Source: Selaginella moellendorffii (taxonomy: Eukaryota; Plantae; Lycopodiophyta). Taken from it: a stretch of DNA of 64,000 nucleotides. The notes beneath the pieces are model-generated. The model was not told the DNA's origin. It was given only the letters and a program-made list of their open reading frames with translations, and ran no database searches. This document shows, in pieces, positions 1 to 64,000 of the stretch; position 1 is the stretch's first letter; every line of letters begins with the position of its first letter. The stretch lies in NCBI RefSeq assembly GCF_000143415.4, contig NW_003314285.1, forward strand, positions 895,370 through 959,369. Reading direction: 5' to 3'. The translations under genes and the position numbers were made by a program.

Positions 1-226
1 ATTGTTCCGCCAACTCGGCCTACGGCATCTTTGCGTCATGCCCAAGACCCCACAGGTAAGTTTTGAGTAGTTCTATGTTTTAACTCACGCTCTATACAAA
101 CAGGACGAGCCGATCTTAGGAATTTTAACGCGCCACGATTTTGTGCCGGAAAACCTGTTGACGCTGTATCCGTACCTCAAGCACAGGGCTACCAAGGTTC
201 CCAGGCTTTCCAGCTTCCTGGCTTGA
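1..226 (+). CDS. CLC: 3' end of a CLC chloride/anion channel (CBS domain, CLC-c-like); last two exons
   Basis: Exons <1-55 and 104-226 (GT-AG intron 56-103) translate to LFRQLGLRHLCVMPKTPQ/DEPILGILTRHDFVPENLLTLYPYL...*, matching the plant CLC C-terminal CBS motif LFRxLGLRHL...GILTRHDF. Confidence 0.9.
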
Positions 227-395
227 TTCATTATTTATTGTGATTTGTTATTATCCTTCATTTCGGTGCGATGTTCTTCATGTGTACAGAGGTTGAAACA
301 TAATGGTATCAGCGAGATTTTTCTTCCAGTTTTTAGAACTTTTTAAACTATAAATATATTAGCTTTAAAACATGTAATAATAATGAAAGATAAGT

Positions 396-1418
396 TTATT
401 GTATATATGGGTGATGGTCACATCCATCTCCATTGATTATGAGACAAAACATGAGTACTATAAATATGAAAAACAAGACAATGGGCTCCTCAATCGCTCC
501 GTAAACAAACAGTATAACAAGTAAAACCACCTCTAAGAAAAGGGCTATGGACGCCCCCTGTTTCATGTCTTCTTCTTGTTCCAAGCTCGTGAGATCGGCT
601 GGCAGGCTGTTACCGGTGGCATCGGCAAAGTCTTTGAGAATCTTCTTGGCGACTCTTTGCTGGGGGTCGAAGTGCTTGAGATAGCTCCTTGGAGAATCCA
701 GCATCAAAGGTGAGATGTTGACAACGTAGACGAAGGCGAGGCAGGCGTTGAAGAGGTATACGTGCCGCCATGTTGGTAACAGCGGGATGGCGATCACGGG
801 AAGGAGCACGGCGAACTGGATGCAAACGATTGTCCATGCCGCATTTGAGAGGCTGTGCTTGCCGTGACACCACCGATCCTCGTCGAAGACGTGGAAGATC
901 CCCATCTGGACGTTGGAGACGTAGCAGAAGAACTTGACGATTTCAAGGGGGAAGGCGTTGGGAGAGATTGTGAGCCAGATCTCACATACGGCTCCAATGA
1001 AGAATGTGCAGCTTATGATCCATTTCTTGCTGTGCACGACGTGGGCAAGCAAGCCTGCGTGGGAGAAAAGGTGGTGGAAATCAAATATTGCGAAGACCAA
1101 GGCTTGGAGAATTGGGGACTTACCCATTAAAAGGATCTCCAAGACGATCGAGAAGCCCAGGAATGGCTGTAGAGGAGCATCCTGATCGCCTCCAGTGATG
1201 CTCACTAGCTTAAACGCTAGCGAGTGGTGGAATGTATGTTTTGATCCCCAGAAAACGTATGCCAAGTGAAAGAAACTGACCACGCAGCTTAGGGAATAGA
1301 AGATACTTTGGCGTTGAAACAGCCACTCATGCTTCGCCCATCCCTGCTCAATCTCTTCCAGTGAATACTGACCATTGCGATTAGCACGACTAATTCCTCG
1401 TAGCAGCCCTTCTTCCAT
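396..1418 (-). CDS. Divergent organic cation transporter (OCT/SLC22, MFS)-like protein, N-terminal half only; copy 1
   Basis: Hydrophobic ORF with OCT-like landmarks in order: W..Q..F.SL...FH, LTISPN, and TWRHVY...DSPRSYL...AKKILKDFADATGNSLP (cf. SWRxLY...ESPRWYL...A..IL..IA..NG..LP). Likely in-frame 69-nt GT-AG intron at 1055-1123. 3' end uncertain. Confidence 0.6.
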   Translation of the reverse strand: MEEGLLRGISRANRNGQYSLEEIEQGWAKHEWLFQRQSIFYSLSCVVSFFHLAYVFWGSKHTFHHSLAFKLVSITGGDQDAPLQPFLGFSIVLEILLMGKSPILQALVFAIFDFHHLFSHAGLLAHVVHSKKWIISCTFFIGAVCEIWLTISPNAFPLEIVKFFCYVSNVQMGIFHVFDEDRWCHGKHSLSNAAWTIVCIQFAVLLPVIAIPLLPTWRHVYLFNACLAFVYVVNISPLMLDSPRSYLKHFDPQQRVAKKILKDFADATGNSLPADLTSLEQEEDMKQGASIALFLEVVLLVILFVYGAIEEPIVLFFIFIVLMFCLIINGDGCDHHPYIQ

Positions 1419-1490
1419 AAAATCGCACAGAACCTAAACTTAAACCTTAAGTATACTAATATATTAATGAATAAATATTACAAATTATTA

Positions 1491-2421
1491 TTATTGTAAT
1501 GGAAAGCACAAAATTTTTGGAACAAATCTACTACCGCGCTCCAACCAACAATACATCAAAGCAAGTTCCTGCGCAAGAGCAACCAGAACCTTTGCTTTGC
1601 TCACACCTTGCTCTTTCAGAACTGGGCGATCTTCAGGCAGGATGTTCTCAGTTGCATCTGCAAAATCTTTGACCACGTCGAGGGCGCTGCTCTGATCAGA
1701 AGAGAAGCCCCTTAAGCACCACAAGTAGTCCACGGGAGAGTCCATCATGTGTGGCACGATGAAAGCCAAGTACGCAAACGTAAAGCATGCGTTCCACTCG
1801 AGCAAACACTTCCAAGTCGATAAGTGACGCGCAGCAAGAATGGGCCAGAAGATCCCAGCTTGCAAACACAAGAAAACCAGTACCGTCGTGGCGGGATCAT
1901 CGCGCTTCCCATGAAACCAGAAATCTTCCTCAAACCAGTGGCAAATTCCCATGAAAACGTTGGAGACGTAGCAAAACGAGATGATAACCTCAAGCACGCA
2001 CAAGACAACCTCGTTCGAGCACACCGTGATCCAAACGCTACCAATCGCACCGATCAAAAGAGTGTACTTAGAAAAACACCTCTTGCTACGAACGACTGTC
2101 CTGATCAATCCTAGAGAAAGAGAAAGGTGGCAGGTGTTGGCAAGAGAGTTCTTGTGGAAACTTACCGCTGACTATGATCTCTCCAAGGAGAACAAAACCC
2201 ACAAAAGCGTACGTAGCGGGGTGACTTGTTTTGTTGATCACCGATACGAGATTGTGGAAGGCATGGCCCCAAAAGATCCATATCAAATGAAACACAGTGA
2301 CAACGTAACTCAGCCCAAAGAAAAATCCTTGGCGCTGGAAAGCCCAGCCATGATTCTCCCAGCTTCGCTCGATATCTCTCAAGGAATGCTTGGGAGGATC
2401 TAGGAAGCCTCTACTCTCCAT
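1491..2421 (-). CDS. Divergent OCT/SLC22-like half-transporter; tandem paralog, copy 2
   Basis: ORFs 2086-2421 and 1491-2108 join in frame through a 55-nt GTAAG...CTAG intron (2111-2165), at the same position as the intron in copy 1. Shares FQRQ..F..LS.VV..FHL, CYVSN, DSP..YL and KDFADAT.N.LP with copy 1. Confidence 0.6.
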
Positions 2422-2564
2422 TGCCCAGATAGATATAAACTCTAACTCCAGTTAATCTAAGTTTTTAAGTGCTCTGTTTTTAGGGTAACATTTTTTTGGT
2501 AGGGTAAAGTTCTAGCATTGCGAGCAAGGTTTTGGGATTTGGCGATCTCGCGAGGAGGGGGAGA

Positions 2565-3544
2565 ATGTCGGACTTCGATGTGAAGATCGACTATGTGTTC
2601 AAGGTAGTACTGATTGGCGACTCCGCGGTGGGCAAATCCCAGCTGCTGTCGAGATTCGCGCGCGACGAGTTCACCCTCGAGTCCAAATCCACAATTGGCG
2701 TCGAGTTCCAGACCCGCACCATTTCGGTCGACGGCAAGACTATCAAGGCGCAGATCTGGGACACGGCCGGCCAGGAGAGGTAAATTCCAATCGATTTCTC
2801 ATCTCAGCTAGAGAGCTTCCTTCCGCCCCCGCCCCACTGTTACTAAATAGTTCCATGGAGTAACTTCCCGCAAATCTCTCTATACTTTTAGATCCTTATC
2901 CAGGAAATCTCTGCGCCCCTCTGGAGTCCGATAGATCCCTTCCACATTCATTCTAAGTTTTGAGAGATCTTCCCAGCCCAAGCTTTCTCCTCGATTTCAA
3001 TAGATCATGGAAGAACCATAGAAGAGTTTTCTCCAGAGATCTTCCAAGCTGACTCTTTAGCTTTACAAACTCACGAGGATCTCTCTCTTTGGCCAGGTAC
3101 CGGGCGGTGACGAGCGCTTACTACCGCGGCGCGGTGGGCGCCATGCTCGTCTACGACATCACGAGAAAGCAAACCTTCGAGCACGTAGCGCGGTGGCTGG
3201 AAGAACTTCGCAACCACGCGGACAACAACGTGGTGATCATGATGGTGGGAAACAAATCCGACCTGAGCAACAGCCGCGCCATGTCCGTGGAGGAGGGCCG
3301 GGAGTTTAGCGAGAAGGAGGGGCTCTACTTCATGGAGACGTCGGCGCTCGACTCCACCAACGTAGAGACGGCCTTCACGACGGTGCTGACCGAGATCTAC
3401 AAGATCGTGAGCAAGAAGAGCCTGGCCGCCGACGATCCAAACGGGGGACTGGCCAATGTGATGCCACCCGTGCCATCGGGCAACAAAATCCTCCTAGATG
3501 ACGAGCTCACGGCAGTGAAGAAGAGGGCGTGCTGTAGTACGTGA
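2565..3544 (+). CDS. RABA4: Rab11-family small GTPase, RabA4-like
   Basis: Exons 2565-2779 and 3097-3544; [56 protein letters not shown]; C-terminal CCST prenylation motif. Confidence 0.95.
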
Positions 3545-3967
3545 GATCACCCAGCTCGCACTCATCACTTGCCACGATTCTTCTATATATACATTAGTAA
3601 GCTTTTAAAATTTTGCAATTTTTTTCGGTTAAACATTTGCACTATTAAAATATATATAAAATATTGATTTAAAGGTAACTGTATAATTATAAGTATTATT
3701 AGCATTTTTTAGGTTTATAATTGGCCATACGATACTTTTTCGAGGATGAGAAAATTATATAATTAGCTATGATAAAAAAAAATTCAAAATGTGAAAGCTT
3801 CATAATTGGTTATAATAATCATTCTTTTTTTCCAAGATGTGAATGTTTTAGAGCACATAAAAGAATAATAATTTTTAAAAATTAAAAATCATAAGTTTTA
3901 ATAAATAATTTAAATATTTAATAATCTAATAAATTTATTATATTTTAGTATTAAGAAAATTAAATAT

Positions 3968-6178
3968 TGTGAGGGCTACGTATACAGCTATGATGCCATA
4001 TATTAATATTAATGTAGTGGGATTTTGGTAGCCATCAGATTAGTTTCAATCCAAACCATTCACTTTTGTATATAAAATAGAGTTTTTAGGCTAATTGATA
4101 TGCACATTTTCTATATTTCTTTTTTTTATTCCAAGCACTCACATTGGTGGAGGTGAGGGGCACCTTTTGATTGTCTTTGAAGAGTGTTTGGATTTAGGAT
4201 TTTGGTTTAGATTGAGTTTTTGTATTGTCTAGATTTAGCTTTTTCTATTTCCTTTCTTTTGTTTTTTCCTTTCATGAGTTTGGTTTTAATCTAGCTTTTT
4301 GGCATTGTTTAGATCTTTCTTTCTTTCTAGCTTTTTGTCATTTCTCTTCTTTTGCTCTTTCCTTTTCATTCATCTTTATAGCAGATCAACAATCTACTCC
4401 TTTAACCCTAGAGTAGCAGTTGGTACAATTGCTTGATGTTATGCACTTGCAATTGAACAACAAAACTCAATTGATGGTAGCATTCATAGCATGTGGTTTA
4501 ACTTCTCTTGCTTTTGGTGTCAAGCCTCGCGTTCAGCTAGAGTTCTTTCGTGATGATGTGTACCATTGGTTCGATCACTTCACTGTGATTGCCACATATC
4601 ATTCTTCGGATGATGCTCGACGTTTGTGTGAGTTTCCCATGTGTCTCCAAGGGACGGCACTACAGTGGTACAATGGTTTGAGTGCAGCCACTTGTGGGGA
4701 TTGGAGTGTTCTCTCAAACATTTTCAAATGCACATTTGGACATGTTGACGATTGTGATGATGCCTTCTAACAATTGCATTGTCTTTGTCAAGGGCCATCT
4801 GAGTCAGTGATGCAATTTGGCATTTGTTTCCGAAGCCTCTTGCTTCGTGCAGAGCCAAATATATCAAAGCGGATCAAGCTAGGAATGATGTGGCTAACAC
4901 TTCATCAAGATTTTATTAGACTTGTGCATGCACTTGCTCTTACCACCTTTGACGATGCTCTTCGCTTGGCACAACATTATAAGACATCACCTCTTCCCCT
5001 TCTTGTTGCACGTCCTTCCACTCCAGTTCCTATGGGTGATGGTCCTATTCTAATGGAGGTTGATATTGCTGCTGCTCGAGTCTAAAGACAAGGACGAGGA
5101 TGTGGTCATGGCCGTGACATTTGTTGTTGGGCATGTGATGAAGTTAGTCACACTTATTGGCATTGTCGGCATTTTCTGGGTTGGCAACCTCCATTTCTTG
5201 GATGGAGACCTTAGCATCAACAACGTCCTATTGGTGATATTGTGGTGGAAGGTCTGGACACCAAGATGCATTCGGGAAATGAGGAGTCGTGCGAGTTATA
5301 GAGGGACTTTACAAGAATAAGTCAGTGACCCCTCCATCTTTCTTTCGGGAGTATCATCAAGGGGTTCACTGAGCACCAGTTAATCTAGTGTTTACTTTTC
5401 AAGTTTATTTTTATAACAAGAGGTCTTTTATTATTCTCTTCGTGTTGGTTGATACAAGTTCAAATTTATCTTCTATTGCTTAACCTGTTGCCATACATTG
5501 TTGTATACACTTGCGTCGTGCGACAGAACCAATTTTCATTCTTTATGGCAATAGCCATACACATGCATATGCACGAGATGAGGTGGACCTAGTTGTGCGT
5601 GTGGGCGATTTTGAACTTAGGTTGCAATCATTGTAAGTGGTGCTAAGTCAAGCTTTTGACCTCATCCTTGGTATAGAATGGTTACAGTGCAACCATGTTA
5701 GGTATAACTTTGAGGCTTCTCCCCCTTGTTTTATACTTTCTTATATTTCATCCATTCCTTTCATTTCCGTACTTCTTTAACCTTCTTCCATTACTTTTGT
5801 CCCCCCATTATTTCCTTCTATGTTTCTATCTTGTTTTGCTCTTCCCTTTTCCGATCCCTTCAACAATCTTTGTGCTGCAACAGTTGCCCGGCTCATGAAA
5901 AAGTATTCTAATCTCTTTGAATTTGACTTATCGTCTGGGGCCAAGATTGCCACACGTCATCCAATTCCAACCGAGGATGCTCATCTAATCAAAGTTTTTG
6001 TTCGTCGTTGATTACCTAAAAAGATCAAGATTTTACATGCAAACATCAAAGAGATGTTAAAGAAGGGTGTTATTCGGAAGTTGTGAAGTCCTTGGGCATG
6101 TGAATGTGTCCTTGTCACAAGATGTGTGGGCATTTTATGACAAAGTCCGATGGGAGTATTTGTTTCTGCATTGACTAA
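3968..6178 (+). mobile_element. Decayed Ty3/gypsy LTR retrotransposon, 5' part (LTR, PBS, gag, protease, start of RT); same family as 45151-50160
   Basis: LTR-like TGTGAGGG...GCACTCACA at 3968-4143, same PBS TTGGTGGAGGTGAGGGGCACC, gag fragments (DDVYHWFDHFTVIATYH, QGPSESVMQFG) with stops. Similarity ends in early RT (FCID). Confidence 0.92.
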
Positions 6179-7349
6179 AGTTAGAAAAATGCAAAAAGTA
6201 AAGAGAAAGGATTAGAAGGTAAATTGAAGGATTGACATCCTATAAAATCTTCACTTCGTTTCCAAAATTATCTCTATAATAATCAAGTTCATCATCATAA
6301 TTCAAAATCCACTTGTTATCATAATCTAGAATCCACTTGAGCTCATATATATTGTCTTCCCATAAACTTGATTTTTAAACATTCTCGAAGAACTAGACTA
6401 CATCATCTATCACTCACCAACTAATATTATAATCATGCTCCATATCAATAAGAGTTAGTAGAATAGAAGATGCTATTTAATTATATCCCACAGAAATTAG
6501 AGATGGCAACACATCAAAGATAGAGACAATACTAATACAATTACACTGACAACACCAAAAGTTCAATATAATGGAGTAATATCAACACTCTTAAGTGATA
6601 TACTTTTTTATCAATAGTGGCATGGCATGGCAAAAGAAAAGAATGCAATAATTATTGAAGCACAAATATAAGCACAGTGATAGCTAGAATTCTAGATCTT
6701 GCAAAAAGTTAACATAGATCTAAATTTAAAAGAGAAAGAAAAGAATACAAAACAAAGCATTGATAAAAGCTTTCCCCTCTAGGGATAAATTGTAATTTAG
6801 CAATATATGGGAATAGGTATATTAATTAGGATTTAAACCCCTCTTTATATATAAGCATGAATGGATTAAATTAAGTCCCAAATACTACTATAATTAACAT
6901 TTTACTTAGGTATATATATATATATATTTGTGTATGTGTATTTATAGACCTTACAAATGCTTTTTATTTAAAAATTTAAACAAAAACTTAATTATGTTTT
7001 ATCAATGAGAATGTTGGAAAGGTAATATATTCATCTTTAATTGCCTTACAAAATTGAGAAACTGGAAACTAAATGGGCACTCATGGATTAGTTAACAATT
7101 TTAACACATGCAAAATACAGTAAAATTAACAAGTGTTTGAGTAAAGAACCAAATACTTAACCAAGCATTTGACACTTTTTGTTATATGAACATAAATTTA
7201 ACACCATTATTTTTATTCTTTTTAAATTCTTCTTCTTACATAATCTATAAAAAAAAAACTGACATAATTGTTTTTTTACAATTAGGAAATTTAAAATATT
7301 TACAAAATATTATCTTTCTATAATAGCATTCATTTGTTATGAGTTAGCT

Positions 7350-7950
7350 TTTGTTTAGAGATGTACAGAAAACTTTCATTGGATCACCATGACATTAGAG
7401 CTGGAAAATAAAGTACAAGACTTTGAGCATTCACTTCTAGAAGTGTATAATTGCTTTAAGAGGATAAGGCACCCTTGTCACAAGGCATGAACCAAATTTT
7501 TTATATAATAATATATAAAGTTGCTTGAATGAGTTAATATTTAATAGTTTGTGAATATAGTGTTATAGTGTTGCCTCAAAGGTTCTTGACATTTATGCAA
7601 ATAGGCAAAGCATCCTCAATATTGTTAACCCCACCTGGATGCACAGCAGTTATGGTTTGTCAGATTTCAATTTTCTTAGTTTTCTTAATGATAACTTACA
7701 AAATTTCCTTATTTTATTCTTTTTTTTTATCTTGAAGATCCACTCGTTAGAAATTTGGATATTTTAATGGTCTTGCCCACTATCTTCTTTTGCAATTGAA
7801 ACTCACAATAGTGCTAAATCACTATTTGGACTAACACTATTTGGAAGTGATTTTTATTGCCTATTATACCTTTTGATTTCATAGTTAATCAAGATTCGGT
7901 TTTGGTCCTTACCCTCAGGTAAACTAATCATTCTCCAGGTTACTGAACTT
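7350..7950 (+). pseudogene. Possible relic of an intron-containing KDZ (Kyakuja-Dileera-Zisupton)-type transposase
   Basis: Exon-like blocks in AT-rich DNA give, in order, EHSLLEVYNCFK, LDI, AHYLLLQLK, FGLT and RFWS, resembling the KDZ order H..L...N..GE / YDI.C / AH...CQ / FGL.DGE..ER.WS. Many stops and frameshifts. Confidence 0.25.
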
Positions 7951-8097
7951 GAGGAATACATGCTTAATAATGTATTTGACAAATTCTAGATAAGCTATTA
8001 CCAATTTGGAGGTACTGAAGTTAGAGAAGTATATTTTTATAATATTCTTTTTTGCAGTTAATAATTTACTTTTTCCCCTTATGTTTGCCTTTTTGTA

Positions 8098-9879
8098 TCA
8101 TCGGGCTTGGATGGGAGAGGTTGGCAAGTTAACAGAGAATCCTCTGGGCAAGGTGGTGGTCTCTAGCTCCACAAGAGATTCCAGCTGCTTTACCACCAGT
8201 CCCATGGACGGTCTCAACCAAGGTTCCTCTTGTGTACACGACACAGCAATCTCCAGAATTTTCTGGCATTCCACCTCCACAAAACTGGGATCTCTCCTCA
8301 GCCTTGGATCGATCAGGCTGTTGTGGCAATCGGCTTGGATCTCAACATCCTCCACTCCAGCCAAGTAATTCGATCCAGAACTGGTTTCTTCCTCACCGCC
8401 CTCGATTGCCTGATCTAGCTCTTCGATTCTCCTCCGGCAGCAAACCAGCTCGATCAAAACCACACCGTAGCTGTAGACGTCTGTCTTGTCTGTGATCGTG
8501 GAATGGAGCCACTCGGGCGCCATGTAGCCCTGAGTTCCTCGCATCACCGTGATCGTTTGGCTCTTGTCCTTGTCGACAATCTTGGCGAATCCAAAATCGG
8601 AAATCTTGGCACGCATCTTCCCATCCAGAAGAATGTTCTGAGGCTTGATATCCAGATGGAAGATCTTCTCGCGGCATGAATCGTGGAGATAGGCCAGCCC
8701 GCGGGCGACATCCATGGCGATCGAGACCCTGCTGCTCCAATCCAAGTACCTCTCCTTGCCAAAAATCCACGAATCCAGCGACCCGTTTGGCATGAATTCG
8801 TACACCAGGAAGTGGAGCGGGCTCTTGATGCAAAACCCCAGCAGCCTCACGAGATTCAAGTGGTGAATCCTCCCCACGGCCATCACCTCCGCCCGGAATT
8901 GCTTGCCAGAGCCCCCGATCCGCTTGACAGCCACCAATCTCCCATCCGGAAGAACACCCTTGAAGACAGACCCCGATCCGCCCTGTCCCAGCTTCGATCC
9001 AGCGCCGAAATCCCCGGTCGCGGCACAGAGCTTCCGATGCCTGAATCGCTCCGGCAGCATTCCCCCGAGCTCGCTCTCCTTCTCGCAATCCCTAGCCCGG
9101 GACCGCGCTGCCCGCCACGCAAAAACGCCAAGAACAAGCCCTAGAACAATCCCAGCCGTCGCTGCCGCCACGGAGGACGCGATCGCAACCGTCCGTTCCA
9201 AACGCGGCCTCTTTCCCGCGCGCTCAAACTCCCATGTTATATCGATGATCCCTTCCGAGATTTTGTGTCCCAGGGCCTCCCAAACGCCCTGCGTGGCGCC
9301 CAGGCTCTTTGGAGAGCACGGTGGATAGAAGCTAGTGGCGGCGGTACAGCCATCCATGCCCGAGCACTCGTCCACAACCATGGCCGTCACGGTACGGCCG
9401 TTGAGGGCCGTGATCGTTACGTTTCTACCGCAAGCGCCTCTTGGCCGTTGATAGTTATACCATCCGGTGGCCATGGATGCCACGAGATCGGACGGCTGGT
9501 ATTTCTTCTCCTCGCACCTCGAGCCATTATCGAGCTCGATGTAGTAGAGAATGGCGGGGTTGGGGCGGCGGCGCGACACTGGCGGCGAGCAATCGTAGAG
9601 ATAGTATGTGGTGTTTGTGGCGCAGTGATCCTCGTCGATGGTAGGAGCGGTGTAGACGAATGATTGGGCGGGATTGCAGCCCGGGGCGACTGGGCAAACG
9701 GAGATGTGGGTGTTGGAGGGATCGCTGTTGCATTGGCCGTAGGGATCGCAGATCATCATGGCCGGGCAGTCGTTGACGCTCGCGCAGGGCTTGCCGCAGG
9801 CGCTGCTCGTGGATTGGGGATTCCCGGCCGCGAAGAACAGCGTGACCGTGGCGAGAAGAACTGGGATAGAATTGGGCAT
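8098..9879 (-). CDS. Receptor-like kinase with kiwellin (kissper + barwin-like DPBB) ectodomain and non-RD SD-2-like kinase; copy 1, intronless
   Basis: First ATG 9879 (MPNSIPVLLATVTLFFAAG signal peptide); CGKPCASVNDC...IC...C kissper; YDCSPP, VASMATGWY, CGRNVTITALNGRTVTAMVVDEC, PPC, VWEALG, GIIDITW; TM helix; VAVK, HLDIKPQNILLD, DFG, MRGTQGYMAPEW. Confidence 0.92.
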   Translation of the reverse strand: MPNSIPVLLATVTLFFAAGNPQSTSSACGKPCASVNDCPAMMICDPYGQCNSDPSNTHISVCPVAPGCNPAQSFVYTAPTIDEDHCATNTTYYLYDCSPPVSRRRPNPAILYYIELDNGSRCEEKKYQPSDLVASMATGWYNYQRPRGACGRNVTITALNGRTVTAMVVDECSGMDGCTAATSFYPPCSPKSLGATQGVWEALGHKISEGIIDITWEFERAGKRPRLERTVAIASSVAAATAGIVLGLVLGVFAWRAARSRARDCEKESELGGMLPERFRHRKLCAATGDFGAGSKLGQGGSGSVFKGVLPDGRLVAVKRIGGSGKQFRAEVMAVGRIHHLNLVRLLGFCIKSPLHFLVYEFMPNGSLDSWIFGKERYLDWSSRVSIAMDVARGLAYLHDSCREKIFHLDIKPQNILLDGKMRAKISDFGFAKIVDKDKSQTITVMRGTQGYMAPEWLHSTITDKTDVYSYGVVLIELVCCRRRIEELDQAIEGGEEETSSGSNYLAGVEDVEIQADCHNSLIDPRLRRDPSFVEVECQKILEIAVSCTQEEPWLRPSMGLVVKQLESLVELETTTLPRGFSVNLPTSPIQAR

Positions 9880-10117
9880 TGTAGAGTTGGAGAGATTTGG
9901 GGAAAAAGCGATCGATCCTGACAATCTGGGGGATTGGTTCTTAAAGATCGCGGTGGTTTAGTTAGACTTTGCGAGCATCTTCTCGCCGCGAAAGTCTAGA
10001 GTTGACTTTGACATTGGGATCGATCGATCGCCAGAGATTTAGTTCGTTTTGGAGTATGCTCTGGGTAGAAACGTTCCAATCGATCACAAACTCTCCCTCT
10101 CTTGCGAGTTTTTAAAA
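9880..10117. promoter_or_regulatory. 238-bp shared bidirectional promoter region of the two kiwellin-RLKs
   Basis: Gap between divergent ATGs at 9879 (-) and 10118 (+); contains TTGACTTTGACA (W-box core plus near-copy) at about 10002-10013. Confidence 0.6.
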
Positions 10118-12008
10118 ATGCTACTAGTAATGTTGTTTGCCTTAGTAGTTCCTCATACATTAGGGCAAACGATCCAGGGCAAGGATGAGGAGAAATGCGC
10201 CTTGGCGCCTCGCTGCACGAATCCAGGTCGGTGCTCCAATGGCTCGGCCTGCTACCCCGACACGATGCGCTCCGGCAACCGATCGCTTCGCGCTGGATCT
10301 TGCCTCGACGATTCATCCGCCGGCTTGTAACATCTGCGCCCCCAGCTCCACTCTGATCTACAATGGCACGCAGATGTGCCCCGAGTGCTGCGTTCCCGGC
10401 CTGGCCTATCGCTTCTATGCGTGCTCGCCGCCACTCCAGATCGTCAACCGGGCCGTGCTCTACTCCACGACTTTTGGCGAGAATCTGTCCTGCACGGATC
10501 AAGTCTTTTCCATCCAGGATCAGGTGGTATCGCTGGCTTCCGGGTGGATCCAGCGCAACTTCAGCATTTGTCTCACCAATATCAACATCACTGCTCCAAA
10601 CAATCGCAGCGTCGTGGCCAAGATCGTGGACGAGTGCTCGTCCAAAGCTGGATGCACTGCCGCCACTGCTTACTGGGAGCCGTGTGCTCCCAACGCCATC
10701 GCTGGAACTCCCGGGGTGTGGAGCGCTCTTGGATACGATCCGGGGGATGGAATTCTCAGGGACGTAAGCTGGAGCAAAACGAATGCGTCAGTGAGTGCCT
10801 CTGAAGGAGGAGGAGGAAGATCCAAGAAGAAAAACACTGGGGTTATCGCTGCAAGTGCTGTGGTGGGATTCGTGCTCTTGGCAATGGTTCCAGTGGGATT
10901 TTATTGGATCAAGATCAAGGCGAGGTTGGCTCTCAGGAAAAGGAACCAAGAACAGGTTGAGGAGATCAGTACGCTAGGTGGTCTTCCCAAGCAATTCAGC
11001 TACCATGACTTACACAAGGCCACAAGGAACTTTGCGAAGAAGTCGATGCTTGGAGAGGGAGGATTTGGCATGGTTTTCAAAGGCAACCTTTCAGATGGAA
11101 CGACAGTGGCTGTGAAGAGAATGGACGTGGAGATTGAGGGATCGAACGAAGGGCAGCAGCAGTTCAAAGCGGAAGTTTTGTCAATTGGAAGCATCCGTCA
11201 CTACAACCTCGTCCAGTTGAGAGGCTTTTGCATACACGGGCCTTCTTCTCTGCTGGTTTACGAGTACATGAGCAACGGTGCTCTGGACAAATGGATCTTT
11301 CGAAAGGACTCGCGGTTTCTAGATTGGAGCCAGAGGCACCAAGTTGCGGTGGACGTTGCTAGAGGCTTAACATATCTTCACGAAGGCTGTAGAGAACAGG
11401 TGCTTCACTTGGATATCAAGCCGCAGAACATTTTGCTGGACGAGAACCTGAGAGCGAGGATCGCAGACTTTGGCCTCTCGAAGCTCGCGGAGAGGGGGAA
11501 GAGCTACGCAGTGACGGCCATGAGAGGCACTCCGGGATACATGGCTCCGGAGTGGCTCCATACAAAGGTGACGGACAGGACCGACGTTTACAGCTTTGGG
11601 ATCGTGCTGCTGGAGCTGCTAAGCTCGCGGAAGAGCTTGGAGATTCAGAAGCACTCCTCGAGCGTGGCTTCCACCTCGGCGGCTTCTTCATCGTCGGCGT
11701 CATCGCAGGGGGTCTTCATTCTCGGTCACACCGCGGCGAGGCTCTTCCACAGTGGAGATGTGTCGACGCTGGTGGACAGGGGCCTGGAAGTGGACCTGAG
11801 CGTCGCGGAGAGATTTACGAAGATCGCGCTATGGTGCATTCAAGAGGATTCCGCGAAGAGACCGTCCATCGGAAACGCTCTTGCCATGCTCGAAGGTGAC
11901 TTGGAGGTGGGAGACTTGCCTCCTCCTCCTCCAAGCGGCGCAAGCTCGCCGGTTCTGAGATCTCCGGGCATGGATTCGTGGAGTAGCTCGCTACAATCTG
12001 GCACCTGA
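10118..12008 (+). CDS. Kiwellin-ectodomain non-RD receptor-like kinase; copy 2, with an apparent 1-nt frameshift at about 10325
   Basis: ATG 10118 gives a signal peptide (MLLVMLFALVVPHTLG) and Cys-rich segment ending SCLDDSSAG. The rest is in another frame: CNIC...YACSPP, VVSLASGW, VVAKIVDEC, VWSALG, TM, GEGGFG, VAVK, HLDIKPQN, DFG, MRGTPGYMAPEW. Removing one T joins them. Confidence 0.85.
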
Positions 12009-12194
12009 TCATCGTTTCTTTTATCAGGTAATAGATTAAACTTTCTCTATAGTTTTCTATTATTTGTTTTCAATTTTCTTTTCTTTTTCTTTTTCTCTTT
12101 GTAGCAGGCGATTTGCTTTCGCCTGTGCCGCAAATGGTTAGACAATTATGTACATAACATCTCTCTCGCCTAAATTTTTTTGCTTCGATCTCGT

Positions 12195-15100
12195 CTAGAA
12201 GTTTTCTTTGTGAAACTCAAACCTGCAGCTTGATTGCTGTGTGTATTCCTGTGAAAGTGTGCGTAGCTCTTTTGCTAGCAGCGCCGGGCCGCAGTAAAAA
12301 ACACCTGCGAATATCAAAAAGCTATATGGAAAGTGAAAACCAATTTGACTGACCAATTGTGGAGTTAGCATGCGTCGTCGAAAGGTTTGAGAAAACTTTG
12401 CTCCAGTTTGGACGAGCAAAATGTGTGCGTACCTGGAAGTTTATATACGATTGATATTATTACTCAGAAAAACCATAAGAAAATACCCAAAATTCATACC
12501 CGAGTTCCAGAAACAATGTCAACTCCGTTTTTTGCATGGTGCAATGCTTGAACCATTGCAATGAGAGCAGACCTCGCGTCACCCTCCTCATAAACACTCG
12601 TGAGATAGTTGTGCATCTCAATCACGGCCTGATAAACAAAAGATTGATAATCCAAACTTTGGAGGAACATAGAGAGGTTTTACCTTGTGATCGATTTCCG
12701 CAACTTCATTCATGACACCTTTAAACCACTCGAACGATCCCTGCTCCCGCGTCACCCAGTAGAAATACGCGTTTGTGGGACACTTCCGCTTGCGTCTACG
12801 TGGGCTTTCGAGCGAGTGTCTCCTGGGGCTCTCCAGCGCTAGTGCTCCGTTGGGAGATCCAAATGACTTGCTCATATCAATCGAGAATGATAAATCCTGC
12901 AAGCACAATCGATCGAGCCTAGCTTTTGTTACTCACGAGAGATCGTTTGAAGAGGCTTGAGCGCACTTACTTGCAGCTGATCGGCCATCTTGCGCTGGTT
13001 GAGCATGTCTTTGAGAATGCTGATAAAGGGAGTGGCACCGATTCCCAGTCCAATGAGGAGAAGAACATCGTACTTTCTATAGTCTTGCGAAGGACCTCCA
13101 TACGGGCCGTCTATCACCAGCTTTGGGAATTTGCCTAGCGAGGTTGGGATCTCTTCCGTGGTTAGTTCCTCCCTTAACAATCCGCTCTTGCTGTCTGTGG
13201 ATGGCTCGCAAACCTTTGTAACAAGAATAAAATGATCAAATAAGAAAGTTGGCAAACCATATCATTGGAAACAAATTGTACCTCAGAGAAGAGCTTCCTC
13301 ATCTTTTGCGTCCAGTCGCCCAAAGTTCTGATGTGAACGCTCAGGAAATCCTCTCCTGGAGCGGAGGTTATGGAGAAGGGATGCCTGTGGAAAACATTAT
13401 AAGCTTCAAAGGCAAGAACCATAATTTGCACCATACCATTCGAAGGGCGAGATTTCAGCGCACTTGAGGAAGAGATACATTCCACTGTGGTAAGTGAATC
13501 CAGGAGGCTTGCTCATGTGTAAAGCTAGCACATTTCCGGGGTATATCGCAGCCTTTTCGACTATCATAAGAAAAAGCCAAAATCTTTCCAAAAACCTTGC
13601 TTACCTTGATGATTTGTACAGTGTAATTGGCCCTGCAAGCTCGATACGCTCGCTCTCCAGCATACAGCAGTAGGGGCACAGCCAAATACATCCATGTCTG
13701 CAATTCAAAATTCTGCTATGAAAAAGATAAAAAGGAGTTTTAGCTTACATTTTTTTCGTGCCACTTGTAAGTAAGGAAGAGGAAGAAGGAATGGACGAGG
13801 AGGAGGATGTAAACGACGATGAGGAGGTGATGCGAGTACCAAAACGCATTGAAACCGGTAATGTTTTTGAGAGGCCAGGGAAGTTTGATGAGATCTCTCC
13901 GGAACCATCTCGACGCGAGAGTGAAGGCGATGACCATCAATACTACCATGATAATTCCCGTCACCCCTTCCACCGATCGAAGAATGTCCACATAAGTTGG
14001 CTTCTTGTTGTGGAATCCTTTCCCGATCATCCTTACAAACTCCTGGTCAGGATAGTTGACAATCCTAACGAAATCGCAAGCCAGGTGAGTTCCTGCGTGG
14101 ATGAGAACCCCCACAACAATCCCTAGAGCAATGATCTGCAAAGTATACAAAAACGTTGACGGCCAAGTTGGTATACAACTTTCTCGAAGGTGATCTTACC
14201 TTGTGGAAGTTGATATCATCGTCAAAAGGAACAAGATTCCCGAGCCAAGTCGATCGAAGCCAGGTGATCGTCTTCCTGCAAACCGGGAAGAGGATCAAAG
14301 CCATGTTGAGCTTGAGCGTCTCGGCAGCACCCTTGGCGGTACAAACGCAGTAGCCCATGACTTGGAACGCCGCCTTGTTCTTGTACTGCACAAACTTCCA
14401 GCTGAAGAGCCCGGCCATGGCCATAATCCACAGCGACACCACCCACATTCGCCTCCAGTTATCACCCAAAGAATGCCGCGAGTTCCTCAGGAATCTCTGC
14501 AATCGGCGTGAGATGCCTGGTGCTTTCGTGCTCGTGATGATCTGGTTCGCCTGCTGGCTGCTGTGATCCTTGGGGTGTGGTCCTCGCATCAGCAGCGTCT
14601 CTAGTTGCCATAGCTGCAAACCATGGAATGCAAACCAAAAGCACCAAAAAGGTGGTGTCAGAAAAAACGTTGAGATACTTGTGACGGATTGGAACACTTT
14701 AGATTCCCATCCGAAGCTTCTTCTTTGCTTTCTTTTCTGTTCCCACGTCTAAATCTTCATTTCCTACCTCGATGTAGCCCAGGTTTTCCGGATCCAGTTC
14801 TTCCATGATGAGCGCGGCATATTCCTCGGCCTGCTCCTTGAGTTTCGACAGCCGGTTGGCGGACGCACTCAGCATTATCACCTGCCACCATTGCAAGTGT
14901 TCAGCAATTCTCTTCTGGATATGCAAAAAGAAAAAGAGGAGAAAGAAACAAAATCTGGAAACTTTTTGAAGTTTCAAAAGGTTTGTAAAAATGCATACCT
15001 CTTTCACCTCCCTCTCTGAAATCCGTCCATCGAGGTTCTTGTCACACCTATGAGGCGGCGGATCAGCTGCTAATTACATGATTACGAGCGGGACTGACTT

Positions 15101-15362
15101 ACATGTCGAAGAAGATCTGCATCCTCGCATCGAAGCTCTGATCAGAGATTTGCAACCAGAAATCGTACATGTCCCTCTTCGACAGCTTCCTGAGCTGCTT
15201 GAGCCCTCGCCTCCGCGCCAGAGCATCGAAGAGCTCCGCGGCAAATTCGTTGGAATCCTCCATTCCTGTCGATCAGAGGCCAAGCAGATCAGTGGTGTTC
15301 CTTCGAGCGATCAAAACCAAACGGTAGGAAAGTGTTGCTTGGATCTTTTCTCATGGCTAAAG

Positions 15363-15394
<32 letters not shown>

Positions 15395-15974
15395 TCTTGG
15401 AAAGGGAAACATTACCAATGCACAGCCCAAAATCCGATTTGTCGATGAAGCCCTCTTCGCTGGCGAGCTTGTCGAATCGCCGCGACACCAATTCCCACGC
15501 CAGCTTCTGGTTGTTGCTCTTGCTGATGAATCGCAGCCCCTGCAATGCGTGCTCGGCCCCCGATTTGGATCTCGCCAGCCTGCGGATGTCCGCGCCACGG
15601 CTGCTCGGCGCCACCACCTCCTGATCCTTGGCCTTCTTCCCCGACCGCGACGACAATTGCCGGACATGGCTCCACACATCCCCTGTGAATTTGCTGAGCT
15701 TGGCGGACGCGCTCTTGATCAGCGCTGCCGTCTCCTGTGGCGATGCCCTCTTGGAATTGGAATTAGATCGTGTGTCGAGCAGCAGAGTATTGCCGTGAGG
15801 ATCAGCCGCTTGGGCGCTCTGCGCTGGAATCGGTGCGATGCTCCGGAGGGTCACTGAATCCTTCCTCACATCCAGCGTCAGCTCCACGAGTTGGTGATAC
15901 TCGCCCTCTTTCGGCTGATTGAAATCGTTGATCTGGAGCTGGATTGGGGGCAGAGACACCTGGTGGTAGTCCAT
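12195..15974 (-). CDS. RBOH: Respiratory burst oxidase homolog (NADPH oxidase), multi-exon
   Basis: [19 protein letters not shown]-hand exon ([14 protein letters not shown]), [73 protein letters not shown]. Confidence 0.97.
15363..15389. repeat. (GA)n microsatellite in first RBOH intron
   Basis: About 13 GA units read directly. Confidence 0.9.
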
Positions 15975-18368
15975 CTTTTTTGCCTTTCTTTTCTCTCCCC
16001 CACGAGGAGAGATTGATCGAATTCGTCTCTCGAGGGATAGAGAGACCACCGCGCTCTTTCCTTATTTAATTCGTGGGCGTGGACTCGGCCTCCTCGAAAA
16101 AAAAATGGTGGCAAAAGATTCTTCCTATATTTCTTTGGGAAATCAAACTCGAGATGATCATCGATCACAAACTCCAGCAAAAATTCCTAGCTCTAGACAC
16201 GAAAACCTTTGCTCTCCTTGCCACAGTTGTTCCAAAGACTACACTCGAGAGCTACAGCCACGATAGCATTCTCGAAAACCAAAGTGGCCCTACTTTACTA
16301 GAATGTTAAAAAAGATGGATTTTTCTCGCTTCACCCGCTCGCTTTAAACTTGAAAGAGTTTTTCTTGTCCATGTCTCTCATTCTTTCTTCCCTCTTCTTC
16401 TTCTTCTTCTTTTTCTTCTTCTTCGTTGTTTGTTTATCTTTTCCTCAAATTGTTTGTAGATTGTGAGTTTACACCACTGTCAAAAAAGAATTCACCTCTT
16501 TCAGGTTCCTTGTGGATTTTTGGTAACTCGGGCAAAAACATGACGTGGGGGTAAGAATTTCCAAAAGGCATGACGTGGGGTAAATTCCAGTCTTGGCTGC
16601 ACACCAGCAGTTACACAAGTTCACACTGCCAAAAGCTCTCACGGTAAATTCGAAAGCAGTGATTTTATCTGGTCCCAATAAAAGATCAGAGAGAGAGAGC
16701 AACTCCTTCGCTTGGATTTCCATGATTTCATCCCGTCAACATTTCTGTAGTTTGCATTACGCGGTTTGACAACGTAGTCCTCCCCACAGATGAATTTCAT
16801 CTCATCTTCTCGAAGAACAAAGACAAAACTAGGCATCGTCGCCATCTTCGTATTATATGTTTCCCTTGTTGCCAAGTCCGGCATCTTGTGTACTTGTGTG
16901 TAGCTTTTCGCGCAAGGCATTTCAATTGCAAGAAGCTCTCCAGGAGATCTCTACGAATTCTTAATGTCTTTTCTGTCTGGAAACATGATACACCCATACA
17001 CCACATACATTTGTTTAGCGCCTGCAGAACTTTATTCTACCAAATGCCGTGTCACGTCTTCCGCTGCTATGTGATCTTGCAAATCTGACCATTTGCTCGT
17101 TTCGCTGTTCTAGAAAGCCTGGCCTATGTCTAGCTTAGCCGGCAACAAAATTTCAATCCGAAAAGCCTAAAATACCGAATGACTGTTTTGACCAATTTAT
17201 ATCAAATTGTTCCGTTTGTGCTTGAGAGTCAACTGCTGATCAAGGGACGACGAGAAAGAAAGAAGCAAAGAAATGAAATAAAATAAAAAAGAGAAGAGAA
17301 GCTTCTGAAAGTTTGAAGGCCTAGACATTACGCAAGTTTGTTTGTGTGTCATGTTCCTCGAAGATTGACATTGAGATCGAATTAGGGAGCCACAGCTCTA
17401 TGGCAGTTGTGAAGTTCCAGATTGATTGAGATATCCAAGGCATGGCTATCTGTTCTTCCTCGTCTATCTCCCTCTCTCCTCTTTTCGCTCTTTGTGCATG
17501 GAGACATTCAAAGGTGGATGATTGCGATGCATCAGAAGTTTTCTATGAAACATGCCCCACTAGAGACAGCGAAACAAGAACAGAAGGTAATACAAACGTA
17601 CAAGTACTTCAGACTGTAGAACATTCAGAAGGACAATCAAAATCGGGAAAAGAAAGAGGGTTTTCATGGCTAAGTTCAGAAAACTTGATAGAGAGAAACG
17701 CCTCATTGTGTCGTTCTTTGGGTGGTACAGGTGATCCAACCTTTGTCTCTTTGCAGTGGATGACTTGCCCTTCAAAGGGATATTTGCCTATGAGAGCAGC
17801 AAAGGTAAGCACACTCCAAAAGACAGTTAGTGTGTTTTTGTGGGTCAATGCTGTGATTTCAGCAACAAGCATGGCCAAAGGTGTCAAAGACCATCGGGTC
17901 ATCTAAGTTGGTGTCACTGGTGAGGACCATACCTTCCAGTCAAGCATAGTCAAACCCCACATTTCAAGCTACAAGCTTTCGTTTTGTTTTGTCTACCACA
18001 AAAATATTCACACAAAGTATGTATAGTTTACAAGGTAGATTGCACTTTGCCTCCTTTCTTCCAGTGATTGAACCATTTGGACACGGAAATGGGGCCTCCA
18101 GCTCTGAACAAGGAAAAACAAAAACCCAAATGTAATTCAGCAATTATCAACAAGGTTTGGGATTTGGGGATCTTTCTTTGTTAATATACAGACAGAAAAT
18201 GGAGAAAAGAAGAGAGAAAACAAAAAAACGAGACAAGATGATCTAGTCTGTGGCTATAAAACACAAAAAGCAGTAGCAGTTATAATCAGGCGAGCAAATT
18301 GCAAACGACGCACAGACACCATTCAGCCTGAAAAGTTAGACGCTAAAGAAGAGAGATTTGGCCACACA

Positions 18369-20358
18369 TTACCTCACGATTCCATTCTCGTGAGCAGGAC
18401 TTTTAGCCTTCCTCGAGCCTCCTCCTCCAAACGGGGTCGACACCGTTTTCCCCACAAACTTCCCGGCCTTTGTCAGTCCACCTCCCACAGCATCCATCGT
18501 GCTCCCAATCATTCCAGCCTCTTTTGCCTTCTGCTTCTCTTCCAGGAACTTCTTCTCCATCTCCATCGCCGCTTTCTGTTCCTCCGGCGTGTAGACGTGG
18601 TATTTCAGCTGCTCGGACAGAGGAAAGCGCTAGCTTAGCTAAACCAGGTACCGAAAAAAGCTAGCTCAGTTTCTAATAGCTTACCCGGACAGTGATGGTG
18701 CCTCGGTCTTTCTTGTCGCGTACGTTCATCTTGTCCAGTGATGGAAGTAGATCAAAGACTTCCTCCTTCGTTTCCTCTGGCAAAAGTTTGGCTACGCGAT
18801 AGGAAACTATTCCCAGCAGAGCATCCTTTTGACCAACGTCTTCGTCATAAACCTACACACAACAAGAAATGTGTAGCTCGAGCCTGAAGAAAGTAACAGG
18901 TACCTGTAAGGTGAGGAGCTGGGTCTCATGGTCTTCGATATCGAAGTTGAACTCTGCATTCCACTCGGGATTCAGGTTATTATTGACAACCTTGGTTTTG
19001 AACTTGAAGAGGGGCCGCACGTACGCAACCACATACGGATCAGACCTTCCAAACATTTCCATGTTTTTCAAGGAATTGGCCTTTATCACTCCAACTGTAA
19101 GCCGGCCTTGAAGTTTCAGCTCGAGGTCGCTGAAGCGAAAGAAAACGTAAGACTGCCGTTAAAAGCAACGTGAAACGTGTACCTTGTGTCAACAGGAAGT
19201 CCTCCAATGGGTATCACCCTCCTGTGAGGCCACTCTAACTGATCCGTAATAGCATCCTCGACCAAATCCTGTAAAAAGCAATGCCCCGAAAGTTTGAATG
19301 GCAGCTTTCCTCGAAGCACGGAACCTTTATCATGTCTGCGAGGCCAGGAACTCCTGTCAAGCTTCCACCAATCACCTTCAGAGTGTACTTAACTTCTGGT
19401 TTCGGCTGCATGGTAAAAAGCAAATGAGTGTGACACAGTGATGGCGAAAAAAGAGACTCAAGGATACATTACCTTGGCTAGCAGCGCCACAACGACGGCT
19501 GAAATACAAGGTATATTTTCCGAAAGCTGGAAAATCACTCTAATAGTCGCAAAAAATTTGAGGTTTTTTAACTGGTCGAAGGAGGAGAAAATTTAGTGCG
19601 AGGTGAAACTTCTCTATCTCGTTCCATACCTGTACAGGTAAGCTGGCTCCGACGAGTGTCTGAATCCCCAGAATGATACTTGCATCGCCATTCCAACGAA
19701 AGTCCATGTCCATCGTGATTTGACCCGGTTTTAGCGTCTGGATCCTTATGCCTGCATCCAGTTTTCTAAAAACCAAACAATACAAAGTCACGAGTCACCT
19801 TCGATTTGCGGTGCCAGGCGTCCGAGGGAGAGCTTGTCAAATTTCAAAGAAGAAATGCCAATCGGCCGGTATTGCTCCAGAACCGGCTCCACGGACTCCC
19901 GGATGATCTCTTGTGCGGCCTGGAAAACAAACATATAGTTTAAGACTCAGATAGAGACGAAGGAAGGACCAACTTACTCCTGCAACGTAAGGCCAGACTT
20001 TCTCGAGTTGCTTGTTCATCCATTTCACCTGCGACGAGAAAAGTTTAGAAGCGAGGCCTTAAGACAAGAAACTATCGCTACTAGAAATCCACTTACGCGC
20101 TCAAACTCTGGAAAGATCACCCACGGGGGGAAGGCATCGTATAGAAGTTTCTTCACTTCGTCTTGGGACATTTTCCCTAGTAGCTTGATATTCGCAGCCT
20201 GGAAGAAAAGAAGATAGCGCATAAATTTGCTACTCCAGCCAAACGAAACAAACCTTGGCGATACGTTGCTTGCTCCGGCAGCGCATTGCAAAGCACCATC
20301 CTGCTACCAATCCTATCCCGACTATTACCCCGAAAAGCAACCCCGTGAGCAATCCCAT
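18369..20358 (-). CDS. CLB1: Calcium-dependent lipid-binding protein, synaptotagmin-like (TM-SMP-C2-coiled coil)
   Basis: MGLLTGLLFGVIVGIGLVAGW, FPPWVIFPEFER, KWMNKQLEKVWPYVA, GQITMDMDFRWNGD, C2 domain GRSDPYVVAYVRPLFKFKTKVVNNNLNPEWN; matches the CLB1/SYT7 architecture. Confidence 0.92.
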
Positions 20359-20586
20359 CGATCCGCCTTGCCACCGGCCGCGAAATCCCGCCTTAATGGG
20401 CACGAATCACGCTCCCAGCTTCACAGCGCCCGCATTTCTCCCGGAAGCGGGGAAATATCGATCGGCAGCACTAAAAGCTAGAAAAACCCCAGCGGATTCT
20501 TCGCTCCTACCTGAGCAGCGGATCTAAATTCGATGGCCGCGCCCTCCCGCCGGGCGCCAATGTGAGCGCCATATCCCTGGAGCTCG

Positions 20587-20589
<3 letters not shown>

Positions 20590-20617
<28 letters not shown>
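20590..20617. repeat. (CT)n microsatellite / GAGA element upstream of CLB1
   Basis: About 14 CT units. Confidence 0.85.
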
Positions 20618-21188
20618 GACGAGGAGGAAAATACTAAGTTAGCCTTCCTCAATCCACACGGCCAGCGAATATACCAAAAGAGCTCGCGTCCTGCCGCGTG
20701 TGTGGTCCTGTACGGACGGCTCCATTTTCTCTCCTCGCAGAAGTACGGACTGATCCCATGGCCGTTGGAGGGGCTCTAATTTATGCGAAGTGGACGTGCA
20801 ATCTTATGCCAAATTTTTCTATCCACGAAACCAATGCCTGTCGTGGTTTGTGATGTGTATGCTTATATATCAATGCCTGCCATGTTTCGTTGTTTTCTTC
20901 GTGATATTTTTTTTTTCACTGTTTCTGTCGAGAAAAAATCTGGAAAGCCACCGACACGGCGCAGAGAAGAAGAAACATAAGGAAGGAAAAGAGAGATTGA
21001 GAGATTTTAATTGTCACAAGTTTGGATATGGATCGCTGGAGACTACGTTTGATTGAGTCAGTGCAGGAAACAGTAACGTTCCAAAAGCACAGAATCATTG
21101 GGAGAGATCAGCTGTGGAGTAAATTATTGCGGAAAGTTGGTCGCGCCATTTGGAGCAGTGGTCGCGGAGGTTTGGAAGTTTTACATTC

Positions 21189-22436
21189 TTAGAAGCCAAT
21201 CGATTGCCAGCCTTTCTTCTCCAGCGCCTTTCGCAAAGCCTGTGTGGTGTTCTTCAAGTTAGTCCACAAAACTAGATTTCCACAAAACTAATGGAAGAGT
21301 GCGCTTACTCTGATTCTCTTGCGATTAGCATCGAAATCCGACGATCCCACGCGAGAAGCCGACCTGTACTCAACCAGCGATCGATTCCCAGGCGGGAACC
21401 AAAACTCGACATCGTCTACAAACTGGAAGAAAAAAAAATTAAAAAATTATAGCGTGAAACCAAACTCCGAGAAAAAAAAAAGAGAAAAACTTACACCCAG
21501 ATAGGGAGATTGATACTCAACGTAGACGTAATCGTCAGTGTTCTTGACGATGTTTGGAGTATAGTTTTCCGGCTTGGTTGAAGATATCTGAAAGAAAAAA
21601 TAAAATTTTTGAACCAAAAAAAAAAAAAAAGATTCTTAGAAGCTTACAACAGCGAGAAGCTCTTTCATGGCCTGCTCTCTGGTGGCGGGGTTTTTTCTTC
21701 CACGTCCATCTTCTGGATTATACGTCCTGTCACCACGTTTCCCATAAGCCAAGAGAAAAAAAGGAAAAAAAAAAGAGTTGATTTTATTACCACGGAGGTA
21801 CGTAGTGAGATGGATCGTTTGCTTCTTCAGAGGTTGAAATGCAATTCGGAGTTGGAGGGCACAGCGCAAGGGACGGCGGATTTTTTTGTATTCCAAGATA
21901 GTCAGGTCGCGTTCCACTGGGTTTTTGGAATTTTTTTCTAGCCTCTAATCAAGGCGAGAACGAAAGATGAACAAACAAAAGATGAATACCTGAAGTTGAA
22001 AATGGCAGCCAGAGATGCCAATCCGCTCGACTGAAGCAGCAAAGTTCTGTAGAACAAGAACACCAATCAATCAAATCAATTGCAAGACAACAAGATCAAA
22101 AGAGAACAAAATCCACAGTGACACGAGGATTACCGTCTGCTAGAGCTGCTTTCATCGGAGCGTAAGATGATTGGATTCTTTGTGGGAGTGGAACCCCGTG
22201 AACCGGACAGAGACGCTTGGCTCAAGCTTCGAAAAAAAAAAAGACAAAAAAGAAAAAATAAAGAAAAGAAACTGTGAGACACACATGAAAGAGCTCCCTG
22301 TAGGCCCGAAAGGAAGAAAAGGAAAAGAGAAACAACCACAGCCATGGTCTTTGAATCTTTGTTTCTCTTTTCTCTTTGTATAATGCGAAGAAAAATCATG
22401 AAGGAGCACTCACCAAGACAGAGATACGCAAGCCAT
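21189..22436 (-). CDS. DUF1499 family protein, many short exons (not captured by the ORF track)
   Basis: Spliced exons translate to RPDYLGIQKNPPSLALCPPTPNCISTSE, TYNPEDGRGRKNPATREQAMKELL, DDYVYVEYQSPYLG, FVDDVEFWFPPGNRSLVEYRSASRVGSSDFDANRKRIR, ALRKALEKKGWQSIGF*. CP..PNC and FVDD.EF..RSASR.G..D...NRKRI are DUF1499 hallmarks. Start codon tentative. Confidence 0.88.
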
Positions 22437-22548
22437 CCTTCTCCTTCAATCGCCCAAACAGATGGATATAGGGCAACCACCACACAACATAAACCTTCTA
22501 AGCTTGGCAGATAAAGTTTGAATTTTGCAAATCTTTCCAGTTCTTTTT

Positions 22549-24387
22549 CTACAGCTTCTTCACAAGTAGAGGAGCACCATATACTGGTTTCATACTGACA
22601 GGACTTCCGGGAGCGTGGACGTAATCCTCAGCGAGCGTGAAGGAAAACTTGGCGAGCAGCAGCGAGAGGAGCAGCCTTGCCTCGATCAATGCGAAGTTCA
22701 TGCCGAGACACATCCGCGGCCCCGCTCCGAAAGCCATGAACTCGGATATGTCCTTGGTTTTCTTGTTGATGAAACGCTCGGGATTAAACTCGGAGACATC
22801 GTCCCCCCAATCTTCTTTGCTTTGGAGCAGCAGAGCCAGCGGACACAAGACTAGAGTTCCCGGAAGAATGGAGAACTCCCCGATTTCGTGGGCTTGATGG
22901 CACTGTCTCGTCACGGTCGAAACCGGAGGGAAGAGTCGAAGAACCTCGTGGATGATCCAGCCAACCTTCAGATCAAACAGGAGATTTAGTCAAATGGAGC
23001 TGCAAGAACACTATAGAGAACTTACAACTTCGAGGCTTGAGAGATCTTCAGCACTTAGATCACGACCTCCACACCGTTTGTGCGCTGCGAAGATCTCGTC
23101 CCTGGCACGCTGCTGCCACTCTTGGTGGACCGAGAGCATGATCAGTGACCAAGTGAGCGTCAATGCGGTGGTGGAGTGACCCGCGAAGAAGATTGTCTTG
23201 CACTCGTCCAGGAGCTGGTCCATTGTCATCGTTGGCGACTTGTTCTCCACGGCCTCGAGCATCATGTCGAGGAGATCATACACAGGCTTGCCGTTCTCGT
23301 CAGGATTTCTGGTCTTTTCGGCCCAGCGGTTGCGAATTATATCTCGCAGCAGCGTGTTCACGTATTGCTCACTGCGCCGGAGGTGGAGATTCTCCCGTGT
23401 TGGCAGGAAACTATTTCATCACAACCAAGTTTTCAGAGAAAAAATCGACTTTTTTTCGAAAGTTTTGCTCGTGAACGATCACCTGTATCCAGGTATAAGC
23501 CGCTTGTAGCTGTTCATGTAGAGCAGTCCCGTAGAGAGAAGCCTGTCCAAGCACTCGAAAGCAGCGTAACCAGTGTTGGTGCCTCCAATGGTTGCTCCAA
23601 ACGACGCTCTTGTGATCACGTCCAAGGTTAGAGCCGCCATCTCTCTGTGAGCATCGATTCTCGTCGTCTCTCGAGAGCTCCATTTCCTGGCCAGATCTTC
23701 TCCAGCACCAGACATATGCCGCATCAATCCCTGTAGAAGAATCGGAGAAACATTAGAAAAATCGGATTTTGTATTCATGGGTATCACCTTCAAGTATGCA
23801 AGCTTGAATGCGGGATTGAGAATCTTGCGCTGCTGTCTCCAGAAATCTCCGTCGGTGACAACAACACCTCTGCCAACAACGGCTCTGAGGATCTGGCGAG
23901 ACAAATCGGCCTTGATGTAGGAAGAGGATCGAGACATAAGAACTTGCTTCACTAGCTCGGTATCAGCCACCAGGATTCGAGTCGTGGAGCCAAGCTCGTG
24001 AACTGAGATTCTCCCTGTAACAATATGGTGATCGATCAGATGAAGGGAACTTCAAGAACCAGAAAAGACTTTTTTCTTGTGTTGAGCAAAGAACAAACAG
24101 AGAGGAGTGATACCATAAGTTTGCTGGAATGTAGCAAGGTCTGGAATAACCCTGAACTTGGTCGCGGCGTGGAAGCTGGTCTCAAACTTTGGCACCGAGT
24201 TGAAGAGCTTGCGAATCTCGGGGATGTTGCCGACGATCAATCGGAATGGAGGCCCTGGAATGCCCTGCTTGGCGTAGAAGCAGCGGAATCTCCAGGCGTG
24301 CCACAGGCTCCTCGCAGCAGGAACGAGCAGCCAAACAACCAAAAACACACCACAAGAACATAGAATCTTCCACAAGAAATCTTCCAT
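22549..24387 (-). CDS. Cytochrome P450, CYP72 clan
   Basis: QGIPGPPFRLIVGN, WRQQRKILNPAF, DECKTIFFAGHSTT, EWQQRARDEI, EVLR, FNPERF, heme motif FGAGPRMCLG; four short introns. Confidence 0.95.
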
Positions 24388-24821
24388 AGCCAAATAGCTC
24401 AAGGGTCTCTCACTCTTTTTTCTCTTAGGTTAGCAACCTTATCTCAAATGTATGCCACTTGTCATGGGCTATGAAGATTGTTTGGTTGTTTATAAAGAGA
24501 TTTCATCTTCTCAGTTTGTCAACTCATTTGTACATTTTAGCAGTGAATTCCAACTACACATTGTTTGTAGTGACCTCTTATGCCATTTATGACTAGATGA
24601 AATAAATCACTTTTCACTTGTCATATTTTCCACGTTGTGAGACTTTTCATAGTACATTCAAGATCAATTTGCCACCATTATTTTCTTTCAAACAAGTTGG
24701 GATATGTCTGCAAAGAATAACAGTGCTGTGAGAATCACAAATAATCATTTCATCAGTCAATCATGCAGCTACTTAAAACTGAGAAACCTTCAAGCTAAGT
24801 TAAATCACCCAAATCCCTCCA

Positions 24822-26735
24822 TCACAGAAAGATGGTTTCCAATTCAGCCCCGTATTCCTCTTCGTCAAAAGCCTCCTGGAGCCTCCGCAGCTCGTCTGCT
24901 CTCTTCTGCTCTTCTTGAGCTTTCATCCTCGCAAAAGCTTCCTCTTGCTCTTTCCGGGCTTTCGCCTCGTCAGCCACCTCATCCGGAGCTTTGGTCGGTT
25001 GATCCCTGCCGGACGGAGCAACCTTGGACGTAACCTCCCTCGCCAGCTCCTTGATCTTGGGAGTGACCACGGAGACGGTCTCCTTCATCTTGGGAGGAAC
25101 GGCGGGAGGAGGAGGAGTTTCCTTCAACACCGCGTCCTTGAAAGTCTTTGGAGCTTCCTTGACGGCCTCCATAACTTTGGCTACACCACTTAGCGCTTCC
25201 ACCGCTGTCGAAGGCTGCTGAGCTTCCTCTGGAGGTGGCGGTGGCGATGGCGATGGAGGCGAAACTTTGAACGTTGGAACTGGCTTCAAGCCTGGAGCTT
25301 GAGTTTGAGTCGATGGAGGAGGCTGCGGAGCTGGAGCTGACGCTGTTCTAGCGTAGTCAGGCCTGGAGACGACTGGATCCGGAGCCGATGGTGCCTTCAT
25401 CAGACGATGGCTCGGTTTGATCTCGTCTTTTCTGCCTCCCATGATCTCGACCTTGAGGCTTTCGGAGTGAACGTGTGTGGCTGCCGCTGTCGTCGGTGGA
25501 GCACCAGGCATTGCCGCGGGAGGAGAAGGTAGAACTCTACCTGCAGTGCCTGCCGAGGTGGAGATGGCCTCCGAAAGATCTGTGGTTCCTCGAGTTATGA
25601 TGTCCGAGAGGTCCGTCGCTGTTGCTCCCTCGGTTGTGTACGCGGCAGCGATTCCTTCTGTTAGTGAGGCCGGAGGAGTCTTGTATTTACGGTACTTTGC
25701 ATAGAGGCCGAGCTGGAGTGCGCCTAGAAGCACTCCCAGTCCGTTTGGAATCTAAACGAAAAACGATACGAAAAGTTAACTCTAGATGGAGTTGACGCCC
25801 GAAGATACTCACGATAATGAACTTGTCTTGCTTGAGAATACCATACAATGCCCAGATTGTAGCGTTGACAAAGCTACACAACGAAAGCATGAAAGGCATG
25901 TACTCCACGCTCTTGGTTTCGATCACCATTTTCTGGAGAGGAGAAAGAGAAGTGAAGTGAGCGAGATCCACAAGACCGAGAGAAAATCGCCAGAGAATTT
26001 GTTTTAATCACCTTGTTTGTTTGTTTTGTGTGAATCTTAAGCTCAGCTTTTGTGAGTGTTTTACCATAACCGACAGCGGTGCTGCATACATCATCGTGTT
26101 GATTATCACGTTGATTGATCCCAGAAACGTTGTCCTGTCGTCGCCCTCAAACGCTCCCAGCGTGATGGCGAAAGTGATCGCACAAAAGAAGATCACAAAC
26201 ACTAGACTCCGCAAAACTTGAGTCTGCAGGAAAACCATAAGCTCAAGAACAAAGCAAAGTTGCAAAGAAAGAGAAACAAAGAAGAACTCGAGCTATGGAG
26301 CGTACCTTGACAGGCCATGCCGCGTAGTAGATGAAGATGACTAGATAAACCGCCTCAATCACAATGCCGGCCCCGTTGATCGTGAGGACGAGGATGTTGT
26401 TCTCGCTGATGATGGGCAGGCCATAGAAGAACCAGAGCAAGCAATTCATGAGTGTACACACATAGGGAAACGCCGAGAACCGCCCGGTATCCTTTTGTTT
26501 GTAGATGATCGAGAATGTCGGCCTGGAAAGCAGCGAAGAAACAAGATCGATTTAGGGGAATGGAGGCCGAGATACGAGAGATCTGGAAGCGGTGCTTACA
26601 GCGGGGAGAAGAACATGATCATCGCCGTGATATTTCCTGCGAGGTCACCGAAATATCGCGGAATGAGATCGAAATCTCGCAATGTGGGACTGGATTCTTA
26701 CCTAAGACGCCGAGCGCCACTGTTCCAGACCCCAT
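24822..26735 (-). CDS. SWEET: SWEET (MtN3) sugar transporter with a C-terminal extension of about 290 aa
   Basis: LGVLG/NITAMIMFFSP/LPTF, FPYVCTLMNCLLWFFYGLP, LVLTINGAG, MYAAPLSVM, VIETKSVEYMPFMLS, PNGLG..LGALQLGLY; typical six-exon layout; last exon open to 24822. Confidence 0.95.
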
Positions 26736-26864
26736 CCTTCGATCGCCCGGAGTGGAATCGCTCGAGCGCTCAAAGGAGTATCATCAAGAAGGAGCAAAGC
26801 TTTTCACACCACTCCTAAACGAAACCGTTATAACGAGAAACTTTAGGGCTAGGTTAGGCTGAGG

Positions 26865-29495
26865 ATGATCGTTCAGGTAAGCGCATTCTTTTTCTTCTTC
26901 TTCTTCTTCTTCTTCTTCGCTGGAGTGAGTATCGATCGATTCTATCAGGTGCTACTCAAGGAGCGGATCAATGAGTTTGATTTCCGGGAATGGACGGTTT
27001 CGGTGGCTTGCGGTCTCGGATCCCAGCGACTGCGCTGGCTCGCGCATGCGGCGTGTGCGCGCATGGCCTACAACACAGGCAAGCGAGAATTTGGGAAGAA
27101 TGCTTCGTTATTCATGGATTTCTTCCCTCTCTCAGGTGATGTCCCTGCGAAATATGTGCCTCAAGCTGTGCGATCCATGGTAAGTCGTGTAAGATCTTTA
27201 AAGTCTTTCTCATTTCACTGCTTAATAGGGAGGAGAGGTGTTTCACCCCGACTTGATTATCAACAAGACTCTACAAGATGGTGCTCAAGTGGAAGTCGAA
27301 TGCTCAAGTAAAAGATCGGCCGTTTGTTCTTTCTGTCCTTCATCAATGCTGACGTTAAGATGTCATATTTCAGGAGGGCCCGAGTCCTTCACTGTTTACT
27401 ACGAGGGAAAGCCAGCTCCGGTCATCAAGGATTTCTTTCCCAAAAAACAAGAAGAAGAAGATAAAAAACCAGAAGAACTAGAACAGCTTACTAAAACTCC
27501 TTCAGGTTTGTCAGCATTCTTTCTTTTGTTTAATCGTTTTGCTCATTGTTTCTGGTTTTCCTCTTTGTAGAAACTGCTCAAGGTCAACCTCCTCCTACCG
27601 AAGCCCCACCTGCACAAACAACAGAAACTCCACTGGCCCCAGCTGGTAATTCAGTGCTTAAGCTGGCCTTGTATTGTTGGCGTGACTTGTGTTCGCAGTG
27701 GACAGCGAGGGAAATCCTCTTCCTATGGAACCTCCACCTCCCCTTCCTCCGCCTGATAAGAGAGTCGTATGGGCCAACACTGTTCTAGACTCCATAGGTA
27801 CTTTTTTGGAAGGGTGTAAAGGCTTGTCACGGTTGACTTGACATTGTGTTGGTTGATTGGCAGACTGGACGAAGTATCCTGTTGCCGGAGATCTTAACAT
27901 CAATTATGAGACTTGGGAAAAGGACTGTGGTATGTCCGCGTATACGCCTCAGTTTTTTGATTGACTTGGTGTACAGCGCCGCTGCTGTCTAGGAATCGTG
28001 CAATCGGTCTTAATCTGGTACTGTGCCAAAGGCGATGAGATCGAGGACAAGGATTTTGGAGTACTCAATTGTGTATGGTTTTCGTTTCTTTGTGCTTTAC
28101 ATGATTCGTTGACAAGCAGCCTTTTTCCAGGAGCAATTTCGAGAAATATTTGTTGATACAAAGCTGTGTATTGATCAAGCTGGTGGTAAGCTACTCTATG
28201 TAATTTCCAATTAATTATTGATTATCAACGATTTGCTGCAGAGGATGTGGTCGATAGTTGTTTCGATGACGGTTTAAAAGCTACGAACTGCCCATCAGCT
28301 TATCAGCTTTCACTTGTGGAGTTTATTCCCGCACTCGTCCAATTTGCCTCATGTAATTCCTTTTGTTTCCCTCTCTTCGACGCTAATTTTCAGGCTTTCT
28401 ATGCAGCCTCGTTATTCGAACCATTTGTACCAGAGCGCGATAGACAACATCTATCAACAAGGGTAGCTTCATAAGGCACATTATAGCTAGAAAATGGCTC
28501 GTCTTCACAGGTCACGCATCTCATTCGCAATTTCTTAGCACGGACCTTGAGCGAGCAAATCTCAGCGGGGCTTAAAGAACTGCACAAGGCAGCCAAGACT
28601 GGGACCGTATGCATGGTAAGCAAGCAGACACATTTTTAGTTCTGAAACATTTTGTTTTTCTCCAGGACGTTCTCAAAGAGAACAAAGAGCTGTCTCAAGC
28701 ATGCATAAAGCGTTGCAAGCCCCCGTCTGATCCCACTAAGAAGAAAATTAGAGTTCCATTCCACATACTTTTACCTTTTTTTCGGGTAAGTCATTTATTT
28801 GAAATGACAATTGATTCAATCTTTTTCTTTTGTGTGCTTGTAGAGATGGCTTGTGCTTGGTGACCACTGGAAACCACAGAGAGCGTCACTGATACTTATA
28901 TACGCGTTCCAAAGGTCGCAAGTAAGTGGCAATCGAGAAACGAAAGTATATGTGTGCTAAGTTGCTCTACAGGGTGTTGGCGAATTTACTCCCGTTCCTT
29001 CTGGCTTCAGCTTTGGACCAAAACAATGAGAAGGGTAAGGGCCTTCCGCATTGGGACTTTGCCATCGAAAGGTTTAAGTATTTGCTTTCTTTCATGCAGT
29101 TTTTTTTCGGAGCTTCATATTTTGCCTTCATGGAGTCGACGTCTCTCATCAAAATCTCCGACCATGCTTACCTGAGAGACTTCCTGGACAAGGTTTTCAA
29201 GAGATCTGGGGTTGCCAAGCCGCTCTACACTACATATGAAGAAAAGAAGGCCTATCTTCGCTCAATACTCTTACACGAGTGATTGATTTCATATGTTTAA
29301 CAGTGTAAGAGAGAAAATTGCGCTCTGTGACGATGAAAGATATACCCCAAAGAGCTCTAGCCACCACACAAGATGGAGAACTAAAGCCTAGCCAACCTCC
29401 TACATTTCCAGGAGTGGGTATTTTGTGTAGAAATTGTTTGAAATACTTTTCAAGAGTGACCAATTTTGTCCAGGCAGAAAAACTTTTTGGTAAGA
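26865..29495 (+). CDS. Uncharacterised multi-exon protein (more than a dozen short exons)
   Basis: Regular 50-60 nt GT-AG introns plus a GC-AG candidate at 27079-27135; spliced N-terminus MIVQVLLKERINEFDFREWTVSVACGLGSQRLRWLAHAACARMAY. No family recognised; 3' end uncertain. Confidence 0.6.
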
Positions 29496-32164
29496 TTTTT
29501 ATAATTATACGTTTACATAATTATATGAAATTATTAATATCAAAGATAAATATATTTTTAGATACATTATAGAAGAAGAACTTAACAACTTACAATACTT
29601 ACATTCTCCAAAAATATATAATTTTCTTTAGAAATAAATGTTATAATATTAAAAATAATGTTAAAAAAGTGACAAAAAAAGCCTAAGTAAGTATTATATT
29701 AAAAATAAGGTAATAAAAAATTTATTATATACATATTGTTTTCTTTTATTTTAAAAACTTAGTGAAATTATATGATAAAAATATTAATATATGGTTTTAT
29801 TTATTTATTGGTTAAGTTTTACAACTGAATCATGTATGTCATGGAAAACTTTCTATAAACAACAAAATGCTAAAATAGAAAGACTACAAAACATTATTTC
29901 CATTATAAAATTTGGAGAAACAAGTTTCTGAAATGAAAAATAAAAAATAATAACATAGTTAGAATATAACTTTCTTAAATTCATTTTTGGATCACTCATA
30001 TTTTTTGTTCAAAATCAAATAAATTAAAGGTTTTTTCAGATAATTATAAAATTCATTTGGTAATAAACAATGATGTAGAAATTTGATTATTTTATTACTT
30101 ATCAATCATTGACTAAATATTATAGATTAATGGCTGTGGGTTACCAATCACTTTATATAATGTTTTTATCTAGAACCATGGTTTGAATCTTTATAGTGTA
30201 AACTCATAAATTTAAATATTTCAAAGATTTCACTCAACCCAATACTTTAAAACCTTTAACTGATTAGAAATAGGTGCATTTTTATTCATGAACTCTTTTT
30301 TTATATATTTGAACCATAATAATAGTCTTTTAAGCTGTTCTCTTTGATTTCTTACACAAATATATCAATTTAATTATTGAAAAATAGAAAATTAAAATTA
30401 ATTAAGGATATTGGCAATGACCCAACAACATTGTTCTATGTTGGGACTTTTTTACAAGAATATCTTCACTATCTAGATTTACACTATTTGAGTTTAAATT
30501 TAATTATAAAGAGTTAATCCAAGTTGAGAAAATATATATGCGTTCAAGAGAAAATCTAGATTTACTTCTTCCATGAGAAATGTTTATGTAGTGTCAACCA
30601 AAACTTCATCACTATTTTAGTTTTCTTTTGCATATTAATTAGAAATGAAGTTTTTTTAAAGTATTTTGTAGATCATAAATATCTTAACAACCATTTTTAT
30701 AACTTCCTTTATTTTTAAATTTAACTGTCTATTTTAGCAATATTTGCCGCTTCATCTTGTTGCTTTACCAATATTAAAATTCATTGCCTCTTTTGCTTTG
30801 AACTTGCAAAGTCATTTTTCTTCTTCTTCTTTAGCCTTCTTATTCGATGCAATTGTTATAATATACTCAAGATATATCAAAGATTTGTAGGTTCATGAAC
30901 ATTTGTCCTTCAGTGAGTGTCTTTTGATTTGTTATAGTTGGCATTTAAAGGTGTGATGTAAACTCTTGAAAAATTAGTGGATTTGAAGTTCATTAGAATT
31001 GAATATTGATGTCATTTGCAACTGTGACACTTTGCAAAGGATTTAGCTCATCATTTTTTGTATCATTATCTTCTTAAAGCCAACTTTATAATGTTCTTTG
31101 ATGTAAGGGCTTGATTCAATCTACTAGGACTTAACACATTCTAGCTATAATGGTTAAAAGTTCATATATCAAAGTAATGAACAATGTTCCATAAAAAAGT
31201 TAATAGGTATGGATTAGGATTGATAAGTTGATTGGTTGTTAAAGTTGAGTTATAACTAATAAACCCCTATATAATTATGTTGTTAGAGCTACCAACAAAA
31301 TATAGATATTAGATGAGTGATTGTTGATACACTTTCAATTTTAATGAGCCCATGTGGAAGGAGAAATGACAAGTTAATGAAGTACAGTATTGCTAGTGTA
31401 ATAAATTGCTACACGTTGCATGTAGCAACACTTGGTTTTCTTAATAGGAGTGCTATTTTTACTTATTAATCTAATTGATCAAATAAAATTTTATAATTAG
31501 AAGCATGTTTGTAACTTATAAATACAAAATTAATCTTATTGCATATCAACCATTAGATGGTAAAATAAAAAAGAATATACTAGAAAGTGTTTAAGAAATT
31601 TTATAAATATAAATATATTTTTAAATTATAAATACAAGATAAATCTAAATGAATAGTAACCGTACGATGGTAAAATATTCTAGAATATCCAAATATATTC
31701 TAGGTATATCCACTACTATCTCAATCCCCCTACAGGTTTGCTTTAGCAAACCAAAAAGTATGATACTTATATTTTCTTTATAAGTGAAGATGACCTTTGG
31801 AATATTTACTTTTAATTCATAGATAATATTGGCTAACAATATTTTCTTTATAAATATTTATCATGAATAGTTAAGGGTAATCTATAATAGGAGTTGCCAA
31901 ACTTTCCAGGCTGTTGGATCCAGCCAATAGTAGTCATCTGATGGGAGGTAACTTAGTAAATATCACTTTTTTATTGTGTGTTCTTCTAAAATATTTTTGT
32001 GAGGTTTGGGCTGGCCAATAGCATGTGATATGGCTTGAGCTAGAGGAGAATGTGTGAGCAAAAATTGCTTGTTTGTGTGGCCCAAGAGAGATAAAACTCT
32101 CCTTTTATCATAGCTCCTCTCAATTGTGAAGTTTCTCATTGTAAGTATTATTGAAATTGTTAAC

Positions 32165-34237
32165 ATTATTTTTCATTTGATTCATGAATTGTGAGTAGAT
32201 ATTTACAAATCTTAAAGAGCTCTTGACAACTCCTCCAACTTTGATGTATCTTGACTACACTTGACTTTTTATTTTGCATATGGATGCTTTTAATATTGAT
32301 CTTGGAGGTGTGTTAATACAAGACAGCTGAGTGTGTTTAGTCAATTATATATTAGCCATACATTACAACTAGCAGAAATGAACTACTCCACGATAAAGAA
32401 GGAGTGTTTAACAACAGTTTAGAGTTTTGAAAAACTTTATGCATATCTATATGGTTCTTGGACATTCCTAGAAGGTGATTATGTTGTGGTTACTTTGTTA
32501 TTAAAGTGAAAGAACTTAGTTGATTGTACTACTTGGTGGGCTTTAAAACTTCAAATATATAATTTTAGTGTTTTTCATCACCCAAGGAGTTTTATGGTTA
32601 ATATTGACGCCCTTTCTCGAGCTCCTCTTCCTTATTTGCTTTCTTTTCATATTTCTAACGATTCTATCATCTATGGAATTTTTACATAAGGATTTTGTGT
32701 TGTCAGCAGTTGCTATATTTAATGTTTAGTGTTCATAAAGTGCAAAGTAAGATTTACCTTCTCTTGATAAGGTTCGTAAAGCTTAAAATGTTGAGCCATG
32801 GATCTGAAAGTTTCATAATGGGTTTAAGAATCCTGCATCACTTGTTAAAGATTTGCCATTTCAGAATTTACATTCTCAATATTGTTTTGAGAATGATCTT
32901 CTTTAATTTGGGGATGGATCTTAATGATCATTTAAAGTTGGTGGTGCCCTCAATCTTTATTCGACACTTTATCCATGCCTACCATAATTCTTCTATTCTA
33001 GGTGGATATCGTTGTGTGATTGAGAAGCTACATAGGTTTTTCTATTGGCTGATGATACGACATGATGTTATCCGGTATATATATAATTACATTTGGTGCT
33101 AACCTTGTAATACTCTCTCTCTTATTATGGAAGAACAGTTGGAGTCAATGGTAATTTCCTATCTGTGTAAGTTGGTGATGTTTGGCCTTTTCCATGGTCA
33201 AGTGCTGGTAACAAATATGTCATTATTGTTTCTAACTACTTAATTTATTAGGTGGAAGTTGATGGTCTTGTTAATGTCTTTACAACTACTATTAGATACT
33301 TCTTCTTCAATTGAGTGGTGTTTCAACATTCCTATCTAGAGCAAATTCTTTCAGATAATGGTCTCGTATTTATGGCCAAGGCATTTCATTTTTTAACGTT
33401 TTGATTAGATACTCCACACTTTCATGAGTGCTTATCATTCATACTTAAATGGTTTGGTGGAATGGCTCATTCGAATCTTCAAAGGGATAATCATGAAGTA
33501 TATGAACTTTCAATATTCGGATTGGGATGCATATTTGCCATTTCTTTAGTATGCATATGTCATAGAGGTGTGGTGCTTCACCATATAAACTCTTATATGA
33601 TTATGATCTAATACTACTAATGGAATTAAATTTACTTTCACAATTGCCACAAACTGCTAATGTTAAGTCTTAGGATTAGCATTTAACAAGCATTCTTCCA
33701 TTTGTCCAAGTAAAATTTATCAAATACTTGGGCCATATACAAGTAAGATAACAACAACATTACAACTCCCATCATTATCCACTTATAAGATACAAAGTGG
33801 ATAATTTGGTGTTAGTCCATTTTTCCAATTTATTATATATGGTTTATTTAAGGGGATATTTGTTTAGTGGAAAGGACCATATTGGGTGTTATAGCAAGTT
33901 GGATTATAAATTTATAAGGTTTAACATGATATTCAACAAACCAACCCTCCAGAAATTATGCATATGTAACAACTAAAATACTTCATATAAAAAAATCAAG
34001 AATAACTAGCACTATCTACAAATCTACTAATGCCTCCTTTTGATGTTTCTTTAGATCCTACCCCATCCACTAGAGAATCCTGACTATCTTTTATAATTTC
34101 GAGATGAGGGACTAATGCCATATATTAATATTAGTGGGATTTTAATAGCCATTGGATTGATATTAATTTGGACCAGGGTTTTAGGCTAATTGATATGTAT
34201 ATTTCTGTATTATATTTGCATATTCCATGCACTCATA
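32165..34237 (+). mobile_element. Hypermutated Ty3/gypsy relic, 3' part (RNase H, integrase, PPT, partial LTR); same family as 45151-50160
   Basis: Colinear with pol of the young copy (NLKELLTTPP, HAYHNSSILGG, WKGPY, PSTRES*), followed by an LTR-like end ...CATATTCCATGCACTCATA; many stops. Confidence 0.9.
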
Positions 34238-34747
34238 ATTGTTTAAAATTTCTTATTTTAAAATAACCAATATCAATATCATCAATCATCAACTATTAAG
34301 TTAACTAGGAACTTAAACTCATCAACCAATGCAACCAACTCATGAAGTGGTCAATCAACTTGGTGAATTGATCAATGAACTCATGAGTTGACTAATAAAC
34401 TAATAAATTGATCAATCAACTTATCAAATGATAAATTCATAATTCAATTAAATGAAGTGAAATGGTACTTTATCAAACTCAAACTTATAAACTTATTGGG
34501 TTTGAAAATTGGCACATTGCCTTTAGACAATTTGGTGCCTTGTTTACATGTCAAACTACAGCAAGTAGTTCTTCAGATTCTTGCAGAAAATTTTGAATAG
34601 TTCTCTGGCTTCTAGTGGCTTTTTTGAATTGCAGTCTCATTTGGTATGCCTGACTTTTAATTTCATTCAAGGACTTCTGTATACTTTTGAGTATAAATCG
34701 AAGGAAACTCTCTCTCACTGTATTCATATACTCTGCAGAAAACCATT

Positions 34748-35066
34748 ATGGCAATCAAATCATCCAAGGCTGTTGTAATTTCCATGGTGGTGCTGGTGCT
34801 GGTTCTATTGGGTAAGTGTATGATTCAGTGTGGAAGGATTGCCCTATGAATATATACAGGAGGTGCGATGCAAGCTGAAGCCGCAGGACAGAGAGCGCTC
34901 CTCCAGATAGGTGAGCGACCAATTTCCTGAAACTTTCGTTAATGATTTTTCTTTTGTAGTTTGCCCTGCTGTGTGCCAATACACTAGAGTTGTTTGCAGA
35001 GGCGTTCTGTTTAATGATACATGCTACAACGCTTGCACTCTGCCGCGGGGATGCCGACCAGTTTGA
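34748..35066 (+). CDS. Small secreted 6-Cys peptide, Pin-II (potato inhibitor II, I20)-like; copy A, intact, 73 aa
   Basis: Exons 34748-34811, 34860-34910 and 34960-35066 with GT-AG introns of 48 and 49 nt give MAIKSSKAVVISMVVLVLVLLGGAMQAEAAGQRALLQIVCPAVCQYTRVVCRGVLFNDTCYNACTLPRGCRPV*. Confidence 0.8.
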
Positions 35067-35389
35067 CATCCAGATTGAAAGTACTGAATAAAGCCGTTTA
35101 TAATTGAGTATACCTGATGGTAACTCAGTATTGAAGTACTTGAGCTTTGTTGAAGTCTTGTCGATATCATACGAATATGAAGCTTTTGCTGTATTTCTCA
35201 CTTTGAAAAGGTAGCAGAAGAAAAATTTCTGAGTTCGGACTTTCTTTGCATGTGTACCTTGAGATTGTGATTCTAATGAGATAATCTTTGTGACAAGTCT
35301 CGGGAGGCTTGACTTTTCTGGTTGTAGCGTTTACAAAATCAGAGCGTTTGTGTTACATTCTGTGCTTGGAGCGAAATGCTTGGTTGGAA

Positions 35390-35721
35390 ATGGCAATGAA
35401 ATCAAATATCATGGCAATTGCTGTGGTGCTGGTCGTTCTCTTGGGTATAATCTCGGGTTGAGTGAAGAATTCTTGTCATTCTTGTTAATGTAACAGGGGT
35501 TGCGATGCAAGCTGAAGCTGCGGGACAGCGGACGCTCCTCCAGCGACGTGAGAGATCAATCTTACATCAGACAATTCGATTTAACTTTCTTCTAGTTTGC
35601 CCGGCAGTGTGCCAGTACACTAAAGTGGTTTGCAGAGGCGTTGCCAGTTAAAGCATGCATCTGAATAGGACTGCATGCTTTTAACTCTTGCAATCTCCCG
35701 CGAGGATGCCGACCAGTGTGA
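35390..35721 (+). pseudogene. Pin-II-like peptide copy B, disrupted in exon 3
   Basis: Same three-exon structure (MAMKSNIMAIAVVLVVLLG/VAMQAEAAGQRTLLQR/LCPAVCQYTKVVCRGV); an 18-nt insertion brings in TAA; the tail CNLPRGCRPV* is still recognisable. Confidence 0.78.
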
Positions 35722-36030
35722 CTTCTTATTATTATTGTTAAGGAGTCACAGCTAGCTTACAAACGAGGAAGGATAAGTTGAAGCACGAATCCGGAAATGC
35801 TGGCCTCGATCTCCACTCTGGTTCCCGAGCAAGTGAGAGACTATCTACACCGTAACTCTAGCAGTCAAGTGCCACACGCACCACAATTTGGCAAAGCTCA
35901 AACCTTTTTGCGAAATTGCTCAAAAACGCTTGTTCCAGGTAAGAGCTTTCGAGAAATTTTCCAAGAACCGGCCAATTTGCTGAAAATTGAACCTTCTGTT
36001 TCGATTAGAACTCGTGATTTTATTTTGTAG

Positions 36031-36126
36031 TTCGCGCTGCGGTGTGCCATTCTCTAGAGTCGTTTCCAGAGGCGTTCTGTTTGATACAACGCTTGCAATC
36101 TCCCACGAGAATGCCGACCAGTTTGA
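36031..36126 (+). pseudogene. Pin-II-like peptide copy C, degenerate exon 3 only
   Basis: TTTTGTAG acceptor followed by an exon-3 homolog (GTGTGCCA...AGAGGCGTTCTGTTT...GCCGACCAGTTTGA) with Cys losses and deletions. Confidence 0.7.
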
Positions 36127-36261
36127 CATCCAGAACAAAATTGCTGAATAAAGAAGTGAGTTTGTGAAACCTCCTAAAGAACCCAAAGATCAAAAGACAA
36201 GGTGGATGCTGCTTGATATGTTTTTCTTTTATTACACCTGTATTTCACAAGTAGAAGAACT

Positions 36262-36379
36262 CGTGGTGCTGGTGGTTCTCTTGGGTATAATCTTGGCTTG
36301 ATCGTGAAGATTCCTTGTCGTTCTTGTTAATGTATCAGGCGTTGGGATGCAAGCTGAAGCTCCTGGACAGCGGGCGCTC
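36262..36379 (+). pseudogene. Pin-II-like peptide copy D, partial exon 1, intron 1 and exon 2
   Basis: GTGGTGCTGGTGGTTCTCTTGG/GTATAATC...CAG/GCGTTGGGATGCAAGCTGAAGCT...GGACAGCGGGCGCTC, very similar to copy B; no start codon or exon 3. Confidence 0.7.
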
Positions 36380-36414
36380 TATCTTAGTCATCGCTGCATT
36401 ACCTGAGCGAAGCA

Positions 36415-36870
36415 AGGATCATCAAGTCTCCACGGAGAAGCACCTGTTTGATACCAGGGGAAAGAGCGTCACACCGGACAACTGAGCACCGCACTGGAGA
36501 TGACTACGACTTTGAGGCCCGCCGAGAGCTTGCACCTGGAAGATAGCTTGGGTTACGGCAAAATCCTCGCACAGAACCGCTCTCAATTCATATCCTCGAG
36601 GGAGCAAAAACAGTATGAAGTTTTGGACCGGTGGATTGCCAAGCACAACGAAAGGCTGTTTTGCTTGCTGGGATACTCTATGGCGAGTGGATGCTGGCCA
36701 ATCACTCGATCCACTACACTAGGATACCGGACTACTTCATCGCATTCGACATCCTGGACGTTGAAATGGAGAGATTTTACAGCCAAGAGAGGTTTAATGC
36801 TGTGATCAAGCAAGCGAACGAGCTCGAGATAGAGAAGTCAATAGAAAAAGTTCTTCATGGCGGATGGGAT
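36415..36870 (+). pseudogene. RNA ligase (Rnl2-like nucleotidyltransferase) pseudogene fragment
   Basis: Across frameshifts: IIKSPR/KHLFD, KILAQNRSQFI...LDRWI, ILYGEWMLANHSIHYTRIPDYFIAFDILD. The catalytic KxDG motif is missing. Confidence 0.65.
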
Positions 36871-37139
36871 GCTGCTCAAGAGCAAGGCCAAGTGTGTCTT
36901 GTAACTCAGCATACAGGGTGTTGGAGTAGCAGGAATCAAGGAGAGGGTAGTAGAGAGCAACAGCAGGAATCTACTATGAGCGCATATAAGAGTGCCTGTA
37001 CATGCATTTGAAAGTGTTACTCTTTCCATCATGGGATCGGGTTTTCTGTCTTGGAGCTGATGGCACTTAGTATTTTTCAGCATGAAACGGCAGAATAGTA
37101 GTGATCCATCTTGTCGTTTATAGTGTAAGCATAGCAGTT

Positions 37140-39120
37140 TTTAGACAGATATGGGGAAAGGGAAGGAAGAAGCACTGAGCTCCAAGGTTCTCGATTATGG
37201 AGGCCAAGTTCCCAAAGAAGAAGATTCTGGGAGTGGTTACGGGATGCGAGCGAATGCCAGCAATTCTTCCCCCAGAAGAAGTCGCAAGGATGACTGTGGG
37301 GCAATATCAAGCTTACCAGAAGTGGCAGAGTATTTTGAGCAAGGTGATGTCACGGCTAGAGCTATGTTGATTGAGTGCGTTCGATCGGAGGACATAGGGA
37401 GTTTGGTGTGCACTTCAACATTTTTATTGTGAGCAGTCATGGGCTAGGGAGATGAGCATCTTCCAGAAAATGGTGAATTGTTGGCAGGGTCCTCATGAGA
37501 AGGCACAAAACTACATCGACTGGATGACAGTGTTCGGTGTCAAGCTGCAGAATATGAAGTCATCATTTTCTGCTGCAGTAGGAGCTCTCATGATTATTGG
37601 TCATAATGAGAAGTATGAAAGCCAAGATTGAGCTTCAAATGAATCATCTTTGACCAGGCTTGGATCAAGTCATTGCTAATATTCATCACTATGCCAGCCT
37701 CAATGACATCTTCTCAGAAAAAGATGTTGGTGAATCCAAGGACAAAGACATGCTGGGAGGACGTTCAACAAAAGGTGGAAAACAGGAAATAAACAAAATT
37801 TTTGTAAGCGCAAAGGACCAATAGCAAATCTGGCAACAATTGAAGAAAATGATAATCTTGATGGTACTTTGTTTTCTTAGAACTTATCTTTTGTCTCTGT
37901 AGATTATGCTGAGTCAGGCAAATGTCAAAGCAAGAGCTGGCTTCTGGATAGTGGAGCCACCCACCACATGATGTTTGATCGATCACTCTTCCAAAAGATA
38001 AGTTATAAGAAATTCTTTTACTCTGTGTGTACAGTTAGTAGAGAAGCTTTGTGAATAATAGCGTTTGGATCAACTTATTTACTTGAAATCTCTAATGTTT
38101 CATTTGTTCCAAAGTTAGCCAAGCATATGCTTTCAATTTCTCAACTTACAGAGCAAGGAGTCTACACATTTTTCTGTTGCATGGCTATAGACTTTATTTT
38201 CCATCGAACACAAATTGCTCAAGTGATGGCTAAGAATGAACTTTACTTCTGTTTCTCTTGATCATACTCTTAGTGTAAACATTACTATCTCGCAGTTATG
38301 ACACTTTTGTTTGGGATATACAGATATTAAATAGGTCAAGGAGACACCTCAAATGGATTGCAGAGTACTTGATCTAATGCACATAAACCATGATGTGTGT
38401 GAGTGTCTATGTGCAAAAATGAAGAAACCATTAAAGAAAGTTACAACTAGATTGAAATCAGTTTCAGATCTTGTTCATGTCCTGGTAGAATTGTTCAAAC
38501 AGGGCTTGATACTTTTGCATAGATTGCATGTTTTCTAGGTTAAGGATGTGAACATAATAGTACACATTTCCTTCTAACAAAAGCTGTATCAAATAAAACA
38601 TTGCATAGAGCTTATATATGTTTGGTTGTGTAGGTTTCATATATATATCAAATGAAGAATAGTGATATAAATGGGAAGAAATACCAGCATCCTCTATTTC
38701 ATCACAAACTCTAGAAACTCCACTCATTCCACACATGTTGTTAAGATGGTTTCCATTTATTTGGTTCTAATCACTTGGATTTTGATGGATATTAAGAACA
38801 CTTTTCTCAATAGGGAACTAAAGCAACCGGATTATATGTATCAGTGGAAAGGAACACTTTGTTTGTAAACTAACTATCTATCTATAGACAAAAGCAATCT
38901 GCAAGGATATGGTAGATTGCTTATGCTTGGTTTCATATGTGTAGAGGCTTATTGAAACCTATACTTTTATGTTCAAGACTCTTTGCTCATACTCATCTGT
39001 ATGTATGTGGACAAGTTATTAGAATCTATAGTAGTTAAAGGAAAAATTTCTTATACATTTTAAGGTGATGGATCTAGGTAAACTCTTTTTTTATTTATAC
39101 TTACAAATTGTAAGCAACTA
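37140..39120 (+). mobile_element. Decayed, internally deleted Ty1/copia retrotransposon
   Basis: Protease LLDSGATHHM near 37940, NVSFVPKLAKHMLSISQL, RT motifs MDIKNTFLNREL near 38785, YVDK and MDLG. No LTRs recognised; the 5' boundary is a guess. Confidence 0.8.
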
Positions 39121-39129
39121 ATTTTTCCA

Positions 39130-40110
39130 TTCTACCTTAATCATTTAACCACACTTCCGACTATTTAGAGGAGTTTCATTCACAACCTCCATAAGTCCTA
39201 TTTAGGACTTAGGGCTTGTTACCCCAAGTATAGCATTCATGCCACTCAACCTTTGCACTTGGTCCAAGTGCTCCACATGTTCAATCCCATGAGTGACACC
39301 CAAAAGTACCACTGACATATTAACCCGTTATGTTAAGGTTATACCTATTCACCTTTGTCACACTAGTGATTCAACATCATCTATATCATAATCTTGTCTC
39401 TCAAAGATTGGGCTATCCATCCATGAATGGTCATCCCAGAACCATTCCTTAGCATCTTTAGGATGCTTGCAGACATGGGGAATAGTTTTCCCCAATATCC
39501 CTTTTCAGTCCCTACCAAGTCTCTTTCTGGGTTGTGTTCATCAACACTGCCATTGGATCAAGGCCCACAGGCCCGACCACTAAGTCCTATTGTCCTTTGG
39601 AACTTCTTCACCATGTGACCATATCCTTGGTCACCACACCTGAAGATTATTCCTTTTCCTTTCCACAATCTGGGACTTTAGGACAACATTTTAGAACACT
39701 ATAGCCCTAAGCTTTATGGGTACTCTCCTCACCTTTCACCTTTGGGTGCTCTAGCCATGGGTTTAGAGTGAGGTTTCATTGAGCCATGCCAGGCATCTAA
39801 GTAGGTAGTGCCACCCACACTTGGATTGAAAGCATCGACCATTCAATTTCCCAGGAGAACTAAAGTTGGCTTTTGAAGACTTCACCAAGCTACCCCACTT
39901 GTCGGTCTGTATTCAATCTAACTTTGGACTTTCCAATAATTATCTTATCACCCAACACTTGGGTACAGCCTTCTTAGGCCAAACTAGCCTTTCCTAGCTT
40001 TCTTGGCCAAATTGGCTCCACTGGGGTCCAACCCCCACACTCTCCCTACTACACTTTTGGAACCCTTTGCAACCACTCTTTGGCGGACGATCGCTTTGGG
40101 CTTTCACCCA
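39130..40110 (-). mobile_element. Possible decayed gypsy-like gag-protease fragment
   Basis: Minus strand shows a degenerate knuckle (FRCGDQGYGHMVKK) followed by LSGMNAILG, like the protease C-terminal ILG motif; no intact ORF. Confidence 0.35.
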
Positions 40111-40129
40111 ATAGTCTGTATTAGTATTC

Positions 40130-40272
40130 AGACTCGGACTCCAACTTCGACTTAGACTCGGACTCAGTCTTGGTCTTGGTCTCGGATTCGAACTCGGACT
40201 CGGTCTCGATCTTGGTCTCAGTTTCGGTTTCGGTCTCGGTCTCGATTCCATCTCAAACTCCATCTCAAACTC
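40130..40272. repeat. Degenerate hexamer tandem repeat (GACTCG/GGTCTC/CTCCAT variants)
   Basis: Visible 6-bp periodicity over about 140 bp. Confidence 0.8.
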
Positions 40273-41532
40273 ATTATAAGGATTCATCAATAGAAATATA
40301 TCACTAAGAATATAGAAATCTTTTCTTTTTCTTTATCCTCAATTTGGATGGCCTCCTTAATTTCTAGAAATATAAAAACAAAAAGAAGCTTAGAAAGAGA
40401 GATTTAAACTTTCATTTTAAAAACATATTTATTTCCTCTATAGTGTGAATAAATTTTGATTTTAAAACCTTATTCTTATAATACAAAGATTTTAGATAAC
40501 TATATTTTTTCATAATGTCACTCTATAGTGTGCTCTATGCTGTTAGGTTGCCCTTCTTTTATGAAGTTCAAGCCATGGTTCTCTACACCAATAGTGATCT
40601 TTTATATGAGTAAGCAAGAAATCGCTATTGTGTTATAATTTTTTATTTTATAAAAAATAGTTATAAAAAATAGAAAAGGCTTGTCATTTATATATTTAAA
40701 TATATACATATAAAACTATTTATGAAACATTAAAATTGGACATCTATGGTGTATATCTGACTTTTAAATAATAAAATATAAAAAATTGATTTGTTTTAAT
40801 ATTTTCTTCATTTATAAAAAATTAAGTTTAAATAAATGTTTTGTATTAGTTTATATATCAATATTTAATGGGGCCTTAGAAATGTAAACCTATGAATTTA
40901 TAAATTTTAAGTTTAATAAAATTTAACCAATATTTTAAATGGATTAAATTATGCAATATATAAATATTAGTTGGAAATTGTAAGATTTACTAAAATAATT
41001 AATTTCCATATACAATAACTTCATTTAGGAAGGCAATTTTTACTAATATTATTATAGTTTGTTTAAAATTTAAAATAAAAAATTTTTATTTAATAAATTT
41101 AAATTTGTTCATAAAATTTTACCTAATTTTTTAGTACATCAGTTTTTAATTTAATTATGAAATATACTAAGTAGCAATAAACTTTATGTTATTGAAACTA
41201 CTTTCTTAACTTAAATGTAAAAAAGTAAAATAAAATAATCTTCTAAAACTTTTATTATCTAATTTGGTTTGTGTTGTTAAAAAATTATTTAAACTTGTTT
41301 TCATATTATTTTTTTAATATGAAAACCTTATTTTCTTACCTTTACCTTTTTTTTTTCTTAGCGAGTCAAGTTCGACTCCCTCTCGCGGTCGACCACAAGA
41401 TAAGCTGGAATTTGTAAGCCGTCGGATCGCTATCCCGCTCTGGTCTTGACGGTCAGGATCTCTCGAGCCAGGATACTCCAATCAAATCCCCTGTTTGTAG
41501 AGAAAGAGCGCACGCCCAGGAGGAGCATAGCT

Positions 41533-42504
41533 ATGGCGTCGGCTCTTGCTGCCTCGTCCTTCACGGGCTGTGGCGTCCGCGATCTCGTGGGCTATGCCGC
41601 TGCCTCGTCGACATCACAGGTCGCGTCACGGAGCAGCGGCATTGTAGCGCGATTTGGACTCGGGAAGAAGAAGGGTACCAAGAAGGTGACCAAGAAATCC
41701 TCCTCGTCGGGCGATGCAAATCGCCCGCTGTGGTTTCCGGGGGCGAAATGCCCAGACTACCTCGACGGATCGCTGGTGGGCGACTATGGATTCGATCCAC
41801 TTGGACTTGGTAAGCCCCCAACCTATCTCCAATTCGATGTGGATTCGCTGGATTCGAGCCTCGCCAAGAACATGCCTGGCGAGCTCCTGGGCGAGCGTGT
41901 CGAGGATCTGTCGACAATCCGGGCCACTCCCCTCCAGCCTTACACGGAGATCTTTGGACTCCAGAGGTTCCGCGAGTGCGAGCTCATCCATGGCCGCTGG
42001 GCAATGCTTGCGACCCTTGGCGCGATCGCGGTGGAGACTTTCACTGGCGTTACTTGGCAAGATGCTGGCAAGGTAAGCTCCGAGTCTCTATCCTCTTTCG
42101 CCATTGGATGATCATCTAATTGCTCCTGGACGGATGAAATGCAGGTGGAATTGGACCAAGGGCCCAGCTACTTTGGATTCTCTCTGCCATTCACCATCAC
42201 CGCGCTGGTGTGGATCGAAGTCCTGGTGATTGGATTCATTGAATTCCAAAGAAACACGGAGCTCGATCCAGAGAAGCGGCTGTATCCTGGCGGGAGCTAC
42301 TTTGATCCGCTTGGGCTGGCGGCGGATCCCGAGAGGAAGGAGGTGCTAAAGCTGGCGGAGATCAAGCACGCGAGGCTGGCGATGGTGGCGGCGTTTGGAT
42401 TCGCTGTGCAAGCGGCAGCCACGGGCAAGGGGCCACTCGACAATTGGGTCACTCACTTGAGCGATCCCCTTCACACCACCATCATCGACACCTTCTCCAA
42501 GTAG
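41533..42504 (+). CDS. LHCB4: Light-harvesting chlorophyll a/b protein CP29
   Basis: Exons 41533-42072 and 42145-42504; [32 protein letters not shown]29-specific insert, [38 protein letters not shown]. Confidence 0.97.
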
Positions 42505-42651
42505 AAATCTTTCAATAAAGAGTGAGAAAGAAGACTGGTATAGCTCGCTCTTCCTTTGGCTAATCGAATCGACCAAGACCAATCAATCGAAAGGAAGATA
42601 AAAGAACGTTTGTGAAAATGTTAACAATTATTAAACTTAATGCTTATATCA

Positions 42652-44760
42652 TTAAATGCTAAGAAGATTTGAAATTTGATTTGTCAGGAAGAGCTTAGTA
42701 ATTAGATCGTGCCCGGCAGCGTCCCGGTGATCCAGCTTCATGAGAGATTGGAATGCATCGCGGGCGATTTCTCGGTTCCTCCACTTCCCACACGCACTCA
42801 GCAGTGTTCTCCACGTCACTGCATTGGGCTCGAATGGCATCGACTGGATCATCGCCACGGCCTCACTGATGCGATTGGAGCGGCCCAGGAGATCGATCAC
42901 GCAGTGGTAGTGCTCAATCCCAACCTGAATTCCACTACCAGCCGAGATCATTGCCTCGAAAATTTTCTTCCCTTGATCAACCAGCCCCGTATGGTTGCAT
43001 AGCGTGAGAATCGAAAGGAGGGTCACACTATCCGGCGCCAATCCCTCAGAGCCCATCTGGAAGAAGAGCTCAAACGCGCGAATCACGTCGCCGTGGCGGG
43101 CATAGCCACCAATGAGTGCGTTCCACGTCACTGGATTTCTTTTGCACGAGTCAAAGATTCTCCTGGCATCTTTCAAGTCGCCGGCCTTTGCATAGCAGTC
43201 AACCAGGGCCGTCTCGAGCGCGTCGTCCCATTGACCACATTGACCGTGGATCATTCCTTGCCGGCAAGCTTCGCCATGGATCGATCGCAAAGGGCTTCTG
43301 GCAATGCTGCCACAAGCCTTGATCGCCGCGAGAAATATTGATTCGCGGAAGGTCTCTCCCCCTTGATCCCCAAGTTCTTGGAGCTTCCAAAAGAGTTCCA
43401 CTGCGATCTCTCCCTCGCCACTCTCAGCGTATCCCAGCAAGAGCGAGGTCCACAGTACAGCAGCGTCGTCGATGGAGCTTCCATGGATTGGAATTCGATC
43501 GAAGACACTCCGTGCATCGATCATACTCCCACATTTGGAGTACATGTCGATCAAGCTGCTAGCTAGAAGCGAATCTATAAGTTCCACCCCTCCGCCACTC
43601 CTGCGGACGATCAGGGAGTGAACTGCGAGTCCTCGCTTGAGGCTACCGATCTTGACGTTCTTGGCTGAGATTTCCTGGCCGGCTTCTTTCACAGCAAGGC
43701 TCGAGCAGGCTCTTACGGCAGCAGCGAATGTGAGTCGATCCGGCGAGCACGTCATAAGCTCGAGTAGATCGAGAGCGCATTTTTCTTCGTGGTTTTGAGC
43801 GTAGGCCATAAGTAGCGCGTTCCAGGAGACGACATCGTGGCTGTGCATTCGATCGAAGATCCGGCGAGCATCGATCAAGCTCCCACAGCTCGAGTACATG
43901 TCGATCAGTGTGCTAGCCAGGAAGAGATTGGAGCAGCAGTCCAAGCCGAAGTTGAGTGCTTTAGCATGCAAAGCCATGCCAGTTTCCAAAAACTTACAAG
44001 AGCTCCGTCCTTCCTCATGAGACTCTCGTGCTACTCGAGCACAAGCCTTGAAACCAACCACAAAAGTTCGATCGTCAACCATGGATGATCTCTCTTGAGT
44101 GATTTTTGAGAAGAGATCCAGAGCGACTTGACTTTGAGAGCCCATGATGTAACCCAGAAGCAATATGTTCCATGGATAAATCCCATGTGCTGGCATTTTT
44201 TCGAAAGCTCTCTTAGCATCCACTATAGAGCAAGAACTCTCGCGAGTAAGTGCATTGAGAAATGCAGTCCAAGTGACAAAATCTCGCTGAGGCATCTCGT
44301 CAAAAAGCTTTTGTACCTGTTGTATACAATGCCCGGGCGCGGCAACTGCATTCATTATTGACCCCCACGAAACGACACTCCTTTCCGGAATTTTCTTGAA
44401 GACAAGCAGAGCGGTTTCAACGGTTCCATATTTTGCGCACGCAGTTAGAAGTTTGTTCCACGAGGATACGTCTTTCTGTCCCATTCTAGTGAACAAGTTC
44501 CAAACATCACACAAACACCCGTTCTGGGCATAGGCTTTGAGCATTATGTTCCACGAGAAGAGGTCGGGGTTTATGATCCCGTGGAAAACTTGGGCTGCAT
44601 TTTGGATGCTCCCACAGTTTCCATACATTTCTATGAGCTTGTTAGCTAGGAACCTACTGCATTGATGCTCTGTTTGCAGAATTTGTATGTGAATTCTTTT
44701 GCCAGTTTTTAGAGAGTGGCATTGTTTGAGAGATTGAGCAAAATCACTTATAGATGGCAT
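42652..44760 (-). CDS. PLS-class pentatricopeptide repeat protein with truncated E domain and no DYW
   Basis: Intronless; repeats LIDMYSSCGSLIDARRIFDRM..DVVSWNALL, HTGLVDQGKKIF, EHYHCVIDLLGRS, MPFEPNAVTWRTLLSAC. First ATG at 44760. Confidence 0.93.
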   Translation of the reverse strand: MPSISDFAQSLKQCHSLKTGKRIHIQILQTEHQCSRFLANKLIEMYGNCGSIQNAAQVFHGIINPDLFSWNIMLKAYAQNGCLCDVWNLFTRMGQKDVSSWNKLLTACAKYGTVETALLVFKKIPERSVVSWGSIMNAVAAPGHCIQQVQKLFDEMPQRDFVTWTAFLNALTRESSCSIVDAKRAFEKMPAHGIYPWNILLLGYIMGSQSQVALDLFSKITQERSSMVDDRTFVVGFKACARVARESHEEGRSSCKFLETGMALHAKALNFGLDCCSNLFLASTLIDMYSSCGSLIDARRIFDRMHSHDVVSWNALLMAYAQNHEEKCALDLLELMTCSPDRLTFAAAVRACSSLAVKEAGQEISAKNVKIGSLKRGLAVHSLIVRRSGGGVELIDSLLASSLIDMYSKCGSMIDARSVFDRIPIHGSSIDDAAVLWTSLLLGYAESGEGEIAVELFWKLQELGDQGGETFRESIFLAAIKACGSIARSPLRSIHGEACRQGMIHGQCGQWDDALETALVDCYAKAGDLKDARRIFDSCKRNPVTWNALIGGYARHGDVIRAFELFFQMGSEGLAPDSVTLLSILTLCNHTGLVDQGKKIFEAMISAGSGIQVGIEHYHCVIDLLGRSNRISEAVAMIQSMPFEPNAVTWRTLLSACGKWRNREIARDAFQSLMKLDHRDAAGHDLITKLFLTNQISNLLSI

Positions 44761-45150
44761 TAGTGAGCTGATATGAAAGAATAATGAGGAGTCACCATCA
44801 TAAACAACCTTCGTTAAAGTTTGGAGAGAAAAGATCAATCCTAGTAAGGCACAAACAAGAGTGTAAATATAATCATAAAAAAAAAATGTTTTAATTTTTT
44901 TTATTTATGAATGTTCAAAAAAAGTTACCATATTTATCATTTTCTTATAAATAATATATACTTGAGGTATCAAGCAAAAAAAGTAATTATCTGCACTTCA
45001 TGGATCAAAAAGTATAGCTATAAAATTCAAAAAAACTGATTATATACTTAAAGTGTTCATTTAGTGATGGAGATTAACTCTCAATTATATAAAACTCTAA
45101 ATGTATAGCCTTAATGTTCATTTATATATTTAAAGTATTAAATATTTTCA

Positions 45151-45324
45151 TGTGAGTGCATGGAATATGGAAAGGGAATACAGAAATGTGCATATCAATT
45201 AACCCAAAAACCCTAGCTTATATACAGGAGCGAATGGTCCGGATTGAAACCAATCCGACGGCTACCAAAATCCACTACGCTAATATTAGTATACGGCATC
45301 GTAGCCGTACACTTGGCCCTCACA
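45151..45324 (-). repeat. 3' LTR (174 bp)
   Basis: TGTGAG...CTCACA termini; preceded on the minus strand by PPT GAGAGGAGGGGATGA (45325-45339). Confidence 0.97.
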
Positions 45325-45356
45325 TCATCCCCTCCTCTCGGAATAATGGAAGGCCA

Positions 45357-48300
45357 TCAGGGTTCTCTTGTAGATAGGCTGGGATCTGGAGGAACGTCAG
45401 GAGGAGGCATCGGTGGATCTGTAGATGGTATTAACTGCTCCTGATCCCTCTGTATGAAGCGTTTTAACCGCTGCACATGCACAATCTCCGGAGGATCAGC
45501 CTGCTGAACGTCATGCCGAACCTCATAAACTTGTGGTCCAACTTGCCGCAACACCCGATACGGTCCTTTCCACTTCGCAAGGAGCCCCTTAGATAAACCA
45601 CGTACCGTAAGATGGGGAAAATGGACTAACACCAAATCATCCACTTTGTACTCCGCTGGTGGACGATGATGGGAATTGTAGCGTCGTTGTTGTCCCACTT
45701 GTACGCGGCCTAAGTGTTCAGCAGACTCTGCTCGGACAAGTGGAAGAATGCTTGTCAAATATTGATCCCATGACCTAGCATCAGGAGCTCGTGGCAATCG
45801 CGAAGGTAAACCTAGCTCTGTTGGTAATATTGGATCATGACCATATAGAAGTTTATATGGTGAAGCACCAACAGAACTCTGCACCCCTGTGACATAAGCA
45901 TACCGAAGAGACGGCAAATAACCATCCCAATCCCAATGTTGATAGTTCACATACTTCGCAATCATCCCTTTGAATGTCCGAACGAGCCGTTCCACCAGAC
46001 CGTCTGATTGTGGATGATAAGCACTCGTAAAAGTGTGGCGTATCCCCAACCGAGATGTCAAAACATGAAATACCTCAGCCATAAATGCAGGACCATTATC
46101 CGAAAGAATCCGTTCTGGACAAGAATGCTGGAACACCACTCGATTGAGGAGGAAGTATCCAACAGCAGTTGCAGAGGCACTAACAAGAGCACCAACTTCC
46201 ACCCAACGAGTCAAGTAGTCAGAAGCAATAATAACATACTCATTGCCAGCAGTCGATCGTGGAAAAGGTCCCATAAGATCAAACGCCACCAACTCAAACG
46301 GACAAGAAACTGCAATTGACTCCAACCGTCCTTCTGCAGCACAAGGGGGAGTATTACGAGCTTGGCACCAAACGCAGCTACGCACATACTGGATAATATC
46401 ACGTCGCATCTCTGGCCAATAGAAAGATCTGCGCAGCTTCTCGTTGACACGACGGTGTCCCATATGCCCACCTAGAATAGGAGAATCATGGTAGGCATGG
46501 AGAAACCGCGGAATAAACACCGAAGGCACCACCAGCCGTAAATGAGCATCAGGATCCGTCCCCACAAAATAAAGAAGGCCATCTTCAAGGCGATATTGAG
46601 AATGTAAATGCCGAAAAGGCAAGTCATCAGCAAGTGATGCAGGATTCTCAAACCCATCTCGAAGCCTTCGAATCCACGGCTCAATCTTTTGAGCCTCGCG
46701 AACCTCATCCAGAGAAGGTAGATCTTGCTCTACGCCCTGTGGACACTGAACGTCAAGGACAGCAACCGCCGACGGCACAGAATCCTCATCTAGAAAATCC
46801 ACAGATGCTGGAACAACAGGTTCTTCAGAAACATGAGAAGTGAGTGGAGAAGGAAGAGGAGCTCGAGAAAGGGCATCAGCATCAGCCATAGAACTCCCTG
46901 GGCGATGAACAACATTGAAATCATATATCTGAAGCTTCAAAGCCCATCGAGCCGTACGACCAACCAGGTTCTTCCGCTTCAATAATGAAGTAACAGCAGC
47001 ATGGTCACCTTCAAGTAACGTCCGAGAACCATGTAGATAAGCATGAAGTTTCTCGAAACCCCAGACTGCTGCTAAACACTCCTTCTCTGTCGTGGAGTAG
47101 TTCATGTCCGCTGGTTGTAATGTACGGCTTATGTATGCAATGGGATGGCACTGACCAGGCACACTCGAGCTCTCTTGCATCAACACAGCTCCAAGACCAA
47201 TGTCAGAACCATCCACGCGCAAAATAAAAGGTCGAGTGTAGTCAGGATATGCCAAAACCGGAGGAGTCGTCAATAGCTCTTTGAGATTCACGAACGCCCG
47301 CTCACAATCAGGAGACCAGATGAAAGATGACGTTGATGACTTCAGCAACGCTCGCAATGGTAAAGTGCGATCGGAAAGATGATCCACAAAACGACCGAGA
47401 TACTGCACCTTACCCAAAAAGCACTGCACATCATTCACACACTTCGGAGTAGGGAACTTTAGAACAGCCACAAGTTTGTCAGGATCAACTTGCAAACCCT
47501 CACGAGAAATACGGTACCCAAGATAAGTTGTGTCCTTGGACCCAAACACGCACTTCGACCGCTTCAGCTTTAAACCAACGTCGCGTAGCCGATCCAACAC
47601 TTTACAAACATCACAAACATGCTCCTCCCACGTCCCCTCCGAGTGGATCAAGACATCATCAATGAAGTCAGCCGTCACCTCCGGCATATCGCAAAGAACC
47701 TCGCCCATCATCCGCTGAAAAGTTGCTGGAGCATTGTTCAAACCAAACGGCATCACCAAAAACTCGTACAAACCAAATGGTGTACGAAAAGCAGTCTTAG
47801 GAATATCGTCTTCAGCCATCGGTACTTCCCAATACCCAGAAGCAAGATCTAGATTGGTGAACCAACAACTTCGCCCCAGACGATCCAAGAGATCAGCAGT
47901 GTGAGGAAGAGGGTACACGTCCGGGATCGTCACTTCATTTAACGGACGATAGTCAATACAGAAACGAATACTCCCATCAGGCTTCGTCACAAGATGAGGT
48001 TTACATGCCCAAGGACTCTGCGACTTCCGAATAACACTCTTATCCAACATCTCCTTGACGTTTGCACGTAAAATCTTAATCTCCTTGGGTGACTGACGAC
48101 GAACAGGAACCTTGATTGGACGAGCATCCCCAGTTGGAATGGGATGACGTGTGGCAATCTTGGCCCCAGACGATAGGTCAAATTCAAAGAGATCAGAATA
48201 CTCCTTCATGAGCTGGTCAACAGCTGCAACACAAAGATCATCGGAGGGATCGGATAAGGGAAGAGCAGAACAAGATGGAAACACAAGAGGAAATAATGGG

Positions 48301-48821
48301 GGAACAAAAGTAATGGAAGCAGAGGTAGAAGTAGAGGGACGAAGAGGTACGGAAGTGAGAGGAATGGATGAAACATAAGGAAGTATGAGACAAGGGGGAA
48401 AAGCCTCAAAGTCACACTTGGTATGATTGTGCTGCAACCAATCCATACCAAGAATGAGGTCAAAAGCTTGACTCGGCACCACCCGCAACGACTGCAACTC
48501 AAGCTCGAGATCGCCCACACGCACAACCAGGTCCGCCTCATCTCGTGCACATGCATGTGTACGGCCGTTGCCATAAAGAATGAAAACTGGATCCGCCGCA
48601 CGACGCAAGTGTAGACGACAACGTGTGGCAATAGGTCGAGCAATAGAAGATAAACTCGAACCTATATCAACCAACACGGAGAGAAGAATAGGAGACCTCT
48701 TGTTATAAAAACGAGTTTGGAAAGTAAACACTGGATGAACCGGTGCCGAGTGAACCCCTTGATGATACTCCCGAAAGAAAGATGGAGGGGTCACTAACTT
48801 ATTCGCGCAAGGTCCCTCCAT
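45357..48821 (-). CDS. pol: Pol polyprotein (protease, RT, RNase H, integrase)
   Basis: VLVDIGS, DLILGMDWL, RFCIDYRPLN, LDLASGYW, MPFGLNNAPATFQ, FIDD, DGSDIGLGAVL, HHCC zinc finger, SDNG, YHPQSDGLVER, KWKGPY. Confidence 0.97.
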   Translation of the reverse strand: MEGPCANKLVTPPSFFREYHQGVHSAPVHPVFTFQTRFYNKRSPILLSVLVDIGSSLSSIARPIATRCRLHLRRAADPVFILYGNGRTHACARDEADLVVRVGDLELELQSLRVVPSQAFDLILGMDWLQHNHTKCDFEAFPPCLILPYVSSIPLTSVPLRPSTSTSASITFVPPLFPLVFPSCSALPLSDPSDDLCVAAVDQLMKEYSDLFEFDLSSGAKIATRHPIPTGDARPIKVPVRRQSPKEIKILRANVKEMLDKSVIRKSQSPWACKPHLVTKPDGSIRFCIDYRPLNEVTIPDVYPLPHTADLLDRLGRSCWFTNLDLASGYWEVPMAEDDIPKTAFRTPFGLYEFLVMPFGLNNAPATFQRMMGEVLCDMPEVTADFIDDVLIHSEGTWEEHVCDVCKVLDRLRDVGLKLKRSKCVFGSKDTTYLGYRISREGLQVDPDKLVAVLKFPTPKCVNDVQCFLGKVQYLGRFVDHLSDRTLPLRALLKSSTSSFIWSPDCERAFVNLKELLTTPPVLAYPDYTRPFILRVDGSDIGLGAVLMQESSSVPGQCHPIAYISRTLQPADMNYSTTEKECLAAVWGFEKLHAYLHGSRTLLEGDHAAVTSLLKRKNLVGRTARWALKLQIYDFNVVHRPGSSMADADALSRAPLPSPLTSHVSEEPVVPASVDFLDEDSVPSAVAVLDVQCPQGVEQDLPSLDEVREAQKIEPWIRRLRDGFENPASLADDLPFRHLHSQYRLEDGLLYFVGTDPDAHLRLVVPSVFIPRFLHAYHDSPILGGHMGHRRVNEKLRRSFYWPEMRRDIIQYVRSCVWCQARNTPPCAAEGRLESIAVSCPFELVAFDLMGPFPRSTAGNEYVIIASDYLTRWVEVGALVSASATAVGYFLLNRVVFQHSCPERILSDNGPAFMAEVFHVLTSRLGIRHTFTSAYHPQSDGLVERLVRTFKGMIAKYVNYQHWDWDGYLPSLRYAYVTGVQSSVGASPYKLLYGHDPILPTELGLPSRLPRAPDARSWDQYLTSILPLVRAESAEHLGRVQVGQQRRYNSHHRPPAEYKVDDLVLVHFPHLTVRGLSKGLLAKWKGPYRVLRQVGPQVYEVRHDVQQADPPEIVHVQRLKRFIQRDQEQLIPSTDPPMPPPDVPPDPSLSTREP

Positions 48822-48845
48822 TACTCGCGCGACTCCTCGTTTCCC
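48782..48845 (-). promoter_or_regulatory. Predicted -1 programmed ribosomal frameshift signal (G GGA AAC plus H-type pseudoknot)
   Basis: Heptamer 48845-48839 in the gag frame, 6-nt spacer, stem 1 UCGCGCGAG/CUUGCGCGA, stem 2 AUGGAGGG/CCCUCCAU; the -1 frame is the pol frame. Confidence 0.8.
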
Positions 48846-49753
48846 GAATGCACCTCAGTATCCAAACCTTCCACCGCAGCAGCACCAACGGGACGTTGCT
48901 GACGCCAAGGTCTCCACCCAGGAAATGGAGGTCGCCAATCCGGAAAGCGCCGACAACGCCGTTAAGTATGACCAACTTCATCACACGCCCAGCAACGAAT
49001 GTCACGGCCACGACCACGTCCTCGCCCTTGTCCTTGGACTCGAGTAGCAGCAGCATCAACCTCCATGGGAACAGGACCATCACTCATAGGAAGTGGAACT
49101 GAAGGACGTGTAGCAAGAAGTGGAAGAGGCGACGTCTCATAACGTTGTGCCAAGCGAAGAGCATCGTCAAGAGTGGCAGGAGCAAGTGCATGCACAAGTC
49201 CGACAAGATCTTGACGAAGTGCTGGCCACAACATTCCTAGCTTGATCCGCTCCGACATATTTGGCTCCGCACGAAGCAAAAGACTTCGGAAAGAAACGCC
49301 AAATTGCATCACCGACTCAGATGGCCCTTGGCGAAGACGATGCAATTGTTGGAAGGCATCATTACAATCGTCAGCGTGTCCGAAGGCGCGTTTGAAGACA
49401 TCCGAAAGAACACTCCAATTGCCACGAGTAGCTGCGCTCAATCCATTGTACCACTGCAATGCCGTCCCTTGAAGACATGTGGGGAACTCACGCAAACATC
49501 GAGCATCATCCCAAGAATGATATGTGGCAATCACCGTGAAGTGATCGAACCAATGGTACACATCATCCCCAGGATTCACACGAAAGAACTCCGGCCGAAC
49601 GCGAGGATTGGCACCAAAAGCAGGAGGAGTTGTACCATGTGCCGTGAACACCGCCATCAACTGAGTTTGGTTGTTCAATTGCAGACGCATAGCATCAAGC
49701 AATTGAACCAATTGCTGCTCTAGAGTCAAAGGAGGAGATTGCGGATCGGCCAT
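48821..49753 (-). pseudogene. gag: gag with premature TAA inside the CCHC zinc knuckle
   Basis: Retrotrans_gag-like (LQGTALQWY, LRQGPSESV). Knuckle reads CWACDEVGHT*RRC; the frame stays open after the stop to TAA at 48823-48821. Confidence 0.9.
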
Positions 49754-49965
49754 GAAAATGAATGAGAAAGAAAGAGCAAAAGAAGAGAAATGACAAAAAG
49801 TTGGAAAGAAATGGTAGATCTAGACAATGCAAAAAGCTAGATCTAAACCAAAATCCTGAAAGGAAAGAACAAAAGAAAGGAAATGGAAAAAACTAGATCT
49901 AGACAATGCAAAAGCTAGATCTAAACCGAAATCCTAAATCCAAGCACTCCCCAGGAACAATCAAA

Positions 49966-49986
49966 GGTGCCCCTCACCTCCACCAA
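49966..49986 (-). promoter_or_regulatory. Primer binding site, probably tRNA-Ala
   Basis: TGGTGGAGGTGAGGGG directly after the 5' LTR, complementary to a ...CCCC.CA.CTCCACCA 3' end as in tRNA-Ala; identical in the relic at 4144. Confidence 0.7.
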
Positions 49987-50160
49987 TGTGAGTGCATGGA
50001 ATATGGAAAGGGAATACAGAAATGTGCATATCAATTAACCCAAAAACCCTAGCTTATATACAGGAGCGAGTGGTCCGGATTGAAACCAATCCGACGGCTA
50101 CCAAAATCCACTACGCTAATATTAGTATATGGCATCGTAGCCGTACACTTGGCCCTCACA
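49987..50160 (-). repeat. 5' LTR (174 bp)
   Basis: Direct repeat of 45151-45324 with two transitions. Confidence 0.97.
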
Positions 50161-51936
50161 ATGTCCTTTTTTCTCAAAACATTTCCAACAAAAAATGTAT
50201 ATTTTTAAAAATTTAAGTTATAAATATAATTGAAAAACTATTATAAAGATGGGAAGTTTATGTTACTTTTATTGTCCTTTCATATATATCTAATTTTTGG
50301 CATTATAACCTTATTCTCTTCAATATAAAACCCTCAATTTTACTCTAAATTTTTTTATTTGTTTTTATAAATGATGTAAAATTTTTAAACTTAAAATTAT
50401 TCAACTCTTTAAATAATCACAAATTTTATTACCTAAAATACTAATGTGTCCACCTCCCATATAATATTAAATAATTAAATTATATTATCTAAAATTTTAT
50501 AAATGCAAAAAAATTCTAATCATTTTTATAAAATAGTATTAAATTAAAATTTATTTATTAATAATTATTGTTATAGATTTTTATTGACTTAGATATAGTA
50601 AATAGGTAAAATAAATAACATTATGTCTTCCCTGACTATTAAACAAACATTGATATATTATTTGAGGATTTTACTCATTTGTTTTTAATGGTCATGTAAG
50701 TAAATCTTTTTTTTGCATGTTTAAAGGCATCATTATAGCCAAGTAAATTAAACTAAGAAATAAGTTTTTAATACTATAATCGATTATAAACCATTTCAAA
50801 TAACAAGTAAAACTTATTTTTAATGTTTAAAAGAATATTTAATAATGAAAGCATTTATTTTTATGATTTTAAGAAGACAATTTTAAATTTTGTATTTCAA
50901 AAAAAAAAAGATTTAAAGTGTTGTTTTTTTAAAGTACTAAGTTCAAAATATAGTCTAAAAGTATTTTAAAAAATTAAACTATGTTTTAGGAATATTCTTA
51001 AAGAGTAAAATATTTTGATTAGTGAAAATAGTTTTTTATTTTTTTGAATTGCTTTGATATTCATGTAAATTCTACCATCTAACAAATTTAGATTAATTTT
51101 TCGTATAGATTTTAATTTTTTTTACTTTCTTAAATAAGAGTTAATACAAATCTTGAACATTCTTATATACAAATTCAATTTTATCTTGGTTTTATAATTT
51201 ATATTTTTTGTTTTGATAGTTTTGTTGACCTTTTATAGGATCAAATATAAAACACTATGGATTCAATTCTAAATTTCTAAATAATGTACTTTTAGAGCTT
51301 TAAATTAACAAAAGAGGCACCATCTCTACTTTTTATAATTCTTTTGAATTATAATATATATTTCTCCCTTTTCACTTTCAAAATGAATTTTATAATTTGA
51401 AAAATTGCACCAAAAATGGTCCTATGAGCCTAATCCCACATTAAAGCCTCCTCCCTCTCGGCACTTTATTTCAAACATTAAGAGTTACCCTCAAGGGGAA
51501 AAGGAACTTATATTCCCTGTAACATTGTTGATTATCTCATGAGAGACAACACAATGGCAGTAAACGTCTCCCATATCTGGCTGCTGGATTTAATGGACAA
51601 ATCTGATCATAGCCCCCTGGCCTTTCGACTACAAACTACAGAGGCTTACCTTAGTACATGACTGCTGAGGACAGCCGCAAGGGACGAGGCGGACGACACT
51701 GATGCCAACGAGATTGGACGAAATGGTTATGGCAATCGTCATAGCTGGCAATTATCACATATACATATTTCATCGGACTTTTGTAAATAAAATGAATTAA
51801 ACAATATATAAATGAAGGCAGCAAATTTATTCCAATATACAGCCAAACGAAATGAATGAATGAATGAATTGTCTCTAAAAATTCCTACAAAAGAATTCTA
51901 CACAAAACAATCAACCGGTAGATCCAGTCGTCCAGA

Positions 51937-52317
51937 TCAAGGAATCCCAAAGAGAACCAGCACTCCAGCGAGCATCAGCCACACAAGATGGACGAGAAGT
52001 AAAGCCCGCCCGGCCATGGCGCCCTTTCCCAAACCTCCTCCATTTCCAGGGCTACAGTAGCCGGTGTGCGAGATCTCCACGCCGTCGCAAGCGGCATCGC
52101 GAGAGCCACACCAATACGTCACGCCGTTCGCCCCACACACTGGATCCGCACGCAGGCAGCTCACCGGGCACTCGATCTTGGCGGCATCTCCCCCGTCTAG
52201 AACCCTAGAACCTGAATCGATGATCGACAAGCGCTGGCCGTCCTGATCGCCGGAGACGAGCGCCAGAAATGCAAGGAGCTGGAGCGCCCACAAGAGCGAA
52301 TTCTTCTTCCTTCCCAT
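51937..52317 (-). CDS. Kazal-type serine protease inhibitor with C-terminal TM segment
   Basis: Signal peptide; CPVSCLRADPVCGANGVTYWCGSRDAACDGVEISHTGYC; ALLLVHLVWLMLAG C-terminal helix typical of plant Kazal proteins. Confidence 0.93.
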   Translation of the reverse strand: MGRKKNSLLWALQLLAFLALVSGDQDGQRLSIIDSGSRVLDGGDAAKIECPVSCLRADPVCGANGVTYWCGSRDAACDGVEISHTGYCSPGNGGGLGKGAMAGRALLLVHLVWLMLAGVLVLFGIP

Positions 52318-52475
52318 CGATTCATACCCTAAAACGCGTTCTTTCTTTCGCAACGTTTATTTCTAAGGACGGAGGTTATTAACAATGAGAGAATCAACTT
52401 GTACTTAAATCAAAAGAAAAACATCAAAAATTCATTTTAAAGGCCAAAAAGGAAGAAAAAAAATCTCGCTCACGC

Positions 52476-55362
<2,887 letters not shown>

Positions 55363-55487
55363 TCGCGACCGCGAGTTTGAAGCACTCATGGAAAAAGAGC
55401 GGGCTACCAGGTTTATACATGGGCGAGAGGGAACAAGTTTTCTAGGGTTGGCGCCTCTAGGCTTGATCTATCGGGGGATCCGGTGGC

Positions 55488-57033
55488 ATGGCAGAGAATG
55501 CGCAGCGGATGCTCACTCGTGCCGCTGCTAGGAAGTCGCAAGCTGAATCCAAGCGCGCCGCCGTCTCCTCCGATGCCGTTCCTCCAGCGAAGAAGCGTCG
55601 GCCGCTAGGGATCTTGCCAAACAGCGCTCCAGGCGTCTCTGCGAAATCCCGGAGCGCGGTTGCCGGGAAGAAAAAAGCCGCCTCAAATGCTCCGGAGGAA
55701 GGTATGTCTTTTGGGCTTGCTTGTACCGACCCTTTGCTTAGATCGATGGCTCATGGAAAAGTTTTTCTCCACAGTCGTGCTCAAGGGCGTGAAAGACATC
55801 GACGATTCACATGACAATCCTCAAATGTGTAGCGTGTATGCTCCGGATATCTTCGACTACATTCGCAGGAGTGAGGTCAGTGTGCCATTCATCTCTCGGA
55901 ACTTTTCCTTTCGGTTCTTACGTTCTATACAGGTCAGACAGAAATATAATCCAGACTACATGCAAGTGATCCAGACTGACATCAATGCTAATATGCGAGC
56001 TATCCTTGTAGACTGGCTAGTTGAGGTGAGAAGTTCTTTTCTTTCCGCGAGGTAACATAGTCTATGATTGTACAGGTAGCGGAGGAATACAAACTCGTCC
56101 CAGATACGCTCTATCTCACAGTTTCTTACGTCGATCAATACCTGTCGGCAAATCATGTCACCCGTCAAACGCTGCAATTGCTTGGAGTTTCCTGTATGCT
56201 AATAGCCTCGTAAGTTCGTCGCAACGCGATGTGAAAGCTTATTCTCTAATGGCCTTTCCAGCAAGTACGAGGAGATCTGTGCACCGCAAGTAGAAGACTT
56301 TTGCTACATCACAGACAATACTTACACGAGGGAGGAAGTCTTAGACATGGAAAGGAAAGTCTTGCGGCATCTGCGTTTTGATCTCGCTGTCCCTACGACA
56401 AAAACTTTTTTAAGGTGCGCGCGATATTTGCAAGCGTTTGATGAGGTTTATATTTGTCTTGTTTTTCAGGAGATTTATCAGAGCTGCTCAAAGTTCTTAC
56501 CAGGTCGGGATCTCTAGTCTATAATCGCTGTTCGAGTTCCTCTGACGGAGATTTGTCCATGTTTCAGGTCCCGTCACTGCAACTGGAATTCTTGGGGAAC
56601 TACCTGGCAGAGCTTACGCTGTTGGAATATAACTTTCTGAAATTTTCTTCTTCACTTGTAGCGGCGTCAATTGTTTTTCTGGCCAGGATCACGATAGACT
56701 CTTCTGCAAGGCCTTGGGTATGCAATCCTGTATCGCTGTATGCATCACTGACTTGTTTCTGTTGTTCAGAGCACTACATTGCAGCATTACAGTGGATACC
56801 GACCGTCACAACTTGAGGCGTGCGTTCTGGCAATTCACGGCCTCCAAACAAAGAGTAGTACACTACCTGGCGTTCGGGAAAAGTACAAGCAGCACAAGGT
56901 ATAATCGATTCTGTGCAGTGCAATTCAATCGCTTGACATTCCTGAACGCTTGCAGTTCAAGTGCGTGGCTACTCTACAGCCGCCTCCCGTGCTGTTCTTC
57001 CAATACTTCGACGATAGCACGCTAGAGAGCTAG
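55488..57033 (+). CDS. CYCA: A-type cyclin
   Basis: D-box [94 protein letters not shown]. Confidence 0.96.
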
Positions 57034-57297
57034 TTATATGTGACCGGACTGTCACTACTTCGTCGACTGTGGGCTTAGAAGGCGAGCCGAGCGGCATATT
57101 TAACTTCTCCTTGCGAGCTGGAGAAACTTTCTGCCAGTCTCCGCTGAAACTAATCATCGCGTTGCGCGATAAGTGCTGTAAATTCGTTTTTTGGAAGGCT
57201 GCTCCAGCGAGCCTCTGGAATCAACTCTCATATAGCTATGTTTTTTTCCAGCAACTTTTGATAGATGCTTGAGCTTTCTGGGCTCACTCTTAAGCAG

Positions 57298-57657
57298 CTA
57301 TCCCTTTATTGGCGAGCCACAGGAAGGACAATACCTGAAGCTTGGGCTCAAGGGAGTGGAGCAAGACCAGCATTTGAGCGGGGCTTTGCTTTCTTCCATG
57401 AACTTAGAACTTAGATCAGCTCCAGGTGAGCGCGGCTGAATGGTTGCTACATCTGCAGGAACTAGGAGGCCACAATCATTGCAGGAAATTCCAGGCCCTT
57501 TGGCCGGCCACCTCCACACGGGCACAAAGAACGCCTTCAACACCTTGTCATAATCCACTAGGTCTGCAGGCCCTCCACAACGAAGACACCGTGCGGCATT
57601 TCTTTCAAGTACCTTTCGGACCTCGGCTGAGACTCCACCCAGGAAGAAGAAGAACAT
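57298..57657 (-). CDS. Small zinc-ribbon domain protein
   Basis: MFFFFLGG start, four CxxC pairs, FFVPVWRW motif of the plant zinc_ribbon_15-type family. Confidence 0.85.
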   Translation of the reverse strand: MFFFFLGGVSAEVRKVLERNAARCLRCGGPADLVDYDKVLKAFFVPVWRWPAKGPGISCNDCGLLVPADVATIQPRSPGADLSSKFMEESKAPLKCWSCSTPLSPSFRYCPSCGSPIKG

Positions 57658-58052
57658 GGCAAAGAGCTAACCAAAACCCCAGTATGTGAGTAAAGTTATG
57701 CTTGCTTTTTTGCCTTTTTCATGAGGTGGCAGTGGAGTTTCATGCAAAATTGTGGGCTGTTAGTTCGTGCAGATGTAGTAACATTCTACCTCATTTCATT
57801 TTAAGATCATGGAAAAAAATTAAAGTTCCACTCGAATGCTAGTTTTGCTCATCTCCCTTGGAAGCAAAGCTTCAGATATTGTCTTTTTTTGCTCAATAAT
57901 AGAGTTCATAATATATCCCATCGCAACGAGTGTCCAAGGTCGGCTCAACTTCCATGTCTCTTGGTTGACTGTACGCATCTGCAAGTAAGTTCAAGCGGTG
58001 GAATTCCAAGTTTTGTGTAACGTTTTGTTCAAATGGTATTTTTTTCACAACT

Positions 58053-59331
58053 TCACACAGATGGGACTTGCAAAGTTTCCTCCACTCGAACTGGATCTCC
58101 AACACGAACTAACTCGTTCTTCTTCGCCATGGACTCCACGCAAACAGCGTTTTGGCCGAAGAAAACCTGCACTTGTAAACAAAGGTCAGGCAAGTTATGT
58201 TAACGTTTCAAAGAACTTACCTTGTTTTTCACAGATTGAACAGCGCATAGCATCTCTCCCTTGCGGAACTCCATGAGTGTCAAGGTCGGCTCGGCTCCCA
58301 TCTCGGTTGTCTCTTGGTTGATTGTAGGTATCTACAAGTAAGTTCAAACAGTGGGAATCCCAAGTTCTCTAAGCTCAGGCGAACCTTGCATCTGGAACAA
58401 AGCTTTACTCCGTGAAAGGTCAGGTCTTTGATCTTAAACGTCCGCCAGGTATCCTCTGCGAAGGGTTCGCAGCCCTCGACGATTATACTGCACAGAGGTA
58501 AATGCAAACAAAACCAGACAGCAAAATCTTCTTACTTTGGCCTGAACCGATTCATAGGAAGTTGATTCCGCAAGCGCTTGTTCACAGCGTCAAGAGAAGC
58601 CTGCGGAAGATCAAAGAGAGAACTTTGGGCTAGAAACGAACCTGGGAAGCAACGAGAAATGGAAAACCATCGGTGAAGGAGGCTTTGTATCCGTCAGCAT
58701 ACTCGGTATCAGTCGGTCGCTCCATCGCAGCTATCACCACGCACTTGTCTGCGTTTAAATCTCTGTCAAACATTTCTTACCAGGATCTAGACGCACAAGG
58801 TGGCAAGTTCTTCCAAGATAAGCGGAGAACCACTTGTGTGCTGCTGTTCCCTCGTCCAGTGCTACGCCAGACCACTCCCACACCGAAGCATGGACTTTCT
58901 CTTTGCTGCCAAACAAAGGGACTTGAAGCGTGGTCTCCATTCCCGGGGCTTGGAATGCTACGAAGAAGAAAGAGTAAGTTCTTTTTTTCTTGTGCTCCTT
59001 CTGCTTACACACTGAAGAATTCGCTGGTAGAGACTGTAGAGGAGCAGTGAAAAGCTCGGGAGGCATAATTGGCTGGATCAAAGCAAGCTTTGGCTCCACT
59101 CTTTGGGTGAGCATCCTTCCTCTGTCATTGACAACAAGCCAGTGCCTATCCCATCGAAATCCTGTTCTTCAAGGATTAGTTTTCTTCGTTTTTTCGCAGG
59201 CAATGCGAGCTCCAAGAAATTCATTCAATCTTACCAGTCGGGCAGATCGCGGCAGCGTCAATCTCGATCCCTTTGCACGACTTGACTGGGTAGACAAAGA
59301 GCGACTTGACGACCATGGCCGAGTCCTCCAT
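58053..59331 (-). CDS. ARC: MOSC-domain protein / amidoxime-reducing component (mARC-like)
   Basis: VKSLFVYPVKSCKGI, GFRWDRHWLV, TQRVEPKLALI, WFSAYLG, FTDGFPFL, PMNRFRP, FAEDTW, VKLCSRCK, VFFGQN. Confidence 0.93.
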
Positions 59332-59435
59332 AGCCACCGCTAGAGAAGCTTCTATCGAAGGTTCGATCCAAACTCTATTATCTGGTGTCGTGTAAATGGG
59401 CGAGACGGCTCTAGGGCTTTGCGGAGGAGACGACA

Positions 59436-59720
59436 ATGGCGGAGGATCAAGCGCAAGCGCGAGCTCGCGAGAGGATGGAGGCGACCAACCAAGCGACGAT
59501 AGCGGGCGCCAAGGGCGCGCTTCTGTCGACGGCGATCACTGCTCCAATTGTGCTCTTGTCGGCGCGGAAATTCGAGTGGGTGAGGAAGAATATCAAGCCC
59601 ACTGGGCGGGCGATCCTGGTTTGCTTCCCAGCGGTGGGGACGTTCTTCGTTGTGGCGGATAAATCGATCCTTAAGAGCGCCCGCGATACATCGCTCGCCA
59701 GGATCCAGAACAAAACCTAG
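59436..59720 (+). CDS. ENOD93: Early nodulin 93 family protein
   Basis: AGAKGA...TAPIVLLSARKFEWVRKNIKPTGRAILV...FFVVADKSILKSAR pattern. Confidence 0.9.
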   Translation: MAEDQAQARARERMEATNQATIAGAKGALLSTAITAPIVLLSARKFEWVRKNIKPTGRAILVCFPAVGTFFVVADKSILKSARDTSLARIQNKT

Positions 59721-60125
59721 ATAAAAATGAAATTGTTTTTAACCCTTTGGGTTTGGAATGCCACATTTAGGTATGGGTTTTTGGAAAAATTCTTTCTAGC
59801 AAAATTTGAGTTTCGCACTTAGACTTTTTTTTTTTTTTTTCTGATGTAGTGCTCACACTTCAGGCACCGGCAGGTCGGGCGGCATGGTTTGCGTTCCTTG
59901 TGTGTTGTATTTTCATGTTATGATTTAACAATGGCTTGCTTGTTTGGAATCTTTTTCATCGCTGAAAAATTCTTGTGTGGTTTTAAGCCGGGCGTGATGA
60001 ACAGCTCTGGTATTCGTATGAGCAGTTTTGTCTGCAGCATTCTCAACGGCGTGGACGCCCACGGTACAGAGCAAACACTCCATCTCGCCTACGACAAGCT
60101 CGTAAAAGAACCTTCTCTTATGGCA

Positions 60126-60323
60126 TTGACTGTGTTGACTTTTTATTGACTTTCATTGACTTTATGAACGTGAACTTATCCGATTTTGAGCGGAGATCTC
60201 GATTGAACTCAAGGATCCGGGTGGCGCTCCTGCAGCCTGAATATTTCTGGATTATTGACTTTCAATGATACCGTTTCATTAGGGTTTACAACTCAAAAGA
60301 CTTTGCATTGAATTAGTTTGACC
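60126..60323 (+). promoter_or_regulatory. Cluster of six W-box (TTGACY) motifs upstream of ISA2
   Basis: TTGACT at 60126, 60135, 60146, 60156 and 60255; TTGACC at 60318. Confidence 0.5.
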
Positions 60324-60377
60324 TAAGAGTTTAATATATTTGCCACACGGATCACCTGGAGCTGCCAGGAGCATAGG

Positions 60378-63300
60378 ATGGATATGGCGCTGCGAGGCCT
60401 AGGCGATTCCATGGCGGCGCGTCTTGACCTTGGAAATGTAAGTATTTGTAGCTCGGGCTTGTGAATCTGCCTGCTTGGCTCAAGAAATCTCTCTGATCGC
60501 ATTGCATTGCGTGAAATTTCGGGTCTAGGTGTTACTCCCCGCTCGCTCCTCGCGGAGATGGGGGAGACCGACACTCGATCGGAAGTGTCGAAGTGGCTGG
60601 AGTGGGAGGTGTCGAGCACAAGGGCAAAACTCTGGCGTTCCTACACAAGAACAGGATAGAAAATCTCAGCAGGATGGGGCTCAGTATATGTTTCACGCCG
60701 AAAGTGGTGGCCAGGTCCGTGAATTTTCTTTTTTTCTTTTTTTGCACGAGAACATCGTGTGATCGTGAATTTCTACTGAAGGTCAGAGTTTCTGTCCAAG
60801 AGAACTCGCTAAAATACATGGTGAATGTTGAGGCGAACTTACCCGATATCTTTCCAGGCGAGTCTCCTATTCTTCTTCACTGGGTAACTTTTTGTTTTGT
60901 TTTGTTTTGTTTTGTGTTTTTTTTTTTTTTTTTTTTTCACGAACGTCTAGACTCTGGTAACTTGACAGGGCCTCTTCAGGTCTGATTCCACTGACTGGGT
61001 GCTTCTTGAGCCCAACGATGCTCCTGCGAGTACAAAATTTCTTGGTGGAAAGTAAGAAAAGTTCTCTCATATCAATTATCTGCGTTAAACATAGATTTTA
61101 TTTGATTTGTTCGCACAGAAACGAGGCAATGCAAACACCTATGCAGCAGCTCGCATCCTGTGTTCAAACTCTACAGCTCGAGCTTCCTTTAAACATGGCA
61201 CCTTTTTACGTTAGCTTCGTCCTCTGCAAGCCAGCGTCCAAGGACAGCGAAGACATGTGGATCAAGTAGGCCTTTTCTCCCTGCATCGTGTTCTAACGTT
61301 TCCTCAGAAGCAACTCCGGCTCAAACTTTTGCGTCCCTTTGGGACTGCGCACTGGACGCCCCGATCCTCTCGGCGTAACTCTAGAAGCGGATGGTTCCGC
61401 TAACTTTGCTCTGTATTCCAAAAATGCTGCAAACGTTACGCTCTGCCTCTATGGCCCGGAAGACATTGAGCCAGCAGTAAGTTCCTGTGCGTATGTTTTC
61501 TTCTTGTTAACATTCCTAAGTGTATAGATGGAAATTGATCTCGAGTCTGTCACTCATAGAACTGGAGACGTCTGGCACGTACAACTTCCAAGCATTGAAG
61601 GTTTTATCAGCTATGGTTACAGATGTAGAGTGAGTGGCGATCTCGTTTATCAGATCAAGTTACTAACAGGTATTCCAAACAGGGTGATGAAACCTGGGAA
61701 AATGGGAATCGTTTCCATAAGCGTCGCATTCTATTAGACCCTTACGCCAAGTTTGTTTCTCCATTCATCCCAGGCCAAGGTACTGAGCTTTTGTTCTTTT
61801 TCTCCCTGAAAATATGAAGTGTTATCGTGTAGAGGAACTGCCATCGCCTGCTACTGCTCTAGGCTTACTGCCAACAAATGTGCCGACGTTTGACTGGGAA
61901 GAGGAATCATCCCCTTGGTATTAGATTCCAAAACCATTGCTAGTTTCTAATGTATGAGCTTTTCAGTATTCCCCTGGAACAAGTTGTTGCCTACAGACTA
62001 GATGTCGCAGGGTTTACAAGTCATTCCTCCTGTGGGCTGGACGAGCGATTGCGTGGTACATTTTTGGGACTGGTTGAAAAGATATCACATTTTCAGTCTC
62101 TTGGTAAGAAGGCAGGCTAAGGTTCGTTTTGCTAATTCTGGTTGAACATGAAGGTGTTAATACGGTTATTGTACGTCCAATTTTCTCTTACGATAGATCT
62201 CAAGGTCCCTATTATCCTTTCAGGTATGAAATCTCAAACTGAAATAATTTGATTCGACTTTTCAATGCTTTTCATAGCTTTTTCTCTCCAATGGAAGACT
62301 ATGGTTCTGGTAGTAGTAGTCTGGATGCAAGCATCTCCTTCAAGGAAATGGTGAAAGCGCTACACAAAAATGGCATTGAGGTGACGCTGCTCTTTGTTTT
62401 GTTTTCTCTAAAGGTTATTTTATGTAGTTGATCTTGGACGTGGTGTATACACACACTTCTGAGAAAGGAGACGAGGATCCGGAAACTGTATCTTTTCGTG
62501 GAATTGATAATCAAACTTACTACATTCTTGACAAACAAAAACGGTATGCAAGTCATTTCATTCAAGGTGTTTATAGTTCCGTGTCGTTAAATGCTTAGGA
62601 TTTTGCAATCAAAGTTCGGTGCTGCGAACGTTTTCAACTGTAACCATCCTGCGGTACACAAAGTGGTGAGTGTGGATTCCTTTTTGTATTACAGCTTCCT
62701 TGTTTTTCAGGTTGTGGATAGTTTACGTTATTGGGTCGAAGAATACCATGTAGACGGATTTTGTTTTGTCAATGCTCGTGATCTCACGAGAGGACCGCAT
62801 GGAGAGGAGCTCTCTCGGCCACTTCTTCTCGAAGCTATCACTTTTGATCCCGTCCTTGCATCTACGAAACTGATTGCGGATCCGTACTCACCATTGTCTT
62901 CTGTTCCCGAGGTAATTCATGTGTAAGTTTGTTTCTCACTCTGTTTCCTCTGTGTTTTATTCTTCCAGCCTCTCAAGTTTCCACACTGGAAACGGTGGTG
63001 CGAATGCAACATAAACTTTCAAATGGATATGACTAGTTTCTTTCGAGGTGAACAAGGAAAGTTGAGTGATCTCGCAACCAGAATTTGCGGAAGGTATGAT
63101 TAATAACTTTTCAGTAAGATTAAGAAAGTGCTTTCTTTCCAGTGCTGATATGTTTGCAGATGAGCGAGGGCCATCTTTTTCTCTAAACCACATAACGAAT
63201 GCATATGGGTTCTCAAGGCTATCAGATTCAACATCTAACAGGTTAGAAGAAACATGATATGCTTTCAGAGGACTGATAAATTATGTTACAATCAACAGTG

Positions 63301-64000
63301 AAAATGCGTGTGTGTCTCAGAAAACAAGGTAAGCATTGTTTTCGTTGTGTGTGTTTGAACTAACGTTCTTAGCAGCAAAACGGAGCCAAATGTCGAACTT
63401 CAGGTATTTTAGACCCCGAAAATTGATTGTGCCTCATTTCCTACTCCTTTGCAGCTCCACAATCTTCTTGTTACACAATTCTTGTCGCGAGGGACCCCCG
63501 TCTTAAATATGGGAGATGAATATGGACTTTTAGACGACGGCAAGGCTATGTAAGACTGTTTGTTTTTAGAGCAGTTCTTTATCTAACACAAAATGTTAGA
63601 CAATTTGACTGGCAGAAGCTAGCCTCCGCAACGCACACAGTTAATCTTATTTCATCTCTTTCTTTATTGCGAAGTCAACACGAGAGCCTATTACAGGTTT
63701 TAACATATGGCACGCGATCTCAATATCCCATCTGTGTTTTTACTTGTGGCAGAAGAACAAGTACGTAAGTTCAGAAATGATCACATGGCACGGAGCAACA
63801 TATGAGGAAGAACCTCTATGGACTGATCCAAACAGGTACAGTTCGTATATTTCGGAAAACTAACCTTGACAAATTCACTTGCAGTAAATTTCTCGCTGTC
63901 ACTCTGGAAGACAATGATACTGGTGATCTCTGCATAGCTTTCAATGCAAGAGATGATGTCGTTGAATTGACTCTCACAGAAGAAGCAACATGGTATGCTA
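60378..64000 (+). CDS. ISA2: Isoamylase 2 (non-catalytic debranching subunit), intron-rich; runs off the window
   Basis: [70 protein letters not shown] (ISA2 signature in place of DGFRFDLA), [22 protein letters not shown]. Confidence 0.92.

Follow-up and report, generated by a model that had tools for sequence, protein, structure and literature searches.

The recruitment of a defence protein as the ectodomain of a receptor-like kinase (RLK) is not a new idea, since PR5K, with its thaumatin domain, and chitinase-like RLKs such as CHRK1 are earlier RLKs of this kind, probably in the same kinase clade as the receptors described here. Kiwellins are known from another context, having been described as soluble proteins of the apoplast. 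Maize KWL1 is said, by Han et al. 2019, to block the activity of the effector Cmu1, and to our knowledge the binding of an effector by a kiwellin is documented for maize KWL1 and KWL1b only.

Here, we analysed a window of 64,000 nucleotides from Selaginella moellendorffii (contig NW_003314285.1, forward strand), in which two divergent genes each code for a kiwellin domain, a transmembrane (TM) helix and a protein kinase. In a sequence-only reading of this DNA, kiwellin had been described as an RLK ectodomain outside the standard classes, and this claim held: the fusion is real, and no description of a kiwellin, TM and kinase fusion was found in the literature searched. Neither "kinase" nor "fusion" occurs in the searched part of the list of kiwellin "fusion proteins" that accompanies PMC9813671. 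A kiwellin wired to a TM kinase represents an ectodomain class of plant receptor kinases that is undescribed in this literature.

Architecture and contig coverage of the two genes

The features of the locus are compiled in Table 1. Gene 1 is 97% identical to the NCBI S. moellendorffii protein P0001, and its ORF is intact in both haplotypes. Its mature part begins where residue 2 of kiwifruit kiwellin aligns, and the cysteines of the kissper-like module are residues 28, 32, 38, 44, 50 and 62. Its alignment with kiwifruit kiwellin (4PMK, E 5e-27) extends over the ectodomain from one end to the other, and the Pfam KWL1 profile (PF24300, curated cut-off 27 bits) scores 74.0 bits in gene 1 and 83.8 bits in gene 2. 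An AF2 model of the gene 1 ectodomain (pLDDT 83.6) was matched by Foldseek to 6FPG, 6TI2 and 4PMK with TMt values of 0.83-0.92, among them maize KWL1 (6FPG, 0.89 at 1.8 A) and 4PMK_B (0.92 at 1.6 A). The ectodomain of gene 1, as modelled, is of kiwellin fold. For the type-2 ectodomain, a comparison at the sequence level with the allele as query gave a match to maize KWL1b (6TI2) with E 8e-25. This ectodomain aligns to kiwifruit kiwellin from residue 21 only, unlike that of gene 1, and its N-terminal Cys-rich module is kissper-like in part, with a Cys spacing that differs from gene 1. Both genes fall outside the canonical kiwellin, a small, soluble protein of about 190 aa without anchor, in that a TM helix and a kinase follow the domain. 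S. moellendorffii has also retained a soluble kiwellin (P0385).

Table 1. Features of the divergent kiwellin-RLK genes; positions are those of the window.
Feature	Position	Strand	Remarks
Gene 1 (type 1 kiwellin-RLK)	8098..9879	minus	uninterrupted 593-aa ORF plus stop; ATG at 9879
Gene 1 signal peptide, residues ~1-23, MPNSIPVLLATVTLFFAAG...	9811..9879	minus	putative, read from sequence
Gene 1 kissper-like 6-Cys module, residues ~24-63	9691..9810	minus	aligns with the kissper portion of 4PMK/4X9U, beginning at chain residue 2
Gene 1 kiwellin double-psi beta-barrel	9214..9690	minus	4PMK sequence match E 5e-27, AF2 model, Foldseek
Gene 1 TM helix	9115..9192	minus	about residues 230-258; sole strong hydrophobic segment, Kyte-Doolittle 2.2
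Gene 1 kinase domain	8191..9000	minus	Pfam Pkinase E 3e-43; VAVK, DFG, APE present
Gene 1 HLD catalytic loop	8650-8658	minus	motif within kinase domain
Divergent intergenic spacer	9880..10117	.	238 bp; presumed bidirectional promoter
Gene 2 5' piece (ATG, signal peptide, Cys-rich module)	10118..10330	plus	frame 2; premature TAA 10328-10330
Gene 2 GC (2-bp) deletion site	10322..10323	plus	pairwise alignment with allelic scaffold L003
Gene 2 remainder	10323..12008	plus	frame 0; Pfam KWL1 84 bits and Pkinase E 1e-47
Gene 2 kiwellin barrel	~10368-10778	plus	frame 0
Gene 2 TM	~10839-10907	plus	main-ORF residues 216-244
Gene 2 kinase	~11034-11885	plus	HLD at 11406-11414

Gene 2 has the same order of parts as gene 1, in the window split over two reading frames, and its remainder is 96% identical to P0007. 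The allele on scaffold L003 reads through the site with an intact ORF of 630 aa, and because it carries two extra bases in the alignment, the interruption is a frameshift and not an intron; no GT-AG joint was found here in any run. Two joints reported inside gene 2 (11278>11582 and 11446>11529) lack a splice consensus and have sides of 29-30 letters only, and the first of them was found in a DNA run too. The GC after 10322 is present in contigs of three public sequencing runs (X1, X2 and X6). A contig of a fourth, separate run (X9), covering 10175-10625, is identical to the window, i.e. without GC, so that the deletion is a true allele and an assembly error at 10322 is ruled out. From the window haplotype, the product of gene 2 is predicted to be limited to a secreted Cys-rich peptide of 70 aa or a protein lacking the signal peptide. 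The deletion is recent, since the allele of the other haplotype is intact and the allelic dN/dS (window versus L003) amounts to 0.32; the corresponding value for gene 1 is 0.27.

The assignment of sequencing runs to RNA is a guess, and all data are contig sets, which do not show a single molecule spanning ectodomain and kinase. In contigs of the RNA-like runs, gene 2 is tiled unbroken from 10175 to 12028, while gene 1 has zero depth at ~9159-9460 and low depth elsewhere. The X2 contigs listed for gene 1 break at 9096 and restart at 9552, and the two that end at this gap carry 23 unaligned letters each. Splicing across 9097-9551 is unlikely, because canonical sites are missing, the segment length cannot be divided by 3 and one DNA contig likewise stops at 9097; the break is probably an assembly-graph or paralogue effect. 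In RefSeq, the paralogues P0002, P0010 and P0269 are each modelled as one product with both ectodomain and kinase. Older Selaginella gene models separate the two, and some "Selaginella kiwellins" in family surveys may be receptor ectodomains.

The earlier description of the locus had been of two divergent intronless genes 238 bp apart, each with signal peptide, kissper-like and kiwellin domains, TM helix and kinase. Spacing and orientation stand, and no GT-AG joint occurs in the contigs aligned to the region (4,501 letters), but gene 2 is frameshifted in the window. The full series of domains was recovered for gene 1; gene 2 has kiwellin, TM and kinase, with kissper in part only. The proposed kiwellin fold was borne out for gene 1 by the model and its match to maize KWL1, and the expected transcript across ectodomain and kinase is tentatively backed by the tiling of gene 2 in the RNA-like runs, with a hole remaining in gene 1.

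Kinase lineage and origin of the fusion

Both kinases possess the glycine-rich loop (GxGxxG), VAVK, HLDIKPQN, DFG and APE, and both are of the non-RD type with HLD replacing HRD, exactly as had been read from the letters. These motifs show the two kinases to be catalytically complete by prediction. By Pfam, the G-type lectin parts (B-lectin, S-locus, PAN) are absent from both genes and KWL1 is found instead. The best kinase matches outside Selaginella are named as SD2-5, At5g20050 or PR5K-type proteins, the SD2-5-named ones at 44-47% identity, and HLD is the commonest catalytic-loop motif found among the 120 best matches (78 occurrences).

In the kinase tree, which was calculated without Selaginella G-lectin SD-2 kinases, Arabidopsis references and subfamily HMMs, the Selaginella kiwellin-RLKs form a single clade (99/98), divided into type 1 (91/80), where gene 1 sits on a long branch of 0.9, and type 2 (100/99). 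This clade adjoins a seed-plant HLD clade of SD2-5-named, PR5K, GH18 and LRR forms, and both lie within a clade supported by 99/95, with HRD-containing CRKs and an HFD kinase outside. The join to the SD2-5/PR5K-type HLD clade, which suggests a relationship to SD-2 kinases, is weak (90/56). Furthermore, the non-RD loop had been taken as a hint of immune function. This argument is weakened: HLD is an inherited trait of the whole SD2-5/PR5K-like clade and, because it is common to all of it, carries no independent weight as evidence for a role in immunity.

The same order of signal peptide, kiwellin, TM and HLD kinase also occurs in Cuscuta campestris (P0273), in cactus-like sequences (P0151, P0271) and, as a fragment, in Carnegiea (P0122), all of them uncharacterised database entries. 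Homologues in other taxa were sought by an exhaustive search of representatives, the word-indexed ectodomain search having returned P0001 only. The eudicot kinases nest in a eudicot subclade (100/99) beside LRR-bearing kinases, and the eudicot kiwellins group among seed-plant kiwellins. Because both domains thus group with seed-plant sequences, the same fusion appears to have been selected twice, and the trees indicate that it probably arose in eudicots independently of Selaginella. A single origin is disfavoured by both domain trees, of which the kiwellin tree has a weakly resolved backbone.

The head-to-head unit and candidate functions

The unit of type 1 and type 2 in head-to-head orientation recurs in each of the five further loci fetched from S. 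moellendorffii (L001, L003, L004, L005 and L006), a count that includes L003, the scaffold allelic to the window. The paralogues are single ORFs, and the type-1 and type-2 topologies are compatible in the kinase and kiwellin trees. Spacer lengths are 240 bp at L003, 291 bp at L001, 222 bp at L005 and 215 bp at L006, where type 1 is broken. A W-box-like TTGACTTTGAC at 10002-10012 of the window spacer is altered in the allele. Taken together, the data show a single fusion in the Selaginella lineage, whose product was duplicated to give the two types before the two-gene unit was copied to several loci. Generally, a conserved head-to-head layout can last by inertia, without cooperation of the proteins.

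Selection was estimated as pairwise NG86 dN/dS, the sequences being too few for site models. Values of 0.24-0.38 overall, 0.34-0.51 for the ectodomain and 0.16-0.26 for the kinase show a pattern that reads as purifying selection on both domains, looser on the ectodomain. Positive selection was considered, and gene-wide no sign of it was seen, with every pairwise value below 0.52. Synonymous divergence between several loci is near or beyond saturation (type 1 dS 1.2-1.6, type 2 too high to estimate).

The best overall explanation, which we regard as moderately probable, is a small Selaginella family of type-I receptor-like kinases with a kiwellin ectodomain, a putative ligand-sensing function and a putative pairing of the two types. 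The kiwellin ectodomain would bind an extracellular ligand, most likely a secreted microbial protein if maize KWL1 and Cmu1 are taken as the model. Binding would be relayed to the kinase, probably with the help of an RD-type partner kinase as in other non-RD receptors. The common spacer would co-regulate both types, and the two proteins may function together in a hetero-oligomer.

The strongest competitor, still rather unlikely in our opinion, concerns the last step: the two proteins could be independent receptors whose layout merely goes back to an ancient inverted tandem duplication and was multiplied together with the locus, with neither co-regulation nor a heteromer. Segmental duplication by itself would copy the arrangement, the spacers of paralogous loci, compared in the orientation opposite to that of the window, are too diverged for an alignment, and single members do get lost, as seen from the broken type 1 at L006 and the frameshifted type 2 in the window; moreover, L001 contains an additional type-1 copy (1585-3351) without a type-2 partner inside the locus. 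Against this, both types were kept under purifying selection at several loci with a dS near or past saturation, and the spacer remained short, 215-291 bp, at most loci.

Another alternative, which we find doubtful, replaces the microbial protein by the cell wall. WAK and CrRLK1L receptors are wall sensors, and a kiwellin barrel that binds wall polysaccharides or their fragments, as expansins and loosenins do, would report wall state or damage. The Foldseek matches that follow the kiwellins (ranks 10-22) are indeed a loosenin and bacterial and fungal expansins, some of them solved with cello-oligosaccharides. However, these matches are weak (TMq ~0.4, 15-24% identity) compared with a TMt of ~0.9 for kiwellins, and the sole documented kiwellin activity is protein binding (6FPG, 6TI2); we know of no kiwellin for which glycan binding is an established function. 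Quite improbable is a membrane-tethered inhibitor, in which the kiwellin mainly neutralises a secreted microbial enzyme and the kinase is secondary or regulatory: maize KWL1 was solved in complex with Cmu1 (6FPG) and the soluble P0385 persists, but constraint is strongest on the kinase, which keeps all catalytic motifs. A decaying locus with neither window gene functional is very improbable, because, against the frameshift in gene 2, the broken or truncated copies (L004, L005, L006, P0125, P0142) and the long kinase branch and low, patchy coverage of gene 1, the gene 1 ORF is intact in both haplotypes, the other allele of gene 2 is intact and both allelic dN/dS values are low.

The kiwellin-RLK family with putative sensing and pairing is the reading we prefer. 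Its most far-reaching version, to which we give little credence, is that type 1 and type 2 are co-expressed from the common spacer and form an obligate heteromeric surface receptor for secreted microbial effectors, e.g. chorismate-mutase-like proteins, with kiwellin as bait, i.e. an extracellular integrated-decoy pair that evolved independently in lycophytes and superasterid eudicots. With the Selaginella kiwellin-RLKs, the idea that an effector-binding protein may serve as extracellular bait can be put to a concrete test.

Comparison with known receptor systems

The closest parallel for the arrangement is offered by NLR pairs such as RGA4/RGA5 and RRS1/RPS4, which also consist of two diverged paralogues on a short spacer that are kept together through duplications. 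These pairs are intracellular, and both their integrated decoy and their physical complex have been demonstrated, whereas in Selaginella the likeness lies in the gene arrangement alone. Soluble kiwellins (kiwifruit Act d 5, 4PMK/4X9U; maize KWL1/KWL1b, 6FPG/6TI2) share the fold and Cys framework, and with gene 1 also the kissper module, but are secreted proteins that lack both TM and kinase. For maize KWL1 the partner is Ustilago Cmu1, which it binds and inhibits, whereas the Selaginella kiwellin domains are known from sequence and model.

The closest kinases outside Selaginella, those of the SD2-5-named G-type lectin RLKs (SD-2b), have the HLDIKPQN loop and the single-pass layout in common with the Selaginella proteins, in which kiwellin takes the place of B-lectin, S-locus and PAN. 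The eudicot kiwellin-RLKs have the same order of parts, without the kissper module.

With regard to the principle, PR5K of Arabidopsis and its relatives in poplar and willow are most similar, since there, too, a soluble defence-protein fold became the ectodomain of a single-pass RLK, and the kinases (P0070, P0107, P0108) are HLD non-RD members of the same broad clade. The ectodomain differs, being thaumatin (PF00314) in these seed plants, and we know of no conserved head-to-head two-type unit for PR5K. Chitinase-like RLKs with GH18 and kinase (Magnolia P0312, which we take to be of the tobacco CHRK1 type) likewise combine a PR-protein-like ectodomain, of GH18 and not kiwellin fold, with a kinase of this clade, P0312 being sister to the PR5K group (100/99). 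Thaumatin, chitinase-like proteins and now kiwellin are, in this comparison, PR-type defence proteins that one kinase clade has probably taken on as sensors.

Architecture of the paired kiwellin receptor kinases

Gene 1 and gene 2 are divergent long ORFs with starts spaced by 238 bp (see the table). The sequence-only reading had described them as two divergent intronless genes, which holds for their divergence and spacing, and splice consensus was found at none of the joints in the public contigs over 7800-12300. However, gene 2 is not a single ORF here, since its signal peptide and Cys-rich stretch lie in frame 2 and the remainder in frame 0. In both genes, Pfam detected the Kiwellin-1 domain (PF24300; scores of 74 and 84 bits, cut-off 27) and, C-terminal to it, a protein kinase domain (E 3e-43 and 1e-47), with one strong hydrophobic segment per gene in between. 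The Gly-rich loop, VAVK, HLDIKPQN, DFG and APE are all kept in the two genes, in agreement with the transmembrane helix, HLD loop and intact VAVK/DFG motifs proposed earlier. A tblastn search of the window with gene 1 as query matched just gene 1 and gene 2.

The kiwellin/barwin-like double-psi beta-barrel (DPBB) ectodomain was borne out by sequence and model for gene 1 and by sequence for type 2. The mature ectodomain of gene 1 aligns to residues 2-187 of kiwifruit kiwellin 4PMK, kissper peptide included (E 5e-27), and to the maize kiwellins KWL1 and KWL1b (E 1e-20 to 1e-22). Its AlphaFold2 model (mean pLDDT 83.6, 43-sequence alignment) matches KWL1 in complex with the Ustilago chorismate mutase effector Cmu1 (6FPG) with a TMt of 0.89 and an rmsd of 1.8 A, and kiwifruit kiwellin with a TMt of 0.90-0.92; loosenins and expansins rank far below the kiwellins. 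The type-2 ectodomain, for which the intact allele served as query, matches KWL1b with E 8e-25 and aligns to kiwifruit kiwellin from residue 21 only; hence, its N-terminal Cys-rich module is just partly kissper-like. The kissper-like module expected in each gene is therefore found in full in gene 1, but only in part in the gene 2 type.

The fusion is real and is undescribed in the open-access literature that we searched. It appeared in none of the searched open-access full texts on kiwellin together with receptor-like kinase, kinase domain or Selaginella, and likewise in no open-access paper combining barwin or double-psi beta-barrel with receptor-like kinase. The word "kinase" occurs nowhere in the kiwellin family survey PMC9813671, and kiwellin, barwin and DPBB are all unmentioned in the large receptor survey PMC10834447. 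The fusion may have been overlooked so far because old JGI models (EFJ05557, EFJ13203, EFJ22890) present the ectodomain as separate, partial proteins.

Features of the window and kiwellin receptor kinase (RLK) pairs at other S. moellendorffii loci
Feature	Location	Strand	Spacer (bp)	Remarks
Gene 1 (type 1)	window, ATG 9879 to stop 8098	-		593 aa, one unbroken ORF
Gene 2 (type 2)	window, ATG 10118 through 12008	+		frame 2 first (ends at TAA 10328-10330), frame 0 afterwards
Respiratory burst oxidase homologue	window, ~12186-15970	-		NADPH_Ox, Ferric_reduct, FAD and NAD binding; 940 aa in L003
LHC protein	window, 41446-42111
PPR protein	window, 42652-44838
Ty3/gypsy retrotransposon gag-pol ORFs	window, 45357-49753
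RRM protein	window, 53636-54511
Pair, allelic scaffold	L003		240	both ORFs intact
Pair	L001		291	each a single ORF (646 and 612 aa); third type-1 copy close by
Pair	L005		222
Pair	L006		215	type 1 in two ORFs (broken)
Pair	L004		wider	additional truncated type 2
Extra, truncated or broken copies near pairs	L001 1585-3351
	L004 11993-13258
	L005 11425-17759
	L006 6536-7785

Transcripts, haplotypes and the gene 2 frameshift

Transcript evidence is weak, as all runs are contig sets whose RNA status was guessed from run size. Contigs of the RNA-like runs tile gene 2 without break over ectodomain, transmembrane helix and kinase (10175-12028), and one such run, X9, covers gene 2 and not gene 1. The depth of gene 1 is low, and the RNA-like runs leave a hole at approximately 9097-9551, over the barrel region, where two contigs of run X2 end at 9096 and 9552 with 23 unaligned letters each. 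The hole is covered by a DNA run, one DNA contig also ends at 9097, and a search for canonical splice sites at 9097-9551 found none. Furthermore, for the paralogues P0002 (612 aa), P0010 (635 aa) and P0269 (598 aa), the RefSeq models combine ectodomain and kinase in a single product.

The top database matches are NCBI S. moellendorffii proteins, 97% identical to gene 1 and 96% to gene 2, which are encoded together on one 1.03-Mb scaffold. The L003 sequence comes from this scaffold (GL377634.1). It aligns collinearly to window 8054-19915 with 97.3% identity and is hence the other haplotype; its ORFs comprise 589 and 630 aa. A GC dinucleotide absent from the window after 10322 is the sole frame-breaking difference from L003 in either coding region, the remaining indels being in frame (12, 3 and 3 bp) or outside the coding regions. 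When contigs from four public runs were aligned to window 7800-12300, the extra GC was present in those of three runs, including a DNA-sized one, and a contig of the fourth was identical to the window throughout 10175-10625; both gene 2 alleles are therefore real. The deletion looks recent from sequence comparison, because the allelic dN/dS of gene 2 (0.32) resembles that of gene 1 (0.27). As assembled, gene 2 can be predicted to encode only a secreted Cys-rich peptide or a downstream-start product without signal peptide. In the haplotype of the window, one member of the gene pair is a null allele. The frameshifted allele (10118-10330, plus strand) still specifies a signal peptide and a 5-Cys peptide (70 aa). 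Kiwellin genes that become truncated could be one source of stand-alone kissper-like peptides.

Collinearity with L003 stops 44 bp past the gene 1 stop, and none of the next 10 kb of L003 matched window 1-8053, where an AT-rich block lies at 6-8 kb (GC 0.29). This part has the appearance of an insertion or rearrangement specific to one haplotype. On the other side, a respiratory burst oxidase homologue lies tail to tail with gene 2, directly beyond it, and the genes flanking the L001 pair encode a basic secretory protein and a class III peroxidase; the ROS/defence genes beside both pairs are possibly a coincidence. Ordinary plant genes occupy 41446-54511.

Evolution of the two-gene unit and its kinase clade

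Type 1 and type 2 stand head to head at every other S. moellendorffii locus fetched via a kiwellin-RLK protein (L001, L003-L006). The window/L003 pair is the first branch within each type in the kinase as well as the kiwellin tree, which fits a duplication of the two-gene unit as a whole. Compared with the other loci, the window locus is close to or past saturation at synonymous sites, with dS at 1.2-1.6 in type 1 and too large for an estimate in type 2. Overall dN/dS amounts to 0.24-0.38, the kinase showing 0.16-0.26 and the ectodomain a higher 0.34-0.51, and the substitution patterns indicate that both genes are under purifying selection. The family follows a birth-and-death pattern, with truncated or frameshifted copies at L004-L006, in window gene 2 and in P0125 and P0142, further degenerate copies on other scaffolds. 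The window spacer contains TTGACTTTGAC at 10002-10012, with W-box-like cores of which the first is altered in the other haplotype; the paralogous spacers are too diverged to align with it.

The closest kinases outside Selaginella are angiosperm proteins named SD2-5, At5g20050-like or PR5-like receptor kinase. In the kinase-domain tree, the Selaginella kiwellin-RLK kinases form one clade (99/98; type 1 91/80, type 2 100/99) adjoining a seed-plant HLD clade (100/99) with G-lectin, thaumatin (PR5K), GH18, malectin and LRR forms; this join is weak (90/56) in a tree built without Selaginella G-lectin SD-2 kinases and Arabidopsis references. HLD was the commonest catalytic-loop motif found among the 120 best matches (78 occurrences). 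The earlier emphasis on a non-RD loop, as enriched among pattern-recognition receptors, is thus correct for both genes, but HLD is clade-wide and inherited from the kinase clade, given that the adjoining seed-plant clade also bears it, and no special trait of these genes. The kinase clade has acquired many different ectodomains, and kiwellin is a new ectodomain variant on an already known receptor type.

An exhaustive profile-free search with the ectodomain gave 233 kiwellin-like clusters among 1.84 billion representative proteins. Ten of the longest among 150 listed clusters were scanned with Pfam, and among these ten a kinase was also present in Selaginella proteins and in one metagenome protein, P0151. 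The same layout recurs in relatives of P0151, among them a 586-aa protein of Cuscuta campestris with 66% identity (P0273) and three transcript-sized contigs from Logan (P0271, P0272, P0274); moreover, the kiwellin and transmembrane part of P0151 is 84% identical to P0122, a mis-joined model of the saguaro cactus Carnegiea gigantea. The eudicot proteins consist of signal peptide, kiwellin without kissper, transmembrane helix and HLD kinase. Their kinases lie deep within a eudicot subclade beside LRR-bearing kinases (99/96, 100/99), and their kiwellins form an own clade (100/99) among seed-plant kiwellins, separate from the Selaginella clade (100/99). Two independent fusions of kiwellin to this kinase clade, in Selaginella and in eudicots, are the most economical reading, whereby the kinase tree bears most of the argument because the kiwellin tree has a weak backbone.

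In P0122 (KAJ8448161), a kiwellin-RLK (signal peptide, kiwellin, transmembrane helix, start and end of the kinase) is apparently joined to a neighbouring soluble kiwellin; if this reading is right, the cactus kiwellin-RLK adjoins a soluble kiwellin gene. Among the best ectodomain matches is also P0123 from the zygnematophyte alga Closterium sp. NIES-65, a 280-aa kiwellin-like protein with 39% identity, and kiwellins would therefore predate land plants.

Putative mechanism and related receptors

We infer a type-I receptor whose kiwellin ectodomain would bind an extracellular ligand and whose signal would pass via the non-RD kinase, probably together with an RD partner. By analogy with maize KWL1-Cmu1, the ligand would most likely be a secreted microbial protein, the main alternative being a glycan. 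The two types would share their regulation through the common spacer and may function jointly. Closest in concept are PR5K and the chitinase-like RLKs, in which a PR-protein fold serves as ectodomain on the same kinase clade. The likeness to NLR pairs concerns gene layout only and should be taken as an analogy.

What the first reader, a model, noticed from the sequence alone, without database searches (positions are those of the whole stretch)
34748..36379. Hidden tandem family of minimal 3-disulfide Pin-II-like secreted peptides
Seen: a three-exon 73-aa gene plus three decayed copies, none in the ORF track. Predicted mature part C-PAV-C-x6-C-x8-C-YNA-C-TLPRG-C-RPV. Known: the Pin-II repeat is C-P-x-x-C...C...C-x-N-C-C-x4-G-C...C, in which the first Cys of the CC pairs with the last Cys; exactly these two are missing here (NAC for NCC, early stop). 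Pin-II genes also have a phase-1 intron splitting a Gly in the signal peptide, as here. Extra features are a second intron and a RALL/RTLL pro-segment of the RxLL subtilase-site type, with P1 = Ala. Inference: a compact, possibly ancestral-type I20 inhibitor of elastase- or subtilisin-like proteases under birth-and-death evolution.
Basis: partly seen in the sequence, partly recalled or inferred. Interest (0 to 1): 0.78.

Follow-up and report, generated by a model that had tools for sequence, protein, structure and literature searches.

The report
Spikemoss mini Pin-II-like secreted peptide genes
A spikemoss (Selaginella moellendorffii) locus holds one intact, unannotated three-exon gene and three decayed copies for a tiny secreted six-cysteine peptide that looks like a cut-down potato-type-II protease inhibitor, but neither that kinship nor any activity is proven.

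Summary
A three-exon gene (34748-35066, +) encodes a 73-aa precursor: a signal peptide, a short conserved pro-segment, and a 34-aa six-cysteine domain (C-x3-C-x6-C-x8-C-x3-C-x5-C). Three decayed copies follow it. Exons are far better conserved than introns between copies 1 and 2, and dN/dS is 0.19.

One paralogue is in the databases: EFJ22131.1 of S. moellendorffii, a fused 198-aa model. Its first 72 residues use the same two exon junctions and keep all six cysteines. No other relative turned up among 1.84 billion representative proteins.

Kinship to Pin-II (MEROPS I20) is partly supported.
- For: the cysteine spacing and local motifs match published Selaginella Pin-II domains. The phase-1, Gly-splitting intron in the signal peptide is the Pin-II hallmark. 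A language-model search with the paralogue's precursor returned Pin-II clusters as its three best named hits, at a lead-level score of 0.82.
- Against: there was no Pfam PF02428 hit and no sequence match to any solved structure. Fold searches had no power at 35 residues. The domain has six cysteines, not eight, and the gene has an extra intron.

Function is untested. My best guess is a secreted defence peptide, possibly a standard-mechanism serine-protease inhibitor. This scan had already noted the same family on other DNA of this genome (s1-366176, s1-402731).

The parts
34692..34698 (+). TATAAAT, a TATA-box-like motif 50 nt upstream of the ATG
   Evidence: read; copy 2 has no such motif upstream
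34748..34811 (+). Exon 1: start codon and most of the signal peptide (21 codons plus the first base of a split Gly)
   Evidence: donor tgg|GTAAGT
34812..34859 (+). Intron 1, 48 nt, phase 1, GT..AG
   Evidence: EFJ22131.1 uses the same junction (LLG|GAMQ)
34860..34910 (+). Exon 2: end of the signal peptide (AxA site ..AEA|A) and the conserved pro-segment with R-A-L-L
   Evidence: 14 of 16 residues shared with copy 2 despite synonymous changes
34911..34959 (+). Intron 2, 49 nt, phase 1, GTGAGC..TAG
   Evidence: EFJ22131.1 uses the same junction (LLQR|VCPAV)
34960..35066 (+). Exon 3: Val plus the 34-aa six-cysteine domain, then TGA
   Evidence: 76% identical to residues 38-70 of EFJ22131.1
35087..35092 (+). 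AATAAA poly(A)-signal-like motif 21 nt after the stop
   Evidence: read; also kept after copy 3 (D5)
35390..35721 (+). Copy 2: full-length pseudogene with an 18-nt insertion carrying TAA (35643-35660) and a 1-nt frameshift (35679-35682); closest to EFJ22131.1
36030..36126 (+). Copy 3: exon-3 remnant; first and third Cys codons changed, 1-nt and about 11-nt deletions, G to E before the last Cys
36263..36379 (+). Copy 4: remnant of exon 1 (no ATG), intron 1 and exon 2; homology ends at 36379, next to an RNA-ligase-like sequence

Best explanation
Copy 1 is a real, intact, unannotated gene of a small family so far seen only in Selaginella moellendorffii.

Processing (inferred). The 73-aa precursor enters the secretory pathway. 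Signal peptidase most likely cuts after ..AEA. The short conserved pro-segment, with R-A-L-L, may then be removed by a subtilase. That would leave a cationic peptide of about 35-44 residues (net +3 in the Cys domain).

Fold (predicted). A small three-stranded beta structure held by three disulfides. The strand register suggests pairs 1-5, 2-4 and 3-6.

Origin (about even to slightly better odds). The domain is most likely a cut-down derivative of the L-H type repeat of the plant's own potato-type-II (I20) inhibitors. It ends three residues after the ..G-C motif. It therefore lacks the last beta-hairpin and its cysteine, and the partner cysteine of the CC pair has become Ala.

Function (about one in three). 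If so, it would act outside the cell as a standard-mechanism serine-protease inhibitor that presents the loop C-P-A-V-C, with P1 = Ala.

Shown: the gene structure, the coding constraint, the paralogue and the decayed copies. Inferred: processing, disulfide pairing, kinship and activity.
For: Gene model and cysteine pattern.

Coding constraint: exons are conserved over introns and flanks, and dN/dS is 0.19 with p = 2.6e-4.

Independent model with the same junctions and all six cysteines: EFJ22131.1 / SELMODRAFT_416968.

Structure prediction: pLDDT 82.8 from the single sequence and 88.6 with a 5-row alignment, with the same beta topology each time.

Pin-II side:
- Published S. moellendorffii Pin-II domains show VC-x3-C-x6-C...C-x2-CC-x5/6-G-C and the motif [ST]-I-P-Q-G-C, against T-L-P-R-G-C here (PMC4189545, supplement 1G).
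- Pot II genes have a phase-1 intron in the signal peptide that splits a Gly (PMC2259423), as here.
- Ala at P1 occurs in catalogued Pin-II domains (PMC8188708).
- The language-model feature search with residues 1-72 of EFJ22131.1 gave PF02428 clusters of 76-87 aa as its top three named hits. Seven of the ten best named hits share that family or clan.

From my own knowledge, not checked here: in Nicotiana alata T1/C1 the first Cys of the CC pair bonds to the last Cys of the repeat. These are the two cysteines absent here.
Against: - No PF02428 match at E <= 10 for the exon-3 peptide or for EFJ22131.1.
- No solved Pin-II chain was found by sequence or by profile.
- Foldseek and VIA-align found nothing, although no chain at all reached Z 2 with the second model, so the test has no power at 35 residues.
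- The atlas score of 0.82 is below the 0.9 at which such hits are trusted. The exon-3 peptide alone gave only an irrelevant hit at 0.75.
- The domain has six cysteines, not eight, and would lack two of the three Pin-II strands.
- The gene has a second intron that Pot II genes lack.
- The supposed reactive loop is identical in copy 1, copy 2 and EFJ22131.1, while variation sits in the C3-C4 loop.
- I obtained no transcript evidence myself.
Confidence: 0.42

Rival explanations
1. This is a lineage-specific secreted cysteine-rich peptide unrelated to Pin-II; the shared cysteine spacing and the split-Gly intron are convergent or chance. It would act as a cationic antimicrobial or membrane- or wall-binding defence peptide, not as a protease inhibitor.
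For: - No statistical sequence or fold link to Pin-II.
- Net charge is +3 to +4 with a hydrophobic core.
- Only one relative was found among 1.84 billion representatives, and it is from the same species.
- Phase-1 introns at signal-peptide ends and split Gly codons are common in small secreted-peptide genes (my own knowledge).
- The same genome holds other orphan secreted Cys-rich arrays (earlier notes s1-380472 and s1-374872, unchecked).
Against: Several independent resemblances point to one family that was named in advance: the spacing, the T-L-P-R-G-C motif, the intron, and the paired loss of two cysteines said to bond to each other. The unbiased atlas search also returned that same family first.
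Confidence: 0.33
2. This is a secreted signalling peptide. It would be released by a subtilase at the conserved R-x-L-L site and sensed by a receptor kinase, as with RALF- or EPF-type cysteine-rich ligands.
For: The pro-segment AMQAEAAGQR-x-LLQ is almost invariant among copy 1, copy 2 and EFJ22131.1 despite synonymous changes. The CPAVCQYT[RK]VVC part is equally invariant, as expected for a ligand with a fixed partner.
Against: There is no similarity to any known ligand family. Rapid birth and death of tandem copies is more typical of defence genes. Nothing links the kinase pair to this locus beyond distance.
Confidence: 0.12
3. This is a dying gene cluster. Copy 1 merely still has an open frame, is not expressed or not functional, and will go the way of the three neighbouring pseudogenes.
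For: Three of the four copies here are broken. No 28-89-aa protein in the 5.8-billion-cluster collection shares words with it.
Against: - Copy 1 keeps consensus splice sites, a TATA-like motif, AATAAA, the start and stop codons and all six cysteines.
- dN/dS is 0.19 since the split from copy 2, with dS of about 0.54.
- An intact paralogue exists.
- Earlier follow-up notes on sister loci say the family is transcribed and spliced (s1-366176 and s1-402731; not checked by me).
Confidence: 0.1

Closest known systems
Potato type II (Pin-II, Pot II) serine-protease inhibitors: MEROPS I20, Pfam PF02428. The closest are the two-domain Pin-II proteins of S. moellendorffii (gene models 438273, 438274, 438284, 444521; PMC4189545) and the single L-H repeat proteins of angiosperms.
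   Same: - A secreted small precursor of about 75 aa, as in single-repeat Pin-II.
- A phase-1 intron that splits a Gly in the signal peptide.
- The order C-P-x-x-C, then x6, then C, a loop, C-x-N-x-C, then x4-G-C.
- V before the first and third Cys.
- T-L-P-R-G-C here against [ST]-I-P-Q-G-C there.
- Tandem arrays with decaying copies.
- The language-model search places the paralogue's precursor next to PF02428 clusters.
   Different: - Six cysteines instead of eight.
- The peptide ends three residues after G-C, so the last hairpin is missing.
- The C3-C4 loop is shorter (8 residues against 10-13).
- The gene has an extra phase-1 intron between the pro-segment and the domain.
- It has a conserved R-x-L-L pro-segment.
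- There is no Pfam or solved-structure sequence match.
- The putative reactive loop is invariant among paralogues.
Alpha-hairpinins (plant C-X3-C-Xn-C-X3-C defence peptides and trypsin inhibitors)
   Same: Two C-X3-C pairs that would bond outer-outer and inner-inner (1-5, 2-4). Small, cationic and defence-type. Some members inhibit trypsin.
   Different: The defining motif allows no Cys inside Xn, and the 6C form is C-X3-C-X3-C...C-X3-C-X3-C (PMC11591084). Here a Cys sits inside Xn and the spacings are x6 and x5. AlphaFold2 predicts strands, not helix-loop-helix.
Other orphan secreted Cys-rich peptide arrays of S. moellendorffii noted by this scan (s1-380472, s1-374872)
   Same: Tiny, unannotated, secreted, cationic, in tandem and partly decayed.
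   Different: Those are Trp-rich hairpin repeats with a different cysteine pattern. I found no sequence relation and did not test for one.

Membership tests
Pin-II / Pot II inhibitors (MEROPS I20, Pfam PF02428) | Significant match to the family profile PF02428 | tested here: not met
   hmmscan at E <= 10 gave no PF02428 hit for the exon-3 peptide, the 51-aa ORF or EFJ22131.1. HMMER's filters drop most hits above E of about 0.1, so only a weak match is excluded.
Pin-II / Pot II inhibitors (MEROPS I20, Pfam PF02428) | Eight conserved cysteines forming four disulfides per repeat | tested here: not met
   The domain has six cysteines. Published S. moellendorffii Pin-II domains also lack one or three of the eight (PMC4189545), and a natural Capsicum domain that lacks two disulfide bonds is described (PMC8188708).
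Pin-II / Pot II inhibitors (MEROPS I20, Pfam PF02428) | Reactive-centre tripeptide between two cysteines (C-P-x-x-C), followed by a strand ending in Cys | tested here: met
   C-P-A-V-C then x6-C. The same C-x3-C-x6-C is in the SmPinII-b domains, and C-P-x-x-C-x7-C in angiosperm members. This is a motif-level test only.
Pin-II / Pot II inhibitors (MEROPS I20, Pfam PF02428) | C-x(1-2)-C-C-x(5-6)-C 'CC loop' with G before the last Cys | tested here: inconclusive
   Here it is C-Y-N-A-C-T-L-P-R-G-C. The spacing is exact if Ala replaces the first Cys of the CC pair, and the motif resembles C-A-T-C-C-[ST]-I-P-Q-G-C of SmPinII-b.
Pin-II / Pot II inhibitors (MEROPS I20, Pfam PF02428) | Two-exon gene with a phase-1 intron in the signal peptide that splits a Gly codon | tested here: inconclusive
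   The phase-1 intron splitting Gly (g|ga) in the signal peptide is present, as described in PMC2259423. However, exon 1 codes for 21 residues rather than 12-17, and the gene has a second intron.
Pin-II / Pot II inhibitors (MEROPS I20, Pfam PF02428) | Pin-II fold (reactive loop tied to a three-stranded sheet) | tested here: inconclusive
   The AlphaFold2 models have three strands, with the first and third at the positions expected from Pin-II. Foldseek and VIA-align returned nothing for any fold.
Pin-II / Pot II inhibitors (MEROPS I20, Pfam PF02428) | Inhibition of serine proteases by the standard mechanism | not testable with these tools
   This needs a folded peptide and enzyme assays.
Alpha-hairpinins | Motif C-X3-C-X(4-20, no Cys)-C-X3-C, or 6C form C-X3-C-X3-C-Xn-C-X3-C-X3-C | tested here: not met
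   A Cys lies within Xn, and the spacings are x6 and x5, not x3 (against PMC11591084).
Alpha-hairpinins | Helix-loop-helix fold | tested here: not met
   Both AlphaFold2 runs predict strands only. This is a prediction, not a structure.
Plant secreted cysteine-rich peptides (generic class) | N-terminal signal peptide, small mature part, even number (at least 4) of conserved cysteines | tested here: met
   Basic n-region, 16-residue hydrophobic core and an AxA site (judged by eye, as no signal-peptide predictor was on hand). Six cysteines are conserved in the paralogue.

The most novel reading that the evidence does not exclude
A natural miniature Pin-II: a domain of about 35 residues with three disulfides. 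It would have arisen in the spikemoss lineage by cutting the repeat off after the G-C motif and losing exactly one disulfide. It would still present a canonical C-P-A-V-C inhibitory loop and still inhibit a serine protease. That would make it the smallest member of family I20 and a natural minimal scaffold for loop grafting.
Probability: 0.3. Interest if true: 0.62.

Novelty: new variant of a known kind. Interest (0 to 1): 0.5.

Why it matters
If the kinship and the activity hold, this shows how far the Pin-II fold can be trimmed in nature (one disulfide and one hairpin removed) and still be kept by selection. It would offer a roughly 35-residue natural scaffold for inhibitor engineering, and it would extend the already unusual Pin-II repertoire of lycophytes. 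Even if it is unrelated to Pin-II, it is a clear case of a selected, secreted peptide gene that annotation missed or fused to a neighbour (EFJ22131.1). That matters for peptide catalogues of early vascular plants.

Tried and rejected
Searches that found nothing or nothing useful:
- The word search with the 51-aa ORF holding exon 3 found nothing, so no 28-89-aa protein in the collection shares words with it.
- The word search with EFJ22131.1 residues 1-72 found only itself.
- The full HMMER search gave two other hits, P0001 and P0003. Both are repeat proteins that match only around ..C-Y-N-A.. in many stretches, and I set them aside as chance.
- The ESM atlas search on exon 3 alone returned a Gallidermin cluster at 0.75, which is irrelevant.
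- Sequence and profile searches of solved structures gave only a chance phospholipase A2 hit at E = 9, then nothing.
- Four fold searches were blank.

Alternatives checked and dropped:
- The alpha-hairpinin reading fails on motif and on predicted fold.
- The 148-aa antisense ORF 34755-35201 has no family above cut-off, and the substitution pattern fits the sense frame.
- A window-wide scan for canonical Pin-II 'CC loop' motifs found none.
Full report
**What is there.** The window is plant DNA. The only database relative of the peptide is a Selaginella moellendorffii protein.

- Exon 1 (34748-34811) has the ATG and 21 codons of a signal peptide, and ends on the first base of a Gly codon.
- Intron 1 (34812-34859) is 48 nt, tgg|GTAAGT...CAG.
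- Exon 2 (34860-34910) completes the Gly. It encodes the end of the signal peptide (an AxA site, ..AEA|A) and a short segment with R-A-L-L.
- Intron 2 (34911-34959) is 49 nt, GTGAGC...TAG, and is also phase 1.
- Exon 3 (34960-35066) gives Val and then the 34-residue domain C-PAV-C-x6-C-x8-C-YNA-C-TLPRG-C-RPV and a stop (window:34962-35063:+).

A TATAAAT lies 50 nt before the ATG (34692-34698) and an AATAAA 21 nt after the stop (35087-35092). Introns of about 50 nt are normal for this species (my own knowledge; the genome paper was not held).

Each exon was used by reference.

**The copies.** Repeat finding, blastn/tblastn and an alignment show three more copies and none elsewhere in the window.
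- Copy 2 (35390-35721) has all three exons and both introns. It carries an 18-nt insertion with an in-frame TAA (35643-35660) and one extra T in the run 35679-35682.
- Copy 3 (36030-36126) is exon 3 only. The first and third Cys codons are changed, and there are a 1-nt and an 11-nt deletion.
- Copy 4 (36263-36379) is a start-less piece of exon 1, intron 1 and most of exon 2. Its homology ends at 36379, next to an RNA-ligase-like sequence.

**Is it a gene or a chance frame?** Between copies 1 and 2 the exons are 80-84% identical without gaps. The introns are 61-65% identical with gaps, and the flanks about 51%. Over 45 alignable codons there are 13.5 synonymous and 9.5 non-synonymous differences. 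That gives dS 0.54, dN 0.10 and dN/dS 0.19 (Fisher p = 2.6e-4). The stretch CPAVCQYT[RK]VVCRGV has four synonymous changes and one conservative change.

The antisense 148-aa ORF has no family support. So the sense frame has been under purifying selection since an old duplication.

**Relatives.** The word-index search with the 51-aa ORF around exon 3 found nothing. The exhaustive HMMER search of 1.84 billion representatives gave one true hit, P0002 (E = 3.9e-8, 76% identity over 33 residues). The two other hits are repeat proteins that I take for chance.

P0002 is EFJ22131.1, SELMODRAFT_416968, a 198-aa 'hypothetical protein' of S. moellendorffii on a 1.84-Mb scaffold. Its residues 1-72 are colinear with exon 1, exon 2 and exon 3 here. 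The two junctions are the same (..LLG|GAMQ.. and ..LLQR|VCPAV..) and all six cysteines are kept.

It then runs on for 126 unrelated residues where our gene stops. It is therefore a fused annotation, and its CRP part is closest to the broken copy 2. A word search with its first 72 residues found only itself.

Two earlier follow-up notes of this scan describe the same family on other pieces of this genome. They say it is transcribed and spliced (s1-366176 and s1-402731); I did not verify that.

**Test of the Pin-II reading, negative side.** Pfam gave no PF02428 hit at E <= 10 for the exon-3 peptide, the 51-aa ORF or P0002. Searches of solved-structure sequences found no Pin-II chain, either with the peptide or with a family profile.

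AlphaFold2 gave a confident model in one of five runs from the single sequence (pLDDT 82.8). With a five-row alignment it gave a confident model in two of five runs (88.6 and 88.1). The topology was the same both times: strands at about 8-13, 16-23 and 32-34 of the 35-mer.

Foldseek and VIA-align returned nothing useful. With the second model no chain in 48,161 reached Z 2. These searches simply have no power at this size, and they say nothing for or against Pin-II.

**Test of the Pin-II reading, positive side.**

(i) Santamaria et al. 2014 (PMC4189545) report four two-domain Pin-II proteins in S. moellendorffii that already depart from the eight-Cys rule. Their alignment (supplement 1G) shows two features in the b domains. 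One is an L-H unit VC-x3-C-x6-C-x12-C-x2-CC-x6-C. The other is a half unit C-A-T-C-C-[ST]-I-P-Q-G-C.

Here the peptide has VC-x3-C-x6-C-x8-C-x3-C-x5-C, with C-Y-N-A-C-T-L-P-R-G-C. The spacing is exact if Ala stands for the first Cys of the CC pair. One published a-domain row (SmPinII-2a, ..C-S-N-C-T-L-E-P-G-C) is also printed with a single Cys where the other three have CC, though that supplement text is machine-read and misprints other CC pairs.

[quoted passage not shown] That is exactly the case here. It is weaker evidence than it looks, because phase-1 introns after G favour split Gly codons in general (my own knowledge).

(iii) From my own knowledge of the N. alata T1/C1 structures, not confirmed in an open paper here, the first Cys of the CC pair bonds to the last Cys of the repeat. 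Those are the two cysteines missing here, so the loss would remove one whole disulfide and leave none unpaired.

(iv) The language-model feature search of the ESM atlas, given residues 1-72 of P0002 and restricted to named clusters, returned PF02428 clusters of 76-87 aa as ranks 1-3. The score was 0.82 with 142 of 256 shared features, and seven of the ten best named hits share that family or clan. The tool says scores under 0.9 are leads only, and that a third of shuffled proteins get a first hit of 0.8 or more. Even so, the family returned is the one proposed beforehand, out of thousands. I count this as real but modest support.

The exon-3 peptide alone gave nothing.

**Strand positions.** The first predicted strand (..YTRVVC) and the last (CRP) sit where the L-fragment strand and the start of the first H-fragment strand lie in Pin-II (topology as described in PMC2259423). 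The middle strand replaces what is a linker in Pin-II.

In the predicted hairpin register, Cys2 faces Cys4. Cys1 and Cys5 lie at the open end, and Cys3 is next to the strand holding Cys6. That fits pairs 1-5, 2-4 and 3-6, the pattern expected from Pin-II minus one bond. This is an inference from secondary structure only; I could not read the model coordinates.

**Rival families.** The alpha-hairpinin motif (C-X3-C-Xn without Cys-C-X3-C, or the 6C form with X3 spacings; PMC11591084) is not met, and the predicted fold is not helical. No other Pfam family matched.

**What argues for caution.**
- The domain would keep only the reactive loop, one strand and the CC loop of Pin-II.
- The gene has an additional intron.
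- The putative reactive loop C-P-A-V-C is identical in copy 1, copy 2 and EFJ22131.1, while changes cluster in the C3-C4 loop and around Cys5. Fast-evolving inhibitors usually vary at the reactive site. An invariant loop fits a fixed target or a structural role.
- 'Ancestral-type' is not supported. Full Pin-II genes exist in the same genome, and no relative was found outside it, so a derived, truncated offshoot is the simpler history.

**Likely working.**
- Shown: a selected gene for a secretion-type precursor with six conserved cysteines.
- Inferred: signal-peptide cleavage after AEA; possible subtilase trimming after R-A-L-L (the pro-segment is nearly invariant); a cationic (+3) disulfide-locked mini-protein in the apoplast.
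- Most likely role: defence.
- My odds: gene real and functional, about 0.85. Descent from Pin-II, about 0.55. Serine-protease inhibition through the C-P-A-V-C loop, about 0.3-0.35. Ala at P1 occurs in catalogued Pin-II domains with unknown targets (PMC8188708).
- Alternatives: an unrelated antimicrobial Cys-rich peptide, a processed signalling ligand, or a silent relic.

**Verdict.** I rate it a new variant of a known kind, of moderate interest. The same family was already flagged twice by this scan on other DNA of this genome.

Noticed in passing
window 36380-37100 (+), ORF 36631-37011: An RNA_ligase (PF09414) match (E = 6.7e-10, profile positions 67-141 of 171) starts right where copy 4's homology ends. 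It is either a neighbouring gene or fragment, or an insertion that cut copy 4.
   Followed up: partly
window 35797-36029 (+): An ATG-started 44-codon open frame with no family ends on a phase-1 donor (ccag|GTAAGA at 35929/35930). The acceptor TAG at 36027-36029 leads into the copy-3 exon-3 remnant. This may be a chimeric pseudogene or exon-shuffling relic.
   Followed up: no
protein P0002 (EFJ22131.1), residues 73-198: The annotated paralogue runs on for 126 residues beyond the point where the gene here stops. That tail has no Pfam family, although UniRef names the entry 'VDE lipocalin domain-containing'. It is likely a fused or mis-spliced gene model.
   Followed up: partly
window 10098-10247 (-) against P0002 residues 139-187: A weak tblastn match (31% identity, E = 0.002) links the tail of EFJ22131.1 to the region of the kiwellin-type receptor-kinase pair in this window. 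It may hint that the two loci are paralogous segments.
   Followed up: no
window 34332-34441: Five tandem copies of a 20-nt unit (CAA[CT]..ACT.AT.A type) lie in the AT-rich stretch upstream of copy 1.
   Followed up: no
window 41446-42111 (+): An ORF with a chlorophyll a/b-binding domain (PF00504, E = 9e-19): an ordinary light-harvesting-complex gene 6 kb downstream.
   Followed up: no
window 34755-35201 (-): A 148-aa antisense ORF covers the whole of copy 1. It is the longest ORF here but has no family above cut-off, and it is not the frame under selection.
   Followed up: yes
window 52135-52170 (-): A lone C-P-x-x-C-x6-C string (CPVSCLRADPVC) in a six-frame scan. There is no further cysteine pattern, so it is probably chance (0.37 such strings expected per shuffle).
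   Followed up: no
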